Both the position numbers and the translations under genes were made by a program. Below, piece by piece: positions 1 to 64,000 of a DNA stretch of 64,000 nt. The DNA is from Candidatus Wirthbacteria bacterium (lineage in GTDB: Bacteria > Patescibacteriota > CG2-30-54-11): assembly GCA_903889905.1 (NCBI GenBank), contig CAISZI010000058.1, forward strand, positions 6,160 through 70,159, in the 5' to 3' direction. Under the pieces are notes generated by a model. That model did not search any database. It saw only the letters and a list, made by a program, of their open reading frames with translations, and was not told where the DNA came from. Numbering within the stretch: position 1 is the stretch's first letter; each line of letters opens with the position of its first letter.

Positions 1-400
1 GCGTAGATTTCTTTCGCTCTGCAGCAAACAAACCATCGGCCGCAAGCAGCGCTTTGAGCCGCTCAAACGCAATCTTGAGCGCGCCCTCGCCAAACGGTTC
101 GATCGCGGTGATCTGCAAGCTGAATTTGCCATAGGGCGCGTACAGATTAGGCACGCCCGTCACGATTACCTGCATGCCCTGCTGCACCAGATCGATACCA
201 CGAATGTTGGGTTTGTAATTGCCTAAGTTCAGAATCGCCGCTTCGGTCGTATCTTTGAGGGTGATAAACACGCCGCCTTTGCCACTCAGGCGCAGTTCGG
301 TAATTTCACCCACGACCTGAAACTCGCCCATGTCTTCGAACAGAGTGTTCATCAAGGTGGCAAACTGAGCTACCGAAAGCAGTGGCAGATGATCAGGCAT
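1..400 (-). CDS. xseA: Exodeoxyribonuclease VII large subunit, N-terminal part (gene runs off window start)
   Basis: Reverse-strand translation from ATG at 398-400: MPDHLPLLSVAQFATLMNTLFEDMGEFQVVGEITELRLSGKGGVFITLKDTTEAAILNLGNYKPNIRGIDLVQQGMQVIVTGVPNLYAPYGKFSLQITAIEPFGEGALKIAFERLKALLAADGLF. This matches the XseA OB-fold N-terminus pattern (SGHWYFTLKD...VSLYEPRG.YQL....EP.G.GAL..FE.LK.KL..EGLF). Not in the ORF track because it has no stop codon in the window. Confidence 0.6.
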   Translation of the reverse strand, partial: MPDHLPLLSVAQFATLMNTLFEDMGEFQVVGEITELRLSGKGGVFITLKDTTEAAILNLGNYKPNIRGIDLVQQGMQVIVTGVPNLYAPYGKFSLQITAIEPFGEGALKIAFERLKALLAADGLFAAERKKST

Positions 401-421
401 CGGGTTTTTAGCGTGCAGATA

Positions 422-2593
422 TTATTTAATTTCCAGCGTTTTGACTTCTTTCCAGGTGCTTTCATCGAGCGCGACCACTTTGCTGCTGCTGACCACATAC
501 AGTGTGTTACCGATATAAACAGCCCGGCTGGAAGCGGTGTCACTAATTGTTTTCACAGTGCTCAAACTGCTCCCGGCATAACTGACGACAAACGCCTTGT
601 CGCCGGCTGGCACAAAAACCACCTGATGGTCGCTGTCCTGGAGCAACGCGTGGTAATCATTCTGCACATCCGACCAGTAGGCATCGAGGCTGACTTTGCT
701 GACTTCCCTAGGTGCGGATGGGACACTCACATCAAAGAGCGAGACTTTCACTTTTTGATCATCCATGCCAACGCCCATAATATGAGTGGCGTCAATGGGG
801 TGCAGATACGAGGAATAACCAGGAATTTTGAGCTCGCCAACCTGCTGTGGGTTGCCGGGATTGCTCAGATCCAGGACGTAAAACGGATCGGTCTGGCGAT
901 AAGTCACCACATAGCCCATGTCGCCGACAAAACGCACCGCATAGATCGACTCGCCTTTGCCCAGGTCCTGAACTTTGCCCACAACTTTCAAACTGCTGTT
1001 CAGCACATACACGTCATTGACACTGGAACTGCTGGTCCACCAGTTGTTGATGGTCGAAGCCAAGCGAAGATTACCCTGGTATTCATCCATGGAAAACTGG
1101 TTCTGCAAATAGCCCGGGAATTCACCTGTTTCAGCCACTTTCAAACCATTCAAGTCAACTTTGACCACCGCACTTAGCTGATATTTGCGTCCATTCTGGT
1201 CATAAAAAGCTTTCAATTTGGCTTCATTGTCTTTTTGGTATTTCTCCATCTGTGCCGTGGTCAGTGTTTGCAAGTAACTGCTTTCAATCACGTTCATTTC
1301 CGTTTCTTTGGCCTGGTCGGAAATATCATACGTGCTCAATCTGTCCAGTTTGTCCATAATGGTCTGAGGAAACAAGCCGGAGCCACTATCGTGCAGAAAA
1401 TCCAGCATCATTTTTAGATTGTTCACAGGTTGTTGATAAGCCAGGTATATCGCCTCCGGAAAGACGGAGACAACCGTCGCCGAACTATTGCCCACAAAGC
1501 TGGTTTTGTCCAAATTGTTGCCCGTCGCTGGGTCAATTGCCAGAATAGTGAAGGTATTGCTCACGGTGGTCGGTACGATCGGGTGATAAATCATGGCACA
1601 CGGCACTGAAATAGCAACGCTGTCTTTGAGCATAGGTTCGATTGGACAGGGGGACGAATAATTCAAGCCGGACTGCACCACCACGTACAGTTTTCCGCCA
1701 AGTAGTCGCGCCGTCTGCAGGCTGGCGTTGTTGTCATAAGTATAATGCCACAACTGTTTGGGCTTGGCTGGATCGGATATGTCATAACCGTAAATGCCGG
1801 GCGTGGTTGCCGCACCATTGCGATAATAATCAGTAGAAAAAACCATCAGCACATTACCACTTAGCAGCAGATCACCGCTCAAATCAATGCTGCCAACTTT
1901 GGCCAGGGACTGAGCCGGAACTGCACCAATTACCTGAACTTTAGGCGCATCCATCTGGATGGGCGGCATAATCGGGCTCGGGGCAATCATCTTGGTCGCT
2001 GAGGTGGCATCCAACAATGTTGGCACAACAGGTTCTGATGCCGGGGCTGCTTCGCCGACAACAAGATTGGTGCTCATCAAAGTTGGCACCGCAGCACCAG
2101 CGGACCCGGAACTGCTGCCACTGCTGGAAGCGGAAGGAAGGCTGTAAGCCTTGGGCATGATATCGTTGTAGTAAATCGGATAATTGTTTGAACTGCCGTA
2201 AAAAATCTGCTGGCCATTGGTCTTGATACTGTCCGGCTCGTCGATGCCCAGAACTTGGACATTGGTGGTGGAATAGCGGCCCGCATCCGAGACCAATCCC
2301 GTTGCCGAAATTGAATCTTTGGCCAAGGTGTCCAGCCCGGTTTTGGTTGCTGTCGGTGCAATGGCCGCGTTATTGGCAAGTTGTCTGAGTCCAGAGTCAT
2401 TAGTGCTGGTGCTGGCCTGGGCTAAATAATTTTTGAAATCGTCACTGGATTTAAAGGTATCGAGTTTGAAACCTGTTGGCGCTTTCGTTTCACCGGCAAA
2501 CATGAGCTGATTGGTTTTGCGCAGGTAAATCAATCCCACCAGTCCGATGATAACAACGGCGCTGATCACGATTTGAGTGACTTTCTTGTTCAT
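422..2593 (-). CDS. Secreted or membrane-anchored protein with C-terminal beta-propeller domain (COG4880-like)
   Basis: N-terminal TM helix (IVISAVVIIGLVGLIYL). C-terminal region has the IYAVRFVGDMGYVVTYRQTDPFYVLDLSNPGNPQQVGELKIPGYSSYLHP...KVSLFDVSVPSAPREV motif typical of the COG4880 beta-propeller family (common in archaea and CPR). Confidence 0.6.
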   Translation of the reverse strand: MNKKVTQIVISAVVIIGLVGLIYLRKTNQLMFAGETKAPTGFKLDTFKSSDDFKNYLAQASTSTNDSGLRQLANNAAIAPTATKTGLDTLAKDSISATGLVSDAGRYSTTNVQVLGIDEPDSIKTNGQQIFYGSSNNYPIYYNDIMPKAYSLPSASSSGSSSGSAGAAVPTLMSTNLVVGEAAPASEPVVPTLLDATSATKMIAPSPIMPPIQMDAPKVQVIGAVPAQSLAKVGSIDLSGDLLLSGNVLMVFSTDYYRNGAATTPGIYGYDISDPAKPKQLWHYTYDNNASLQTARLLGGKLYVVVQSGLNYSSPCPIEPMLKDSVAISVPCAMIYHPIVPTTVSNTFTILAIDPATGNNLDKTSFVGNSSATVVSVFPEAIYLAYQQPVNNLKMMLDFLHDSGSGLFPQTIMDKLDRLSTYDISDQAKETEMNVIESSYLQTLTTAQMEKYQKDNEAKLKAFYDQNGRKYQLSAVVKVDLNGLKVAETGEFPGYLQNQFSMDEYQGNLRLASTINNWWTSSSSVNDVYVLNSSLKVVGKVQDLGKGESIYAVRFVGDMGYVVTYRQTDPFYVLDLSNPGNPQQVGELKIPGYSSYLHPIDATHIMGVGMDDQKVKVSLFDVSVPSAPREVSKVSLDAYWSDVQNDYHALLQDSDHQVVFVPAGDKAFVVSYAGSSLSTVKTISDTASSRAVYIGNTLYVVSSSKVVALDESTWKEVKTLEIK

Positions 2594-2610
2594 GTTTTTG
2601 ACTCCTTTGG

Positions 2611-3897
2611 TTAGGTTATGGTTTGACTTGCCGCACTGTGACCCGCGACATAGCCGGTCGAAAACGCGGCCTGTAAATTGTAGCCACCAGTATCCCCCTG
2701 AATGTCCAGCACTTCACCGGCAAAGTATAGCCCGCTGACCAGCTTGGACTCAAGCGTTTTGGGATCCACTTCCTTGAGCTTGATGCCACCAGCCGTCACC
2801 ACCGCTTCTTCCCAGGGGCGAAGTCCAGTCAAAGTAAGAGGTAAGGCCGTAAGCAGTGTTTGCAGCTGTGTGCGCTCTGCTGCCGAAATTTGATGACCGA
2901 CTTTATCCTCGGCCATGCCACTGAGTTTGAGAAAAACAGGAATCAGGCTGCTGGGTAATAATGTTTTGAGGATATTGCCCAAATTTTTCTTGCCATTTTG
3001 GTCAAATTCACGTTGCAGCCGGTCACGTATTTGCGTCGCACTCAAGGCTGGTTTCAGATTTAATTCTGCCGTCATGCCCAGATTCCAGTGCTGAAAATCC
3101 CGATGCCCGCTGTCCCACATTTGACGTAAAATGGGTACCAGACACTGGCTCAGCTCCAACACGATCGGGCCACTAACACCAAAGTGCGTAAACAATAATT
3201 CACCAAAGGCCACAGCCAGTTGCTTACCGTTATGAAAAAGCGATAGTTCAACGTTTTTGAGCGCCAGTCCGCTGAGTTCTTTTACCCAGCTCTCACTCAC
3301 CTCAAACGGCACCAGACTCGGAACTGGCGTTACAATGACATGTTTTGCATGTCTGGCCAATTCGTAACCGCTGCCAACTGATCCTGTGAGCGGATAACTT
3401 TTGCCACCCGTAGCCACGATCACGGCATCCGCTTCGGTCAATTTGCCCGCCACCAAAACGCCTTTGCACACTCCACCCTCGATCACCAGTTGTTCCACTT
3501 TCTGGCCAAGCCGCAGCTCGACGCCGGCGGCTGTGCACATATTGAGGAGAGCATCGCGCACATCTTTGGATTTCTGGCTGGCCGGATAAAGTCGTCCGCC
3601 GCGTTCCTCGACCGTGTCAACGCCCAACGTCTTGAGCAATTTGAGCAGATCCGGGCTGAAAAACTGGTTAAAAACGCCATAAAGAAATTTTCCGCCCGCG
3701 CCAAAAGCTTTGATAAAGTCTTCACGGCTGGCGGAATTCGTTACATTGCAACGTCCACTACCGGTAATCAGCAGTTTGCGGCCAGTGTAAGTTTGGCCGT
3801 CAATACCAATGACATGGGCACCAGCTGCGGCTGCCGTGCCTGCAGCCATCAGGCCAGAAGCACCAAGACCAACAACGATAATTATTTTTTGAGGCAT
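2611..3897 (-). CDS. NAD(P)/FAD-dependent oxidoreductase, HI0933/YhiN (BaiN-like) family
   Basis: Rossmann GXGXXG at the N-terminus (IIIVVGLGASGLMAAGTAA) and TGSGRCNVTN motif characteristic of HI0933-like flavoproteins. Start trimmed to MPQKIIIVVG. Confidence 0.7.
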   Translation of the reverse strand: MPQKIIIVVGLGASGLMAAGTAAAAGAHVIGIDGQTYTGRKLLITGSGRCNVTNSASREDFIKAFGAGGKFLYGVFNQFFSPDLLKLLKTLGVDTVEERGGRLYPASQKSKDVRDALLNMCTAAGVELRLGQKVEQLVIEGGVCKGVLVAGKLTEADAVIVATGGKSYPLTGSVGSGYELARHAKHVIVTPVPSLVPFEVSESWVKELSGLALKNVELSLFHNGKQLAVAFGELLFTHFGVSGPIVLELSQCLVPILRQMWDSGHRDFQHWNLGMTAELNLKPALSATQIRDRLQREFDQNGKKNLGNILKTLLPSSLIPVFLKLSGMAEDKVGHQISAAERTQLQTLLTALPLTLTGLRPWEEAVVTAGGIKLKEVDPKTLESKLVSGLYFAGEVLDIQGDTGGYNLQAAFSTGYVAGHSAASQTIT

Positions 3898-4019
3898 GTC
3901 CAGATTGTACCGGCTTTGGGGAGGCGAGGCAATCAAAGACCACCCTCAGGTTAATTACTAAGCAGCCAACGAAACAAGCTTCAGGGGAAGCTGTTTCGTA
4001 TAGTCATTTTAAGTAGCGT

Positions 4020-4568
4020 TCACTCCCGACAGCAGTCCACGGCCTTTTTGACCACCTGGCCGAGCTTGGCAAACAGGCTGGAGCTACCTTTGTCCACCGG
4101 TTTGGCGTCTTCGGAGATGAAGTGCGCTTTGTCGTCGTCCACGTGTTTGACGTCCTCGGTTTTGACAATGCCCAGGTTAAGGCCCCAGAAAAGGCTGTAA
4201 AGGTTGTAGGCTTTTTTGAACAAATCGCGCGCGTCGGCTTCACTGCCTTTGCCCAGCATTTTGGTGCCGACTTCCATCAAGCGCATCGAGCTGGCGAGCA
4301 GGTGCTTGGAAATACACCAGACTTCGCCCTCGTAGTCCTTGATAATGCGCTTCAGGAGCGATTTGCGCATATCGCGCACTTCTTTGAGCACTTCATAGTA
4401 AGCGGGATTGCCCGTTTTTTCGGCGCTGAAAAACAGGTGTTCTTCGATACTGATCAGGTTCATGATACCAATCGAAAGGTCCTCATCGGAACTCAAATCG
4501 AGCTTTTCGCCTTTTTCCATCTTTTTGACTTTATCCAAAAAAGCCTGAACGTCCTTGTCTTCAGCCAT
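4020..4568 (-). CDS. Hypothetical cytoplasmic protein
   Basis: 182-aa ORF with coding-like composition. No recognisable motif. Confidence 0.4.
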   Translation of the reverse strand: MAEDKDVQAFLDKVKKMEKGEKLDLSSDEDLSIGIMNLISIEEHLFFSAEKTGNPAYYEVLKEVRDMRKSLLKRIIKDYEGEVWCISKHLLASSMRLMEVGTKMLGKGSEADARDLFKKAYNLYSLFWGLNLGIVKTEDVKHVDDDKAHFISEDAKPVDKGSSSLFAKLGQVVKKAVDCCRE

Positions 4569-4577
4569 GGATTGCCT

Positions 4578-5090
4578 TTATTTCAAAGTGATAAAGTAAA
4601 AAAACACGCTGGCCAGGATGAGTGGAGTCACTGGCAAAATGACTTTTTGATAAGGAAAATGCGCCTTGCCGTCTTCACGTTGCATACGCAAAATACGGTC
4701 GCCATAAAACCCCAACAAGAACAAAACGGTACCGACCAGTATACCCACCAGCAATTTGTCGATGCCCCACAAGCGGTTAAGTGGATGGCCTGCAAAATTA
4801 AAAATATAAAGCCATGGAACAGTGAGTAACCAGTAAATCGTGATACAAATGTAATCCGTGAGCGCCGGCGACCAATCTTTCCAGCGCTTGCGCAGCCACT
4901 TCGACGTCCAGAATCCCATGAGCAGCAACGCGGCGCCAACCCACAGTCCCGTTACCGTATCATCAATCCCCAGCCATCGCGATAACCCCAAACCGCCCAC
5001 CACCGCCACGGTACAAACCGGACATTGGGCATGGGCTGCGGCCGGCAATAAAAGCAAAACGACCGCTGTCAAAACAAACAAAAAAAACAT
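4578..5090 (-). CDS. Hypothetical integral membrane protein (about 4 TM)
   Basis: Start trimmed to MFFLFVLTAVVLLLL. Several hydrophobic helices and a CPVC motif. The longer ORF-track start would read through the intergenic palindromic repeat. Confidence 0.4.
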   Translation of the reverse strand: MFFLFVLTAVVLLLLPAAAHAQCPVCTVAVVGGLGLSRWLGIDDTVTGLWVGAALLLMGFWTSKWLRKRWKDWSPALTDYICITIYWLLTVPWLYIFNFAGHPLNRLWGIDKLLVGILVGTVLFLLGFYGDRILRMQREDGKAHFPYQKVILPVTPLILASVFFYFITLK

Positions 5091-5134
5091 ACAAAATCCT
5101 CGATTATCAAACTGTGGGTATATTAGCATAGAAG

Positions 5135-5190
5135 AGGAGAGGGGGGAAAGAGAACTCACCCTACCCTCTCTTAGGTAAAGAGAGGGTTTA
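5135..5190. repeat. GC-rich palindromic repeat (AGGAGAGGG...CCCTCTCTTaggtaaAGAGAGGG) upstream of DUF559 gene
   Basis: The hairpin ccctctctt/agagaggg is seen directly. The aggagagggggg core is homologous to aggagagggcagggtgaggta found at 61821 and 62276. Confidence 0.5.
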
Positions 5191-5266
5191 GAACAAACAA
5201 CCCTGATTAACACACCTTTGGTTTGATATACTTCAAAAAATTTCCAAACACTATTACAATTGAAGC

Positions 5267-5647
5267 ATGACGATTCTTCATAATAAACTTTCATTCAAAG
5301 AACGGCGACGTGAGCTGCGTCATAATCAAACTGACGCTGAGAATGTTTTATGGCAACGAATACGGGGACGCCAAATTCTTAACTTCAAATTCTACCGCCA
5401 ATTTAGCGTCGGCGCATATATCATGGATTTCTATGCCCCACAAGCTAAACTTGGCATTGAACTTGACGGAGGACAGCACGCAGAGGCAAATCAAGAAGAA
5501 TACGATCAAATTCGAACAGATTATTTAACTTCTATTGGAATCCGAATCCTGAGATTTTGGAATTACGAGGTGATGAACGACTTGGTTACTGTAACAGAAA
5601 CAATTAACAACCATTTGTCGAATCTAATCCTACCCCCTTCCCTTTAA
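5267..5647 (+). CDS. DUF559 endonuclease-domain protein (Vsr-like)
   Basis: ENVLWQRIRGRQILNFKFYRQFSVGAYIMDFYAPQAKLGIELDGGQHAE...RILRFWNYEV is the DUF559 signature. About 55% identical to the paralog at 61852-62244. Confidence 0.65.
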   Translation: MTILHNKLSFKERRRELRHNQTDAENVLWQRIRGRQILNFKFYRQFSVGAYIMDFYAPQAKLGIELDGGQHAEANQEEYDQIRTDYLTSIGIRILRFWNYEVMNDLVTVTETINNHLSNLILPPSL

Positions 5648-5668
5648 TAAAGGGAAGGGCTGGGGATG
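5629..5668. repeat. Palindromic repeat cccttcccttt-aataa-agggaaggg overlapping the 3' end of the DUF559 gene
   Basis: Perfect 10-bp stem seen directly. Same CTTCCCTT...AAGGGAAG motif family as at 8872-8893 and 60406-60470. Confidence 0.5.
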
Positions 5669-5675
5669 AGTTCTC

Positions 5676-7808
5676 TTATTCTTTCATACTCAGCTGTATC
5701 CGCTTCCTCTCCTTATCAATCGTCATCACTCTGACCTGCACGTGCTGCTGCAGTTTGACCACTTCGCTCGGGTCTTTGATAAAGCGATCGGCCATCTCGC
5801 TGATGTGCACCAGACCGTCCTGATGCACGCCAATATCAACAAACGCCCCAAAAGCCGTGACGTTGGTGACAATGCCAGGCAGACTCATGCCTTCCTTGAG
5901 GTCGGCCAAGGTATGCACACCTTTGGCAAACGCGAAAACCGTGAGCTGTTCACGCGGGTCACGGCCGGGCTTGGCCAGTTCCGCCAGAATGTCGTTAAGC
6001 GTTGGTAAACCAACGGTTTCATTCACATATTTGCGCAAATCAATTTTTCCGCGCCGACTGTCATCGGTCAACAAATCCCCCACTTTGGCATTCAAATCCG
6101 TGGCCATGGCCGCAACGATGTGATAGCTCTCGGGGTGGACAGCGGAATTGTCGAGTGGATTGGTGGCGCCATGAATGCGCAAAAACCCGGCACATTGTTC
6201 AAAAGCTTTGGCACCCAGTCGCGTCACTTTTTTGAGCTCGCTGCGTGATTTAAACGCACCGTTTTCGGCACGGTAATCAACAATATTCTGCGCCAGCACC
6301 GGCCCCAGGCCGGAAACATACATCAGGAGATGTTTGCTCGCAGTATTCACATTCACGCCCACCGCATTGACGCAACTTTCGACCACCATATCCAAGGAGT
6401 GTTTGAGCTTGGTCTGGTCGACATCATGCTGATACTGCCCCACGCCAATCGATTTGGGGTCGATTTTGACCAGTTCAGCGAGTGGATCCATCAGCCGCCG
6501 GCCAATCGAGATCGAGCCGCGTACCGTGACATCCTGATTGGGAAATTCTTCTCGGGCTGCTTCCGAGGCTGAGTAGATCGAAGCGCCACTTTCGTTCACC
6601 ACATAAATCGGGATATCTTTGCCGAATTTCAATCCGCGGACAAACGCCTCAGTCTCACGACTCGCGGTACCATTACCAATTGAGATTGCCTCAATATCAT
6701 ATTTGTCCACCAACCCGCGCAGTTTCACGGCCGCCAGTGCGGTATCTTCCTGTGGCGGGTGTGGATAAATCGTGTCGTTAATGATGAAGTTACCCTGAGC
6801 GTCGAGGATAACCACTTTGACGCCGGAGCGAAAACCCGGGTCAAGCGCTAACACCTGTTTTTGGCCCAACGGCGGCGACATCAGCAGTTGCCGAGTATTG
6901 TCGGCAAAGACGCGGATCGCTTCCTCGTCAGCGCGTTCTTTGGCACTGCTGGCGAATTCCGTCTCAATTGACGGCGACATCAGCCGGCTGTAACCGTCTT
7001 CGATGCTCATCATCACCTGCTCACAACAACTGGGTTCACCGCCCCGGCGCAAGAACAGTCGTTTCAAGGTGTCAGTACATTTGTCCTGTGGCGGCTCGAT
7101 GATGAAACGCAAATAGCCCTCGGCTTCGCCGCGGAAAATCGCCAGGATCCGGTGCGAGGGGCATTTGTACAAAAGTTCAAAAAAGTTGAAATAATCACGA
7201 AATTTGGCGCCCTGTTCTTCCATGCCTTCCACGACAACCGCACGCAGCAGCGCTTCACGTTCAAAAATACGACGAATGGCGTTACGCGCATCAATGTCCT
7301 CACTCACCCACTCGGCCATGATGTCGCGCGCACCCTCCAGCGCTTCCTCGACATTGTAAATCAAATCGACGACATACTTCCCGGCTTCAGTCTGCAAATC
7401 AGTACCAGGTTCCTGCATGAAAATCATGGCCGCCAGCGGTTCCAACCCTTTTTCGCGTGCCGCCTGTGCTCTCGTCTTACGTTTGGGTTTATAAGGCAGA
7501 TACAAATCCTCAAGCTCAACCAGCGTCGTTGCCGCGTCAATACCGGCTTGGAGCGCATCCGTGAGTTTGCCCTGTTTCTCAATCGACCCCAAGATGTAAA
7601 CGCGGCGTTCGTCCAGTTCTTTGAGCTTGGTCATTTCGAGCAAAATGTTGCCAATCTGCACTTCGTCCAAACTGCCAGTTGCTTCTTTGCGGTAACGCGA
7701 AATAAACGGTACAGTACCGCCTTCGGCCAACAATTCCATGGTGTTCCGAACCTGCTCCGGCGAGATCGAAAGTCGAACAACGATGATACCGACGTGTTTA
7801 TGATTCAT
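5676..7808 (-). CDS. tex: Transcription accessory protein Tex (YqgF/HhH/S1 domains)
   Basis: N-terminal EGGTVPFISRYRKEATGSLDEV (Tex signature), central HhH region, and C-terminal S1 domain (GIVTNVTAFGAFVDIGVHQDGLVHISE). 710 aa. Confidence 0.85.
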   Translation of the reverse strand: MNHKHVGIIVVRLSISPEQVRNTMELLAEGGTVPFISRYRKEATGSLDEVQIGNILLEMTKLKELDERRVYILGSIEKQGKLTDALQAGIDAATTLVELEDLYLPYKPKRKTRAQAAREKGLEPLAAMIFMQEPGTDLQTEAGKYVVDLIYNVEEALEGARDIMAEWVSEDIDARNAIRRIFEREALLRAVVVEGMEEQGAKFRDYFNFFELLYKCPSHRILAIFRGEAEGYLRFIIEPPQDKCTDTLKRLFLRRGGEPSCCEQVMMSIEDGYSRLMSPSIETEFASSAKERADEEAIRVFADNTRQLLMSPPLGQKQVLALDPGFRSGVKVVILDAQGNFIINDTIYPHPPQEDTALAAVKLRGLVDKYDIEAISIGNGTASRETEAFVRGLKFGKDIPIYVVNESGASIYSASEAAREEFPNQDVTVRGSISIGRRLMDPLAELVKIDPKSIGVGQYQHDVDQTKLKHSLDMVVESCVNAVGVNVNTASKHLLMYVSGLGPVLAQNIVDYRAENGAFKSRSELKKVTRLGAKAFEQCAGFLRIHGATNPLDNSAVHPESYHIVAAMATDLNAKVGDLLTDDSRRGKIDLRKYVNETVGLPTLNDILAELAKPGRDPREQLTVFAFAKGVHTLADLKEGMSLPGIVTNVTAFGAFVDIGVHQDGLVHISEMADRFIKDPSEVVKLQQHVQVRVMTIDKERKRIQLSMKE

Positions 7809-7871
7809 GCTCTTATATCCTCAATCATTAAGCCAAAATTCTCGTCGGGGCGCCCCTTGCGGTCGCCCTCT

Positions 7872-8785
7872 CTATTTCTTCCCCCTCAGATGCACCCACC
7901 AATACGGCAATGCCACCAAACCAGCACCACCCACAACATTACCCAGTGTTGACCAAACCAAATTAACGCCAATTTTCCCCATGGTCAGTGCCGTGAGCTG
8001 TCCTCCCGATGCCAGGAACCCCGCCGGCAGCATAAACATGTTGGCCACCGAATGCTCAAACCCCATGGCCACAAATGCTGACACGCCAATCACAATCACG
8101 GCCACGCGGCTGATCCCGTCCTGTACCGACAGCGCCATATACACAGCCAGACAAACCAACGCGTTGGCCAGAATGCCGCGCACAAAAATTTCCAATGGCG
8201 CGAGCGCCACTTTGGTGACAGCAATGTTAACGCTGGTGATCCCGATTGTTGCTATGCCGGGCAAGTCTTTGACCGTCTGCACCGACTTGAGCGCAGCAGC
8301 CCCATAAACAACGTGGCCCAAAAGTCCCGTGAGATAAACCAGGTTGGCCAAACCCAGCGAACCGACAAAGTTAAAACATACACAATCACCCAACTGCGCA
8401 GCATAGCTTTGAGGCCAAATTTGCCACTCAGCCAACCCATGGGCATCAGGCAATTGCCAGTAAAAAGTTCGGCGCCGGCAAAGTAGACCAAAATTAACCC
8501 GAGGCTAAACGCCATCGCCGCGAGCAATTTGAGCAAACCAAGCGGAAAACCCTCAGGTTGAAAAGCCATTACACTGGTATACAGCTGCGCCCCAAGTCCA
8601 ATGTAAACGCCAGCTAAAGTCCCGAGTATCGCCAGACTGCCAAACGATTTTTTAACTTTTTGTGCTTGCCCTTCAGCCAGGTAAACCGCCGTTTCCGCCG
8701 AGGTACGAATGCTGTCTGCCATGTGTTTGCCTCTCAAAAATAAACACGCCAGGGAATATACCACAACACGATTATTGATTGCCAA
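7872..8785 (-). pseudogene. Formate/nitrite transporter (FNT) family gene split by a frameshift
   Basis: Two overlapping reverse ORFs (8252-8785 and 7872-8453) in different frames. Together they give a complete FNT protein (N-terminal part ...AGAELFTGN..., C-terminal part with the FEHSVANMF signature). A single indel lies near 8390-8420. Confidence 0.6.
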
Positions 8786-8804
8786 TGCATTGGACAGAAA
8801 AGAG

Positions 8805-8900
8805 TAACCCCTCTTAATCTCCCCTTACATTAAGGGGAGATATCGGATTCTCCATTTACCATTTTCATGTACCTTCCCTTAAAGTAAGGGAAGGCTAGGA
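8805..8900. repeat. Intergenic palindromic repeat pair (tctccccttacattaaggggaga; ccttcccttaaagtaagggaagg)
   Basis: Hairpins at 8818-8840 and 8872-8893. Near-identical hairpin tctccccttaaagtaaggggaga at 60448-60470. Confidence 0.55.
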
Positions 8901-10145
8901 AGGGTTATCTTTCCCCCTCATCACAAAAAACTTGTCCCCCGCCCTCACCTGAGCATCCACCTTGAACGTGACTTTACTCCCTTGTTTCGCCACTTCCAGG
9001 ACAGTTTGTTCATCTTTCATCTCCTTCAACACTCCCCGCACCAGTCCCGTCGTTTTGCCCGTAATCAGAAATTCCTCGCCGGTCTTGATCTCCGTCTTGG
9101 CCAACACTTCCACATACGCCACATGCGCGCGGGGGTAGTAATTGAGCACATTGCCAATCAGCACCTTGGTTTTGGTTGCCTGGCTGTCATCGAAGCGTGC
9201 CCACTCGTCCCATTTTCGGCCCAGGTAAAAACCCTGCGAAAAGCTGCGGTTAAACACGGTTTTGAGCCGTTTATTCCAGTCATCGACTTTGTCGGCGGTA
9301 AATTTACCATTTTGAGCTGCGCTGATTGCTTCGCGGTAGCACCGGATCACCGTGTCCACATATTCTGGCGGCCGGCCGCGACCTTCGATTTTGAGCGAGG
9401 CGATGCCGGCTGCCACTAGCTGTGGAATCAGTCCAATTGTGCACAAATCCGCGGGACTCATGACATAATTCCCGTCGACAACCAGTTCTCGGTTGGTTTC
9501 CAAATCCGTTACCTTGTACGGACGCCGACATATCTGCGTACAACGACCACGATTAGCCGAACTATTGTATTCAAACAAGCTCATGTCACACCGGCCGCTC
9601 ACCGCCACGCAAAGTGCGCCATGGGCAAAAACTTCCACCCTTACCAATTCCCCACTTGGTCCCACGATATTGTCCAAACGCACCCGATCGATGATTTCCC
9701 TGATCTGTTCAAGTGTCAGTTCACGCGCCAGCACCACACAGTCGGCAAATTGCGCATAAAATTTCAAACTTTCAAAATTCGAAATCGACAGCTGCGTCGA
9801 GATATGCACTTCCACGCCAATGCTGCGTGCATACAAGATCGCCGCCATGTCCGACGCTATGATCGCGTCCGCCGCGCTCGCTTTGACCAGGTCGATAATC
9901 TCTTGCATTTGCGCCAGTTCCTGGTTGTAGATGATCGTGTTGACGGTGACGTATACGCGCAGCTTGTGCTCATGGATAAGCGCGACCACTTCCTGGAGTT
10001 CTTCCTTTTGGAAATTGACCGCTGCCGTGGCCCGCATGTTGAAGTTGGCAATACCCAGATAGACCGCATCTGCACCCGCCGCGATCGCTGCCCGCAAGGC
10101 TTCCCACGACCCGGCTGGAGATAACAATTCAATTTGACGCATCAC
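8895..10145 (-). CDS. Peptidase U32 family (collagenase-like; YhbU/PrtC)
   Basis: Conserved U32 motifs (AGADAVYLG, cysteine-containing E..HGALCVA.SGRC) and full-length similarity pattern. 416 aa. Confidence 0.8.
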   Translation of the reverse strand: MMRQIELLSPAGSWEALRAAIAAGADAVYLGIANFNMRATAAVNFQKEELQEVVALIHEHKLRVYVTVNTIIYNQELAQMQEIIDLVKASAADAIIASDMAAILYARSIGVEVHISTQLSISNFESLKFYAQFADCVVLARELTLEQIREIIDRVRLDNIVGPSGELVRVEVFAHGALCVAVSGRCDMSLFEYNSSANRGRCTQICRRPYKVTDLETNRELVVDGNYVMSPADLCTIGLIPQLVAAGIASLKIEGRGRPPEYVDTVIRCYREAISAAQNGKFTADKVDDWNKRLKTVFNRSFSQGFYLGRKWDEWARFDDSQATKTKVLIGNVLNYYPRAHVAYVEVLAKTEIKTGEEFLITGKTTGLVRGVLKEMKDEQTVLEVAKQGSKVTFKVDAQVRAGDKFFVMRGKDNPS

Positions 10146-10285
10146 ATTTCCCTCAGAACTTGTTTGAGCCTGATCACTGTACCAAAAACCCTCGCGTTTG
10201 TCCTGGTTTGAGAACGCTCAAACCCCTTCCGTTAGCTGTTCATATTTAGTACACTCAGCTGGAGCGTTTTCCAAAAATTAAACAC

Positions 10286-13200
10286 TTGAGGCCATCTATG
10301 CCCCAGTTTGCTGTCAAACTTCCCTCGCGCGTCCGCATCCACAAAGGGAAACTGCTTGCCCGTGTGCTCAAACTGCTGGGAATAAGCTTGGTCATAATGT
10401 TAATGGGTGGCATGAGTGTGGCGAATGTGGGATATGCCACAATTATTGCTAATTGCGATACGAACTATCAGCATGTTACAGGCAAAGTGGTCGATGCTAG
10501 CGGCGCCCTACTCAAAGGTTACATTCTTCAAATCTCCGACCTTGACGCGAGCAAATTTATGATGGAATTCACCTCCGAAAGTGATGGTTCATTGACACCT
10601 GTTCCTTCACCCAATCAACTGCAAAACCTGCGCTGGACCCATAACTATTCGTTTAAGCTAATTGATTTTAATCACAATCCACATCATTTCAAACTGAAGG
10701 ATTATACCCCTATTAATAACGTTGCTTTTTTTGTTGAAGGTACTGACAGCACCACAGCCAACCCGATTTACATCATTAATCCAAATCTTCAGTCCGGGAT
10801 TTGTGACCCCGTCATTACTTCTGGTAAAGCACCGTCCACTAACCATTCAATTAATCTACAGCTGCTCGATGCTCCTGCCGTGACACCAGAACAACCCGCT
10901 AATCCGGCACCTACTCCCGCTGTCGGTTCAGATGCCGATTGCCCCGCGACGTCCATGCAACTCTCGATCACGGATGCAAACAAAGACCCTAAATACGGCT
11001 ACACCGTCAATATTCAATCAGGTTCCAACTCTGTGCAGCAATTTTCATATGCAGGAAATGGACTGATAACTAATATTCCAATGCCAAAACTAACTGACTT
11101 GCCGGGTTCATCCATCTGGGTAACCGACGACCATGCCAATGTCATTCCAGTTCTCTTCGAAGGTCAAGAGGACAACATACAATCTAATACTTCTATTATT
11201 TTTTATAATCCCAAAAATCCCGATAATCATTCAACCTTTGGTTCAATGGATTTCTGTGAAACTGGGACTTTCTTTGATAAGAGCCAGAAGCAGATCAAGA
11301 TGTCACTGGTTTTACCGACCCTGACGCCCAAAGTAATCATTAACAATAAAGACGACGAAGCAATTCCAGGGACAATCAGAGTCTTCGACGACCCAAACAA
11401 ACTGCCCATTGCAACAGGCAACACCGGGGATGATGCCCAACCTTTGTACATATTCAAAAATGCTCCGCTATATTATGCGGACTTTTGGTCCGAGGGTTCA
11501 AACTATCCTCTTACCCAATCAGCTGATTCAACCAAATTCGACAATGGTTCCTTCGCCAACTGCCTGTCGACTTGCAGGATAACCAAAGACGAACTCACAA
11601 AATTATCAGCTCCAAATCATACGATGAAATTACAACTTGATACGACGGTACCCCTTAGCTTGATTCAGTTGAGTGTCAATGTGAGCAGTAGCGATAAAAA
11701 GTTAGCTAGCACTATAACTGGTCAAGTAATGGTCCTCGCAGGTACACAGCCGGTGGCCAAAGGCACCCTCACACCAGCTACGGAAAATGCACCCACTTCC
11801 ACCAAATTAAACCCATTCAATATCAACACCAATTCATCCAACTCTTACATAGTACAAATAGCGACGTCACCCGATCAAACCAATGGCAACTGCTACCAAA
11901 TCACCAACATCAATATCAAAAATGTCGACCAAAGCCAGGCGGCACCTTTTGTCATCAAAAGCAGCGCCGAGCTCTTTGCCGCCAATAACACGACCATCGG
12001 CATTACCGTCGATCCCAATGTCCGCAAAGCCTGCCTGCCCGTCGACAGCGTCACCATCTTTGCTACACCCGCACCAGGTGGTGCGGGAGGACTTGGTGGC
12101 ACTGGTCCTGGAGGCACGAGCTTTCCTGCGGGAACCACTTCCTGTGATGCTGGCGGTTGCTCTGCCGGCGAAGCCGTCACTGCCTGCGTGATCGTTACCA
12201 ATAATCTCAGCACTCCTGTAATTTTCTGGGTAGACAAATCCTGGGCATCCTGCATGGAAGGCTGCGGCGATTATGGCGGCGGCGGCCCCAGCAAATGCGG
12301 TGGCCTGAGCGCCTGTGGCAATGTCAAAAATACTGGCAAGACACAACTGGTCTGGGACCATAAACTGCAAACTCTGAAAGGCAAGACAAGTGCCCAATTC
12401 GACATCACTGCCTACACCCAGGGCCTCAAATGCGGCTCCGCTGACCCCAATGTCTCGGTCGAGAAAAAGCTGGGCCTGACCTTTTCTAACTGTGGCACCC
12501 CTGGATCCAGTGCCATAGCTGACAACCATACCGAATATAGCCTGGCGTGGGCCTATACGGATTCCGGCAAAAACAATGACTGTACTGTGGCCTGCAACAC
12601 GGCAGAAAAATCCTGTGGAGGGCCTGCTGCTCCTCCTGATGCGTTTGGTATCTCGAGCTGCGTACAACCAGCCGGCAGAGGGGCGCCACGCATCGCGGTG
12701 ATTGGGGATTCTTTATCTTCCGATGGCAGTTGGGCGACAAATACGGATTTACAGTTAGGCCTCAACATTGTTACATTTGCCGAAAAAAGCGCACAAACAC
12801 TTAACGGCTCAACCATTCGCAGCATCATGACTCAACTAACTGACGAAGTATCAAACCAAGAATATGACGATGTGGTCATATTGGGCGGTATTAACGACTT
12901 TACCAGTCTCAACGCCACCTCTCAAAATGTAATCGACAATCTCACTGCAATCTATCGTAAGGCCAGGGAAAAGGACCCAAATATTCGGATTGTTGCACTC
13001 ACCATTCCTCCCTGGAGTTGCGACACCCCTCAGACGGCCAAAAATGTTGAAGAAGTTAATGCCTGGATTAAATCGCTGGTAAGCCCTTTGGTTGATATGG
13101 TTGTTGATACCAATGCCATCATTGCAAATAATTTAGCAACAAATCAATACCCGGACTGTCATCCTACAGCCGCCGGCTACAAGGCCATGGCCAATGAAGT

Positions 13201-16200
13201 GATGGCCAAAGCATTCCAGGGCGAAATGGGTCAAAGTGGTGGCAGAGTCTGCGCACCTGCCAATTCCACCGTACCAGGGACTATGAACAATACAGTTTGT
13301 TTCTACGCGGCCAAAGCCAACATTGGCGGACAAGGCATTGCTAGCAAGCTTGTTTTGTTTGGCGATTCGATTACCGCTGATCATCAAAATAATGAAACCT
13401 GGCCAACCCCGCTAATCGCCGCTGCCAAGTTGACTGGTGGTGCTTCGGCGATCACAAACCTTGCCGTAGGTGGATCTGGGACCAGTACCGAAACTGTAGC
13501 CAAAGGTCCAAAACCGAATGATAACTGCGACACCGCTATCCCAGGCATGATCCAACAATTCACTGACTATGCCAAAACCACCAACACCGACACTGACGCA
13601 GTTTTCTTTGGTGGTATCAATACCATCAACAATATCAACTGTTACGGTGCTTCCAATATTACTGAGGCAATTGCCAGAGCTGAGTCTGACCTGACGAAAT
13701 TATATCAGTCTGCTAAAGCGAAAAAATTGCGTGTGATCGCAGTTTCTGTATTGCCTTGTAATGGCTGCAATTATCCTGCTGCTATTCCGGTTCTCAACGA
13801 ATGGATTGCCAGGCAGGCTTTAACCACTCCGCCGCTGGTGGACGTCTATGTAAATGCCTACACCTATTTGCTCGGGCATCCTGAATATTTTGACATTGAT
13901 GGCCTTCACCCCAATGTCAAAGGTGCCTTTGTTATCGCCAAGTTAATGCAAATCGCGTTACAGTCAAACGCACCGGAAATCATGAAAGGTGGATCTATCT
14001 GTTATCAAAGCGACACCACTGCGGCTGCAGCTGGAAGTTCAGCCTCATCTGGCGGCAGTAGCCACGGAGCGGCAAACATCTCTGGCAAAATAACTGGACT
14101 CACCAAGGCACAAATTGACAATATCTCAGCGTCCGCTGCCGGACTTCCAGTTAGCCCCGATGGCTATGGTGTGCAACTTTTCCCCTCCCATCAAATCGCC
14201 TTCAATGCCTGGCACCTCCCAACCAGTACGATCCTGACCGTCGCCAGTCAGCCGCCCGCCTCCAACTGGGCTACCATCGGGCAACTTCCACCCACCACCA
14301 GCATCACCAAAAAAGTAATGGTCATTGCCTACAACCCGATGCTAGCCTCCAAACAAACGCTCAGCAGCTACTTCCAGACGTCGTCAACAGCCATGACACA
14401 GGAATTTACCAGCTGGTTGCGTCAAGTCACCGACCAATCCGTCAAATATCTCGTCAGCGGCGCCGTAGTTGACAGCAGTGCTTTCCCACCCACGGCAGCG
14501 GGTACCGGCTACACTTCCACCACCTACAGTGCCTGCCTCGCCGATATCACTGCCTGTTCCAACAACCGGGACAAAACCAGCAGCTTCGATCAGTGTGTAC
14601 AAACAGCCAACCATTGCCAGGCGGCAACCACAGCCAATGTCGACTTTGCCAAAATCGCTGCGGACAACCAGGTCTGCGCCGCCATTGCCGCTACCGATGT
14701 GGCTACCCATGTCGATGACATCTGGATTTTTGGTGGACCGAATTTTGGCTTCACCGATGCCAGCCATGCCCCTGCCATTACCTGCAATGGCAAAACTATC
14801 CCCATCCTCACATTCAACTACCAGGATGGCGTCGCCGGTATGATTTACAATTACGGGCAACGCGCGACCGCAACGCTCAACCAGGTATTTGGTACGCCAC
14901 CGTCCAATGCGACCTCTGCCTGGGCTCAGTTCACCCAAACCTCCTCTGCCGCCAAAGGCTGCGGCAGCATGATAACACCACCAAACACCTTGACCGCCAA
15001 TGATAATGCCAACGCCACCTTGGTTGATAGTTATTGTGAATCCTTTAATGACTACCCAACCGTTAATCCCGCTGCCACTGACAAAATTAACTGCACGGCC
15101 TGGAATTGCACGAATTACGCTTCACAGAGTGGTGGCGGATTTTACAGTTACTGGTTCAAACACCTTCCCCACGCCACTGGACAAAACAACAGCACGTCCA
15201 ACAACTGGTGGCAATACATCACGGATCCGTCGACCTATGCACCAGCCGCTGCCTATTTGCCTTACCCGCATGTTCTGCTTTCCAATTTCTCGGCCGCGAC
15301 GCCCGCTTTGCCTTCGAGTTTGCTCAATTCGCTGATCCAACCGGCGTTTGCCAGCAGTGCTCAGGTCAACGGCGGATACGATTCTTCCTGGGGCATCTCG
15401 ACGGATGGCGGGATTTTTCTCCAGCCCACCAATACCCAAAGCATCGTGCTTGATATCCAGCAAAAGAAATCCCCCCTGGTCGGCATGGACTTTGATTATC
15501 GCTATTTGACCGCCGCCAAAACGGGTTCGCCGATCGATTTCCAGGTCCTGCTCATTGCCAATCATCAAAGCTATCTCCTCTATACCCCCAATACCAATCC
15601 CGTCACAGATGGCACCCCCTGGACCAGTGCGCTCACTACAACCGGGACAACTGCTGCCAACTTTGGCAACGATGGCCACCTCGACCTCTCCCGCTTTGAG
15701 GGACAGGACATCACCATCCGTTTTGCCGCCAAATTCCCTGCTGGAACTTATGCCTCCAACACCGGCGCCCAGTCTGACGCCCTCTTTCTCCGTCATATTG
15801 TGCTGCATTCGAGCAACACCAATACCGGCATTGGCTACCGCTACCCATCCGGTGCAGGCGGGACCAGCGTCATCAGCCTCTGGGACACCGATTTCGTCAG
15901 TACTTATCTCAGTGACGATCCAACCAAAACCGACAATAGCGCCAAGTCGACTGCGTTGGTTCCCATGAGTCCTTACAATGGCAAACAAGATCCCGCCAAT
16001 CCCGCCGCCGGCGTTCATCACGGTCAAGCCAGCTTTTACCGCTCGCTGTATGTTGGCGATTTTACGCGCTCCAGCGTCTGGGCGTTAACACCAGACACAC
16101 CCTCATCCCCAACTTATGTAGACTTTGATTATACCCAAAATGGCGGGTCTAACCTCGACAGCATCTCATTCCTGGCTGGTAATGGAACAACGACCAGTAC

Positions 16201-16558
16201 GTCCGTCAAAGTGCTGGCTCTCATTGCCGATCCATTTGGGCAGATTGACGCACAAAACCCCATGGTACTATGGTCTCAGGCCAACATTGATGCCTGGGAA
16301 AGCAATGAAATTGACCTGACACCCCTCAAAGGCAAAAAATTCATCCTCCGCCTGCAAGCCGAAAGCCAGGCCACTTCGCCCGCTCCTGCCTACTTTGCCA
16401 ATGTGTTAATTGAGCATGACAACAACACAGCCATTGTCGCGTCTGCCCTCCCGGCCGTCAGCGTCTTCGTTTTTGTGCTACCGGCCATCCTGGGCACGCT
16501 CTGCATTGGCACTGGTGTCGCTATCCTCACCGTCCGCAAAAAGAAAAAAATCGTCTAA
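10286..16558 (+). CDS. Giant (2090 aa) cell-surface protein with two SGNH/GDSL hydrolase domains, N-terminal signal anchor and C-terminal TM anchor
   Basis: N-terminal hydrophobic segment. GDSL blocks RIAVIGDSLSSDG (with GGINDF) and KLVLFGDSITADH (with GGINT...DGLHPN). Gly/Thr/Pro-rich low-complexity linkers. C-terminus VSVFVFVLPAILGTLCIGTGVAILTVRKKKKIV is a TM plus basic tail. Confidence 0.7.
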   Translation: MRPSMPQFAVKLPSRVRIHKGKLLARVLKLLGISLVIMLMGGMSVANVGYATIIANCDTNYQHVTGKVVDASGALLKGYILQISDLDASKFMMEFTSESDGSLTPVPSPNQLQNLRWTHNYSFKLIDFNHNPHHFKLKDYTPINNVAFFVEGTDSTTANPIYIINPNLQSGICDPVITSGKAPSTNHSINLQLLDAPAVTPEQPANPAPTPAVGSDADCPATSMQLSITDANKDPKYGYTVNIQSGSNSVQQFSYAGNGLITNIPMPKLTDLPGSSIWVTDDHANVIPVLFEGQEDNIQSNTSIIFYNPKNPDNHSTFGSMDFCETGTFFDKSQKQIKMSLVLPTLTPKVIINNKDDEAIPGTIRVFDDPNKLPIATGNTGDDAQPLYIFKNAPLYYADFWSEGSNYPLTQSADSTKFDNGSFANCLSTCRITKDELTKLSAPNHTMKLQLDTTVPLSLIQLSVNVSSSDKKLASTITGQVMVLAGTQPVAKGTLTPATENAPTSTKLNPFNINTNSSNSYIVQIATSPDQTNGNCYQITNINIKNVDQSQAAPFVIKSSAELFAANNTTIGITVDPNVRKACLPVDSVTIFATPAPGGAGGLGGTGPGGTSFPAGTTSCDAGGCSAGEAVTACVIVTNNLSTPVIFWVDKSWASCMEGCGDYGGGGPSKCGGLSACGNVKNTGKTQLVWDHKLQTLKGKTSAQFDITAYTQGLKCGSADPNVSVEKKLGLTFSNCGTPGSSAIADNHTEYSLAWAYTDSGKNNDCTVACNTAEKSCGGPAAPPDAFGISSCVQPAGRGAPRIAVIGDSLSSDGSWATNTDLQLGLNIVTFAEKSAQTLNGSTIRSIMTQLTDEVSNQEYDDVVILGGINDFTSLNATSQNVIDNLTAIYRKAREKDPNIRIVALTIPPWSCDTPQTAKNVEEVNAWIKSLVSPLVDMVVDTNAIIANNLATNQYPDCHPTAAGYKAMANEVMAKAFQGEMGQSGGRVCAPANSTVPGTMNNTVCFYAAKANIGGQGIASKLVLFGDSITADHQNNETWPTPLIAAAKLTGGASAITNLAVGGSGTSTETVAKGPKPNDNCDTAIPGMIQQFTDYAKTTNTDTDAVFFGGINTINNINCYGASNITEAIARAESDLTKLYQSAKAKKLRVIAVSVLPCNGCNYPAAIPVLNEWIARQALTTPPLVDVYVNAYTYLLGHPEYFDIDGLHPNVKGAFVIAKLMQIALQSNAPEIMKGGSICYQSDTTAAAAGSSASSGGSSHGAANISGKITGLTKAQIDNISASAAGLPVSPDGYGVQLFPSHQIAFNAWHLPTSTILTVASQPPASNWATIGQLPPTTSITKKVMVIAYNPMLASKQTLSSYFQTSSTAMTQEFTSWLRQVTDQSVKYLVSGAVVDSSAFPPTAAGTGYTSTTYSACLADITACSNNRDKTSSFDQCVQTANHCQAATTANVDFAKIAADNQVCAAIAATDVATHVDDIWIFGGPNFGFTDASHAPAITCNGKTIPILTFNYQDGVAGMIYNYGQRATATLNQVFGTPPSNATSAWAQFTQTSSAAKGCGSMITPPNTLTANDNANATLVDSYCESFNDYPTVNPAATDKINCTAWNCTNYASQSGGGFYSYWFKHLPHATGQNNSTSNNWWQYITDPSTYAPAAAYLPYPHVLLSNFSAATPALPSSLLNSLIQPAFASSAQVNGGYDSSWGISTDGGIFLQPTNTQSIVLDIQQKKSPLVGMDFDYRYLTAAKTGSPIDFQVLLIANHQSYLLYTPNTNPVTDGTPWTSALTTTGTTAANFGNDGHLDLSRFEGQDITIRFAAKFPAGTYASNTGAQSDALFLRHIVLHSSNTNTGIGYRYPSGAGGTSVISLWDTDFVSTYLSDDPTKTDNSAKSTALVPMSPYNGKQDPANPAAGVHHGQASFYRSLYVGDFTRSSVWALTPDTPSSPTYVDFDYTQNGGSNLDSISFLAGNGTTTSTSVKVLALIADPFGQIDAQNPMVLWSQANIDAWESNEIDLTPLKGKKFILRLQAESQATSPAPAYFANVLIEHDNNTAIVASALPAVSVFVFVLPAILGTLCIGTGVAILTVRKKKKIV

Positions 16559-16565
16559 TCATTGA

Positions 16566-17936
16566 GTGCCCCAATCAGCCTCTTCACAAAGTGAAATCTT
16601 GACCAATACAGTCCTTAATTGGCTGCGTCGACATCGCCAGGACATTGTGCTCCAATCTGAAACCATTCCCTTTGCCGCCTCGCGCGAATGGGAATTTTCA
16701 CCGGATGGCGCTGTTTTGCGGCACAAAACAGGCCGTTTTTTCAGTATTTGCGGAGTCACGTTTACGTCAACGCCGACAGAACACAAGGCAATGGAACTGA
16801 CGCTGATCGATCAGCAGGAAATCGGAATTCTCGGATTCATCGTCGCCAAAAGTGGCGGCCAGCTCGCCTTTTTATGCCAGGCAAAGGCGGAACCAGGCAA
16901 TATCGAACTTGTCCAACTGGCCCCGACATTGCAGGCGACGGCCAGTAACTATCAGCAAATCCATGGCGGTCTGGCGCAGCCATTTCTTGACCTTTTCCTT
17001 CATCCGTCCACACCTGTTTTGCATGACAGTCACCAAACCGAGCAAGGCTGGCGTTTTTGGCACAAAGCCAATCGCAACATGGTGGTCTCAATGCAGACCC
17101 GCATTGAGCCGTCTGACCATTACCAATGGATTGAACTTGATGACATACTCAAGTTACTGCAGCATGATTATGTCATCAACAGTGACGCCCGCTCTGTGCT
17201 GGTTTGTTTATTGCTTTGCGATGGCTTGGAATACCTGCCAGCGCGTCCCAACAGTCCCGTACTGGAAGCGCTCCTGGCTTCGCTGGCCACCACAACAGCA
17301 ACGGAGCTGCAATGGAGTGCATGGTTAAACCACTTTGTTACCCACAACCCATTTTTCGTCAAAACCACGCGACTTTGTGACCTGAAATCGTGGGCACTGC
17401 TGCCGGAGTCAATCCGCTGCCTGACGGCAAGTCGCCATACCATTCGACAAATCTCGGTCACGGCAAATTGCCGTGAGGTGGAACACTGGGATCAACCGAT
17501 TATTGCGTCGCCACAACCCCAGGAAATCCTATTGATCGGACAATTGTTCGATCATGTTATTCATTTTTTGGTCAAACTGGAGCAGGCGCCGGGATTGCTT
17601 AAACCGGCCGGCCTCCAAGCCACTCTGATCCTCCAGGGGGACAGCTCCGATCCATTCGATGTTATCTTGCGATCGTTTGTTGCTGACCATGCCGGTGAGG
17701 CGTTGCGCAGGGTCTCCGTGCACAATTCCGAAGAAGGCGGCCGCTTTGATCACGATGCCAACACCCATTCCCTGTACCTTTTTGATGAAAACTGTCTCAA
17801 CCTCGACTTGCCTGAGCATTTTCGCTGGTTAACGCTGGCCGACCTCAAACACTTTTTGCACCTTGAAAACATTCTGACCAATGAATTACGCAGTGTCTTG
17901 TCCCTGGTTTTTTTTAGTATCTTTAGTCCTGCATAA
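16566..17936 (+). CDS. Putative NDP-hexose 2,3-dehydratase (EvaA/TylX3-like)
   Basis: 456 aa. Motif block FLCQAKAEPGNIELVQLAPTLQATASNYQQIHGG resembles the Hexose_dehydrat family as recalled (QAK.EPGN...PT.Q.T.SNY). Assignment is from memory, not a search. Confidence 0.5.
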   Translation: MPQSASSQSEILTNTVLNWLRRHRQDIVLQSETIPFAASREWEFSPDGAVLRHKTGRFFSICGVTFTSTPTEHKAMELTLIDQQEIGILGFIVAKSGGQLAFLCQAKAEPGNIELVQLAPTLQATASNYQQIHGGLAQPFLDLFLHPSTPVLHDSHQTEQGWRFWHKANRNMVVSMQTRIEPSDHYQWIELDDILKLLQHDYVINSDARSVLVCLLLCDGLEYLPARPNSPVLEALLASLATTTATELQWSAWLNHFVTHNPFFVKTTRLCDLKSWALLPESIRCLTASRHTIRQISVTANCREVEHWDQPIIASPQPQEILLIGQLFDHVIHFLVKLEQAPGLLKPAGLQATLILQGDSSDPFDVILRSFVADHAGEALRRVSVHNSEEGGRFDHDANTHSLYLFDENCLNLDLPEHFRWLTLADLKHFLHLENILTNELRSVLSLVFFSIFSPA

Positions 17937-17973
17937 GTCCCAGCTTGGATCTATTCATTACCCACTACCTGTC

Positions 17974-18984
17974 ATGCCAGTCACTGCTTCAATCCTGATT
18001 CCAACGTTCAACCACGGCCCCACGCTGCGGTTTGCCTTGCAAAGTATCCTGGCGCAGACGGTACAGGATTTTGAAATTTTCGTGGTTGGTGATGGCGTGC
18101 CCGACGAACTCAAACCAGAAGTTCAGCGCCTTTGCCAAACAGACCCGCGCATTCAATTCTGTGACTACCCCAAAAGTTCGCACCGCGGCGAAATCTACCG
18201 CGACCAGATCATCCGTGAGCGTGCCTCCGGCACTCAAATTTTTTACCTTTCCGATGATGATCTCTGGCTCCCCCATCACCTGGAAGTCCTTGGCAAGGCG
18301 CTTTTGAACCATGATTTTGTCCATAGTTTGCACGTCAATGTGTTTCCAGGCGACTACCTCTCGACGCAAGTGACGGATCTCGCACTGCCTTCGCATCGAA
18401 CATGGCTGCTGAACAAACCGGATTTTGGTTTCGACACGACATTTGGGGCTCATACACGTTCATTTTACCTCGCGCTGGCCCATGGCTGGCGCCCGACGCC
18501 CGCAGGAGTCAACACCGACGTCTACATGTGGCGTCAATTTGTTGCAGCCCCCCGCTGCCGTCTTACCAGTATCCAAAAGCCGACCGGGTTTCACTTTGCC
18601 AGTCCCCTGCGCACAAACTGGACTCTCCAGCAACGCGTTGACGAACTGGCGCGCTGGAACCAAATGTTGGCAAGTCCGACCACTGTCAGCAACCTGATCG
18701 ACAGCATTTTCAACCAAACCATCACCGCCGCCGCCAAAGTTCAGGTGGACAACCAAAAAGAAATAAGCCAGTTAACATCACAATTGCAAAACACTTCAAC
18801 CGCTGCAACCCTGTTACAAACAGAACTAACTGCGATTCAACATGGCTTGCAACTAACCAAGCAGTCCCTGTCCCAGCTCCAAAACGAATCCCAATCGCTG
18901 CGCCAGCGTCTGGCAGCGATTGAATCTTCCCTCACCTGGCGACTCGGCTCCCGCCTCGCCCGCCTCTTCAAACCCTTCCACTGA
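17974..18984 (+). CDS. Family 2 glycosyltransferase with C-terminal coiled-coil
   Basis: SILIPTFNHGPTLRFALQSILAQT...FEIFVVGDG and a DDD motif typical of GT2. Start trimmed to MPVTAS. The C-terminal 80 aa is a heptad-like Q/L/S-rich coiled coil. Confidence 0.7.
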   Translation: MPVTASILIPTFNHGPTLRFALQSILAQTVQDFEIFVVGDGVPDELKPEVQRLCQTDPRIQFCDYPKSSHRGEIYRDQIIRERASGTQIFYLSDDDLWLPHHLEVLGKALLNHDFVHSLHVNVFPGDYLSTQVTDLALPSHRTWLLNKPDFGFDTTFGAHTRSFYLALAHGWRPTPAGVNTDVYMWRQFVAAPRCRLTSIQKPTGFHFASPLRTNWTLQQRVDELARWNQMLASPTTVSNLIDSIFNQTITAAAKVQVDNQKEISQLTSQLQNTSTAATLLQTELTAIQHGLQLTKQSLSQLQNESQSLRQRLAAIESSLTWRLGSRLARLFKPFH

Positions 18985-19052
18985 TTCTCCCCTCCGCTTA
19001 GGTTTTTCTATCCCAACGACTTGAAAAACCCATCCCCTCCCCCTATCCGAAT

Positions 19053-19095
19053 AAAAAAGTACCATTTCCGCAGAGCCGTCTCAAGGAAATGGTAC
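19053..19095 (-). terminator. Rho-independent terminator (probably bidirectional) between GT2 gene and tRNA-Lys region
   Basis: 11-bp stem gtaccatttcc...ggaaatggtac, with the A-tract 19053-19058 on the plus strand (U-tract on the minus transcript). A T-rich run also follows on the plus strand. A second hairpin ctacttttctt...agaaaagtag lies at 19114-19140. Confidence 0.5.
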
Positions 19096-19147
19096 ACAAA
19101 TTTGTTCTTTTGCCTACTTTTCTTACTCAAAGAAAAGTAGAATTCTT

Positions 19148-19166
19148 TGGTGAGTCGGGTGGGATT
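19148..19166 (-). repeat. 19-nt exact duplicate of the tRNA-Lys 3' end (T-arm 3' half + acceptor 3' half + CCA)
   Basis: tggtgagtcgggtgggatt at 19148-19166 equals 19278-19296 (seen directly). A 13-nt copy of the tRNA 5' end (gagctaccgaccc) lies at 19416-19428. Confidence 0.6.
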
Positions 19167-19238
19167 TCCCCCTTCGCCTAGAGGCTTCGGAGGACCTTGC
19201 TTCTCATCCCACCCTCGATACAGTTCTTTGTGGCGTAG

Positions 19239-19280
19239 CCAACCGTAGCTTGCCTGCTGGCAAGCAGGCTTCCCGAAGCG
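19239..19280 (-). other. Conserved hairpin CCAACCTTCGC...GCTACGGTTGG immediately 3' of tRNA-Lys (shares its CCA). Same arms occur 3' of tRNA-Leu at 22594-22627
   Basis: Arms ccaacc...gcgaaggttgg and internal palindrome gcttgcctgctggcaagcaggc. Second instance is ccaaccgtagctcatgctgctgagcgaaggttgg. Confidence 0.45.
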
Positions 19281-19353
19281 AAGGTTGGTGAGTCGGGTGG
19301 GATTCGAACCCACGACCAATACCTTAAAAGGGTACTGCTCTACCAGCTGAGCT
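19278..19353 (-). tRNA. tRNA-Lys (anticodon UUU), CCA encoded
   Basis: Reverse complement GGGTCGGTAGCTCAGCTGGTAGAGCAGTACCCTTTTAAGGTATTGGTCGTGGGTTCGAATCCCACCCGACTCACCA folds as a cloverleaf. Anticodon loop CTTTTAA. Confidence 0.85.
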
Positions 19354-19459
19354 ACCGACCCATGAACGCTTCCTAGCGGGAGTGGCTGTCGTAGCTACAT
19401 CCCGTCTTGCGGGGTGAGCTACCGACCCCCAAAGGGTCACAACGATGAAACATGTTAGC

Positions 19460-19960
19460 TTATTTGAAGCGTTTTAGCAAGCTAGAGAATGCCAAAGTAA
19501 TAGGAAAAGGGATGATCAGCCACATGCGCTTGGATGTCAACAAATTCACCACTCGGGCTTTGTTCAAAATCGTGGCCTGATCTGCAGCACCCATGTAACC
19601 AATCACCACCACAAACAGGATAGCACCAGCCACAGCGCCCCACACAGCCCCCTGGATGCTCTCCATGAGTGGATTGTCCCCATCATCGGCTGGTGAAATA
19701 TGTCGGCCTTCGATAAACAACAAAAAGGCAATAAAACAAAAAATGGCCGTTTTGACAATAAATTGTGACCAGGTAATACCGCCCACTTCGCTTTTATTCA
19801 AAAAGCGGTACATCTCGAGCCCGACTTCATTGGTGACGGCTAACGCAATGTAAATACCAATGAGCAACGGAAAGATTTTGGATTTACGCATGACAAACCC
19901 AACCAGGCAGAAAACGACTATCACAAAGATGAGCATCGAGTCCCAGCTGGGTGTAAACAT
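19460..19960 (-). CDS. Hypothetical integral membrane protein (4-5 TM)
   Basis: 166-aa ORF with multiple hydrophobic helices. No motif recognised. Confidence 0.4.
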   Translation of the reverse strand: MFTPSWDSMLIFVIVVFCLVGFVMRKSKIFPLLIGIYIALAVTNEVGLEMYRFLNKSEVGGITWSQFIVKTAIFCFIAFLLFIEGRHISPADDGDNPLMESIQGAVWGAVAGAILFVVVIGYMGAADQATILNKARVVNLLTSKRMWLIIPFPITLAFSSLLKRFK

Positions 19961-20033
19961 ACGTTTTCGCTTTTAATATTTGATTTGCTCTTCGTCAATA
20001 CTACAACGCGCTCACGACTAAGGCAAGAAACAA

Positions 20034-21158
20034 CTAGAGGCCCAGGCCATCCTTGATTTTGTCCATAATACCATCGGCATGAACTTTCAGATCAAGACCA
20101 CGGGCGCGTGCAATTTTGACAAGCAGATCACGCTCTTCGGGCGAAATCTTTTTGGGAATGTCGACTTCGATTTGGACGAGCTGATCACCGACTTTCGTGC
20201 CCTTGATGGATGGCACACCTTTGCTGCTGAGACGAAAAACTTTGGTCGCAGGAGTGCCTGCCGGAATTTTCAATGCTTCATCACCATAAACAGTCGGCAC
20301 CGTAATTGTATCGCCCAGGGTAAGCTGGATGTAGTCCACTTTGAGTCGGTAGTAGATATCCAGGCCATTACGTTCAAAAATGGGATCGGCTTTGACTCGA
20401 AATTGCACATACAAATCGCCCGTTGGTCCTCCCTGATCACCGGCTTCACCTTCGCCGCTGAGACGCATGCGACTGCCCTCATCCACGCCAGGTGGAATAT
20501 GGATTTTGAGCTTGGTGGAGACTTCTTCCCTGCCACGACCACCACAACGTGTACAAGCTTTGGTATAGGTCTTGCCACGGCCATGACACGTAGGACAGAC
20601 GTGTACCTGCATCATCTGGCCAAACAGGGACTGCTGCATGCGCCGCACTTCACCGCTGCCCTGGCAGGTGGCACAAGATGAAGTTTTGGCCTCCGGATCG
20701 CCGCCGCTGCCCTGGCAATGGGTGCATGTCTGGACACGGTTAAACGTGATCTGTTTTTCACCACCAAAAATCGCTTCTTTGAATTCCAGTGTCAGCGTGT
20801 ATTCCAAATCATTGCCGCGCGTGGCCCGGGAGCGAGAAGATGAACCGCCCCGGTTGCCGCCAAAAAACATATCAAAGATATCGCCAAATCCTTCGCCGCT
20901 GAAGTCAAATCCGCCTGCGTTCTGTCCAAACCCACCCTGGGGATTTACACCGGCATGGCCAAATTGATCATATGTGGAGCGTTTCTGGGGATCAGAAAGT
21001 ACTTCATAGGCTTCGCCAATTTCTTTGAATTTTTCGTGATCACCGCCGGATTTGTCGGGATGGTGTTGCAGCGCCAGCGCGCGGAATGCTTTTTTGATTT
21101 CCGCCGCCGATGCATTACGTGACACCCCCAAGATTTCGTAATAATCCCGTTTAGCCAT
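20034..21158 (-). CDS. dnaJ: Molecular chaperone DnaJ
   Basis: J-domain (YYEILGV...HPDK), G/F-rich linker, four CxxCxGxG zinc-finger repeats, C-terminal domains. Start at MAKRDYY. Confidence 0.9.
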
Positions 21159-21178
21159 AGCGCACAAAACCTTTTTGC

Positions 21179-21934
21179 CTATTTACCAAAACGCCGCTGC
21201 CGCTGCTGGTATTCAGAAACTGCCATCAGGAAATCGGTTTCGGTAAAGTCAGGAAATAATTTGTCGGAAAAAAACCATTCACTGTAATCCGAATGCCAAA
21301 GCAAAAAACCACTCGTGCGGCATTCCCCACCGGTGCGGATAACCAGGTCTGGATCTGGGGTGCTAAAGTACATTTTTTGGGTAAGCAGTGCCGCGTCGAT
21401 ATTCTCCAGGGTAATTTTGCCGGCTTTTACCTCGGCAGCAATTTCACGTACCGAATCGACGATTTCCTGTTGCCCGCCATAGGCGATACAACCCTGCAAA
21501 CGCATGGCAGTACAGCCCTTGGTCTTGTCTTCGAGCTCATGTGCCAGATTCTGAATATCTGCTGGCATCCAGTCAATGCGGCCAATGGCTTTAAATTCGA
21601 TATTATTGTTGACCAAAAAATCATTTTTGAGATAGCGGCTCAAATATTCCCGAAACAGATCCATGATAAAACTTTTTTGATCGTCATCCCGGTTAAAATT
21701 CTCGGTTGACCACGCCCACAGGCTGAGTACTTTGATGCCCAATCCCATTGCCCAGTGGCAAAGATCATCGGCCTGCTCCGCCCCTGAACTGTAACCTTTC
21801 AACAAAGACAGCATGTGTTTCTGGGCCCAACGACGGTTGCCGTCCATGATTACCCCCACATGCTGCGGAATACGTTCGCGGCTATTGATAATGTCATTTT
21901 TTAACTGCGCTATTTCGCTCATGAAATGTACCAC
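21179..21934 (-). CDS. uppS: Isoprenyl transferase (undecaprenyl diphosphate synthase)
   Basis: [38 protein letters not shown] and C-terminal RRFG are UppS signatures. Confidence 0.85.
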
Positions 21935-21960
21935 CTTCGGTTACAAAACAAACCCATAGT

Positions 21961-22494
21961 CTACTTTGCGTCAGTGGTTTCTTCCGTTTTGGTTTTACTT
22001 TTCGTTTTCTTGGCTTTTTTGTGTGTTTCGTCCTTGACGATGGTTTCGCCTTCAACTGTCACTTTGATGCTGCCGGTGATGCCATGTCCGAATTCAACCT
22101 TGACGACGTAATCACCCACAGTCTTGATGGCGGATTCGATGACAATGCTTTCTTTGAGCACTTCAATCTTGGCCTGGTCCAGAAGTGCGTCGGCAACCTG
22201 CGCCGTGGTGATGGAACCATACAATTTACCGTTTTCACCAACTTTGGCAAAAACCTTGACCCCAACCTGGGAGAGCTGGGTGGCAGCAGTCTGCAAATCA
22301 GCGATGAATTTCTGTTCACGTTTTTCGTGGGCAACAACTTGTTCCCTCACCATTTTTTCCATGGCAGGCGTGGCAAACACAGCCAACGACTGGGGAAACA
22401 GAAAATTGCGGGCAAATCCGTCTTTGACGTTTTTGAGTTCTCCCCGTTTGCCGATTTTGGGGACATCCTGCTGCAGAATAACTTTGATCATCAA
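21961..22494 (-). CDS. rplI: 50S ribosomal protein L9 with Lys-rich C-terminal extension
   Basis: [34 protein letters not shown] is the canonical L9 N-terminus. Confidence 0.85.
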
Positions 22495-22624
22495 AACTCC
22501 TTTGAACCGTTTATAAACTTTAGATACTTTCCCTCACTGACTGATGATCTGCCAAAAGGAATCAATCAAACTAACTTCCTTTTTGATGGTCTGCCAACCG
22601 TAGCTCATGCTGCTGAGCGAAGGT

Positions 22625-22711
22625 TGGTACCGAGGGAGGGACTTGAACCCTCACTGAGTTTCCCCAACGGGATTTTGAGTCCCGCGCGTCTACCAGTTCC
22701 GCCACCTCGGC
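22625..22711 (-). tRNA. tRNA-Leu (anticodon CAA), long variable arm, CCA encoded
   Basis: Reverse complement GCCGAGGTGGCGGAACTGGTAGACGCGCGGGACTCAAAATCCCGTTGGGGAAACTCAGTGAGGGTTCAAGTCCCTCCCTCGGTACCA. Anticodon loop CTCAAAA. Confidence 0.85.
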
Positions 22712-22753
22712 AAAGCTGCGCCTGCTACGCACAGGCACAGACAAGCAAACATT

Positions 22754-23467
22754 TTATGATTTTTCGCCAACTAACGCAAATACTTTTTTAGACAGCTTGA
22801 TTCCGGCCTTGGCAGATTGTGCCGCAAAGCCTCTCGCCACGGCCTGAATCGCCACATACGAGACAGTGATACCAACCCCGAGGAGCAAACGTTCGGCAGC
22901 GACAACCGGGATCAATGACTTCCAATAACCGGCTGTAAAGCCAAAGGCATACAAAAATGCAACCCCACCCACCGCATGCTGGGTAAACGTGGCGCCCAGC
23001 GCGGAGAGAAAGACGTTTTTACGACCCAGCAAGGTAGTAAACAACGGAATCAACCAGTAAAGACTGTAATACCACGCTTGTCGACCGATTGGATGAGCGA
23101 TGAAAAGTACCATGCACACCAAACCGATGATCGGCGAAGCCTTGCTGCGACGGCCAAAATACCAGGCAGCAAACAACACCGGAAAAAGGCGGATAATCGG
23201 TACGATAGAGAAACTGCCATGCAGTACGAAATTGATCAGGTTGACGGCGAGAACAGAGGTCAGCCCGATCGTCATTCCCCACAAAGCAGCAAAGGTCGGT
23301 GCGATGAAATCAAACAAGGTAAAATTGGAGCCCGTCCCCAGGATATGGGTAAACGGAATCTGCAGTGAGACAACACCTACCAGCAGAGACAGACCAAATG
23401 GAAGCAGATTTTTCTGCAGTCCGCGACGCGCTGCAAAACCCTTCTTGAGCAGGTTTTCCATGATCAC
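22754..23467 (-). CDS. Hypothetical polytopic membrane protein (possibly ECF-type transporter S component)
   Basis: About 6 TM helices. No diagnostic motif. The transporter guess is weak inference. Confidence 0.35.
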   Translation of the reverse strand: MIMENLLKKGFAARRGLQKNLLPFGLSLLVGVVSLQIPFTHILGTGSNFTLFDFIAPTFAALWGMTIGLTSVLAVNLINFVLHGSFSIVPIIRLFPVLFAAWYFGRRSKASPIIGLVCMVLFIAHPIGRQAWYYSLYWLIPLFTTLLGRKNVFLSALGATFTQHAVGGVAFLYAFGFTAGYWKSLIPVVAAERLLLGVGITVSYVAIQAVARGFAAQSAKAGIKLSKKVFALVGEKS

Positions 23468-23482
23468 CCAGCCACTAAAAAA

Positions 23483-24037
23483 TTAATTCTTGCCTTCGGT
23501 TGCCCCGGTCTGCCCCTGGTAACGGCTACCGAGACTTTTGTCCCCATAACCAATCGAGGCCGGCTCGGTGAGCATCAAAAATGAAATCTGGCAAATAGCC
23601 ATATTATAATACAGCTTGACCGGCAGTTTGCCAACGTTACTCAACTCCAACGTGAGTTGACCATCCCAGCCCGGATTGACATGCCCAGCCGTCGCATGCA
23701 CGATCACGCCTACGCGCCCCAGCGAACTTTTGCCATCGAGGCGACCAACCAGATCGAGTGGAATTTTGACTCGTTCCAGCGTCGTTCCCAACGTGAAGTT
23801 GCCGGGATGAAGAATGAAACATTTGCCTTCTTCCAGCACGATTTCCCGTGTGTAGACCGTGATTTTGTCCAGCGGATCAATGCAGGTTTCACGCGAATAC
23901 TCAAACACCCTGAAACTATTGCCTAAGTGCAAATCAATGCTGGCCGGCTGCATGGCACCAGCCATCAGCGGGTCAATCCCCAGGTCACCCTGCTTTAACC
24001 GTTTATGCATGGTCGTGTCACTTAATATCATGCTCAC
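23483..24037 (-). CDS. dcd: dCTP deaminase
   Basis: SIDLHLG, GRLDGKSSLGRVGVIVHATAGHVNPGWDGQLTLELSN are Dcd family motifs. Confidence 0.8.
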   Translation of the reverse strand: MSMILSDTTMHKRLKQGDLGIDPLMAGAMQPASIDLHLGNSFRVFEYSRETCIDPLDKITVYTREIVLEEGKCFILHPGNFTLGTTLERVKIPLDLVGRLDGKSSLGRVGVIVHATAGHVNPGWDGQLTLELSNVGKLPVKLYYNMAICQISFLMLTEPASIGYGDKSLGSRYQGQTGATEGKN

Positions 24038-24049
24038 TCTCCCAAAAAA

Positions 24050-24490
24050 TTAATGAGTCCCGGTACTGCCAAAACCGCCTGTGCCGCGTTCGCTGCCGGC
24101 AAGCTCATCGACAACGGTAACGGTTGGTGAAAGATAAGGAGTCAAAATAACTTGTGCGATCTTTTCACCTTTTTCGATTTGTGCCATTTCCTGGCCAACG
24201 TTGAGCAAGACAATTTTCCATTCGCCACGGTAGCCACTGTCAATCACGCCAGAAAGTTTGGTCAGGCCTTTTTTGGTGGCCACGGAACTGCGGTCCCAGA
24301 CCAAGGCAACATAGCCGGCAGGAAATTCTGAACTTATCCCAGTGCTCACGGCTTTGCGCTCACCGGGCGCAATCGTGACCGTTTCATAAGCAAAAACGTC
24401 GAGTCCAGCGTCGCCGGGTTTGGCATAGCTGGGGATTTTGGCATCGGCAAAAAGTGGTTTTATTTTGAGCTCAATCATACAGTCTATCAT
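24050..24490 (-). CDS. dut: dUTP diphosphatase
   Basis: GDAGLDV, VWDRSSVA, GVIDSGYRGEW, IAQVIL and SERGTGGFGSTG are the five dUTPase motifs. Confidence 0.85.
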   Translation of the reverse strand: MIDCMIELKIKPLFADAKIPSYAKPGDAGLDVFAYETVTIAPGERKAVSTGISSEFPAGYVALVWDRSSVATKKGLTKLSGVIDSGYRGEWKIVLLNVGQEMAQIEKGEKIAQVILTPYLSPTVTVVDELAGSERGTGGFGSTGTH

Positions 24491-24576
24491 TAATGGCTTA
24501 AGCTATGTCGAAATTTACTAAACAAGCGCCATGATAGTATACTTCGCCTGCCAACTCAATCATTATCCGGACGCCC

Positions 24577-26745
24577 ATGCTCGCTGAAATCGCCGTTGCC
24601 ACCTTTACCCAGAAATACCGGGAGCTATATACCTATCAAGTTCCGATCGAGATGGAAAGCAGCCTCCAGATTGGCATGGGGGTACTTGTCCGCTTCGGAC
24701 CACGTGTGCTCGACGGCATTGTCTTCAAACTGAATCATGAAACAAGTACGCGCAAACTCAATCCCATCCTGCGCCTCGTCAAACCTCAGCCGGTATTGTC
24801 CTCATGGCAAATCGCCCTGGTCGACTTTATCAGTTCCTACTATGCCGCCTCGCTGCACGCCGCCATCCAGACGGTCAGTCCCTTTGCGTTCAAGGATTTG
24901 CCGACCCCCAAACCCGAACGCGTCATCAGTTTCAAAGCGGCGGCCACGCCCGACAATAAACTCGGCCCCAAAGCCAAACAATTGCTGGAACTGCTCGCGC
25001 GACTTCAGTCAATCCCCTACCATGAACTCACTCAAACCCATGCCTTTGGCGCTGCTACGATCAAAAGCCTGGTCACCGCCGGACTGGCTGCCGCAAGCGA
25101 ACAACTCTCAACCAGAGCAAAGCTAACACTGCCTGCAGCGGAACCACCCTTTGTGCTCACCGCGGGCCAGCAACAGATTTTTGACCAGATCAAAGTGGAT
25201 ATGCAGCGTCAACCTTCCAAATTCCTGCTGATGGGCGTCACCAACAGTGGCAAGACCGAAATTTACCTGCAAACCATCGCCACGCTCATCCAACAAGGCG
25301 GTTCTGCCATCATGCTGGTCCCGGAAATCGCACTGACGCCCCAAACCGTGGGTCGCTTTGAGCGCAGATTCCCCGGTCAGGTCGCGCTCTGGCACAGCCT
25401 GCTAACCCCCACCCAACGAGCCAGGACCTACCGCCAGATACAAAACGGTGAAATCAAGGTCGTGATCGGTTCCCGCAGCGCTTTGTTCTCACCACTTCCA
25501 GACCTCAAACTGATCGTCATTGACGAAGAGCACGAAATCAGTTACAAACAGGAACAAAATCCACGCTATCACGCCCGACTGGTGGCCGAAAAAATCAGTT
25601 CCCTGCGAGGTGCCAGCTTGATCCTGGGAAGCGCGACACCCGCTGTCGAAAGTTACGCCAAGGCCCAAAATGGTGAATATACGTTGCTGGAATTACCCCT
25701 GACCATTAATCAACAAACGATCGCCTCTACCGTCTCAACCGTGGATCTGCGCGATGAGCTCATGGCCAATAATCGCACCACACTTTCCAAAGCACTGCAA
25801 ACCGCGATTGCGGACAATTTGTCCAAGGGGGAACAAACCATTTTGTTTTTGAACCGTCGTGGCAAATCAACCTGTGTCCTCTGCCGCGAATGTGGATTTG
25901 TCTACAAATGCCCGCACTGCGACCTGCCCCTCACCCTGCACGCCGACGGCAACCATGCCGAACTGATTTGCCATCACTGTGGTTTTAAACAGCAGCCGGA
26001 TTCTGCCTGCCCACGCTGCGGCGGTAACAAAATCCGCTACCTTGGCGCTGGCACGCAGAAAGTTGTCGAGGATCTGGCCAGACAGTTTCCCTCCGCTCGT
26101 GTGATGCGACTGGATGCAGATTCGATCAATGCCGAATTTACATACGACCAAGTCTATGCCCAGCTTTTGCATCACGAAGTGGACATTGTCATTGGCACTC
26201 AAGTGATTGCCAAAGGCTGGGATTTGCCCAAAGTCAGCCTGGTGGGGGTGCTGCTTGCCGACCAAAGCCTGTATTTCCCGGATTTCAGTGCCGGCGAACG
26301 CACTTACGCGCTCCTCACCCAGGTCATTGGCCGTGCCGGCCGTGGCGATCTGCCCGGACGCGTCATTATCCAGACGTACAACCCCGAAGATGTCTATCTG
26401 CAGTTGACGCTCAAACGCAATCCCGTGGAATTTTACCAGTTTGAACTGGCGCAACGCGCCAAACATGGTTTCCCGCCATTTAGTCATATCATCAAGCTGG
26501 AAAAAGCCTTCCCGACCTATACCAAAGGCCAAACCGAAGCGACACAGCTGGCAACAAAACTAAAAACTGCGATCGCAGCCATACCGGTTAAAATGGATGT
26601 GCTTGGCCCCATGCCGTCATTCATCCAAAAACGACAGGCCGAATACTACTGGCAAATCGTGCTCCAGGGCGACAATTTTGCACCACTGATGGCTCAACTC
26701 CCGGTGGAATGGAGCATCGACGTTGACCCGCTCGACTTGCTCTAG
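24577..26745 (+). CDS. priA: Primosomal protein N' (replication restart helicase PriA)
   Basis: Walker A GVTNSGKTEIY, DEEH box, Cys4 zinc-binding region (CRECGF...CPHCD...CHHCG...CPRCG), helicase C motifs. Confidence 0.85.
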   Translation: MLAEIAVATFTQKYRELYTYQVPIEMESSLQIGMGVLVRFGPRVLDGIVFKLNHETSTRKLNPILRLVKPQPVLSSWQIALVDFISSYYAASLHAAIQTVSPFAFKDLPTPKPERVISFKAAATPDNKLGPKAKQLLELLARLQSIPYHELTQTHAFGAATIKSLVTAGLAAASEQLSTRAKLTLPAAEPPFVLTAGQQQIFDQIKVDMQRQPSKFLLMGVTNSGKTEIYLQTIATLIQQGGSAIMLVPEIALTPQTVGRFERRFPGQVALWHSLLTPTQRARTYRQIQNGEIKVVIGSRSALFSPLPDLKLIVIDEEHEISYKQEQNPRYHARLVAEKISSLRGASLILGSATPAVESYAKAQNGEYTLLELPLTINQQTIASTVSTVDLRDELMANNRTTLSKALQTAIADNLSKGEQTILFLNRRGKSTCVLCRECGFVYKCPHCDLPLTLHADGNHAELICHHCGFKQQPDSACPRCGGNKIRYLGAGTQKVVEDLARQFPSARVMRLDADSINAEFTYDQVYAQLLHHEVDIVIGTQVIAKGWDLPKVSLVGVLLADQSLYFPDFSAGERTYALLTQVIGRAGRGDLPGRVIIQTYNPEDVYLQLTLKRNPVEFYQFELAQRAKHGFPPFSHIIKLEKAFPTYTKGQTEATQLATKLKTAIAAIPVKMDVLGPMPSFIQKRQAEYYWQIVLQGDNFAPLMAQLPVEWSIDVDPLDLL

Positions 26746-26801
26746 ATGGGTGAAACCCGTAGAATACATACACGACCAATCATTCAACAGTAGAAATATT
26801 T

Positions 26802-27332
26802 ATGGCTATTCTACCCGTTCTGACGCAGGAAGATGAAATTTTACGCAAGCAGTGCGAGCCGATTACGACCATTACTCCGGCCATCCGTAAACTCGCCAAG
26901 GATATGGTGGGAACCATGCGCGCAGCCAAAGGCGTTGGTCTTGCTGCCCCGCAAATTGGCCAGGCGATTCAGCTGATCGTGCTCGAAAGCCCGCCCGCCG
27001 AAGACGATGACGACAATCCCGAATTTCCCCTGCAAGTCGTTGTCAATCCCAGCTTCTCCGCCGAATCCACCAAACAAATCGAAGGCATGGAAGGCTGCCT
27101 CTCTATACCGCAATGGTACGGCCCGGTGATGCGCTACCAAAAAATCCGCGTCAGTGGCCTCAATCTGGATGGCAAACCTTATGAAAAAGTCGTTGATGGT
27201 TTCATGTCCAGGGTTTTCCAACACGAAATCGACCACCTGCGCGGCGTGCTGTTCACCGACTACATTGACGATCCGACCAAATTACGCAAAATCATCCCCG
27301 GCAAGGAGCCCGATGAAGACTACCTGGATTAA
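26802..27332 (+). CDS. def: Peptide deformylase
   Basis: GVGLAAPQIG, EGCLSIP, HEIDHL are the three Def motifs. Confidence 0.85.
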   Translation: MAILPVLTQEDEILRKQCEPITTITPAIRKLAKDMVGTMRAAKGVGLAAPQIGQAIQLIVLESPPAEDDDDNPEFPLQVVVNPSFSAESTKQIEGMEGCLSIPQWYGPVMRYQKIRVSGLNLDGKPYEKVVDGFMSRVFQHEIDHLRGVLFTDYIDDPTKLRKIIPGKEPDEDYLD

Positions 27333-27732
27333 ACAGGCCAAAACGGATTTGGATTTGCACCCTGATTTTGCCTCACTGCTCAAACTGGCACATTTTCTGC
27401 GTTCTGACCAAGGCTGCCCCTGGGATCGCAAACAGACGCTTGCCAGTACAGCCAAAGATGTAAGCGAAGAAGCCACGGAGATCCAGGCTGCAGTGGAAAA
27501 CAAAGACAATGCCAACCTCCAGGAAGAAATCGGCGACGTCCTGTTTACACTGGCCCAACTTATTGCCCAGGCCGAAGCACAAAACCTGTTTGCTGCCAGT
27601 GCCGTCATGGACGGCGTCCTGACCAAAATGATCAGCCGTCACACGTGGGTATTTGGGGATGACAAAGCATCCACCGAGGATGAAGCACTCAGACAGTGGA
27701 ACAAAAACAAACAAATGGAACAAAAGTCCTGA
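27313..27732 (+). CDS. MazG-like nucleotide pyrophosphohydrolase domain protein
   Basis: Start trimmed to MKTTWIK (4-bp overlap with the def stop). The EE..E...E..DVLF helical-pair motif (EEATEIQAAV...EEIGDVLFTLAQL) is typical of small MazG/all-alpha NTP-PPases. Confidence 0.5.
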   Translation: MKTTWIKQAKTDLDLHPDFASLLKLAHFLRSDQGCPWDRKQTLASTAKDVSEEATEIQAAVENKDNANLQEEIGDVLFTLAQLIAQAEAQNLFAASAVMDGVLTKMISRHTWVFGDDKASTEDEALRQWNKNKQMEQKS

Positions 27733-27792
27733 TTTTTTCAAAAATTTGGCTTTCCGTTTGGCCCTTAGAATTTAATTATTAGATATTACCGT

Positions 27793-28758
27793 ATGCCCAT
27801 CAACATTCTTTTCTGTGGTTCCGGCGAATTCTGCATCAAACCTTTCATGGCTTTGCGTGCCATGTGTTCGCAGTCCGAAAGCTGCCACATTGCCGCCATC
27901 CTCAGCCAGGCAGCTAAACCCGCCGGCCGTGGCCAACAACTGCTGGAACCTCCTCTGTTGCAACATTTTCAAACCTCGGGCAATCCGGAAAACATACGCA
28001 TCTTCCAACCCGCCAAGCTTAGCCAGGGGGCAAATGAAATCATGACAGCGATCAATCCTGATTTGATCGTGGTGGTGGATTATGGTGAATTTATTCCGGA
28101 CCTGATGTTGCAACAACCTCGTTTTGGCGCCATCAATATTCATCCTTCGCTGCTGCCACGCTGGCGTGGCGCCATCCCTATTCAGGCAACCATTTTGGCT
28201 GGCGACAGCATGACCGGCGTCACCATTCAACAAATGGCCGCCAAAATGGATGCCGGGCCGATCTTGCGTCAGCAATCCCTGGAGATATCCCCCACGGCAA
28301 CAGCCTTTAGGTTGAGTGCGGAACTCTCCACCCTGGCGGCCACCATGTTGCCCGACACGATTAACGCCATGCTGGCTGGCGCAACCGATCCCCAGACGCA
28401 AAACGAAACCTTGGCTACCTATTGCTACCAGGACGACCTGACCAAGGACAAAGCCCACATCAACTGGGACGCACCCACCCTACAAATCCTCAACCAGATT
28501 CGCGCTTATATCCCCTACCCCATTGCCTGGAGTCTATTTCGCGGCAGTCGTTTGCTCATCCACCAGGCCTCAGCCTCAACTCAAGCAAGCGGTCCTGAGC
28601 TGCCTGGCGAACTTGTCCACGCGAACAACCAAGTCTTCGTGCGCGCCCAGGATGGCTGGCTGCAACTGCAAATCGTGCAAATGGCCGGCAAAAAACAAAT
28701 AAGCGGTCAACAATTTGTTGCCGGTTACCAGCTGCAAGCCAAAGAATTTTTGAGTTAA
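27793..28758 (+). CDS. fmt: Methionyl-tRNA formyltransferase
   Basis: N-terminal formyltransferase fold with IVVVDYGEFIP, NIHPSLLPRWRGAIPIQ (SLLP/HxSLLPxxRG motif), and C-terminal Fmt domain. Classic def-fmt pairing. Confidence 0.85.
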   Translation: MPINILFCGSGEFCIKPFMALRAMCSQSESCHIAAILSQAAKPAGRGQQLLEPPLLQHFQTSGNPENIRIFQPAKLSQGANEIMTAINPDLIVVVDYGEFIPDLMLQQPRFGAINIHPSLLPRWRGAIPIQATILAGDSMTGVTIQQMAAKMDAGPILRQQSLEISPTATAFRLSAELSTLAATMLPDTINAMLAGATDPQTQNETLATYCYQDDLTKDKAHINWDAPTLQILNQIRAYIPYPIAWSLFRGSRLLIHQASASTQASGPELPGELVHANNQVFVRAQDGWLQLQIVQMAGKKQISGQQFVAGYQLQAKEFLS

Positions 28759-29747
28759 CGGTGCAGCATCCTGCGGACAATCACTTCCAGGCGATAGCGA
28801 TGCACCAGAAAACGCAGTCCCAAAAACACCACAAAAAAGATAACAGTTAGAGCGCTCAGCAAGCGCCACGGGAATACCCAAAAAGTATCTTCCGCCACCA
28901 AAGCCGTTTGCCTGGCGCCATACCACATCGTCAGCTTGGCATGGTACATACCAAAAGCCAAAGGTTGACTCATGGGGATTTTAAATCCTGCAACATTGAC
29001 CAGATTGGTACGGCTGCCTAAACCCAGCACAAATTTACGGACACTTTTGGGCAGGACATACCCTTCACCGCTGATCGGTACAGATTGCACCAATGTACCG
29101 AATTCATTAAAAATTTCTAGCACTCCATCAGGTGCCAAATGTGTATTACCCGTATTATTCAGTCGCAAGGTAAATTGCCAGGGTGCTGTTTCATAAATAT
29201 CCTGCTGACCATAAAACTCAGCCACTGCCATTTTCTCGTTGAGCTGGCCACTGACCGTAACCAGGAAAATGGAGGCCACCTGCAAATTGATTTGACTCCC
29301 CTGGAGCCCGGAAGCAGCGTCCCGCGGCGCATTCGCAAACATCACTGCCCCATAGTGCCCGCCCGGCGCAGCATTTGCCGGCACCCGAATTGTTACTGGA
29401 ACGCTGATAAAAACGTTGGGTTGAGCCACCTGACTGTTTTGCGAAAGTTCCATCCACCGGCTCAAGGATCCAGGATCATCGGACTTGGGCAGATAAAATT
29501 TCGGCGCACCAGCCTCATCACCCGTAGCTGTAAAATCCATGGCTTTGGCTGATACCTGAATGGGTGAGGACACATCAAAGGCAATCTTAATCACGCCTGA
29601 CCAGATTTGCCCTGGTTCAAGATGCAGCTCTGTTTTGGACGGTTCCACATCCACGCCGCGCCGATTTTCCTGCGCACAGGCAACCTGAGGAAGCCAAAGG
29701 CAAAGGCTCAACGTAACTGGCAAACCCCACTTTAGAAGACGCGGCAT
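28755..29747 (-). CDS. Surface protein with signal peptide and C-terminal TM anchor; CscA/DUF916-DUF3324-like topology (paralog 1)
   Basis: Signal peptide ending LPQVACAQE. Conserved blocks PGGHYGAVMF...IFLVTVSGQ...LNNTGNTHLAPDG shared with the next gene. C-terminal TM (ALTVIFFVVFLGL) plus Arg-rich tail. Family assignment is inference. Confidence 0.4.
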   Translation of the reverse strand: MPRLLKWGLPVTLSLCLWLPQVACAQENRRGVDVEPSKTELHLEPGQIWSGVIKIAFDVSSPIQVSAKAMDFTATGDEAGAPKFYLPKSDDPGSLSRWMELSQNSQVAQPNVFISVPVTIRVPANAAPGGHYGAVMFANAPRDAASGLQGSQINLQVASIFLVTVSGQLNEKMAVAEFYGQQDIYETAPWQFTLRLNNTGNTHLAPDGVLEIFNEFGTLVQSVPISGEGYVLPKSVRKFVLGLGSRTNLVNVAGFKIPMSQPLAFGMYHAKLTMWYGARQTALVAEDTFWVFPWRLLSALTVIFFVVFLGLRFLVHRYRLEVIVRRMLHR

Positions 29748-29768
29748 AGCAAACTCACAAAAACGATA

Positions 29769-31133
29769 TTACTTGTCGTCTGATTCCCACTTCAAGCGGT
29801 CAGGGTCATCGAATGCCGTTGATTTCCGGTCACCTGGTTGAGGTTCAGACTGCGTGCCAGTCGCAGGCTCCGTTTTGTCTGATTTACCACCAAAGCCACG
29901 CCGGATGCGTTGAATACTGGATCTGAGGCGACTGCGACGTTCGGCACGTTTTTTCTTTTTCTCCAAACGTTTACGAACTTCATCGGCAACTTTGCGTTGC
30001 TCAACTTCCTGTGTTTTTTCGTATTTGCGAATCAGTCTGCGGTTATATAATTTGAGGAAAAACCGAATCAGCATGGTCAGGATCAGAATGCCCCCCACAA
30101 TACCCAAAATCAGTTTCCAGGGAATGACCCAGAAATAGGTGGAAGCCACCAATTGGCGTTCCTGCTGGTTGGCGTCGTCATAGACAACAATCGCTTTGGC
30201 GCTATAACGCCCAAGGCGAAAGATATTCCAGTTTTTCCAGTTGATTTGTAACTGCGTTTTTTTCTGACCCTTCGCATCCGTCTGGGCCACACCGTTGGCA
30301 TCCACCAAAACCATACTCGTAATAAACGAATCCATCCAGTAGGATTGGTATTTGCGGATACTGCCCGGCAGGACAACACCTGCCTGTTCATTCATGTTGA
30401 AATTGCCAACGTTTTTGTCTTGCCAGTCATAGACAAAAATTGTCCCCGAAGGGGCAAAGTGAACGTTACCGGAATTTTGCATACGGACATAAAAATCCAC
30501 TGGCAGATATTCGTAAAGCTTTTTGCCTGTATAGAATTCCAGAATATTGCCTTCTACTTTGACATCACCCGAAACCGTAACCAGAATCAAACTGCCAAGT
30601 TGCCCCTGAAATCCCAGCGTCGTCGTGCCTGTAGTCGAACTGCCCTGCACCACATAAAAAATGCCGTAGTGTCCACCGGGCTCGGCATCGGATGGAACAT
30701 TGATCACATATTCAATATTGATGGAACCATTGGGTTCAATATCGTGCGGAGTTTTGTCAAACTCCATCCATTCTGCCAAATGATAACGGTAGGAATTGTC
30801 CATGGTATCCAGAATTTTGGGGTCGCCATTTTCCTGGTCATTGGCGGTAAAATTTTTGGTCGCCGGCGCTACCCCTTTGATGCCAATCTCCCCGTCGTTG
30901 CGGACTTTGATGGATCCGCGAATCTTCTGCCCGGGACTCGCGAAGTACTCTTTTTTGTTAGGGATAATAATCAGGTCAAATGGAGACTGGGCACTCGCCA
31001 GCTGCGGGAATGCCGCCAGCACAAACCCAAAACAACATGCAGCGGAAATCAGCGACAATAAAAACAGCGCCGCTCGTGTCTGTGGCTTTCCGGAGGTGAT
31101 TTGTTCTTTCATTTTTGTCCAGTTTGAAATCAT
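29769..31133 (-). CDS. Surface protein with signal peptide and C-terminal TM anchor; CscA/DUF916-DUF3324-like topology (paralog 2)
   Basis: Blocks EPGGHYGIFYVV...LILVTVSGDV...MQNSGNVHFAPSG align with the previous gene. C-terminal TM (LILGIVGGILILTMLI) followed by a long K/R/E-rich tail. Confidence 0.4.
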   Translation of the reverse strand: MISNWTKMKEQITSGKPQTRAALFLLSLISAACCFGFVLAAFPQLASAQSPFDLIIIPNKKEYFASPGQKIRGSIKVRNDGEIGIKGVAPATKNFTANDQENGDPKILDTMDNSYRYHLAEWMEFDKTPHDIEPNGSINIEYVINVPSDAEPGGHYGIFYVVQGSSTTGTTTLGFQGQLGSLILVTVSGDVKVEGNILEFYTGKKLYEYLPVDFYVRMQNSGNVHFAPSGTIFVYDWQDKNVGNFNMNEQAGVVLPGSIRKYQSYWMDSFITSMVLVDANGVAQTDAKGQKKTQLQINWKNWNIFRLGRYSAKAIVVYDDANQQERQLVASTYFWVIPWKLILGIVGGILILTMLIRFFLKLYNRRLIRKYEKTQEVEQRKVADEVRKRLEKKKKRAERRSRLRSSIQRIRRGFGGKSDKTEPATGTQSEPQPGDRKSTAFDDPDRLKWESDDK

Positions 31134-31188
31134 AACGTGTCAAATTTAGCACTAAGACTGGGCAAAGTCTACCTATTATTTTATCACC

Positions 31189-31226
31189 AAAACAAAATCC
31201 CCCCGGCCATATTTCTGGCCGGGGGG
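31189..31226 (-). terminator. Rho-independent terminator downstream of the 1642-aa surface-protein gene
   Basis: 11-bp GC stem ccccccggcca/tggccgggggg, with a U-run on the minus transcript (plus-strand aaaacaaaa 31189-31197). Confidence 0.6.
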
Positions 31227-31254
31227 ACTTGTGACTGAGATCGAAACTTCAATC

Positions 31255-34200
31255 CTAATACTGGGCGCTTAACATCAGGTCGAGTGTATCCTGGTAGTTG
31301 CCAGAGGTCTGGTCAGCATTGATACGGATCATGTATTCGAGCGAGATGTTGTCACGAGCAGTAGAGACGTCATCACGAGCCAGGGTCTGGAACTGAGTGG
31401 ACAAAGGACCGGGGTCTTTGTTGTTGGGCTCGCCACCCTGGAAGGATGGAGCGACGAGGGTTGCGCCATTGACACCACCTGCGGTGTTACCGGCATTGCC
31501 CCAACGGGTACTTTGGCTGTAGGCATAGATACCGAAGCCCAAGTCAGAGGTATCTACCCAAGCGCGGAAGGGACTCGTATTATCAACAGTTTCGTCACGG
31601 ATCTGCAGGGTATAGCCATCCGCAGCGTTGGTATTGATCTTGATATTGTGGCCGCGGAAGTCGCTGACGCCTGAGAGGTCTGTCTGATAACCAGCTGGAT
31701 CAATTCTCCAGGTGGTCTGGTTGTCTTTGAAGAAGTAGGAATTGACGCCAGGGGTCACGCTGGTTGTAATGTCAGTGTTGCCAATGGTATCGGTATGGTC
31801 GGTAATCGTGAATTGGGTATCCAAACCTTCAGCGGTGGACAATACCCACAATGTCGAGTTGGAAGCGCGGTCGATATTGGCGCGAACGTTTACGTCAGTA
31901 GAGTTGATGGCACGATACAGGTTCGTCAGCAGTTTGGCAGCACGTTGATCCTGTGTGGTACCCGTGATGGAGGCGTAAACGTTGTTGGAAGCAAGCGCGG
32001 CATCAGCAGCAACACGTTTGAAGTAGTAGTTGACGCCACGGATGGTGACATAGTCGCCGGTAGCAGGAATACAAGCTTCATTGGCACCTGGGCCGCAGTT
32101 CATCTTGATGGTGATTTTGCCGTATTCGGTTTTGGCACCACCCAGGCGATAGAAAGCGTTAGGTTCGAGTGCCCCGAAGTCGACGCCGAGTGTGTCACGG
32201 TCACCTTCAACCTTGGAGAAGGCAAGACCGCCGTTGATTTCGATTGCGAGGTTGGGGTCGACACCGGCCGAAACCGTGATCTGGTCGTTATCAACGATGT
32301 AGACGGAGGTATAAGCCGTATCAAGCTGTTTGACGGTTGAACTGATATCCGAATCATTGACAACGGTAACCGTTGTTGCAGTGTAATCAGCGAGATAACC
32401 CAGGGTAAAGGCAGCGGTGGAATCAGTCCAGGTCCAGTAGAAGGTAGGACGGTCACCCGCTGCGGCAGTCGCAGCAATTTCAAATTTACCTGATGTCGGA
32501 GTGTCATAGGCCACCGCGTAGTTCGCGGCCGGGGCAGTTTTGGGGAATTTGGCCAGCTTGAGTTCAGCCGTCAATTGGGTGGCAACGTTAGCACCAGACG
32601 TTGCAGTGTTACTCACAATGCCACCAGCTGAATCACCGATCATGTCAAGCAGATAGGTACCAGCAACAATATCTGAAGTCCAGAGACCATTGGTGTACAA
32701 ATCATGCTTGTTTTCGGTAACGCCTAAGGTGCGAGCAGCTGTGGAGTTGGCGGCATCAGCAAAGTTGATGCCGGCGTCAGCAGTACCCGTTGCTTTGGCT
32801 ATTGTGAATTTGTTCGTAGTTGCATTATAAGCGACATTATATGTGTCCGCAGCTGCGGTTGGAGAAGCACTAAACATCCAGCGGGCGCCCTTGGTATGAG
32901 CGACACCTACACCCAATGCAATGTTAATGTTATTGCTCAATGGTTGAGCTGCACCCGAAATCACTGTGCCAGGATACTGCCAGGTAGTACCACCGTCAAT
33001 GGACCAGTGGAAGGTTCCAGGCGTACCAGTGCCATCAATTTCAACCAGGTATTTAATGGTGGTTGTACCGGTGTAAGTGTTCGAAGGGCCCGGTGTAGTG
33101 ATAGTAAGGCCAGCCACGCCGCCCGAACCAGTCCCTGTGAACGTTTTGGTAATAGTACCGCCGGTTGAAATAGTTTCTGTGTCATTGCAATTACTTAATG
33201 CAGTTGCAATGCCTGTTGCTGCTGCAGCACCAGCCAGCTCCGTCCCATTCACAATGCCACCACCACTATTGCTGACCAGGTCGCAGTTGGCATACGTACC
33301 GTCACCATTTAAGTCAACTGAGAGCAGGGCATTGATTTGTCCAGGTTGATCCGTAGTTGTACCTGTAACGGCATCATTGTTGGGTACAACATGGTCCGAG
33401 GTAAAGCCCAGATATGCGGCTGCCGTTGACGCTGTATCGCTGCTACCTGTGGCAATGAATGTGGCCGTGCCCCCAGCGTTGGTATCTTTGATCGTAAACA
33501 AGTTAGTGGTTGCGCTATAGGTAACGGTATAGGTATTTACACCAATGGCATTAAAAGTTGTTTGCAATGACGTAGCAACTGCCGCGCCAGTAATGAATGT
33601 ACCGGAGACAATGCCATTAGCGATAATGTTGAGACTTGTGTCGGCAGGGCCAACACCAGCCAATTTGTAACGTAAGGTATCATTGATGCCCGTCACGAAT
33701 TTGAATTGATCGTTAAAGACGAAGCGGCCAGCACCATTGGGGTTCCAGACAATACCAGAGTTACTGCCGACAGAGAAATCCCAGTAGTCACCGATCGTCC
33801 CGGTAAATGTCCAGCGGTCACCCACCTGATGAAGGGTTGTCGTTGTGTTAAAAGTAATTTTAACGCCTTCAGACAGAGGCAATTCATTCGTACTCAGAAT
33901 TGGTTGAGCCTGCTGAACCCAGGTGGTCCCACCGTCTTTGGACCAGCGGTAATTGTCGTAAGCAGTACCATTCTGTCCGCCGACGCCAGCAACACCACCG
34001 GAAAGGGATTCAATTTCAACACGGTAGTTGTTATTGGATGTACCCAAATAGGTACCAGAGGTGGTCAGGGTACCGGTGCCTGTTATTACGGGGGTTGAAG
34101 CGCTGATCGTTGGCCCAGCGTGTCCTGTCGTCGCGGCAAAAGTCACCGTGATGCCATTGGAAAGTTTCTGGGCGGCGCCCGTCATGGGCACATAATTGGC

Positions 34201-36183
34201 ATTCCAGTTGACACCAGCATCATCAGACCAGCGGATAGTATCAGTCGTACCAGCACTGTCAACTTGTACACGATAATTCATATTGGTTGCGTTGGTCGCG
34301 GTAGCACTCGTTGTGATGTCGCTCAAACCAGCACCTGTATGCACGGGAGAGGTTGGCGCTGAACGGGCAAAAGTCAGTTGTGAAGAAGAAAACGTTCCTG
34401 CAGCAATCTGGTACATGCCGGTCGTGGCAGGATTATAAATTTGTTGTTTACCGGTCTGAAGAGGAGAAGTTCCTTCATTGGTATTGCGGCCAATTTTGAC
34501 CTGCACATATTGTCCAGCGGCGATGCCAGTAGCATCCAGGTGAAAAAGGATGGAGTTGGCAGGAGTGGGATTGTGGGGATTGCAATACACGTTGACACCG
34601 TCAACACCGCTTAGGGTACGCAGAGTAAGGGTGTTGAAAGTGCCGTCTGTGCTGACAGCAAAGTCAACGTCTGTGAAAACCAAGTCGGTAGGAATCACAA
34701 ATCCGCTTGGGAATGTGATGACAACCTGACCAAAAGCGGGCACGGCCTGGGCGGTTTTGAAGCTAAGGGTATGGTCAGCAGCCACTAGCACGGCAGTTGT
34801 ACGTCCGTCTTTGGGTACGTTGTTGACCATGTCGATCGTGGGCAAGAAGTCCTGACCAGGAAAAGATGCCATGTGAACATAGGATTCTGTACCCGTTACA
34901 CCGCTGGAAACAACGGTGAACTTATTGGCACTACCCAAACCAAGTGATGTGACCGCGACATTGGCAGCGTTGTAGTCAACAGAAGCAGTTGCCGGATTGG
35001 TAGGAATATAACCTGCCCACAGGGACGAGATGTTTCTTTCGAGCATGCCATCAAGTCCGGGAGGAGTGGCGTTCCAAGCTCCGTGACCGATATAGTTACC
35101 AGCTGTAACCGTAATGGTTTCCGAACCGTTGGAGCTCTGTCCATCAAGGTCAAGGGTAAATTTATCATTGACACCCGTAATGATCGTGAACTGGGTTTCG
35201 TTGGGGCTGATGGCAGCCGTCGAGCGAACCGCGACAGTGTTAGCGGCGATGAAACCAAGCGTCGAAGTAGCCGTGCTGGTTGCGTCAGCCCAATAGATCG
35301 TGGGATTAATGGCGTTACCACCATCACCACGGATATTGAAGCGGTTGATATAGTCACCTGGTTCAGCAGAAGTGACGCCCGTTCCGTTGTTGGGCACATC
35401 TAAAGTAGAGGTAAAACCCAAATACAGGGCAGCGGTAGATAACGCGTCACCACTACCTGCAATATCAATACCGTTGACCCATAAGTTTTTGACAATCTTA
35501 AATTTCTGTGTTGCAGGGATGTAACTAACGGTATAAGTTTCACCACCGGCGTCCTTGGCAATCAAGGCCGTCTGGAGAGCAGCGGCAACATTCTGACCCG
35601 TGTAAGCAACGTGTGCCGTGAGGCCACCATCAGTGATCAGGCTTAAGGAAGCGTTCGCACCCGCTAAAGCGGCTGTATTGTAACGGAGGGTGTCATTGAC
35701 GCCCAGGGAAAACACATAGCTGTTGGTAGCAGAGTCAGCATAGGAGACCGTATAGGAATCGGACGCATGTCCGCCAATACCAGCTTGCAAAGCGGTTGCG
35801 ACTGCTTTGGCGACGTCCTGGCCCGAATAGGGCAACCCAGAGCTCAGGCCACCATTGGCGTGAGGCAAACCGCCATGCAATGCAGTGGTCAAATAGACAA
35901 TCGAATCACCACCTGTGGTGCAGTTCCCCGGAGTATGTGCACCAACGCCATCGTTGACGCAAATCTGGTCGTGCGCGTTATCGAATACGAATTTGGAACG
36001 GATCGGCGCATTACTTTCTGCATACCCGTTGGTAGCCGAACCAGTACCAGAACGTTTGATACGTGAAAGGCTGTCCTGGAATTCAGTCAGACGCCCATCG
36101 GCGCTACTGATTGACAGTGTCAGGTTGGACAATGTCATGGCGGCAATCACCAGCACCGCGAATTTTCTAAATACTTTTTTCAT
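31255..36183 (-). CDS. Giant (1642 aa) secreted surface protein with WxL-like C-terminal domain (candidate)
   Basis: Signal peptide MKKVFRKFAVLVIAAMTLSNLTLS. Highly repetitive T/G/S/N-rich beta-type sequence. No C-terminal TM. The last ~170 aa align with the C-terminus of the 36599-39646 protein (IKINTNAADGYTLQIRDET / LTISTNVGQGYMVTVEHDG; SLEYMIRINADQTSGNYQDTLDLMLSAQY / YVLYKIEISPSLLPGLYQNQITYFATATY). Confidence 0.5.
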   Translation of the reverse strand: MKKVFRKFAVLVIAAMTLSNLTLSISSADGRLTEFQDSLSRIKRSGTGSATNGYAESNAPIRSKFVFDNAHDQICVNDGVGAHTPGNCTTGGDSIVYLTTALHGGLPHANGGLSSGLPYSGQDVAKAVATALQAGIGGHASDSYTVSYADSATNSYVFSLGVNDTLRYNTAALAGANASLSLITDGGLTAHVAYTGQNVAAALQTALIAKDAGGETYTVSYIPATQKFKIVKNLWVNGIDIAGSGDALSTAALYLGFTSTLDVPNNGTGVTSAEPGDYINRFNIRGDGGNAINPTIYWADATSTATSTLGFIAANTVAVRSTAAISPNETQFTIITGVNDKFTLDLDGQSSNGSETITVTAGNYIGHGAWNATPPGLDGMLERNISSLWAGYIPTNPATASVDYNAANVAVTSLGLGSANKFTVVSSGVTGTESYVHMASFPGQDFLPTIDMVNNVPKDGRTTAVLVAADHTLSFKTAQAVPAFGQVVITFPSGFVIPTDLVFTDVDFAVSTDGTFNTLTLRTLSGVDGVNVYCNPHNPTPANSILFHLDATGIAAGQYVQVKIGRNTNEGTSPLQTGKQQIYNPATTGMYQIAAGTFSSSQLTFARSAPTSPVHTGAGLSDITTSATATNATNMNYRVQVDSAGTTDTIRWSDDAGVNWNANYVPMTGAAQKLSNGITVTFAATTGHAGPTISASTPVITGTGTLTTSGTYLGTSNNNYRVEIESLSGGVAGVGGQNGTAYDNYRWSKDGGTTWVQQAQPILSTNELPLSEGVKITFNTTTTLHQVGDRWTFTGTIGDYWDFSVGSNSGIVWNPNGAGRFVFNDQFKFVTGINDTLRYKLAGVGPADTSLNIIANGIVSGTFITGAAVATSLQTTFNAIGVNTYTVTYSATTNLFTIKDTNAGGTATFIATGSSDTASTAAAYLGFTSDHVVPNNDAVTGTTTDQPGQINALLSVDLNGDGTYANCDLVSNSGGGIVNGTELAGAAAATGIATALSNCNDTETISTGGTITKTFTGTGSGGVAGLTITTPGPSNTYTGTTTIKYLVEIDGTGTPGTFHWSIDGGTTWQYPGTVISGAAQPLSNNINIALGVGVAHTKGARWMFSASPTAAADTYNVAYNATTNKFTIAKATGTADAGINFADAANSTAARTLGVTENKHDLYTNGLWTSDIVAGTYLLDMIGDSAGGIVSNTATSGANVATQLTAELKLAKFPKTAPAANYAVAYDTPTSGKFEIAATAAAGDRPTFYWTWTDSTAAFTLGYLADYTATTVTVVNDSDISSTVKQLDTAYTSVYIVDNDQITVSAGVDPNLAIEINGGLAFSKVEGDRDTLGVDFGALEPNAFYRLGGAKTEYGKITIKMNCGPGANEACIPATGDYVTIRGVNYYFKRVAADAALASNNVYASITGTTQDQRAAKLLTNLYRAINSTDVNVRANIDRASNSTLWVLSTAEGLDTQFTITDHTDTIGNTDITTSVTPGVNSYFFKDNQTTWRIDPAGYQTDLSGVSDFRGHNIKINTNAADGYTLQIRDETVDNTSPFRAWVDTSDLGFGIYAYSQSTRWGNAGNTAGGVNGATLVAPSFQGGEPNNKDPGPLSTQFQTLARDDVSTARDNISLEYMIRINADQTSGNYQDTLDLMLSAQY

Positions 36184-36231
36184 TTTTTGTCTCCTTTTGT
36201 TTTTTTGACTGATTTATGATTTATGTGAAGG

Positions 36232-36402
36232 TTATTTGACAAACCGTTCTTCCCTAAACGACAGTACCCGCTCGACCAGCGGGATAGGGATAAATTGCAA
36301 CTGCGCTTCCCTGGGGCGTAACAACTCTTTGTAGTTCTCGATCAGCCACTGCAATTTGCGTTGCTTTTTTGCTTTGGTATTTGTTTTTTTGGTAGCTGCC
36401 AT
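36232..36402 (-). CDS. Possible small basic protein (56 aa) between the two giant surface-protein genes
   Basis: ATG preceded by GGAG. Translation is MAATKKTNTKAKKQRKLQWLIENYKELLRPREAQLQFIPIPLVERVLSFREERFVK. Below the ORF-track size cut-off. No homology recognised. Confidence 0.25.
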   Translation of the reverse strand: MAATKKTNTKAKKQRKLQWLIENYKELLRPREAQLQFIPIPLVERVLSFREERFVK

Positions 36403-36598
36403 CGCGGCTCCTGTTTATGACTAATCATTTAATTGTATCGCCCTTCATCTTCTCCGTCAATGCCTATATGGAGGATTTGTGGAGAGCTGGATACACATGG
36501 GTATTCGTTTAATTATACCAAAAAAAGCCCCCTTGTGAAGAGGGAGCTTGAATTATGGTTACTTTCAACCTTTTATGACCTTTGCCCTTGTGACTTAT

Positions 36599-39500
36599 TT
36601 AATACGTTGCAGTCGCAAAATAAGTAATTTGATTTTGATAAAGCCCGGGCAAAAGCGATGGACTTATTTCAATTTTGTACAGCACGTAGGCTTTGTCTTC
36701 AAAAACTGCTGTGCCACTATACATAATTTCCTCAGGCAATGTGCTCAATCCGGCATATTTATTGGCAAATCCCCGGAAGCGCGCCGGGCCGTTGCCAACG
36801 TCGTGCAATGTCACAAAATCAGTGTGGTACCCGATTACCCCACCCGTTGTTGAAGCCCAATATGTCGGAGTGCTGTTGGGGGCACTAAACGGATCGATGG
36901 TATCCTGATTTTGCAGAACAGTTCTCATTGGGCCGTCATGTTCAACGGTAACCATATATCCCTGCCCCACATTGGTGCTGATCGTCAACTTGTGGGCACC
37001 AATTTTGGGAGTATGAATGCTTAATATGCCGAAATCAACGGTATCACTGTCTGTACTGATGTCGGTCGTTTCCTTTTCCAAAAGGCCAGACCCGAGATTG
37101 AGTGTTCCTGCAGGAACACCCTCGATATAAAAATTAAGCGAGGTAATGACCAGCACACTGGTGATCGGGCCCCAAGCCCCTTCATTTCCAACCTTATCGC
37201 GAACTCGTAGCTGAAGATAGTACATTCCTGCCCGCTGAAATCGCAAATCCTGAGTCCAGGTGGTCACGTTACCCAGCCAGCGCTTGGCTATAAAATCATC
37301 ACCATTTACGGAGGTACCGATACGGATATAATATCCGTCCACTCCACTGCGATCATAAACGCCAGCCCATTGCCAGGTCGGGGTGACATCAGTCGTTGCT
37401 TGTGGGCCAATGATCACCGGGCCATCAGGAGCATCGCGGTCGTCATACTGGTAACCATCAAACAGTTGATAATTGGTCGAGGCAAGCGCCGAGCTCGCAA
37501 CCTGTCCCAACGAATCGCAAATCTGATAGCTGGGAGAACTTTTGCATGGACCTGTCGTATTGATCAAGCCGCCATGAATATAGGAATCACTCGCAAGATA
37601 CCAATCTGTGCCCTGGGAGTCAGACGCGGCTCCCTGGAGAGAACCGACAAACAGGTATTCCCGGCCGGCAGAATGAATCGCTGCTACAGCTGTAACATCA
37701 TTGCTGCGCAAAGGCGGGACACTGGCAGTCGTATAATTATTAATATTGCTGTCGGCACTCTGGACATCAATATTGGACTGGGTTACATAATTCCCAACCA
37801 TCCCCAGTTTAATCACGGAAACAGCCCCGCCACCGACATTGTCATTCGTTCCAACCCACATGATTCGTCCATCACGCGTCACATTTAAATCAGCAACTTC
37901 ATTGGTTGTCCCGCTGAGCAGTTTCGGGTACGGGCTGATGCGGGCGGCATTGGATTTGGAATAAATGGCCCAGGCATTCTGCGGTGTTAAGGCAGCGCCC
38001 GTCACCATCAACTCGTCCAACCCGCCATTGAAATACTCGGCGCCGCTGTGATCGCGTCCGATATTGAGCACAGCATTGGTGCCACTGATTGATCCAGAAG
38101 TCACCAGACCTGAGTTGTGGGCGGCTTCAATGCCATTGACATACAACGTCAAGGCTGACCCCGGCGCCCAAACCAGAGCAAATTGAGTCCAGTTATTATT
38201 ATCGACCGAACTGATGGATTGGACGGTATCCCAGTTTGATCCGTCATCTGAGACACGGCCGCCCAGCTTCCCGGCAGTATCGATATAGAGCTGGTAACCA
38301 ATTCTAATGCCGTCTGTCCGGTCAATTATTTTGACCTGGCCACCGGCAGTTGATCCCTGTTTAAACCAACCAGTAATCGAAAAACAACCTGTTCCGAAAT
38401 CAAAATTGGCATTGTAATTTTGCGACAGATATTGTGAGGACGACGAAGTAAATGAAATTCCATATCCGCGGACTCCTGACGCTGACCGGTTAATACCGCT
38501 GTTCACACTTAAATTATTGCCCTTGCCACTTTTATCAAGAAAATTTCCAGCTGCTTCTTCAAATGTCCACGTCCCCCTGACACTTCCAGGCATCTCTTCG
38601 GTGATATAATCTTTGGTGAAATACTTGACTGAACCTGTATTTTCACTACCAATCGGGCCTTCATTGATCACGGCTACCCCTTTGCTGCTGCCAACGTAAA
38701 TCGTATTGCGTGCAGGACCAATGGTACTGGTATTGACGGTTGCCTTGAGCGGATAGACAGTCGCATTGACGTTTTCCTGCAAGGCCGGCAAGGAAGAAGT
38801 AGAATATTTTGCCGCCGGTGTGCCTTGGTCGCTGCTATCACCCTGAATATTGTAAAAAACATCAATTTCACCCGTTGTCTGATTACTGAAATACAGGGAT
38901 CCGTCACTGTTCAATGCCACTTTGTTGATATTGTCGCTAGATGAGGCGGAATAATAATTGTGAACCTGATCCGTTGCTTCATTGATCACACTCACACCTG
39001 TCGCAGTGGCCAGTGCAAGATAATTCAAACCGGCGATCGTCGCGATACTGACGTCATGCACGTCGTTGCTGGCAATCTGTGAGACAGCCTCCGGGGTCCA
39101 GCTTGCGTTGCGATTACGCCCTTCGATGGCGGTCTTGGAGGAAAATTTATTCACCGTGCTGTAGTAAAATGCCTTGTCCAGAACAAAATCCAAGACGGTG
39201 AGTCTTGATGTGGAAGTGACGAAAATCTTGCCATCATGCGCGACAACTCCCGTGATTGTGCTGCTGTCCAGCATATTGTTGGCCGCTTTGTTAAAACGCA
39301 TCCAGAACATATGGCTTTCGGCATTAATAATGTCCAGGCTGGCATCGGTCACGACCAAGTAGGCATAACGCGGGAAATCGGTTTCTTTGCCACGTGTACA
39401 GGGTTGGGCACACGTTTCGCCAAACCAGCTGGTCTTCTGTGCATGCAAATCCTTGCGCCAGGCTCCCTGATCGGCATCAAGATCGGCATTATAAACATAA

Positions 39501-39646
39501 GCATGGCGTACGTTATTATCCCCCAATGTATAATTCCCTTGACTGTCGGGAAGTGAGGTATCATAGGTAAAAGCCTCTGCATTTGTTAAGGGAAGCAGAG
39601 TGAATAGAAGAAAAACACAAGCAAAGTAATAAATTTTGTTACGCAC
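36599..39646 (-). CDS. Large (1015 aa) secreted protein with LamG/concanavalin-like domain and WxL-like C-terminal domain (candidate)
   Basis: Signal peptide. Central LamG-like block (FDFGTGCFSITGWFKQ...LTLYVNGIEAAHNSG...NIGRDHSGAEYFNGGLDELMV). C-terminal ~170 aa homologous to the C-terminus of the 31255-36183 protein. No TM anchor. Confidence 0.5.
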   Translation of the reverse strand: MRNKIYYFACVFLLFTLLPLTNAEAFTYDTSLPDSQGNYTLGDNNVRHAYVYNADLDADQGAWRKDLHAQKTSWFGETCAQPCTRGKETDFPRYAYLVVTDASLDIINAESHMFWMRFNKAANNMLDSSTITGVVAHDGKIFVTSTSRLTVLDFVLDKAFYYSTVNKFSSKTAIEGRNRNASWTPEAVSQIASNDVHDVSIATIAGLNYLALATATGVSVINEATDQVHNYYSASSSDNINKVALNSDGSLYFSNQTTGEIDVFYNIQGDSSDQGTPAAKYSTSSLPALQENVNATVYPLKATVNTSTIGPARNTIYVGSSKGVAVINEGPIGSENTGSVKYFTKDYITEEMPGSVRGTWTFEEAAGNFLDKSGKGNNLSVNSGINRSASGVRGYGISFTSSSSQYLSQNYNANFDFGTGCFSITGWFKQGSTAGGQVKIIDRTDGIRIGYQLYIDTAGKLGGRVSDDGSNWDTVQSISSVDNNNWTQFALVWAPGSALTLYVNGIEAAHNSGLVTSGSISGTNAVLNIGRDHSGAEYFNGGLDELMVTGAALTPQNAWAIYSKSNAARISPYPKLLSGTTNEVADLNVTRDGRIMWVGTNDNVGGGAVSVIKLGMVGNYVTQSNIDVQSADSNINNYTTASVPPLRSNDVTAVAAIHSAGREYLFVGSLQGAASDSQGTDWYLASDSYIHGGLINTTGPCKSSPSYQICDSLGQVASSALASTNYQLFDGYQYDDRDAPDGPVIIGPQATTDVTPTWQWAGVYDRSGVDGYYIRIGTSVNGDDFIAKRWLGNVTTWTQDLRFQRAGMYYLQLRVRDKVGNEGAWGPITSVLVITSLNFYIEGVPAGTLNLGSGLLEKETTDISTDSDTVDFGILSIHTPKIGAHKLTISTNVGQGYMVTVEHDGPMRTVLQNQDTIDPFSAPNSTPTYWASTTGGVIGYHTDFVTLHDVGNGPARFRGFANKYAGLSTLPEEIMYSGTAVFEDKAYVLYKIEISPSLLPGLYQNQITYFATATY

Positions 39647-39690
39647 GATAGGTGAAACTTTGCTGAAAAATTAAAGGCACGTCGAATATT

Positions 39691-40770
39691 TTACCAAATC
39701 AGACACGCATCCCCAAATGAAAAAAACCGGTATTTTTGCAAAACCGCTTCCTGGTAGGCCGCAAGCAGTTTTTCCCGCCCAACAAAAGCCGAAACCAGCA
39801 TCACCAGGCTTGATCGGGGCACATGAAAATTGGTAATCATGCCATCGATCAGCTTGAATTCGTGGCCAGGTTTGATAAACAAAGCAATCGGCCCTTGGTA
39901 TCCCTTGAGAGCGCCCTGGTCGTCCATGGCGGCTATGCCTTCAAGGGTGCGCACAGATGTTGTTCCAACGGCAATAATCTTTTTGCCAGCGGCCTTGGCA
40001 TGGTTTAGTCTCATGGCAACATCCTCCGGCAAATTCACCCACTCGGAATGGACTTTGACCGCGTCGACTTCCGTCGCTTTCATGATGGGGAAAGCTGTAT
40101 CGCGCGCCACATGCAATGTCAGGAATTCCATCTGCAGACCACGCTCCCGCAGTCGTTGCAGCAATCCTTCGGTAAAATGTAATCCGGCAGTGGGTGCTGC
40201 AATCGATCCGGATGACTTGGCATAGACTGTCTGGTACATCTGACTGTCGCCATGATAGTCGTGAATATAGGGTGGAATCGGCAGAACGCCAACCTGGTCC
40301 CAATGCTCCCGCAAAGGCGCGTCAAAACCAATCCAGCGCGTTCCTTCCTCCGTCGCCCCAAAAACCATGGCCTGCAAAAACTGATTCCCCTGCTGAAACA
40401 ATACTTTCTGCCCCGGACTTAATCCCGGATGCACCAGACATTCCCATGTGTCAGCATATACCTGCAATAAAGACTGCATCCCAGGAGTAAGCGACGCTGC
40501 CTCCATACGACACGGTTCCAAAGCCATCACTTCCACGCTACCGCCAGTCGGGTCTTTGTGCCCCAGCAACCGGCGTGGCTCAACTTTGGTTTGATTAAAA
40601 ACCAGCACCACATCATCCCCCAGCAGTTGATCCAACTCATGAAACACATGATGGCTCACCTCTCCGGTGACGCGGTTCAATTGCAGCAATTTTGCGCTGT
40701 CACGCGGATCTGCAGGTGTTTGGGCAATCAGCTCGCGTGGCAAATTAAAATCAAAATCAGCAGCGAGCAA
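39691..40770 (-). CDS. queA: S-adenosylmethionine:tRNA ribosyltransferase-isomerase
   Basis: LPRELIAQ, IPPYI, YQTVYA...GSIAAPTAGLHFT, HVPRSSLVMLVSAF, KYRFFSFGDA match QueA along the full length. Confidence 0.85.
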   Translation of the reverse strand: MLAADFDFNLPRELIAQTPADPRDSAKLLQLNRVTGEVSHHVFHELDQLLGDDVVLVFNQTKVEPRRLLGHKDPTGGSVEVMALEPCRMEAASLTPGMQSLLQVYADTWECLVHPGLSPGQKVLFQQGNQFLQAMVFGATEEGTRWIGFDAPLREHWDQVGVLPIPPYIHDYHGDSQMYQTVYAKSSGSIAAPTAGLHFTEGLLQRLRERGLQMEFLTLHVARDTAFPIMKATEVDAVKVHSEWVNLPEDVAMRLNHAKAAGKKIIAVGTTSVRTLEGIAAMDDQGALKGYQGPIALFIKPGHEFKLIDGMITNFHVPRSSLVMLVSAFVGREKLLAAYQEAVLQKYRFFSFGDACLIW

Positions 40771-40787
40771 ATGTCATCCTCGACAAT

Positions 40788-41921
40788 TTATAAACTGGTC
40801 AAGACAACGAACTGGCTGGTAGTACTTGTATAATATTCCAGCTCGGCGCGCAGCGTCCACGCGTTCCCGTCTGACTGGTACAAATAACCTGTGCGCTTTT
40901 CCGTGTCGGCCAGATTGGGATCGTGCGGCAACCTGGTCAGATATACAGGTACCAGTGCACTGGACAGAGCAAAAACATCCGCTTCGCTGTGACTTGGCGG
41001 AAAAGCCTGGTGAACAACAAAATAATCCGCCAGCGCGCGCTGGATAGCGGCCAAATCATCCCGTCGTTGATTGTCCCTGGCCTTTTTGGCAGTATCGGCC
41101 ACAATTTCATCCAGGTTGGCGTCAACGCTCTGGCTGACCACCTGCAAGTCGGTGATGCTGCCAGGCCCGAACTCCCAGAGTACGTCCACGGGCAAGACCT
41201 TGCCCTGAAAAGTCGTCAGTCCCGCCTTAAAAATAACCTGATAGATCACCTGTGGGTCCCAGTGGTTGAGCGCCAGCACAAGCTGCACAGTGTGGCTGGA
41301 AACCGCATAATTCACCTGTTTGACCAGATTGACAGGGGAAGCACGTATCTGGACCACGAAATGCACGGCGTCGGCGGTTTGTTTGTCCAGCGCGCTGCTT
41401 AAATTCAAACTGATCTGTGGTGCGGCACCAAGCAAAGTGGCGCTTAAAGGTTGTCCGGCCGACGGCAGCGAAGACTGCAGCGTCAAGGGCATATCCGAAA
41501 TTTTGAAACTGTCCGCCAGTGGTTCGGTGCGACGATATAGCATGGCTTTGAGCTGGGCTTTTTCTCCCGCCGCCACCTGCAGCTCCGCACTCCAGGGATA
41601 GGTGTTGTCTGATTCCAGACGTACCGCATAAGTGCCCGGTTCGAGGTTGGCAAAAACAAAAGGGGTGGTATGACCAGTATCTTTGAGGTCAAATAAAATT
41701 CTGACGCCGGTTGGCTCCGACGCAACCACCAGCTCGCCCTTGCTGGAAGTTGTTGTCTTGTCAGTTTGCGTGGGCGAGAAATCCTGTGCAGTATTGGCCG
41801 TATTGGCGTTGTTTGGTGCCGGCGTCTGCTGCAGTGACCAGACAGTCAGCGCCACGCCCCCCAATAACATCACCAGGATCAAACTGCCGATAATTTTTCT
41901 CATGTCGTTGGACCAACCCAT
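40788..41921 (-). CDS. Membrane-anchored PEGA-domain protein with C-terminal pilin-like (GspG/pseudopilin-type) domain
   Basis: N-terminal TM. PEGA-like block LVVASEPTGVRILFDLKDTGHTTPFVFANLEPGTYAVRL. C-terminal ARDNQRRDDLAAIQRALADYF...FPP motif resembles the pseudopilin core (RD..R..DL..I..AL..Y). Confidence 0.5.
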   Translation of the reverse strand: MGWSNDMRKIIGSLILVMLLGGVALTVWSLQQTPAPNNANTANTAQDFSPTQTDKTTTSSKGELVVASEPTGVRILFDLKDTGHTTPFVFANLEPGTYAVRLESDNTYPWSAELQVAAGEKAQLKAMLYRRTEPLADSFKISDMPLTLQSSLPSAGQPLSATLLGAAPQISLNLSSALDKQTADAVHFVVQIRASPVNLVKQVNYAVSSHTVQLVLALNHWDPQVIYQVIFKAGLTTFQGKVLPVDVLWEFGPGSITDLQVVSQSVDANLDEIVADTAKKARDNQRRDDLAAIQRALADYFVVHQAFPPSHSEADVFALSSALVPVYLTRLPHDPNLADTEKRTGYLYQSDGNAWTLRAELEYYTSTTSQFVVLTSL

Positions 41922-41930
41922 GCTCTAAAA

Positions 41931-43082
41931 CTATTCATTGCCAATGACTTCCAGGTTCCAGCGTGGAATTTTCTGCTCACCGCCCTGCTCCAGCTGTACC
42001 AGCACCAAATCCACGCCCGGGCCCAGGAGCGGGTCATCATTCGAGAGTTCCGGTAAAACGACGCGACCGGTTTTGCCAAAATTGATGCCAGCAATGACGC
42101 GGACCATTTGCTGCCTGGTCAAATTGACCCAAAACGAATTGGCAGTCTCAAATCCGGAAATCGGGCTCGAAAGCGAATCTGAGGGAAAGACGACACCGGG
42201 TTTGTTTTCATCGAGTTTGTCGAGAATGACCAGCTCGCCGCGTAGCGTTGACAAAAAATCCCAGAATTTGCGGTGCATCCGCAGCCGTCCAAACCCTTCG
42301 GTCAAAATCACAGCCGTGGCCTTGATATTGGCGTTGCTTTCATTGCCATCAAATTCCTGACTCAAATATTCCTGGTAATCACGGGCTGCTATGCTGGACG
42401 CCACAATGCCGCGCACACCCATGGCCATGGCGCGTTTCAAGACATCATAATCAACAGGCCCGCCGCTTAGAATAATTTTGTCGCAACAGCCAGCATCGAT
42501 GTGACGCGCCTGCAGGGGATCTTCATATTCGGTCACTGTATCAATCGTGCCCATGGTCGGCAGTCCAATGCCCAGCAGTCCACGCATAATACTGGAACGC
42601 AAGGTAATGTCAATTGCCCTGTCGCCTTCGATATTGGTGACAACGCCTTCAAAGCCAGCCTCCAGGCTAAAAGCAATCGAGGTCCTCTGGATCTGAATTT
42701 CACCTGTGTGGGTATTAAAATTTGTCAAAATTCCATCGACTGGGGAGCGAAAAACGCGGCGGCCAAAACCGTGCCTTTTTTCGGCGAGCACTTCACTGGC
42801 TTTGACCGGTTCGCCGGGTTTGCGGTGCAAATGCCGATGAATAGATCGTGGTGAAGCGCCCAAAATGGAAGCCAGGTTGAAACGCTCAGACTCTCCGGGC
42901 ATATCACACTGACCAATCACCTGCGCTGCCGTGACCTTTTCGCCGCGCGCGACCAGAATCTGGCCCTTGACCGGAAGTTCACGACGCAGGGTGTATTCGA
43001 CATGATGCATGATTTTGCTACGGCTATCTCTGACCCACACGGCGTTAGACCCTCCCGTCAAAGTAAAATCCCTTGACGCCAA
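41931..43082 (-). CDS. Hypothetical protein (383 aa), translationally coupled to the upstream ASKHA ATPase gene
   Basis: Coding-like ORF with 38-bp overlap with the 43045-44679 gene. No motif recognised. Confidence 0.35.
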   Translation of the reverse strand: MASRDFTLTGGSNAVWVRDSRSKIMHHVEYTLRRELPVKGQILVARGEKVTAAQVIGQCDMPGESERFNLASILGASPRSIHRHLHRKPGEPVKASEVLAEKRHGFGRRVFRSPVDGILTNFNTHTGEIQIQRTSIAFSLEAGFEGVVTNIEGDRAIDITLRSSIMRGLLGIGLPTMGTIDTVTEYEDPLQARHIDAGCCDKIILSGGPVDYDVLKRAMAMGVRGIVASSIAARDYQEYLSQEFDGNESNANIKATAVILTEGFGRLRMHRKFWDFLSTLRGELVILDKLDENKPGVVFPSDSLSSPISGFETANSFWVNLTRQQMVRVIAGINFGKTGRVVLPELSNDDPLLGPGVDLVLVQLEQGGEQKIPRWNLEVIGNE

Positions 43083-44679
43083 CTTTCACCCGGATGACGA
43101 CTTCTTCAGCCATGGCAAAGCCACTCACCTTCGCTTTGGATTCAGGCTTGATGCGAAGGATGGCGCTTTTGCCAACAGGCGCGCCCACGGCATGAATTTC
43201 TCCCATTTTCACATCAAACGCTTCCACGTCGGGGTTGTTGGTGTCAATTGTTACCCGACCCAAAACACCTTTGTGACGGGGTTTTCCGGCAAATCGCACA
43301 AAATCCAGCACGCGCACCAGATACTGTTCCACATCCAGTTCTTCCACCGAATGAGGATGAGCCTTCAGCAGCAACCCCAGGAGCGGCAGGACCGCGGCTT
43401 TGTTCATCCATAAGGTGGCCGTAAACGGCAAATTGCTCGGCAGCAAGGCATCATCAATTAACGTCTCGAGGCGAGTGCCCAGACCAAAAAAAGAACCACT
43501 CAGGACAATATGTTTGGGTTGAAAATCCGGCGGGATGGACTGCCAGGCGTGCCCCAGAATTGTTTTGACGATCATGGTTTGCCACTTCAAGTCGGCGGCA
43601 TCCGGCACTGTGTCCGGGTAAAGCCGGTGATTGAGAATACGGTCGCGGAATTGCTGGCCTTCATTCTCTGGCCAAAGGGAAACCATTTGTTTGAGTCCGG
43701 CATCATCCAGGTACAATTCCATCGGCGACGACAATCCCATCTGCGGCAGCACTTTCATACCAAACAGCTGTTTGTGCCCGTGCTGCTCATCTTCTTTGGC
43801 GTAAATCGACTCGGCTTCTGCCCAAATTGGAATGTTATAACCATCAATGTAACGCGCCCACAGAAGTCGCGTTTCCGTAGCCCCGATATCCACCAGCAGC
43901 ACATTTTCGTGCCAGTGCTCGATCAGTAATGAAAGTGAAGCCAGCAATGAAGAATAATTGGATTCAACTTCAGCGTGAATTTTGGGTAATAATAAATCCT
44001 GGGTCTGGGCACGGTGTAATAAAATCTGCTGCAATTCGACAAACAGCTGCATATAGTTTTTGTGGCGTTTGCCAGGCCACAGGTCAGGCACCAGGTACAC
44101 CTTGTGCTGCTCGGCAAAAATACCACTTAAGGGTGTGAGAAGTTCTTCGCAGCCAACAAAGAAAATCGGCAGCGTAAATGGCACCTTCGCCACAGTTGCC
44201 GCCAGATTTTGTGCCACATGCAGCACCTGCCTCGATTTGTGACGTTCAAAACCACCCACCATCAGCACCGCGTCCAGGTCTTTGTTTAGATCCTGATTGG
44301 ATTTGTGCCAGAATGTCTGTTTGGGCGTGCAGATACCCATGACTTCGATGCCCAGCGTCTGGCAAAAACGCAACGCATCGTCAATATCATCGTTGGCAAA
44401 ACCACCAATCATCACCCTGAGCTGCGGCAAACGGCTGGTGGATGCCAGTACCGTGGGTGGCGCTTCGTCCCCGACCAACAACCTGGACAAATCCCAGGTA
44501 GCCTGCGCGTTGCCGATGGGCGGATCGACAAAAAGCCCGCTGGAATTGCTGGGCAGGATTTCAAACGCGCGCCACTCGAGGTGATTGTCATTTTTGACAA
44601 AAACCCCAACTTTGGTAAACACATTACCAACGTCCACCGCGAGCCATTTATTGGTTTTTGACTTTTGCGTTTTAATCAT
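43045..44679 (-). CDS. Actin/Hsp70-fold (ASKHA superfamily) ATPase with C-terminal beta-rich domain
   Basis: Phosphate-1 like LAVDVGNVFTKVGVF, phosphate-2 like VLLVDIGATETRLLWA, adenosine-like HIVLSGSFFGLG. Cannot discriminate Hsp70-like from FtsA/PilM/EutA-like. Confidence 0.4.
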   Translation of the reverse strand: MIKTQKSKTNKWLAVDVGNVFTKVGVFVKNDNHLEWRAFEILPSNSSGLFVDPPIGNAQATWDLSRLLVGDEAPPTVLASTSRLPQLRVMIGGFANDDIDDALRFCQTLGIEVMGICTPKQTFWHKSNQDLNKDLDAVLMVGGFERHKSRQVLHVAQNLAATVAKVPFTLPIFFVGCEELLTPLSGIFAEQHKVYLVPDLWPGKRHKNYMQLFVELQQILLHRAQTQDLLLPKIHAEVESNYSSLLASLSLLIEHWHENVLLVDIGATETRLLWARYIDGYNIPIWAEAESIYAKEDEQHGHKQLFGMKVLPQMGLSSPMELYLDDAGLKQMVSLWPENEGQQFRDRILNHRLYPDTVPDAADLKWQTMIVKTILGHAWQSIPPDFQPKHIVLSGSFFGLGTRLETLIDDALLPSNLPFTATLWMNKAAVLPLLGLLLKAHPHSVEELDVEQYLVRVLDFVRFAGKPRHKGVLGRVTIDTNNPDVEAFDVKMGEIHAVGAPVGKSAILRIKPESKAKVSGFAMAEEVVIRVKVGVKGFYFDGRV

Positions 44680-44746
44680 CCTGGCACACTAATAACAATA
44701 TGCCGTCATCATAAATCAACCGCCATGAGAGGGCAAGTGCATAGAT

Positions 44747-47494
44747 TTATAAATCCTGTTCGCGAATGATCAGGGTATCCCCGCGGCGCACATCACCGCG
44801 CAGGACTTTGCCGGCAATCGGATCTTCGATCTTGGACTGGATGACACGACGCAGTGGCCGGGCACCATTGAGGGGGTCAAAGCCCAGTTCAGAGAGTTTT
44901 TTGACCGCTTCTTTGGTGATTTTGAAATTGATGTCCTGTTCCTTGAGCTTTTCCTGGATGCCACGCAGCATGCGTTCGGCAATCGTATAAATTTCATCCT
45001 GCCCAAGGGGTTTGAAGACAATAATGCCGTCAAACCGGTTGAGCAGCTCCGGGCGATAGTACTGAGGCAAAACATTGTGCAGCAAATCCTGCTTGATCTC
45101 TTCGCTGTTACGGCCACTTTCGACACCATCCTGAATCATTTTGGCGCCAGCATTCGAGGTGGCGATGATGATGGTGTTGGAAAAATCGACAAGTCGGCCG
45201 GTGGAATCCGTCAGTCTGCCATCGTCAAACACCTGCAGAAACAGGTTGTGTACATCGGCATTGGCTTTTTCAAATTCATCCAGCAGCACCAGACAAAACG
45301 GCCGATGCCGGACGGCTTCGGTAAGTTGCCCAAACCCGGCATCCGAGCTGGATTCACCCGGTGGCGCGCCAATCAGGCGATAAATACTTTCCTTGGTGAC
45401 AAATTCCGACATATCAAAATGCACCATCAGTTTTTCGTGACCAAAATAAACCTCGGCCAGCGTCTTGGCCAGTTCCGTTTTGCCCACGCCGGTTGAGCCA
45501 ACAAAGAGAAAATTGGCAATCGGTTTGTGTTGGTCGCGTAAACCGACACGCGAACGGCGTACGGCATTGGCCACCATACTCACCGCTTCGTCCTGGCCCA
45601 CCAGCCGTTCGTGCATGATGCTTTCCAGTTTGAGCAGGCGGTCGGTCTCGTCCACGGTAATGTCGTTTACCGGTATTTTTGTTTTGTTGGAAACCACGGC
45701 GGCAATATCTTCGGCCAGCACATATTTGCGTTTGGACTGTTTGCCAACCAGCACGGCCGCTTCGTCAAGCAAATCAATGGCCTTGTCCGGCTGCACATTG
45801 TCGTGGATATATTTGTTGCCAAACGTGATCGCCGCCTTGATCGCCTGATAGGTCACGATGACTTTTTGTTTTTGTTCAAATTGCAAGACCACCGTTTCCA
45901 GGATTTTAACGAGATCATCAAATTCCGGTTCCTTGACTTCCAGAGTGGAAAAACAACGGGCAAAGGATTCATTGGTTTCGACAAAACGGGAATATTCTTT
46001 CATGGTCGTTGTCCCAACGCACTGGAATTCACTACGGGTAAGTGCGGGCTCAAAAATGGAAAATGCGTCGAGACCACTTCCAGCTCCGGCACCGGCGCCT
46101 TTGAGCGTGTGAATATTGTCAATGGCGAGAATGACGTTATGCGAACGACTCGCTTCTTCGAGCACGCGACTTGCTACCTGGGAAAATTGATTGCCATTAT
46201 CGCTCGCCCCCACCAGACTGCCCACATTCAGTTCCACCACCCTTTTGTTGCGCAGCGCGCCCACGACATTGCCTTCGACGATGCGCTGCGCCAGGCCTTC
46301 GACCAGGCTGGTTTTACCCACGCCCGGATCGCCAATAAGAAGCACGCTGCTTTTGGAGGAACGCCCGAGGATGCGCGCCAGATCGCTGATTTCTTCGGTG
46401 CGGCCGATGACTTCCCTGAGCCTGCCTTTGCGCGCGGCCTTGGTCAGGTCTTTGCTGTATTTGTCCAGGGTTACAGTCCAGCCCGACGACCAGCCCAGAT
46501 CCATTTTGCCGGAACGTTTAAAACTTTTGATGTCGAGCTGCGTCCACCATTTGTCTTTTTCTTCCTGCCGGTCCAGCCAGTAAGTGACATTGCGCACATC
46601 AGACAGATAAATACGCTGGTCACGAAAATATGCCAGAGTCCGTTCATCGCCTTTGACAAAACTGAGCACCAGATCGCGCTGGCGGATCGAGGCGTGCCCA
46701 AGCAACCAGGATTCTTCAAACGCGTCAATCAGCACGTCCTTAAGCCGTGCCGAGATGATGATGTCGTCATCGGCACGCAAATCCACTTCGCCCAGCAAAT
46801 TCTGCACAAAAGTCTGCATCGCCTGCAAGTCCAGATTGAGCCGCACAGCGAGTGTTGTAATTTCGTCGCCCTGCGTGAGCCGCCGCAACAGCTGATAGGG
46901 ACGCAGCACGCGTCGCTTTTTGACACGGGCTTCCTCCAGCACGTCATCAAACACCTGGCGACCGTGCAGGCTCAAAAGACTGGTCAGCTCAACAAACGAC
47001 CGCGAGGATTGCTTTTGTTTGATGTCATGCCAGTGCACCATATCCGTGTCAGCCATGGCAATCCAGGCAGAATTCGCCTTGGCCGGAACCCTGGCCAGAG
47101 GATGCCGACCGCGCGTCATCCAGTAAAAATATGTCAGCCAGAACCAGATTAAGCCAAAGAACGCAGCGCTCCAGATCCCCAGCGCAAAAAATCGGTCATA
47201 GGATAAAGTCAGCTGGTTATCCAAAGCGAGCAGGTTCCGCAGCCCAACCAGCAGGCAGAGGATGCCACCCGCGAGCAATAACCAACGCAGACAAAGCGCA
47301 AAGGTATGTTGCAATTGATAGTGCAAATCAGTGACCACAACTTTGGGCAATGTCGCATACACAATCCAGCCTTCGTATTCCGCCCATACACCCACGCCAT
47401 CGCACTCAGGGCAGGAACGACCTTCTAAAATGCCTTTGCCGGCGCAGGCTGGACAGTGGAATTTGTGTAATTTTGATTGGCGTTCTTCGCTCAC
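44747..47494 (-). CDS. ClpA/ClpB-family AAA+ ATPase with N-terminal zinc ribbon and two TM helices (membrane-anchored)
   Basis: CPACAGKG...CPECDG zinc ribbon. Two hydrophobic helices (FALCLRWLLLAGGILCLLVGL; ALGIWSAAFFGLIWFWLTYFYW). Clp N-domain-like repeats. D1 Walker A GDPGVGKTS. D2 Walker A GSTGVGKTE with sensor-2 GARPLRR. Confidence 0.8.
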   Translation of the reverse strand: MSEERQSKLHKFHCPACAGKGILEGRSCPECDGVGVWAEYEGWIVYATLPKVVVTDLHYQLQHTFALCLRWLLLAGGILCLLVGLRNLLALDNQLTLSYDRFFALGIWSAAFFGLIWFWLTYFYWMTRGRHPLARVPAKANSAWIAMADTDMVHWHDIKQKQSSRSFVELTSLLSLHGRQVFDDVLEEARVKKRRVLRPYQLLRRLTQGDEITTLAVRLNLDLQAMQTFVQNLLGEVDLRADDDIIISARLKDVLIDAFEESWLLGHASIRQRDLVLSFVKGDERTLAYFRDQRIYLSDVRNVTYWLDRQEEKDKWWTQLDIKSFKRSGKMDLGWSSGWTVTLDKYSKDLTKAARKGRLREVIGRTEEISDLARILGRSSKSSVLLIGDPGVGKTSLVEGLAQRIVEGNVVGALRNKRVVELNVGSLVGASDNGNQFSQVASRVLEEASRSHNVILAIDNIHTLKGAGAGAGSGLDAFSIFEPALTRSEFQCVGTTTMKEYSRFVETNESFARCFSTLEVKEPEFDDLVKILETVVLQFEQKQKVIVTYQAIKAAITFGNKYIHDNVQPDKAIDLLDEAAVLVGKQSKRKYVLAEDIAAVVSNKTKIPVNDITVDETDRLLKLESIMHERLVGQDEAVSMVANAVRRSRVGLRDQHKPIANFLFVGSTGVGKTELAKTLAEVYFGHEKLMVHFDMSEFVTKESIYRLIGAPPGESSSDAGFGQLTEAVRHRPFCLVLLDEFEKANADVHNLFLQVFDDGRLTDSTGRLVDFSNTIIIATSNAGAKMIQDGVESGRNSEEIKQDLLHNVLPQYYRPELLNRFDGIIVFKPLGQDEIYTIAERMLRGIQEKLKEQDINFKITKEAVKKLSELGFDPLNGARPLRRVIQSKIEDPIAGKVLRGDVRRGDTLIIREQDL

Positions 47495-47856
47495 ACGATG
47501 ACCAGACTAGTGAATAAAGCCAACAGCAGCAGCGGCGGAATAAGCATCCACCCAACCAAAAGTAACGCATCCACGATCAGTACCATGAGCAGACAGGTCA
47601 AACCAACCGCAATCCAACCCAGACGAATGACCACACCAATGCCGCGTCCAACCACGGCATAATCCTGGTGTAGTGGCTGCAGTGTCACCAGTTGCTTGAG
47701 CATGACCAGAAACTGAAACGTGTCCTCAACCAAGGCAATCAGAAACAACGAAAAAAAGAATAAAATCGACAGCATTTCGCCATACCACCACCGCAGCCAA
47801 TAGACAGGCTGGAGATAAACAGGGCGGCAGGGTTTGAATAATACGCGTTCAAACAT
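47491..47856 (-). CDS. Small hydrophobic membrane protein (121 aa) overlapping the Clp-like gene start by 4 bp
   Basis: Three predicted TM helices. ATGA overlap suggests translational coupling with the downstream AAA+ gene. Confidence 0.35.
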   Translation of the reverse strand: MFERVLFKPCRPVYLQPVYWLRWWYGEMLSILFFFSLFLIALVEDTFQFLVMLKQLVTLQPLHQDYAVVGRGIGVVIRLGWIAVGLTCLLMVLIVDALLLVGWMLIPPLLLLALFTSLVIV

Positions 47857-47942
47857 CAGGGGAGTTCCCTTGACGACAATTAATCATTTTAGTATAACAC
47901 ACGGTCGGCAAAACGAGGAGTACGGCAACTCAAGCAGAGGAA

Positions 47943-49073
47943 TTAATAAGTGAGCCGGTCTTCATTGGCCGGAACCACTTCTACCCAGATTTTGCCACTG
48001 TCCAGCACAATCGGCTGGCCGGCGCTGTCGGTCAGGATGGTGCGGCTGTCCATGGTTGCTTTGCTCCAGCGGGCTTTGATTGCCAGCCCATCGCGGAAAA
48101 TAACTGCATCACCCGTGCCTTCCACCTGCATGTCTTTGCGGCCTTTTTCGTCGCCGGACCGCTGCCAGACCTTGAGCTCGAGAGCAATCACGTTTTTGGC
48201 ACTGATCTGCAGACCATTTTCGGCGTCCTTGTGCGCTACCCCACCATAAGCGTGCAGGTACGTATTGGTCGTCGGATCGTAGGTCCAGGTGGAGGTATAG
48301 GCAGCCGTGCTGTAATTGATTTTGATTGACTGGCTCGCGGGTCTGGCGGCCAGCATGGGCTCATCGTCCTTGAAACTCCAAGACGTAAAGGTAGCCTGTG
48401 TGCCCCAGCCTTTGGAATCCATGGCATCACGCAGTTTGACAATGGAGGTGTAAGCCCGATGCTCCACAGCGCGGCCAGTTGAGGGAGGATCCCATTTGGC
48501 GCCAAAGTCGCTGAGGTCGTTGATACCTTTAGGCCGGAGCAACGAGAGTACCGCCGGATCCTGGCCAATGTGGGCAAACACACCATTGTATTCTTTGATA
48601 AAATCCAGCATGTAGACACGGGCACTGCGTTCGGGACCAATTTTGGCGGGTTCATTTTGTTGAAAAATAGCCAGGAAACGCGTGATGCCACCCTCTACCG
48701 GAAGTTCATAGACTATGTCCGCTTCGCTCAAACCAGTGGGTGGACGCGAGTCCTGGTGATTTTCAACGGAAACAATCACCGGTCGCCTTTTGGCGACATC
48801 AGGGGGCACTAAAACGCCATTCAAGTAACTCGGTACGCGCACATCCACCGGCGGCACGACCACGGGCGTCGACGCGACAGGTGCCGAAAGTGGCGTGGAA
48901 AGAGGCCGTCCCAGTGCCACGGAAGCATGATTTTGGCTCATCACCCAGGCACCCGTGGCAGTCCCCAGCACCAGCAGAGCGGCAATCGCGCCCAGGACAA
49001 TATTGCGGCGGCGTTTGTTTTGGCTCTCGCCCGTAAAATCAACGTGGCCAATGCCGTGTGTTTCTAATCCCAT
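47943..49073 (-). CDS. DUF3048-family secreted/anchored protein (YerB-like)
   Basis: N-terminal TM or signal. VIVSVENHQDSRPPTGLSEADIVYELPVEGGITRFLAIF pattern recalled for DUF3048 N-domain proteins. From memory, moderate. Confidence 0.5.
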   Translation of the reverse strand: MGLETHGIGHVDFTGESQNKRRRNIVLGAIAALLVLGTATGAWVMSQNHASVALGRPLSTPLSAPVASTPVVVPPVDVRVPSYLNGVLVPPDVAKRRPVIVSVENHQDSRPPTGLSEADIVYELPVEGGITRFLAIFQQNEPAKIGPERSARVYMLDFIKEYNGVFAHIGQDPAVLSLLRPKGINDLSDFGAKWDPPSTGRAVEHRAYTSIVKLRDAMDSKGWGTQATFTSWSFKDDEPMLAARPASQSIKINYSTAAYTSTWTYDPTTNTYLHAYGGVAHKDAENGLQISAKNVIALELKVWQRSGDEKGRKDMQVEGTGDAVIFRDGLAIKARWSKATMDSRTILTDSAGQPIVLDSGKIWVEVVPANEDRLTY

Positions 49074-49088
49074 AAATTGCTCCGGATA

Positions 49089-50183
49089 TTATCTGAATTT
49101 CAATTCTGCGTCCTGAATGAGTGGCTGCACTCGAGGAAAACGGTCGATCACTTCCTGCACCTGCGCCAGTTTTCCCAAGCCTGTCTGTGCGCCAAATTCC
49201 TGCACCACACGTGAGGCATTGGCATTGGCCATTTTGAGCGCATCAACCACATTTTTATTCATGATCTGGGCAGCGACAAAAGTAGCAGCAAAGGCATCGC
49301 CCGCACCCAAGGTGTCTACCGTGTTGGAAGGATACGGCGGCATCCAGTAAAACTGCTTGCCATCATAAACCTGGGAACCTTTGAGACCTTCGGTAATGAC
49401 CACGGTTTTGGGGCCATGTTCGGCGATCATTTTCATCAAATCGCGGACGTCGCTGATCCAGGGCTCACCTCTCAGCGTATCGGCAGCGGCAACATTATCC
49501 ACAAAGCGATGCTTAGCCTGTCGCCCGGTCAGGCGTTCCGCTTCACGATTGTTCATGATGATGATGTCAGTGATCTCGAGTAACGGGTGTAATCCACCCA
49601 GGCCTAATTTGAGCTGCGACGGTCCGGGATTGCAGGCGATGCGGATATTGTTTTGCTTGGCTGATTCAAACATACAGGCCATACTTTTATGGGTCTCATT
49701 GTTGATCGAAGGCAGATAAAACCATTTGGCGCGGTTTAAGTCAGTGGCCAGCTGCGGCGTAATACAAATCGCATCATTGGAACCGCGGAAGCTGAATACC
49801 GTACGGTCGCCTTCAAAGCTGTTGATGATCACCGACATGCCGGTTTTTTTGCCCGTGACACGTTGCATATAGTCAGTCCGTACACCTTCGGACTTAAGGT
49901 TCATCATGATGTGCCGGCCTTCTTCGTCCTGGCCGACACAACCGACAAACGCCGCCTGTAACCCAAGCCGGGCAAAAGCCACCGCGGTATTGTTGCCACC
50001 ACCACCGGGAAGATAAAGCATGTCGTCAAGGTAAACTTTTTTACCATATTCAAAAGCCAGATATTCCATGTCGTAATCGCGTTCGCGAATCGAAATAATA
50101 CGGCTGTCATCAGTACGGATAAACACATCCCACGCTGCCCCGCCAATGGTAATCACATCCAGATCAAACGTTTTGTTTTCCAT
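49089..50183 (-). CDS. PfkB-family carbohydrate kinase (ribokinase-like)
   Basis: N-terminal GG motif (VITIGGAAWD) and C-terminal anion-hole DTLGAGDAFAATFVAA (the PfkB signature). Confidence 0.7.
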   Translation of the reverse strand: MENKTFDLDVITIGGAAWDVFIRTDDSRIISIRERDYDMEYLAFEYGKKVYLDDMLYLPGGGGNNTAVAFARLGLQAAFVGCVGQDEEGRHIMMNLKSEGVRTDYMQRVTGKKTGMSVIINSFEGDRTVFSFRGSNDAICITPQLATDLNRAKWFYLPSINNETHKSMACMFESAKQNNIRIACNPGPSQLKLGLGGLHPLLEITDIIIMNNREAERLTGRQAKHRFVDNVAAADTLRGEPWISDVRDLMKMIAEHGPKTVVITEGLKGSQVYDGKQFYWMPPYPSNTVDTLGAGDAFAATFVAAQIMNKNVVDALKMANANASRVVQEFGAQTGLGKLAQVQEVIDRFPRVQPLIQDAELKFR

Positions 50184-50191
50184 AAAAACTC

Positions 50192-50536
50192 CTAATGGCT
50201 AACCGCTGCGGAGATCCAATCGAGATAGTCTTGCTTGCCGACCGCAATTTCCCAGGCAATGATATCCGGCAGCGCATACGGGTGCATAGCCACGATGGCT
50301 TGTTCCACGTTGGTAAAGAGACGCGCTTCGGTTTTGGCCAACACCAGATATTCACGAGCGCATTGCACTTTCTCCTCCCACCAGTAAAAAGAAGTGAGCC
50401 GCGGGATCACCTGCGCGCACGCAACCAGTTTCTGGCGCACCAGTTGTTTGGCAATGTGTTTGGCTACCTTGCTCGAATCCACCGCCGTTTGCACGACAAT
50501 GTATTGGCTTGATTTCACTGTTTTTATTTCTGGCAT
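50192..50536 (-). CDS. cutA: Divalent-cation tolerance protein CutA
   Basis: 114 aa. KLVACAQV...SFYWWEEKV...E..L..KT family pattern for CutA1. Confidence 0.75.
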   Translation of the reverse strand: MPEIKTVKSSQYIVVQTAVDSSKVAKHIAKQLVRQKLVACAQVIPRLTSFYWWEEKVQCAREYLVLAKTEARLFTNVEQAIVAMHPYALPDIIAWEIAVGKQDYLDWISAAVSH

Positions 50537-50549
50537 GTTTAGGGTTGAC

Positions 50550-51164
50550 CTATTCTTCGACTTTAAGCCAAGTCATCACTGGTAATTCAGGGATATCGCG
50601 ATTGGTCAATTTGAGTTGATCCACTTCCTGCTGATTTGCCATACCGACCAGTTTACCAAAGGCTTCGTGGTCAATGGTTCCTTCCAACGGAAGCAAAGGT
50701 AAGAGTACTTTGGGTTTGAGTTTGCGGATCCAGTCAGCGGTGCATTTCTGCCTGTCGGCATCCATTGAGATTTGCACACTCAGCACATCCACAGGCAGAA
50801 TTTGCTCCAGCAGTTCTTCCTCAATGGCGCAGTCGACTGGCCCGAGGTGACCCACCACGATTTCATCCATGTTGAGCGTATAAAACGTCGTGTGCCGCGA
50901 AGCAGCTTCGGTAACCGGAGTAACCAGGTCAAAGCCATGGATAAAGGTACCACTCACCTCATACTCGCCGGGATGGGCAAAATACCTGCCCGTCTGATTG
51001 TCCATGGCCTGCAGCAACGAGGCATCATTTTGCTGGCTGACCAGGATGACATCAGCTTCCCAGCCTTTTTTGGACTTCTTCCCACTCAAATATGGATCCA
51101 GCACAATGTTCACGCTGCGATTTTTGAGGCGCAGGGCTCCCCCGCCCAAATTTTGAATTTGCAT
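50550..51164 (-). CDS. MBL-fold metallo-hydrolase-like protein
   Basis: 204 aa. Beta-lactamase-fold-like layout without a fully canonical HxHxDH. Assignment is tentative. Confidence 0.45.
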   Translation of the reverse strand: MQIQNLGGGALRLKNRSVNIVLDPYLSGKKSKKGWEADVILVSQQNDASLLQAMDNQTGRYFAHPGEYEVSGTFIHGFDLVTPVTEAASRHTTFYTLNMDEIVVGHLGPVDCAIEEELLEQILPVDVLSVQISMDADRQKCTADWIRKLKPKVLLPLLPLEGTIDHEAFGKLVGMANQQEVDQLKLTNRDIPELPVMTWLKVEE

Positions 51165-51320
51165 CTTGACCTTTGCTAATGCATAAAAACACTCACCGCA
51201 AATTTACCCAAAACCGCTCCTAAACACAAGCGCTAACATAAACAACCGTTTCCTTGCGAGCACAAACCGCTATCCCAAGCCAAAGTCTGGCCAATTGAAT
51301 TCCCCTTCACTACTTTAGCT

Positions 51321-51349
51321 TTGACGCTGCCAAAAATCACTGTTATAAT
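51321..51349 (+). promoter_or_regulatory. Near-consensus sigma70 promoter (TTGACG-17 nt-TATAAT) for the ORF at 51399
   Basis: TTGACG at 51321-51326, 17-nt spacer, TATAAT at 51344-51349. RBS aaaggaaatag precedes the ATG at 51399. Confidence 0.5.
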
Positions 51350-51398
51350 TAAACATCACACCGCAACCAAAACAAAAATCACAACCCAAAGGAAATAG

Positions 51399-51782
51399 AT
51401 GCACGTTGCCAAAACACTTCGGGACATCAGGATCAGCGCCCCTAATCGACAGACTGCCGCGTCTCAAAAACTGCATTACACGAGCTTTGTGATTAATGAA
51501 ATCAAATCACCGCAGGATATTAAAATCGACCGTCAACTGCAGGCAATCTTTAACCGCCTGAACCAGAGCTATTCCACCTCCATCAATACGCCACACACAG
51601 CCTTCCTCAAACAGCAGATTGATGACTTTTTGCACCTCAGCCAGACGGTTTTCCTCTATACCAAGCCCGAAGGTGAAGCCAAAACGCGCCTCAAACACCC
51701 ATACGAAGACGAAGCGACCTTTGCCCTCTCACCCGAGGATGTCAAAGTGTCCATTCCGATCAACATTACACCGCACTCATGA
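51399..51782 (+). CDS. Hypothetical protein (127 aa)
   Basis: Only plus-strand ORF within a 31-kb run of minus-strand genes. Has its own strong promoter and RBS. No motif recognised. Confidence 0.4.
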   Translation: MHVAKTLRDIRISAPNRQTAASQKLHYTSFVINEIKSPQDIKIDRQLQAIFNRLNQSYSTSINTPHTAFLKQQIDDFLHLSQTVFLYTKPEGEAKTRLKHPYEDEATFALSPEDVKVSIPINITPHS

Positions 51783-51814
51783 ATCATCAAAAAAGTCTCC
51801 CTGAGGAGACTTTT

Positions 51815-52873
51815 TTAGTCGGTTTCAAATCGCAGGATTGGTTTGAGTGGCTGGCGCTCTGGCCGGTCATAGGCTGTTTCTCTAACTGGCATCTGCTCGA
51901 TCTGCTTGATCGTGACGGGTGCCGGGGTGATATTGGTACCACCTAAGGCAAGGGGTTTGTTGATGGGGACGGTTTTGCTTTGCGGCGGCGCAAAGCCCAA
52001 GGCTTCAATCTGAATCACTTTGTGTGGGGAAACGATGTTGTTGCTGACTTCCTTGATGCGGATATGCCGCGTGGCTGGGCTGTTGGATGAGGTATAAGCA
52101 GGCATGTGCAGAGCTGATTTACCTGCCATCTGGCCAAGAACGGAACCAATCGACGCAAATGGAGTACGAATGTCCACTCGCTCCGGACGTCGCGATTTGT
52201 CAATTTTGAGTACGCGGCGGGCGCGTTCGGCTGGAGATTCTGAGGCCGGTGGTTCCTGATAATCAATGAAAGGTATCATTTCCTCGGCCAGGACATCTTC
52301 GGACACAGGCAAATGAAACGCTTTGTGTTCGGGAACAGGCATAATTTTGGGCGCAAATACCGCTTTGGGAATTGCGGGAGTGTCCACGCGGACGGCTAAT
52401 GGCATAACAGGTTGTGTGGCCAGAACGTCAAGCAACGGTTCATCAAAAGCAATGCCAGAATCCGGGGTAAAAGTTGCCGTCCCCTCCATCACAGAGGTGT
52501 CTGTATCAGCCACTGCCGGTGCATCCATTGTTGTGAGTTCTGACATCTCCGCTCCACACACCGAACAAAAACGGCTACCGGGTTCATTGGCAGACTGGCA
52601 ATACGAACAACGCAAAATATCAGTCAGCCTGACAGGAGCAGTCGAAAAAACCGCTGGCTCGCTCAACTGCGGAGCGCTCTCCCCCTGCTTGGGTGTCTCA
52701 GATTGAAAAAACGGACGACAAAGTTCACTCAGTTCGACATCCGCAATCTGTCCGCCCTCATACAATTCAAAAACACGATCCGCAATCGCGTCTTTCAGTT
52801 CACCAAATGATATCCGCTCAGCTGCGGGAATGTTGATGTCTTTTTTGATGCCAAAAAACTTATTCAAAAACAT
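51815..52873 (-). CDS. Hypothetical protein with internal zinc-ribbon (CSYCQ...CSVCG)
   Basis: 352-aa ORF. Pro/Ala-rich. Single C4 zinc ribbon. Confidence 0.4.
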   Translation of the reverse strand: MFLNKFFGIKKDINIPAAERISFGELKDAIADRVFELYEGGQIADVELSELCRPFFQSETPKQGESAPQLSEPAVFSTAPVRLTDILRCSYCQSANEPGSRFCSVCGAEMSELTTMDAPAVADTDTSVMEGTATFTPDSGIAFDEPLLDVLATQPVMPLAVRVDTPAIPKAVFAPKIMPVPEHKAFHLPVSEDVLAEEMIPFIDYQEPPASESPAERARRVLKIDKSRRPERVDIRTPFASIGSVLGQMAGKSALHMPAYTSSNSPATRHIRIKEVSNNIVSPHKVIQIEALGFAPPQSKTVPINKPLALGGTNITPAPVTIKQIEQMPVRETAYDRPERQPLKPILRFETD

Positions 52874-53095
52874 GGTTTTGCTTCCATTTTTAAAACTCCT
52901 CCCATACCGTGTCAGGAAGACCCGTTGATCCCTAATATCTAGGTGGGAACCCGCACTACTCCGCCACGGCGGGGCAGGATATAAGGCAATCCCAAGATCA
53001 ATGGTGTTGGAAAAAACGAATTCCTAGATCACGCGTATAAAAGGAGCAGCGACACTATAGCACAGGGTAATTAGGCAGGCAATTACTTTCCCAGC

Positions 53096-53716
53096 CTAAA
53101 AACCCACGACAATTTTCCAAAACCAATTGAGGACAAAGTTGGCAATATACGGGAACACAAACAACGCAATCACATACATCACAATCATCTGACTTTGGAT
53201 GTTGCTGCGGGCCAGATTGAAGGCAGTTTTGGAAGGCAAAAAACCCATGGCAATTTTAAACCCATCGAGCGGGCCAAAGGGAAGCAAATTAAAAACCATC
53301 AAGCCTACATTAAGACTGACAAAAACCAAAGCCAAGTCTGGAAACAAAGAATTGGCCGGGAATAATCTAAAACGCAACAGCAGACCAAAAAAAATCGCCA
53401 ACAGGAAATTGGAGGCAGGCCCAGCCAGACTGACCCAGGCAACACCCCGACGCCCACCCTTGATTTGCGTGGGATTGATAGGGACCGGTTTACCCCAACC
53501 AAACCCAGTCAGCAGCAACAAAATCGATCCAACCGGATCCAGATGCGCAGCAGGATTAATGGTTAGTCGTCCCAGCATGCGTGGCGTTGGGTCGCCCAGA
53601 CGCGTTGCTACCAGGGCATGCGCAAATTCGTGGATACTGAGAGAAACAATCAGTGCCACTAAACCAAACACAAATTCAATCTGTGTTATGTTTCCCTGTA
53701 AAAACTGCAGCAGCAC
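53096..53716 (-). CDS. Site-2 protease family (M50) zinc metalloprotease
   Basis: HEFAHAL zinc-binding motif within a TM helix and LDPVGSI-type second motif. Polytopic. Confidence 0.7.
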   Translation of the reverse strand: MLLQFLQGNITQIEFVFGLVALIVSLSIHEFAHALVATRLGDPTPRMLGRLTINPAAHLDPVGSILLLLTGFGWGKPVPINPTQIKGGRRGVAWVSLAGPASNFLLAIFFGLLLRFRLFPANSLFPDLALVFVSLNVGLMVFNLLPFGPLDGFKIAMGFLPSKTAFNLARSNIQSQMIVMYVIALFVFPYIANFVLNWFWKIVVGF

Positions 53717-53737
53717 ATGTGCCTCGCCCTTAAGAAA

Positions 53738-53911
53738 CTAAAGGGATTTGAGGCAGGAGGTGCAGACTTTAATGCGTTGTTTGGTGCCGCCGATCATGAC
53801 GGTTTTGGACTGCAGGTTGGGCATGCAGACTTTCTTGGTTTTATGTTTGCTGTGGGGGACATTCAACCCGACTTGTTTGCCCTTGCCGCAGACATCACAG
53901 ACTCTCGACAT
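53738..53911 (-). CDS. rpmB: 50S ribosomal protein L28
   Basis: 57-aa translation [64 protein letters not shown] 7 nt upstream. Missed by the ORF track (<60 aa). Confidence 0.75.
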
Positions 53912-53956
53912 CGGATGCTCCTAAATAACCAGTTTGATACAATTTGAGATATTACC

Positions 53957-55240
53957 CTAAAATCCAAATTTTTGCCAGAACGAATCTAACATTGACCGAA
54001 ATTCCCTGCCCCATTCCAGGTCCACCGGGGTCAGGAGTGAAGCATGTGAAGCAGGTTTGCGACCTCGCAGTTCGTTTTCCCACTGGTCGCGGATTGCCGC
54101 AATGGCGGGATGAATGCCAAATTGAACGACCGTTTCGACAACTTCACCTGTGCCATCAACTCCAGGTTTGACAATATCGAGCTGGCCGATCGGAGCCACG
54201 CGGGCGGCATTCCCCGCATAAGCCAAGCCTACCACTTTACCGGCGCGCAAATCAGCCAGGGTGATGTCCGCTTCCAGGGTTTTGAGGCCCAAGGCCGGAG
54301 CAAGATGATCGATCAAATACTGCAACACGGTTCCACCCAGACGATTGACACGCATGGGTGGGTAAACCAGTGTTTCACCATCGCTGAGAATGCCAAAGAT
54401 TTCCTCACCAGGCCCGTCAGCCAAGACGCCATCACGGATCAAATCATCAAAATCTGACAGTCCGTAAACCACTTCCCCATCGCGGATGCCATAAGGAGCG
54501 AGATAAACCAATTCGTCATAATGTAATTGGTGCGCCACGTTGCCATCAAACGCTGCATTGCCATAGTTGGAGGCATGCTTGCCACGTACTGCAAACATGC
54601 GTTGCACACCGGTAATGGCACAGCGGGCGCCACTGCCAGAATAAACGCGGTCGACGTCCGGCAGGTAATGTCCCCAGCGAAAGATGATCGTGCTGGCTTC
54701 GACACGGTGCCCGGCGCTGTGTGCTACCCCCCATTTACCGACACCAGGGCCGGCAGCAGGACGGATATAGGCACGCGTTGCCGAGCCATCATCAGCCGTG
54801 ACAACATCAAGGCCGTGTAAAGCCGTGATGTCCAAAATCGCCTGGCCAAACTGTTCCAGCGGCACAGGCAGGTCAAAGTTGCGCGCCTGCATGGAACGAC
54901 GGAACCGTTTGAGACGAGGCTCCTGCAGGACGACGTTAACACCCGTTATTTTGCCATTGCCATCAACAGTGGGTTCGGCACTGCTGCCTTCAAAAATGCC
55001 AGTCGCGTAATCGCCACGATGCTGCTGGTTGGGTGCCATATTGAGCAGTGACGTGGGTGGACAAACCACCATCTGCGCCGGGTCCAAAGGATTGAGACGC
55101 GCCACATAACGGGCACGATCCCAGCCGGTGGTAATGATTTGACGAAACGTCTGCTGAACTTGACTGGTTGTCTCACTCCAGCTGTTCAAACCATTTAAGT
55201 ATTGCGCACGCCAATCTTGCAGTTGCGTTGGATCAGACAT
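53957..55240 (-). CDS. Class IV aminotransferase, branched-chain amino acid aminotransferase-like
   Basis: AYIRPAAGPGVGKWGV (IRP...G.G), KHASNYGNAAFDGNVAHQLHYDELVYLAPYGIRDG (K.GNY...E-GfDE..fLd) and AYAGNAARVAPIG (GTAA.V.PI) match IlvE/DAAT-fold motifs. About 100-aa N-terminal extension. Confidence 0.55.
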   Translation of the reverse strand: MSDPTQLQDWRAQYLNGLNSWSETTSQVQQTFRQIITTGWDRARYVARLNPLDPAQMVVCPPTSLLNMAPNQQHRGDYATGIFEGSSAEPTVDGNGKITGVNVVLQEPRLKRFRRSMQARNFDLPVPLEQFGQAILDITALHGLDVVTADDGSATRAYIRPAAGPGVGKWGVAHSAGHRVEASTIIFRWGHYLPDVDRVYSGSGARCAITGVQRMFAVRGKHASNYGNAAFDGNVAHQLHYDELVYLAPYGIRDGEVVYGLSDFDDLIRDGVLADGPGEEIFGILSDGETLVYPPMRVNRLGGTVLQYLIDHLAPALGLKTLEADITLADLRAGKVVGLAYAGNAARVAPIGQLDIVKPGVDGTGEVVETVVQFGIHPAIAAIRDQWENELRGRKPASHASLLTPVDLEWGREFRSMLDSFWQKFGF

Positions 55241-55292
55241 GGAATCTCCTCATAATTTGACCGCTTCAGTCTAGGGACAATACTTACACTCG

Positions 55293-56036
55293 TCAAGGAA
55301 TTTGTCGTTTAACCAACCTGACGGCAAGCAGACGCGGGATATGGTTAACCTGTTGATAACCGGGCATTTGCTGCAGCAGAGCATCAGGATAACTTGGTTC
55401 GCGCAGTTCCTGCAATTGAAAACCCGCGGCACCAAAACTGGTCAGATAATCAGCCAACGTCCGGTGGTAAATGGTTTCCGTGGCTTGTCCACGCATAATC
55501 TTCTGTTGGATGGCTACCCGATCAAAGTAGCTCGCTGTCGCGACAAATGGGCCTGTCGAACTCGCTTCACCGGGGCGATGGAAGTACGCTTCATAAAACG
55601 GATGCTGCCAAGCCAACACGGCAGTACCATCAGGCTTGAGCACACGGGCAAACTCACGCAGACAACTATCCAAGGAGGGTAAATATTGCAGTACAAGACT
55701 CGACAAAATCCGATCAAAACTGCTGTCAGCGAAAGGAAGAGATAGCGACAAGTCGGCCTGCACAAAACGAATGTGGCCGGGATTGACTTGAGCGGCAGCA
55801 ATGCCAATTAAGGTAGCGCTGGCATCCATTGCTACGACCTGTTTGGCTGTCAAAGCCAGTCGCCTGCTCCAATAGCCATTGCCGCAGCCAGCATCAAGCA
55901 GCGCTAAGCCCTGATAATCACCCAGCAGTTCCTGTAAACAGGGATCCACCACAAACTGCCGCAACGCGTCGCCGCTTTCGCCCTCAAAATCGTGGTAAAG
56001 CTGAGCGATTGCGTCCCAGGGATTGACCGTTTCCAT
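55293..56036 (-). CDS. Class I SAM-dependent methyltransferase
   Basis: Motif I LDAGCGNGYWS, post-I acidic D (VVAMDAS), motif LKPDG. Start trimmed to METVNPWD. Confidence 0.7.
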   Translation of the reverse strand: METVNPWDAIAQLYHDFEGESGDALRQFVVDPCLQELLGDYQGLALLDAGCGNGYWSRRLALTAKQVVAMDASATLIGIAAAQVNPGHIRFVQADLSLSLPFADSSFDRILSSLVLQYLPSLDSCLREFARVLKPDGTAVLAWQHPFYEAYFHRPGEASSTGPFVATASYFDRVAIQQKIMRGQATETIYHRTLADYLTSFGAAGFQLQELREPSYPDALLQQMPGYQQVNHIPRLLAVRLVKRQIP

Positions 56037-56056
56037 TTGATGAATCCTGATAAAGA

Positions 56057-56617
56057 TCACCCGACTTTGACAAAAAAATACAGCTCGGTATCGCCATACT
56101 GTTTGCGTTCCCACAGTGTGAGGTTGGCATAGACGGGTTGCTCGACACGCATAAACTTGTCCTTTTCGGCTACCAGCGTGGCATTGGTCGCAAGCAGTGG
56201 CACGAACAGCGGCAAAAAATCCCAGTCAAAATTCCGATAGGGCGGTGTATAAAAAGCCAGTTGATAGTCAGGCGCACCTTTGGCAACCAATTCTGACTCG
56301 CGCCGCACAAATTTTCCGGCATCTTCACTATAAATTTTGGCGCGCTCGATTAATCCGAGTAAGCCAAGATTTTGGCGGATCAAAGCCGTTGCCCGCGAAC
56401 TCAAATCGACAAAGCTGGCGTGACTCGCACCACGGCTGAGCGCTTCAATGCCGACCGCACCCGTACCGGCAAAGCAGTCCAGAACCTTCGCCCCTTCGAC
56501 TTCAGCTCCGAGTATGTCAAACGTCGCGCCACGGGCCTTGTCAGTCATCGGACGCGTGCCTTCGAAATCGGGGGTTTTGAGCTGCCGGCCTTTGAATTCA
56601 CCACTGATGATACGCAT
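56057..56617 (-). CDS. rsmD: 16S rRNA (guanine966-N2)-methyltransferase
   Basis: RIISGEFKGRQL, TRPMTDKARGATFDIL, LDCFAGTGAVGIEALSRGA, and the PPY (DPPY-like) catalytic motif. Confidence 0.8.
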   Translation of the reverse strand: MRIISGEFKGRQLKTPDFEGTRPMTDKARGATFDILGAEVEGAKVLDCFAGTGAVGIEALSRGASHASFVDLSSRATALIRQNLGLLGLIERAKIYSEDAGKFVRRESELVAKGAPDYQLAFYTPPYRNFDWDFLPLFVPLLATNATLVAEKDKFMRVEQPVYANLTLWERKQYGDTELYFFVKVG

Positions 56618-56677
56618 GTCCTGTTTCCCTCAAAACGTCGGGGCTCCCCGCGAGGTCAAAATCAATTCACTGGCTGA

Positions 56678-57976
56678 TTACGGTAGATACAACATCGGAT
56701 CAACCAGCGTATAACTGCTGGCTGTCACTTCACGAATCTCAAAATGCAAGTGCGGTCCGGTACAGAAGCCGGAACAACCCATCAGTCCGATTTGCTGCCC
56801 CTGCGCCACATGCTGCCCCATGCTGACACTGATTTCACTCATATGCCCATAAACCGTGACCGCGCCGTCGCCATGGTCGATCATGGCCATGTTGCCATAG
56901 CTGTATTTGCCATAATGCTGGATATTGACCACCGTGCCGGATTTTGGCGCCAGAATCGGAGTGCCGATGCTATTGGCAATATCAATACCAGTATGATAGC
57001 GGTTGTTACCAATTTTCAAAAAAGGATAGGCATTGATCATCCAGTCGGGATAGCTTTGCCAGAAACGCATGGTGATTGTGCCTTTGGTGGGCCAGATGTA
57101 GCCTTTGCGACTGGGGGTGACAGAAGTTGAGGGTGTTTTGCCTGCAGCAATCTGGGCTTGTCGGGCAGCTTCCTGTTTGGCACGGATATCAGCGGCAATT
57201 TTGTCCATGGTGGCATTGATCTGGGCCTGGTCGGATTGCTCGGCCTGAAGGTTGTCCTGCAGCAAGGATTGGTATTTATTTTCCAGTCCCTGAGTTTCGG
57301 CCAGCATGCTTTGTTTGGTGTTTTTCTGGAATTGCAGCTGGAATTCTTTTTGCTGGATATCGGCCTGTAGTTGTTCGACGTTCTTTTTCTTGTCTTCGAG
57401 GGCGGTTTTCTGGTCAAGCAATGTCTGCTTCAGTGTCTGGATGCTGGTCAGGATTTCCTGGTTCTGGTCGTCCACAATCTGGTTGTATTCCAGACGTTTA
57501 ACCATGTCTGACATGCTCTGTGTCTCGGCAATGACGTCAAAGAAACTGGTCTGGCTCATGATATAGGATTCGTTGATGTTGTCTTTGAACATCAGCACCT
57601 GTGCATCGAGTTTGGTCTGGGTGTCGGCAATCTGTTTGGTGACGTCAGCGATGTCGCTATTGACCTGGTCGAGTTGAACCTGCGCCAGATTCATTTCCTG
57701 CTGCGTGTCCGTCATTTCGGCATCGAGCAGATTGGCCTGGTCCTTAAGCGTCTTGGCCTGTGACTGCAACTGCTTGATTTTGAGCTTTTGGTCAGCAATC
57801 TGACTTTGCAGCAGCAGGATTTCTTTTTTCTTGTTGTTGATCGTCTGGTTACTGTTGATCGCATCCGTGATCTCATCCGCCTTGGCCGGACCCAAATTGG
57901 TCATCAAAGCGGTGGCAATGATGACGAGTCCCAGCAGACGCAAAAAGCTGAATTTGATTTTAGGTTTACGGATCAA
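56678..57976 (-). CDS. M23 family peptidoglycan endopeptidase with long N-terminal coiled-coil (EnvC-like)
   Basis: Signal/TM, about 250 aa heptad-like Q/L/K-rich coiled coil, C-terminal M23 domain (HTGIDIA...HGDGAVTVYGH...GCSGFCTGPHLHFEI). Confidence 0.8.
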   Translation of the reverse strand: MIRKPKIKFSFLRLLGLVIIATALMTNLGPAKADEITDAINSNQTINNKKKEILLLQSQIADQKLKIKQLQSQAKTLKDQANLLDAEMTDTQQEMNLAQVQLDQVNSDIADVTKQIADTQTKLDAQVLMFKDNINESYIMSQTSFFDVIAETQSMSDMVKRLEYNQIVDDQNQEILTSIQTLKQTLLDQKTALEDKKKNVEQLQADIQQKEFQLQFQKNTKQSMLAETQGLENKYQSLLQDNLQAEQSDQAQINATMDKIAADIRAKQEAARQAQIAAGKTPSTSVTPSRKGYIWPTKGTITMRFWQSYPDWMINAYPFLKIGNNRYHTGIDIANSIGTPILAPKSGTVVNIQHYGKYSYGNMAMIDHGDGAVTVYGHMSEISVSMGQHVAQGQQIGLMGCSGFCTGPHLHFEIREVTASSYTLVDPMLYLP

Positions 57977-58026
57977 AGTATCCCTTTTATCATGGTCAAC
58001 TCAAGTATAACACAGCCATATGGAGA

Positions 58027-58917
58027 CTACTTGCCGATGTGCTGGCGGATCGCCACCCAGGCACTGACGGCGCCCAGCGCGGCACCCAGTACGATTTGAT
58101 ACAATCCGGACCGGATCGCCGCAAACAGACCGAAGTCGGGTTTGGGAATTTTAAAGAGGTAGCTCAAATCGATCAGTTGCGTGGAAAAATGGGCAAAGAC
58201 AAAGTAAAGCACCACGGTGGACAAAATCGCCGCAATGGCGCCATCATAAACCGCTTCGATGATAAACGGCCCGCGCACAAACCAGTCTGTGGCCCCTACC
58301 AGCTGCATAATTTCAATTTCATGCCGGCGCGTATAAATCGCCAGCCGCACGGTGTTGAGCACGACCAGAAACGCGATGATGGCGAGGAAAACCAGCAGTG
58401 TCATGCCCACTTGTTGCAGCAGTTGTGTGCCGCGATTAATCGCATCCACGGTTTGTTTGGAGTATTTTATTTTCTTCACCAGCGGATTGTTTTCCACCGA
58501 ATGGGCGACGCTGTCGAGTGAGGCTGGCGTGCTGGTTTTGATATCCAGACTGGCACTAAAGGGGTTGCCGTAATCCTGCAACGTGGCTTTGGTGCCAGGC
58601 TTTTGCTGGTCGTAGATCTCAAGCGCCTGTTCCTTGGACGTGTAGGCCGTGTCTTTGACCAGAGCATTGTGCGTCAACGTATCGCGAAATTGCAGAATCT
58701 GGTCTTCGGGCGCGTCGGATTTGAAGAAGATGGTGAAATCCACTTTGTCGCCAATTGATTGGATGGCGCTATTAAAACTGGTCCCAAAGATGATAAACAC
58801 GTTCATCGTCAAAAAAACCAGAAACATGACCGAAATGGCCGTAATCGTCAGCCATCCGTTGCGCCACATGCTGGTGAGTGACATTTTGAGTACCCGCCAC
58901 AGACTCGTCCAAAGCAT
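58027..58917 (-). CDS. ftsX: Cell division permease-like protein FtsX
   Basis: One N-terminal TM, periplasmic domain, three C-terminal TMs. Immediately downstream of ftsE. Start choice (MLWTSLWRVLK) is uncertain by about 10 codons. Confidence 0.8.
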   Translation of the reverse strand: MLWTSLWRVLKMSLTSMWRNGWLTITAISVMFLVFLTMNVFIIFGTSFNSAIQSIGDKVDFTIFFKSDAPEDQILQFRDTLTHNALVKDTAYTSKEQALEIYDQQKPGTKATLQDYGNPFSASLDIKTSTPASLDSVAHSVENNPLVKKIKYSKQTVDAINRGTQLLQQVGMTLLVFLAIIAFLVVLNTVRLAIYTRRHEIEIMQLVGATDWFVRGPFIIEAVYDGAIAAILSTVVLYFVFAHFSTQLIDLSYLFKIPKPDFGLFAAIRSGLYQIVLGAALGAVSAWVAIRQHIGK

Positions 58918-59083
58918 AGTATTCCTCAAGTGAATTGCAATTAGGTTGTCATGCTGAACGGAGAGAAGCATCCTTACTACTACCCACACAAACCTGTTAA
59001 CCCACCAACCATTTCATCTGTAGTAAGGATTCTTCGGCTTCTGCCTCAGAATGACGGATCGGGCGATGCGTCAGTCGCCCCTA

Positions 59084-59761
59084 CTAACTGATATATCTCC
59101 CCGCATACTGATCCCGCACGACAATGCCATTCTCCAATGCCACCACGCGGCGGCGGATGGCGTTGACGATATTCTGATCGTGGGTCGCCATGATCACCGT
59201 CGTGCCAAAGTTATTGATGCGTTGCAGCAATTGAATAATTTCCCAGCCGGTATAGCTGTCCAGATTTCCAGTGGGTTCATCAGCGAGCAAAATTTTGGGC
59301 TGGTGCACCAGGGCACGGGCAATGGCGACACGCTGTTGTTCGCCACCCGAAAGCTCGTTGGGGAAATGGTTGGCTTTGTCCTCGAGTCCCACCAGTGCCA
59401 GCACTTTGGGCACGATATCCTTGATCTGTCTGTAACTGCGGCCCGACACCTCCAGCGCAAAAGCGACATTTTCAAAGGCGTTTTTGTTGCGCAGCAGTTT
59501 GAAGTCCTGAAACACCGTACCGATTTTGCGCCGGTACTGCGCGACACGACCACGGGGAATGTATTCAATGTCCTCGCCGTCGACAAACACTTTGCCAATG
59601 TTACATTTTTCTTCTTTGATCAAGAGGCGCATCAACGATGATTTGCCGACACCGCTCGGCCCGATCAGCGAGACAAAGTCCCCCGCCGCAATGTTGAGAT
59701 TGATGTTGCGCAGGACGAATTTGTTGCCGTATTTCTTGCTCACGCCTTGGATCAGGATCAT
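59084..59761 (-). CDS. ftsE: Cell division ABC ATPase FtsE
   Basis: Walker [11 protein letters not shown]-loop, ABC signature [15 protein letters not shown], Walker [11 protein letters not shown]-loop. 225 aa. Confidence 0.9.
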
Positions 59762-59799
59762 GATTTTTTGTTTGATAGTCTAAACGTATGACTATTATA

Positions 59800-60020
59800 C
59801 ACGGCGTTTTTGGGTTGGCAAGGAGGGGAGAGTACCTCCCACCTTCGCATGGCTTCGGTGGGCAGGCCCCAACCCCACCTAAATTAGGTGGGGTAAGAGT
59901 TCTCCTTCCTTTTCCCTCCTAAGTCAAGCGCTTCGTCGTCCCTTGGGGACTGGAGTCTGCGACGTGCTGTGCATAGGAGGGAATAAAAAGGGAGGTATTT
60001 CCCCTCTTATTCCCAACTCT
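59800..60020. repeat. Cluster of GC-rich palindromic repeats (ccccacctaaattaggtgggg; ccctcctaagtcaagcgcttcg...tgcataggaggg; gggaataa...ttattccc)
   Basis: Hairpins seen directly. The 59913-60014 unit recurs at 62309-62384 (with a 28-bp indel). ctggagtctgcgacgt at 59951-59966 recurs at 61784-61799. Confidence 0.55.
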
Positions 60021-60399
60021 TCCTCGATAATCACAATAATACTTGCAATTATCTAAAATTATGCTATATTATATTTACAAATACATCAACTAAGCACATT
60101 AATATCATCAATATCGTCAATTTTCCTCCCCTCAGGCCCAAAGCCGTCGGGGAGGGTTACCAAAAACAATCCCGGGTACTCAGAAGAGGCCCTGATGATC
60201 TGATTGTTGGGTCAACTCTTGCCATCATCGCCGGTGCCTCGCATCGGCCCAGGTGGTGCATGCCTCCTCCGCCTCCCCGCCCGAATGCCGGGCGCTCAGG
60301 CCACCGGATGCTTGCCTCCGCCCCAAGTGCTGGCAAGTAAAACCCAACAACCAGAGAGAGCAAAAGCAAATCTGGTTAATTCGAAGATTCGTAACCCTT

Positions 60400-60550
60400 C
60401 CTAACCTTCCCTTACCCTAAGGGCAGGCATAAGAAGTTCCCATCCCCTCTCCCCTTAAAGTAAGGGGAGATAAAGAGGGGTTATTCCCCATCCCCCCGGT
60501 CCCGACCGCAGAACACCGCCAACACTGACCTGTTGTTGGTGCTCTGCGGT
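60400..60550. repeat. Palindromic repeats (ccttcccttaccctaagggcagg; tctccccttaaagtaaggggaga; gaccgcagaacacc...ggtgctctgcggtc)
   Basis: 60448-60470 is near-identical to 8818-8840. A 14-bp inverted repeat lies at 60498-60549. Confidence 0.5.
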
Positions 60551-60551
60551 C

Positions 60552-60602
60552 AAACATTTCGCACTCGTTGGCATGTGCCAACTTGTGTAACAGAAATGTT
60601 TA
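60552..60602. promoter_or_regulatory. Nested palindrome upstream of the ORF at 60622: aaacatttc...TTGGCATGTGCCAA...gaaatgttt (candidate operator)
   Basis: Perfect 14-bp palindrome at 60568-60581 inside a 9-bp inverted repeat (60552-60560 and 60594-60602). gaggagg RBS follows at 60608-60614. Confidence 0.35.
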
Positions 60603-60621
60603 GGCCGAGGAGGTTTTAATC

Positions 60622-61614
60622 ATGTCTAAAATGTACTCTCCCAGTTCTATGATCGTTCGGCATTCTTCCTTCCCGCATCGGCGGGACACTCGAAATGCAT
60701 TGGCAGCCGCACAGGCAGCCGCGAAAGCGGCACGGGCCGCTCAGCGAGCCGCTGAACGAGCTGAGCGGGCAGCGATGGCCGGGAAAAATGCCGTAAACAG
60801 CCTACGCCCGAGCGTAATCGGGACGGAAATCAATCAGACAATCATCAGCCTCAAATTCGAGGCTGAAGAAAATCTGAACATCGCGATCCTCTTTGCAGAG
60901 GAACGCGATGCCGCCCGAGAAGCTCTCGAGGCCGAGAAGGCGATGACAGCAGCTCTCAAGGCTGCCCCGCCACCGGCTGATCCGGCATTCGTTGATACTC
61001 CCCCCGCGGCCATGGAGCCCATCTCCTCCCCGAGCCAGTTGCAAATATGGAGATTCCGCGCTCAGGGCATTTTCCTCGCCCTAGTGGCCGTGTTGCTGGC
61101 GTTGCTCATTCTCGCCCTCTTGGGCGCAAGAATCTGTAGCCCATCATGGGTTACAGCGCCGGGATTCATCATCCCGACGGCAACGGTTGCGCCAGCAGCC
61201 CAACCGACCAACGGCACCCCCGCCGTTGGGTCGAGTGCAGCGAACTCGCTGCACATACTTATCACCTCGACCACACAAATCTCGCCGTCAGTCCCCACGA
61301 CGGTTTCAGTGACCACGGTCGTCTCTCAGACGGCCGCCCCCACGGTCACCGCGGCGTCCACCTCTACGGACGCCACAAATTATTTCACGATTACTCTCGG
61401 CAGTTTCACTAGTGCTGGTCAACTGGCAGTTCACTACTGCCCGTACCTGATCAACGCTAGTGTTTCGATTACTCGCTCAGTCTTCGGTCTTACAGGGACC
61501 TTGACTGACGATCAGTCGGTAGCCGGTTTAATCATGCGGGCCAACCCCAAATTCCCCTGGGGTAAGGGGCTTTCGACCGACGCACTCAACATCCCCGTTG
61601 AGTGCAGTTGGTGA
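60622..61614 (+). CDS. Hypothetical Ala-rich/Thr-rich single-pass membrane protein
   Basis: Strong RBS. N-terminal A/R/E-rich helical segment (AAAQAAAKAARAAQRAAERAERAA), one TM (IFLALVAVLLALLILALLGA), Thr/Ser/Val-rich C-terminal region. GC noticeably higher than surrounding genes. Confidence 0.45.
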   Translation: MSKMYSPSSMIVRHSSFPHRRDTRNALAAAQAAAKAARAAQRAAERAERAAMAGKNAVNSLRPSVIGTEINQTIISLKFEAEENLNIAILFAEERDAAREALEAEKAMTAALKAAPPPADPAFVDTPPAAMEPISSPSQLQIWRFRAQGIFLALVAVLLALLILALLGARICSPSWVTAPGFIIPTATVAPAAQPTNGTPAVGSSAANSLHILITSTTQISPSVPTTVSVTTVVSQTAAPTVTAASTSTDATNYFTITLGSFTSAGQLAVHYCPYLINASVSITRSVFGLTGTLTDDQSVAGLIMRANPKFPWGKGLSTDALNIPVECSW

Positions 61615-61619
61615 AAACC

Positions 61620-61850
61620 GTAGAACAACCAGATTGAGCTCCCCGCTCTCTCTGGTTGTTCTACCTTGTGCCCTTGAGCTTTGGCTCGAGGGTAGAAGGA
61701 AGAGTACCGCCTCCTACCTCCTCCTACTCTAGGAGGAGGTAAGACAATGATTTCTCCAAAGCAATTCTTACCCTCTCCTAATGCTGGAGTCTGCGACGTC
61801 CCAACGTCCGCAGTTGGGATAGGAGAGGGCAGGGTGAGGTATAATTCAGC
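61620..61850. repeat. Palindromic repeat cluster upstream of second DUF559 gene (tagaacaacca...tggttgttcta; cctcctac...taggagg; aggagagggcagggtgaggta)
   Basis: 11-bp-stem hairpin at 61624-61667. The 21-mer aggagagggcagggtgaggta at 61821-61841 is repeated at 62276-62296 flanking the DUF559 CDS. Confidence 0.5.
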
Positions 61851-61851
61851 C

Positions 61852-62244
61852 ATGTCCTACCTCTACAACAAACCCCCATTACAACCCAATCGTACGTCCC
61901 TGCGTCAAAACTCAACTGATGCCGAGAACGCTTTGTGGTATCACTTACGTAACAAACAGTTTCTTGGCCTTAAATTTCGCAGACAATACAGCGTCGATGC
62001 CTATGTGCTGGATTTCTATTGTCCATCGCTCCGCCTCGCCATCGAACTGGATGGCGGGCAACATGCGGAAGCCGATCAAATGGATTATGACCAAATTCGC
62101 ACTGAATTCCTTGCATCACAAGATATTCATGTGATCAGATTTTGGAATAATGATGCATTACAGAATATGGATGGTCTTTTGGAAAGACTGCAAATTGAAA
62201 TTGATAGACTAAGAGTACCACCCCCTAACCCCCGCCTACTCTAG
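61852..62244 (+). CDS. DUF559 endonuclease-domain protein (Vsr-like), second copy
   Basis: ENALWYHLRNKQFLGLKFRRQYSVDAYVLDFYCPSLRLAIELDGGQHAE...HVIRFWNND matches the copy at 5267-5647. Start chosen at MSYLYN. The ORF-track N-terminal extension reads through repeats. Confidence 0.6.
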   Translation: MSYLYNKPPLQPNRTSLRQNSTDAENALWYHLRNKQFLGLKFRRQYSVDAYVLDFYCPSLRLAIELDGGQHAEADQMDYDQIRTEFLASQDIHVIRFWNNDALQNMDGLLERLQIEIDRLRVPPPNPRLL

Positions 62245-62390
62245 GCGGGGGCAAGCTCTTACCCTCTCCTAGAGTAGGAGAGGGCAGGGTGAGGTACTCT
62301 GCTCATTTTCCCTCCTAAATCAAGCGCTTCGCAGTGCTGTGCATAGGAGGGAAATAGGGAGGTATTCCCCTCCCTATTTCCCGCTCAGCA
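62215..62390. repeat. Palindromic repeat cluster downstream of the second DUF559 gene (cccccgcctactctaggcggggg; ccctctcctagagtaggagaggg; 76-bp unit shared with 59913-60014)
   Basis: Hairpins and shared units seen directly in sequence. Confidence 0.55.
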
Positions 62391-63375
62391 TATTCATCAC
62401 CACCTTGACCAAAACGTCTTTTTGACTGGGTTTACTCTCGGCTATGAGCAGCGCCAACGCGACGAGGGCATTGTCATTGATGCGTTTCTCGCCATCACGA
62501 CGGTAAAGCTTGCGATTCTGCGCGAGCAGCACGATGAACAGGAACGATGCAATCCGCTTGTTGCCATCCACAAAGGGGTGGTCTTTGATGATGAAGTACA
62601 GTAAGTGCGCCGCTTTTTCCTCCAGCGTGGCATACAGCTCGTCGCCACCAAAGGTTTGATAAAGCGTACCCATCACCGCCTCAAACTGGTGGTTACGTTC
62701 CTGGCCAAACAGTTCTCCGGCTTCCTGTTTCCTGACCAGTTCCTGCTTGAGCTGATCCACCGCACGCAGGGCATAAGGGTAATCCAGCTTGCGGCGCATT
62801 TTGGTACCTGCCACCTCATCCAGGCGCTCTTCATCATACTTTTGCAACAATACCCAGGTATTGGCATAAGTGGTGATCACCTCCAGCAAACCCGTGGTCT
62901 CGCCACTGCTGAGCTGTTTGGCGTGGACCACCTGCTTGATCAGCCCAACTGCCTGTTCAAATTCGGCCAGACCTGTTTCGTCAAGCCGCTTTGGCCTAAT
63001 CGTAAAGCCCTTAAGGAGATGGTCGCGCAAGACAGACGTTGCCCAGATGCGGAATTGGGTCCCACGCAATGATTTAACCCGATAACCGACTGAAATGATG
63101 ACATCGAGATTGTAAAAATCCATCTGATAAGTCTTGCCGTCCGCTGCAGTTGTTGCAAAATTTGCAACAACTGCTTCCCGACTCAGCTCCCCATCACGAA
63201 ACACGTTATGGATATGCCTGGAAACAACCGAATTGTCACGATCAAACAACGCGGATAGCTGATCCAAACTCAGCCAGACGGTCTCGTCCTGTAATTTCAC
63301 TTCCAACGACGCTTTGCCATCTTTGGCTTGATAAATCACGATCTCGCCAGTTTTAGCTGCCGTCATTTTGTTCAT
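62374..63375 (-). CDS. RhuM-like N-terminal domain fused to Fic/Doc domain protein
   Basis: N-terminus IVIYQAKDGKASLEVKLQDETVWLSLDQLSALFDRDNSVVSRHIHNV is a RhuM-family hallmark. C-terminal HPFVDGNKRIASFL is the Fic motif HPFx[DE]GNKR. Confidence 0.7.
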   Translation of the reverse strand: MNKMTAAKTGEIVIYQAKDGKASLEVKLQDETVWLSLDQLSALFDRDNSVVSRHIHNVFRDGELSREAVVANFATTAADGKTYQMDFYNLDVIISVGYRVKSLRGTQFRIWATSVLRDHLLKGFTIRPKRLDETGLAEFEQAVGLIKQVVHAKQLSSGETTGLLEVITTYANTWVLLQKYDEERLDEVAGTKMRRKLDYPYALRAVDQLKQELVRKQEAGELFGQERNHQFEAVMGTLYQTFGGDELYATLEEKAAHLLYFIIKDHPFVDGNKRIASFLFIVLLAQNRKLYRRDGEKRINDNALVALALLIAESKPSQKDVLVKVVMNMLSGK

Positions 63376-63428
63376 AATTTGACTTTCTGACTTAAAAATA
63401 CAAAATAGCTTCCTCCCCTTTAGTTCCC

Positions 63429-63692
63429 CTACATCCCCGCATACACATCTTTGCGATGCCCAATCTTGACTGCCAACACCACGACTTCAAGTTCAATTAT
63501 CTGATAAATAATCCGATATCTTCCCTGCCTTAGTCGCCGCAATCCTTTGAACTGCCCTTTGAGTTGCTCACCCTGATGCGGGTCGCGACCAAGTTCCTGG
63601 TCGATCACATCGAGTAATAGCCGCTGCGTTTCCTTGGGCAGCTTACGCAAATCCTTGGCAACCGACCGCTTAAATTGAATACTATAGACCAA
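63429..63692 (-). CDS. Type II toxin-antitoxin system RelE/ParE-family toxin
   Basis: 87 aa. Ends ...RRLRQGRYRIIYQI..EVVVLAVKIGHRKDVY, typical of RelE/ParE toxins. 11-bp overlap with the upstream antitoxin. Confidence 0.75.
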   Translation of the reverse strand: MVYSIQFKRSVAKDLRKLPKETQRLLLDVIDQELGRDPHQGEQLKGQFKGLRRLRQGRYRIIYQIIELEVVVLAVKIGHRKDVYAGM

Positions 63693-63903
63693 GACTCGTC
63701 CTCAGCTGGGCCGATGAAATCGTCTTGTCTTTGGCATCATTGGCGCGTGTAAGTGCTTCCACCAAATCCTCCTGATCCTGCAAATATGACACCACAGCTT
63801 GCGAAAGCAGCCACGACCTTGGCCGGTCGGCTTCAGCGGCAAGCAAATCAATCTGCTTTACCAAGTCTGCTTCCAAAGTAATAGAAATAGCTGATTTGGC
63901 CAT
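63682..63903 (-). CDS. Ribbon-helix-helix (CopG/ParD-like) antitoxin
   Basis: 73 aa. N-terminal beta-strand ISITLEADLVKQID followed by helices. Overlaps the toxin gene. Confidence 0.6.
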   Translation of the reverse strand: MAKSAISITLEADLVKQIDLLAAEADRPRSWLLSQAVVSYLQDQEDLVEALTRANDAKDKTISSAQLRTSLGL

Positions 63904-63934
63904 CACTGCCTCGGCTAATATTTATATGATAAAT

Positions 63935-63952
63935 AGTATAGAAAGTATAGAA
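63935..63952. promoter_or_regulatory. Tandem 9-bp direct repeat agtatagaa-agtatagaa in the TA promoter region (candidate RHH operator)
   Basis: Perfect tandem repeat about 30 bp upstream of the antitoxin start in an AT-rich region. Confidence 0.3.
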
Positions 63953-64000
63953 TGGAAACAAAATAAATACAAGAGAACTCCCCCCTCCTACGCTCGGAAG

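What the first reader, a model, noticed from the sequence alone, without database searches (positions are those of the whole stretch)
59762..63960. Accessory island at the window's 3' end: repeats, Ala/Thr-rich membrane protein, DUF559, RhuM-Fic, RelE/RHH toxin-antitoxin
After the ftsE start, composition and content change. There is an 860-bp non-coding stretch with at least five distinct hairpin repeats and an AT-rich segment (60010-60120). A higher-GC ORF follows, encoding an Ala-rich helix plus TM plus Thr-rich tail protein preceded by a nested-palindrome operator. Then come a DUF559 cassette, a RhuM-Fic fusion (HPFVDGNKR) and an overlapping RHH-antitoxin/RelE-toxin pair with a tandem-repeat operator. 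This is typical of a mobile or defence island and probably extends beyond 64000.
Basis: partly seen in the sequence, partly recalled or inferred. Interest (0 to 1): 0.55.

Follow-up and report, generated by a model that had tools for sequence, protein, structure and literature searches.

The report
Nuclease gene framed by triplex-motif repeats
The end of this window is a repeat-rich accessory stretch with toxin-type genes, and its small DUF559 nuclease gene sits between inverted copies of a long-known but unexplained bacterial repeat (BoxC / triplex motif), a pairing that recurs across many bacteria and may identify the repeat's missing partner protein.

Summary
These are an 860-bp hairpin-rich gap, a 330-aa membrane ORF, DUF559, RhuM-Fic and an overlapping RHH/RelE pair. 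The Fic motif is Doc-type, and the whole protein matches the PADLOC defence candidate PDC-S23. The 330-aa protein is an ORFan.

"Accessory" is supported. In the closest available genome (FtsE 74% identical), prfB abuts ftsE where this segment lies. "Mobile island" is unproven: the window holds no integrase or flanking tRNA, and its far border is not visible.

Most hairpins belong to one known class, the BoxC / PIT / TM(ECO) intrastrand-triplex-motif repeats, whose function is unknown. They also occur at 5.1-5.7 kb and 8.8 kb, so they are not specific to this segment.

Both DUF559 genes of the window lie between inverted copies of these repeats, with the repeat tails facing the gene. The same unit appears in about 70% of 80 unrelated metagenomic DUF559 loci, against 1-4% for other genes of those loci. 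It also appears at E. coli ycjD and in a cyanobacterial plasmid. Flanking copies within one locus resemble each other like terminal inverted repeats.

I found no paper reporting this link. My best reading is a Vsr/EDxHD-type nuclease paired with its repeat, working like RAYT-REPIN or a homing cassette.

The parts
59084..59761 (-). ftsE, the last core gene. It marks the left border of the variable segment.
   Evidence: Pfam ABC_tran E 2e-34. ftsX and an M23 peptidase follow, as in L003.
59794..59821 (-). Promoter-like site for ftsE (TTGCCA-16-TATAAT, 11 of 12 positions).
59826..60019 (.). Cluster of pyrimidine-first hairpins: 59826-59868, 59872-59894, and repeat X1 at 59904-60019. X1 ends in a purine-first palindrome.
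   Evidence: X1 z -3.5. X1 is a copy of X2 (62300-62386) with about 26 extra nt in its loop.
60010..60120 (+). AT-rich segment (GC 0.26) with promoter-like sites that read rightward.
60199..60355 (+). Long extended hairpin. It may be a structured RNA or leader; its function is unknown.
   Evidence: RNA fold of 60150-60395: + strand z -4.67 (0 of 200 shuffles), - strand z -1.84. No Rfam match.
60392..60483 (.). Doublet of triplex-motif (TM/BoxC-type) repeats with tails pointing outward.
   Evidence: TM scan. Copies of the 8806-8906 doublet at 94-96% over 24-36 nt. Fold z -2.8.
60504..60600 (.). Two adjacent strong palindromes just upstream of orf330. They may be an operator, a terminator or a repeat.
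   Evidence: z -6.8.
60622..61614 (+). orf330, an ORFan single-pass membrane protein with an Ala-rich helical N-terminal part, a transmembrane helix, and a Thr/Ser/Pro-rich C-terminal part.
   Evidence: No Pfam, NCBIfam or PADLOC match. Only itself was found among 5.8e9 proteins.
61620..61664 (.). 20-bp hairpin after orf330. Its 3' arm is a perfect inverted copy of 60346-60361.
   Evidence: I6, I8
61700..61841 (.). TM repeat doublet A1 (61700-61744, tail then hairpin) and B1 (61766-61841, hairpin then tail). B1 carries a 39-nt insertion in its loop, and its tail supplies the Shine-Dalgarno of DUF559.
   Evidence: z -4.6.
61852..62244 (+). DUF559 (Vsr/EDxHD-like nuclease fold) gene, 130 aa. Its last residues and its stop codon are encoded by repeat A2.
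   Evidence: PF04480 E 2e-34. AlphaFold model pLDDT 87.5. Best structural matches are 3HRL and the I-Bth0305I catalytic domain. GC 0.448 against 0.513 for core genes.
62211..62300 (.). TM repeat doublet A2 (62211-62255) and B2 (62257-62300). Together with A1/B1 it forms a direct repeat of the doublet around the gene. B1 and A2 are inverted copies with their tails facing the gene.
   Evidence: D1, D2, D6, D8, I1, I3; z -6.0.
62300..62386 (.). Repeat X2: a hairpin plus a 14-bp perfect purine-first palindrome. It overlaps the 3' end of the RhuM-Doc gene.
   Evidence: D3-D5, I13; z -5.4.
62374..63375 (-). RhuM N-terminal domain fused to a Doc-type Fic domain (HPFVDGNKR). It is a member of PADLOC defence-candidate family PDC-S23.
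   Evidence: PF13310 E 6.5e-23 and PF02661 E 6.9e-12. TIGR01550 39.6 bits against a cut-off of 38.65. PDC-S23 E 7e-129 over the full length.
63429..63692 (-). RelE/ParE-superfamily toxin.
   Evidence: PF05016 E 2.8e-11 and TIGR02385 E 8.5e-11.
63682..63906 (-). RHH (CopG/RelB-like) antitoxin, overlapping the toxin gene by 11 nt.
   Evidence: PF01402 E 1.2e-7 and NF048017 E 2.5e-9, the latter below its cut-off.
63935..63952 (.). Two tandem 9-mers (AGTATAGAA) in the antitoxin promoter region. They are a likely operator.
   Evidence: Read directly from the sequence. The operator role is inferred.
5153..5671 (+). Second DUF559 unit, outside the finding's coordinates. The gene is 5267-5647 (126 aa, 48% identical to the first, GC 0.404). 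TM repeats lie at 5153-5187 and 5625-5671, and the stop codon sits in a hairpin loop.
8806..8906 (.). Solo TM repeat doublet between two core genes, with no DUF559 gene nearby.
   Evidence: z -4.2.

Best explanation
The last 4.2 kb of the window is a repeat-rich, lineage-variable accessory segment. It lies where related genomes have prfB next to ftsE. I do not think it is an integrase-type island. It contains an ORFan membrane protein, a RhuM-Doc single-gene defence candidate (PDC-S23) and a RelE/RHH toxin-antitoxin pair.

Its hairpins are BoxC / PIT / TM-type repeats. Each has a pyrimidine arm, a loop and a purine arm, followed by a second purine 'tail' that mirrors the purine arm. That is the layout of a class II intrastrand triplex motif.

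The DUF559 gene is part of a conserved unit of roughly 430-500 bp: [hairpin-tail] - DUF559 - [tail-hairpin]. The two flanking repeats act as terminal inverted repeats, the upstream tail provides the ribosome-binding site, and the downstream repeat encodes the C-terminus and often the stop codon.

I infer that DUF559, a small nuclease with a Vsr / EDxHD homing-endonuclease-like fold, recognises and nicks these structured repeats. That would drive gene conversion, homing or rearrangement at repeat sites. It would maintain both its own cassette and the dispersed solo or doublet repeats, as a RAYT does for REP/REPIN elements, and it would make the surrounding DNA unstable. Addiction and defence genes then accumulate in such spots.

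What is shown: the anatomy, the statistical association, the orientation rule, the within-locus similarity of the flanking repeats, and the nuclease fold. What is inferred: binding and cleavage of the repeats by DUF559, and any mobility.
For: Synteny breaks exactly at the ftsE start when compared with L003.

Repeat class: the window elements fit the Y-R-H triplex layout. This matches the BoxC/PIT/TM(ECO) repeats described in PMC4666352. That paper reports unknown function, no pattern in flanking genes, and association with genomic instability.

Both DUF559 genes of the window are flanked by these repeats.

In 80 metagenomic DUF559 loci at 41-55% identity, a pyrimidine-first hairpin lies within 80 nt upstream of the ATG in 44 of 63 and over the stop region in 51 of 73. 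For other ORFs of at least 150 aa in the same loci the figures are 1 of 80 and 3 of 79.

Tails face the gene: 28 against 6 upstream, and 32 against 2 downstream. A tail fits its own stem better than permuted tails do (0.814 against 0.677, maximum of 200 permutations 0.708).

Upstream and downstream repeats of one locus are more alike than GC-matched pairs from different loci (0.579 against 0.38; 0 of 500 permutations reach it). L117 has perfect 41-nt inverted repeats. Unit length is 430-457 bp.

The same anatomy is seen in L084 and L089, at E. coli ycjD and on Picosynechococcus pAQ6.

Many DUF559 C-termini read 'TPPNLPL..', which is the translated repeat.

Fold: 3HRL at E 1.6e-8 and the I-Bth0305I catalytic domain at E 4.5e-4.

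A contig from another sample (L083) is identical to 61835-62336 but unrelated upstream, so the breakpoint lies inside the repeat tail.

DUF559 genes are enriched among predicted inversion targets (odds ratio 14.3, PMC9881135). DUF559-bearing repeated segments are recombination hotspots in Legionella (PMC12308824).

Both DUF559 genes have atypically low GC.
Against: No cleavage, binding or transposition was tested. No target-site duplications were seen.

The two DUF559 copies of the window are only 48% identical, and the nearest foreign relatives are about 57-60% identical. There is therefore no sign of recent copying.

About 30% of DUF559 loci lack detectable repeats.

In E. coli the repeats (1-34 per genome, in all 5426 genomes) persist where ycjD is absent. 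ycjD is in 3378 of 5426 genomes, and an O157:H7 strain lacks ycjD next to fabI, while sampled O157:H7 genomes carry about 15 repeats.

Solo doublets in the window have tails outward, which is the opposite of a simple 'cassette minus gene' derivative.

For the island part, only one fairly distant relative was available for synteny, and the right border is unseen.
Confidence: 0.5

Rival explanations
1. This is a classical integrative genomic or defence island. The segment is one end of a larger mobile element whose integrase, att sites or tRNA target lie beyond 64000. On this reading the repeats and DUF559 are incidental cargo.
For: Gene content is typical of defence and addiction islands: PDC-S23, a RelE/RHH pair and a DUF559 nuclease. 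Synteny with L003 is lost at ftsE. Some genes have deviant composition. The source contig is 82.7 kb, so about 19 kb lies unseen beyond the window.
Against: No integrase, recombinase or flanking tRNA lies in 59.7-64 kb. No long direct repeats bound the segment. The RhuM-Doc gene has host-like GC and codon use. The same repeats and a second DUF559 unit lie among core genes at 5-9 kb.
Confidence: 0.2
2. The flanking repeats are cis-acting expression elements of the DUF559 gene and not substrates for mobility. The upstream hairpin and tail would control translation (the tail holds the Shine-Dalgarno), and the downstream hairpin would stabilise or terminate the mRNA. DUF559 might bind them as RNA, as the related RAP/FASTK domains bind RNA. 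Solo repeats elsewhere would be unrelated uses of the same structure.
For: The upstream tail overlaps or abuts the start codon (GGGGGAGTTATG in many loci). The stop codon often lies in or beside the hairpin. The model matches RAP-domain proteins of mitoribosomes. FASTK-family Vsr-like domains act on RNA (titles and abstracts).
Against: The arrangement is symmetric like terminal inverted repeats. The downstream copy is the reverse complement, so in the mRNA it is a different sequence. Within-locus copies can be identical over 41 nt including the loop. The position of the stop codon relative to the hairpin is not fixed. The hairpins have no U-tract, and PIT elements showed no promoter or terminator activity in E. 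coli (PMC4666352). Purine-motif triplexes do not form in RNA (same paper), yet the tail co-varies with the stem.
Confidence: 0.2
3. The association is passive. TM/BoxC repeats are fragile, recombinogenic DNA, and small genes such as DUF559 simply survive or land between them. A variant of this rival is that the segment is a mis-join of a metagenome assembly at repeats.
For: TM loci are unusually rearranged among E. coli strains (PMC4666352). Short contigs from other samples end inside the repeats (L001, L002, L083).
Against: Other genes of the same loci almost never carry the repeats (1 of 80 and 3 of 79). Orientation is fixed relative to DUF559. The C-terminal 'TPPNLPL' tail is shared by distant homologues. 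L001 and L002 cover 58252-59886 with one mismatch each, and L083 covers 61835-62336 with none, so those stretches are reproduced independently.
Confidence: 0.1

Closest known systems
BoxC / PIT (potential intrastrand triplex) / TM(ECO) repeats of E. coli and other bacteria (Bergler 1992; Hoyne and Maher 2000; Holder et al. 2015, PMC4666352)
   Same: The three-block layout is the same: a C/T-rich arm, a loop, a purine arm, a 2-3 nt spacer, and a second purine block that mirrors the first. The elements are intergenic, dispersed and often in inverted pairs, and they sit in variable DNA. High-GC DUF559 loci carry the literal TM(ECO) sequence, for example CCCTCTCCCC..GGGGAGAGGGCCGGGGTGAGGGG.
   Different: The window's copies have 8-10 nt arms closed by TA or TTA (CCCTCTCCTA GAG TAGGAGAGGG CA GGGTGAGGTA), so they do not match the strict TM(ECO) pattern. 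Some carry 26-39 nt insertions in the loop. The published work reports no associated gene, whereas here they frame DUF559 genes.
REP/REPIN elements and their RAYT transposases
   Same: A usually single-copy nuclease gene is flanked by inverted copies of the same short structured repeat that is dispersed through the genome as singlets and doublets. The gene is chromosomal rather than plasmid-borne: only 35 of 72,556 plasmid records have a DUF559 hit.
   Different: The protein is a Vsr / PD-(D/E)XK-like nuclease of about 120 aa and not an HUH Y1 transposase. The repeats are triplex-type and lack the REP GTAG/CGTC tags. No activity has been shown.
EDxHD (Vsr-like) homing endonucleases such as I-Bth0305I (PMC3239194), and free-standing Vsr-like endonuclease genes in fractured genes (PMC2677866)
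   Same: The catalytic fold is shared (Foldseek E 4.5e-4, TM-score 0.79 normalised to the target; profile E 0.008). The gene is small and selfish-looking, with atypical composition.
   Different: It is not inside an intron, an intein or a split gene. It lacks the extra DNA-binding domain. It is flanked by palindromic repeats and not by exons of a host gene.
Doc toxin of the Phd-Doc system, Fic family, and PADLOC candidate PDC-S23
   Same: The Doc-type motif HxFxDGNKR is present. TIGR01550 scores just above its cut-off, and the PDC-S23 profile matches over the full length.
   Different: No separate Phd antitoxin is present; a RhuM-type N-terminal domain is fused instead. The defence function of PDC-S23 is only predicted.
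RelBE/ParDE type II toxin-antitoxin modules
   Same: An RHH antitoxin gene lies upstream of, and overlaps, a RelE/ParE-fold toxin gene. Short tandem repeats lie in the promoter region.
   Different: Nothing unusual was seen. It is an ordinary member.

Membership tests
BoxC / PIT / TM class II intrastrand triplex motif repeats | A pyrimidine arm and a purine arm form a Watson-Crick hairpin with a short loop. | tested here: met
   Perfect 9-10 bp stems at 5163, 5635, 8817, 8872, 59872, 60448, 61715, 62229 and 62262. DNA folds give z -2.8 to -6.0.
BoxC / PIT / TM class II intrastrand triplex motif repeats | A third purine-rich block lies 0-5 nt after the purine arm and is compatible with it antiparallel (G*G, A*A, T*A). 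| tested here: met
   At least 7 of 8 triads fit at 11 sites of the window. Across loci, a repeat's own tail fits better than permuted tails (0.814 against 0.677).
BoxC / PIT / TM class II intrastrand triplex motif repeats | Literal TM(ECO) pattern CCCTCNCCC N3-6 GGGNGAGGG N3 GGGNGAGGG. | tested here: not met
   The window copies are lower-GC variants, for example CCCTCTCC TAGAGTA GGAGAGGG CA GGGTGAGG. The literal pattern is present at high-GC DUF559 loci such as L135 and L163.
BoxC / PIT / TM class II intrastrand triplex motif repeats | Actual triplex formation by the single strand. | not testable with these tools
   Shown in vitro only for the E. coli sequence (PMC4666352).
DUF559 (PF04480), Vsr-like PD-(D/E)XK nuclease fold | Profile match above the curated cut-off, and the fold. 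| tested here: met
   118 bits against a cut-off of 20.6. Model pLDDT 87.5. 3HRL matches with TM-score 0.93 normalised to the target. Conserved E-x-D-G-G-Q-H...D...R and RFWN motifs.
EDxHD homing endonucleases | Vsr-like catalytic domain. | tested here: met
   3R3P matches at Foldseek E 4.5e-4 and profile E 0.008.
EDxHD homing endonucleases | The gene resides in an intron, an intein or a split gene and cleaves the empty allele. | tested here: not met
   Here it is a free-standing gene between repeats. Cleavage cannot be tested with these tools.
RAYT-REPIN system | The nuclease gene is flanked by inverted copies of the genome's dispersed repeat. | tested here: met
RAYT-REPIN system | The protein is an HUH Y1 (IS200/IS605-like) transposase. 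| tested here: not met
   Only DUF559-type nuclease matches were found. This is a resemblance in how it may work and not membership.
Insertion sequence / MITE | Terminal inverted repeats plus target-site duplication. | tested here: inconclusive
   Inverted repeats are present, up to a perfect 41 nt. No duplication was seen at six well-defined units.
Integron cassette / attC | An integron integrase nearby, and attC with RYYYAAC...GTTRRRY cores. | tested here: not met
   No integrase lies in the window (and the region scans). The TAAC/GTTA ends are arranged differently from the attC cores (reading).
Doc (Fic-fold kinase toxin) | Motif HxFx(D/N)(A/G)NKR and a match to the DOC_P1 profile. | tested here: met
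   HPFVDGNKR. TIGR01550 scores 39.6 bits against a cut-off of 38.65.
Doc (Fic-fold kinase toxin) | An adjacent Phd-type antitoxin gene. | tested here: not met
   No small upstream ORF is present. The N-terminus is a RhuM domain.
PADLOC PDC-S23 defence candidate | Full-length profile match. | tested here: met
   E 7e-129, residues 9-331 aligned to profile positions 4-324 of 327. Anti-phage activity was not tested.
Type II RelE/ParE-RHH toxin-antitoxin | Toxin fold profile, with an RHH antitoxin upstream and overlapping. | tested here: met
   PF05016, TIGR02385 and PF01402, with an 11-nt overlap.
Integrative genomic island | An integrase or recombinase, a tRNA or att boundary, and flanking direct repeats. 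| tested here: not met
   None lies in 59.7-64 kb. The tRNAs are at 19.3 and 22.6 kb. The right border is not visible.
Integrative genomic island | Absent from related genomes, with deviant composition. | tested here: inconclusive
   It is absent at the ftsE locus of L003, but that is a single relative at 74% identity. Composition deviates for orf330, DUF559 and the toxin-antitoxin pair but not for RhuM-Doc.

The most novel reading that the evidence does not exclude
DUF559 proteins (about 40,000 clusters at 50% identity) are the missing partner nucleases of the BoxC / PIT / triplex-motif repeats. These repeats have been known since 1992 and are linked to genome instability, but no function or spreading mechanism has been found. 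On this reading the [repeat]-DUF559-[repeat] unit is a new kind of nuclease-repeat symbiont. It works like RAYT-REPIN or a homing cassette but is built on a Vsr-like fold and a triplex- or hairpin-forming DNA substrate.
Probability: 0.35. Interest if true: 0.8.

Novelty: new variant of a known kind. Interest (0 to 1): 0.62.

Why it matters
As an accessory segment with a toxin-antitoxin pair and a Doc-type defence candidate, the locus is ordinary.

The wider result is the one that matters. It ties an orphan repeat class (BoxC/PIT/TM) to an orphan protein family (DUF559, which includes E. coli YcjD). The repeats are abundant in enterobacteria and cyanobacteria, are associated with rearrangements, and have had no known function for three decades.

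If the nuclease acts on the repeats, three things would follow. It would explain how the repeats spread and why their loci are unstable. It would give DUF559 a function. It would also add a second, mechanistically different example of a nuclease-repeat partnership beside RAYT/REPIN.

The idea is directly testable in E. coli K-12, using ycjD and its 23 TM(ECO) copies.

There is also a practical point for annotation. Start and stop calls of DUF559 genes, and spurious 'PSPxGEGxGVR'-type ORFs, are shaped by these repeats.

Tried and rejected
1. Rfam gave no match in the region at gathering or permissive thresholds, apart from two chance eukaryotic hits.

2. Extending the window failed. Exact-protein look-ups for RhuM-Doc, orf330, RelE and RHH (two alternative starts) were 'not on record'. 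The cluster tables show an 82,753-nt source contig in NCBI/ENA that could not be fetched.

3. The organism's taxonomy could not be named. The nearest FtsE is from an unclassified MAG (74%), followed by Patescibacteria and Streptomyces at 52-59%.

4. I considered integron cassettes and attC sites because of the direct repeat of a structured doublet around one ORF. I rejected this because there is no integrase and the core motifs differ.

5. I considered that the hairpins are intrinsic terminators. I rejected this because they have no T-runs, and the terminator scan was at chance level (4 found, 4.4 expected).

6. I sought a clean presence/absence allele of the ycjD cassette in E. coli. Instead, the fabI-sapF interval carries large alternative inserts, so no empty site was obtained.

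7. I looked for a strict dependence of TM copy number on ycjD in E. coli. It is not supported, because sampled O157:H7 genomes carry about 15 copies and one O157:H7 strain lacks ycjD next to fabI. A per-genome correlation could not be computed with the tools.

8. Plasmid carriage is rare: 35 of 72,556 records, mostly chromids or mislabelled chromosomes.

9. Searches of the paper library for DUF559, BoxC, intrastrand triplex, Vsr-like and repeat sequences found no paper that links the two.

Full report
**1. What is in the sequence**

The core operon at the end of the window is M23 peptidase (56678-57976), ftsX (58027-58989) and ftsE (59084-59761), all on the minus strand. A strong promoter-like site for ftsE lies at 59821..59794.

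From 59762 to 60621 there is no supported ORF. The stretch holds at least eight hairpins. Those I folded are far more stable than shuffled sequence. It also holds a 110-bp segment of 26% GC.

The genes that follow are these:
- orf330 (60622-61614, +)
- a DUF559 gene (most likely start 61852, end 62244, +)
- a RhuM-N-terminus/Fic-fold protein (62374-63375, -)
- a RelE/ParE toxin (63429-63692, -)
- an RHH antitoxin (63682-63906, -), overlapping the toxin by 11 nt and preceded by two tandem AGTATAGAA 9-mers

All of these are confirmed by Pfam and NCBIfam.

Two refinements apply. The Fic motif HPFVDGNKR is the Doc (kinase-type) variant, and the protein passes the DOC_P1 model. The whole 333-aa protein is a full-length member of the PADLOC defence-candidate family PDC-S23, at E 7e-129.

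orf330 has a Shine-Dalgarno sequence, one clear transmembrane helix and an Ala-rich N-terminal part. It has no relative at all among 5.8 billion proteins.

**2. Is it an island?**

The source contig is 82.7 kb, but DNA beyond 64000 could not be obtained.

The closest genome in the species-level collection is an unclassified MAG with FtsE 74% identical. There, ftsE is preceded at 30 nt by prfB, then murJ and rpsT, and on the other side ftsX and the M23 peptidase follow as in the window. None of prfB, murJ or rpsT is in the window. Synteny therefore ends exactly at the ftsE start.

Composition is mixed. Values below are GC with z-scores against 40 core ORFs (core GC 0.513 +/- 0.021).

| Gene | GC | GC z | Codon-score z |
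|---|---|---|---|
| orf330 | 0.584 | +3.4 | -4.0 |
| DUF559 at 61852 | 0.448 | -3.1 | -3.5 |
| DUF559 at 5267 | 0.404 | -5.1 | -6.5 |
| RhuM-Doc | 0.508 | -0.2 | -0.8 |
| RelE | 0.485 | -1.3 | -4.9 |
| RHH | 0.498 | -0.7 | -3.2 |

The z-scores of the short genes are inflated, because they are measured against the spread of longer genes.

No integrase, recombinase or adjacent tRNA is present. I conclude that 'accessory, variable segment' is supported and that 'mobile or defence island' is only partly supported.

**3. What the hairpins are**

Most of them share one layout. A C/T-rich arm, a 3-5 nt loop and the complementary purine arm are followed, after 2-3 nt, by a second purine block (the 'tail') that mirrors the purine arm. 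An example is CCCTCTCC-TAGAGTA-GGAGAGGG-CA-GGGTGAGG at 62262-62295.

In the opposite orientation the complementary C-rich tail comes first, as in TACCACCCCCT-AA-CCCCCGCCTA-CTC-TAGGCGGGGG at 62217-62251.

A scan for this three-block pattern finds 11 hits in the window:
- 5153-5187
- 5625-5671 (two overlapping hits)
- 8806-8841 and 8871-8906
- 60393-60427
- 60437-60482 (two overlapping hits)
- 61706-61739
- 62217-62251 and 62261-62295

One further copy, B1 at 61771-61841, has a loop that carries a 39-nt insertion. The copies at 60392-60483 are 94-96% identical over 24-36 nt to those at 8805-8907.

The repeats are therefore genome-dispersed. They are about twenty times denser in the last 4.2 kb than in the rest of the window, but they are not private to it.

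A sequence-word search of the literature led to Holder et al. 2015 (PMC4666352). This is the BoxC repeat of E. coli, rediscovered as PIT (potential intrastrand triplex) elements and called TM(ECO) in that paper. Its pattern is CCCTCNCCC N3-6 GGGNGAGGG N3 GGGNGAGGG. There are 23 copies in K-12 and 3610 in 262 proteobacterial genomes, and related GC-rich motifs are abundant in cyanobacteria. No promoter or terminator activity was found, and no pattern was found in the flanking genes. The loci are more rearranged between strains than control loci.

The window's copies are lower-GC variants of this class. They do not match the literal TM(ECO) pattern.

**4. The DUF559 gene and the repeats form one unit**

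At 61852-62244 the gene is preceded by B1, a hairpin followed by a tail. The tail GGGTGAGGTA lies 10 nt before the ATG.

The gene runs into A2, a tail followed by a hairpin. The last residues, RVPPPNPRLL, and the stop codon are encoded by that repeat.

A further A1 lies upstream and a further B2 downstream. The doublet A-B is therefore directly repeated around the gene.

The second DUF559 gene (5267-5647) is only 48% identical to the first. It is also flanked, and its stop codon lies in a hairpin loop.

Two unrelated metagenome contigs with homologues at 53-57% identity show the same picture:
- L089: CCTCCCCTTGAGGTAAGGGGAGG-AT-GGAGGAGTT-ATG ... GTAACTCCTCC-TG-CCTCCTCTTACTCTAAGAGGAGG
- L084: several repeats on each side

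In an alignment of 31 family members, most C-termini read 'TPPNLPL..KGE', which is the translated repeat.

**5. Statistics of the association**

I fetched 80 DUF559 loci from metagenomes by protein pattern alone. They are 41-55% identical to the query and range from low to high GC.

| Test | DUF559 genes | Control |
|---|---|---|
| Pyrimidine-first hairpin within 80 nt upstream of the ATG | 44 of 63 | 1 of 80 other ORFs of at least 150 aa in the same loci |
| Such a hairpin over the stop region | 51 of 73 | 3 of 79 other ORFs |
| Hairpin clusters in the rest of the loci | - | 0.29 per kb |

- **Orientation is fixed.** The tail lies on the gene side in 28 against 6 upstream elements, and in 32 against 2 downstream elements.
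- **The tail co-varies with its own stem.** Triplex compatibility is 0.814 against 0.677 for permuted tails, and none of 200 permutations exceeds 0.708.
- **The two flanking repeats of one locus resemble each other.** Similarity is 0.579 against 0.38 for GC-matched repeats of other loci, and 0 of 500 permutations reach it. L117 has perfect 41-nt terminal inverted repeats that include the loop.
- **The unit is compact.** It measures 430-457 bp from outer hairpin to outer hairpin. I saw no target-site duplication.
- **A negative set behaves as expected.** In 1.5 Mb of genome loci without DUF559 genes, the only three-block hits were a few conserved coding sites of Streptomyces.

**6. Named organisms**

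- **E. coli K-12.** ycjD is the DUF559 gene next to fabI (envM); by my recollection, not checked with the tools, this is the locus where BoxC was first noticed. It ends in ..SPSP-stop over a degenerate hairpin (CCCTCTCCC TGAAAGAGC GAGGGGG). It has a pyrimidine-first palindrome before its ATG. TM(ECO) copy no. 9 lies 168 nt downstream, after a duplicated fragment of the ycjD 3' end.
- **E. coli population.** ycjD is single-copy and present in 3378 of 5426 complete genomes. The repeat is in all genomes at 1-34 places, median 19. An O157:H7 strain lacks ycjD next to fabI, and sampled O157:H7 genomes have about 15 repeats. The repeats therefore do not strictly need the gene to persist.
- **Picosynechococcus PCC 7002.** The DUF559 gene on plasmid pAQ6 is flanked on both sides by short CCCCC-N5-GGGGG-N3-GGGGG motifs.
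- **Neisseria gonorrhoeae.** This homologue is the protein of PDB entry 3HRL. It has a degenerate copy of the repeat upstream.
- **Plasmids in general.** DUF559 is rare on plasmids.

**7. The protein**

The AlphaFold model has mean pLDDT 87.5. It matches 3HRL at E 1.6e-8, then the catalytic domain of the EDxHD homing endonuclease I-Bth0305I at E 4.5e-4. After these come RAP-domain proteins of mitoribosomes, PvuRts1I/AbaSI, Vsr, an R2 retrotransposon endonuclease and TnsA. The profile also reaches 3R3P by sequence, at E 0.008.

Invariant residues form E-x-D-G-G-Q-H ... D ... R ... RFWN, which is consistent with an intact active site.

The family is very large: 40,347 clusters at 50% identity with E of at most 1e-3.

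**8. How it most likely works**

Shown:
- a conserved unit of [hairpin-tail] - nuclease gene - [tail-hairpin]
- flanking repeats that behave as terminal inverted repeats
- dispersed solo and doublet copies of the same repeat
- a homing-endonuclease-like nuclease fold
- atypical gene composition

Supporting observations:
- A contig from another sample is identical to 61835-62336 and unrelated to the left of it, so the breakpoint falls inside the tail of B1.
- DUF559 genes are enriched among predicted inversion targets (odds ratio 14.3, PMC9881135).
- DUF559-bearing repeated segments are recombination hotspots in Legionella experimental evolution (PMC12308824).
- TM loci are unstable in E. coli (PMC4666352).

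Inferred: the nuclease recognises the structured repeat and nicks it. Repair would then copy or rearrange repeat-flanked DNA. This would maintain the cassette and seed solo repeats, as RAYTs do for REPINs or homing endonucleases do for their genes.

The symmetric arrangement and the tail-stem co-variation point to a DNA-level role and away from an RNA-level one. Both are features of the purine-motif triplex, which per PMC4666352 does not form in RNA.

Against recent mobility:
- the two copies of the window are only 48% identical
- no target-site duplications were seen
- about 30% of loci have no detectable repeat
- repeats persist in ycjD-negative E. coli

A domesticated, mostly vertically inherited partnership fits these facts better than an active transposon does.

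**9. Novelty**

The toxin-antitoxin pair, the Doc-type PDC-S23 protein and the accessory-segment idea are ordinary. The repeat class and the protein family are both known.

I found no paper in the 8-million-paper library that links them. The key paper on the repeats contains neither 'DUF559' nor 'endonuclease', and it states that no pattern was found in flanking genes.

I cannot exclude a report outside this library. I rate the finding a new variant of a known kind, namely a nuclease-repeat partnership or homing-like cassette.

Noticed in passing
window 60150-60395 (+): A hairpin of about 150 nt (60199-60355) lies downstream of promoter-like sites at 60030-60072. Folded as RNA, the + strand gives z -4.67 (0 of 200 shuffles) and the - strand only z -1.84. 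There is no Rfam match. It could be a small RNA, a long leader of orf330 or a MITE-like palindrome.
   Followed up: partly
window 60346-60361 and 61645-61660: A perfect 16-nt inverted repeat (AACAACCAGAGAGAGC) brackets orf330 and its upstream region. About 0.002 such repeats are expected by chance in 4.3 kb. The right copy is one arm of the hairpin at 61620-61664.
   Followed up: no
window 59950-59965 and 61784-61799: The same 16-mer, CTGGAGTCTGCGACGT, sits in the enlarged loops of two different hairpin repeats. X1 differs from X2 by about 26 nt, and B1 from B2 by 39 nt. This suggests a tiny element nested in hairpin loops, or loop-targeted insertion or deletion.
   Followed up: partly
L083 (534-nt contig from another sample) against window 61803-62336: It is identical to the window from 61835 to 62336 (0 mismatches) and unrelated in the 32 nt before that. 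The alternative junction falls inside the purine tail of repeat B1. It could be a second genomic context, a strain variant or an assembly break.
   Followed up: partly
window 61747-61851: The longest ORF of the DUF559 gene starts at 61747 and reads through repeat B1, adding 35 residues that are translated repeat. Gene callers may over-extend DUF559 N-termini in this way. Many long 'fusion' proteins with an internal DUF559 domain appear among the family representatives.
   Followed up: no
window 63975-64000: The last bases, GAACTCCCCCCTCCTACGCTCGG, look like the start of another C-rich tail plus hairpin. The repeat-rich DNA therefore continues past the window end.
   Followed up: no
L171 (E. 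coli K-12 1349500-1352500), locus positions about 1740-1900: Downstream of ycjD lies a duplicated, diverged fragment of the ycjD 3' end (ATGGAGACGGTGCTGGAGAATATTCGGCAAGG...), followed by a full BoxC/TM(ECO) copy. It looks like the relic of a second cassette end. In about 38% of E. coli genomes the fabI-sapF interval lacks ycjD, and at least some of them (O157:H7) carry a different insert there with a TetR regulator, an RND pump fragment and IS elements.
   Followed up: partly
L003 (closest genome contig), 2227-4029: prfB ends 30 nt before ftsE in the relative, so ftsE there probably lacks its own promoter. In the window, ftsE has acquired a near-consensus promoter within the first 60 nt of the variable segment.
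   Followed up: no
E. coli genome collection: The copy number of the BoxC/TM 46-mer looks bimodal among sampled genomes: 2-7 copies in about a fifth of them, and 14-30 in the rest. Whether this tracks phylogroup or ycjD presence was not determined.
   Followed up: no
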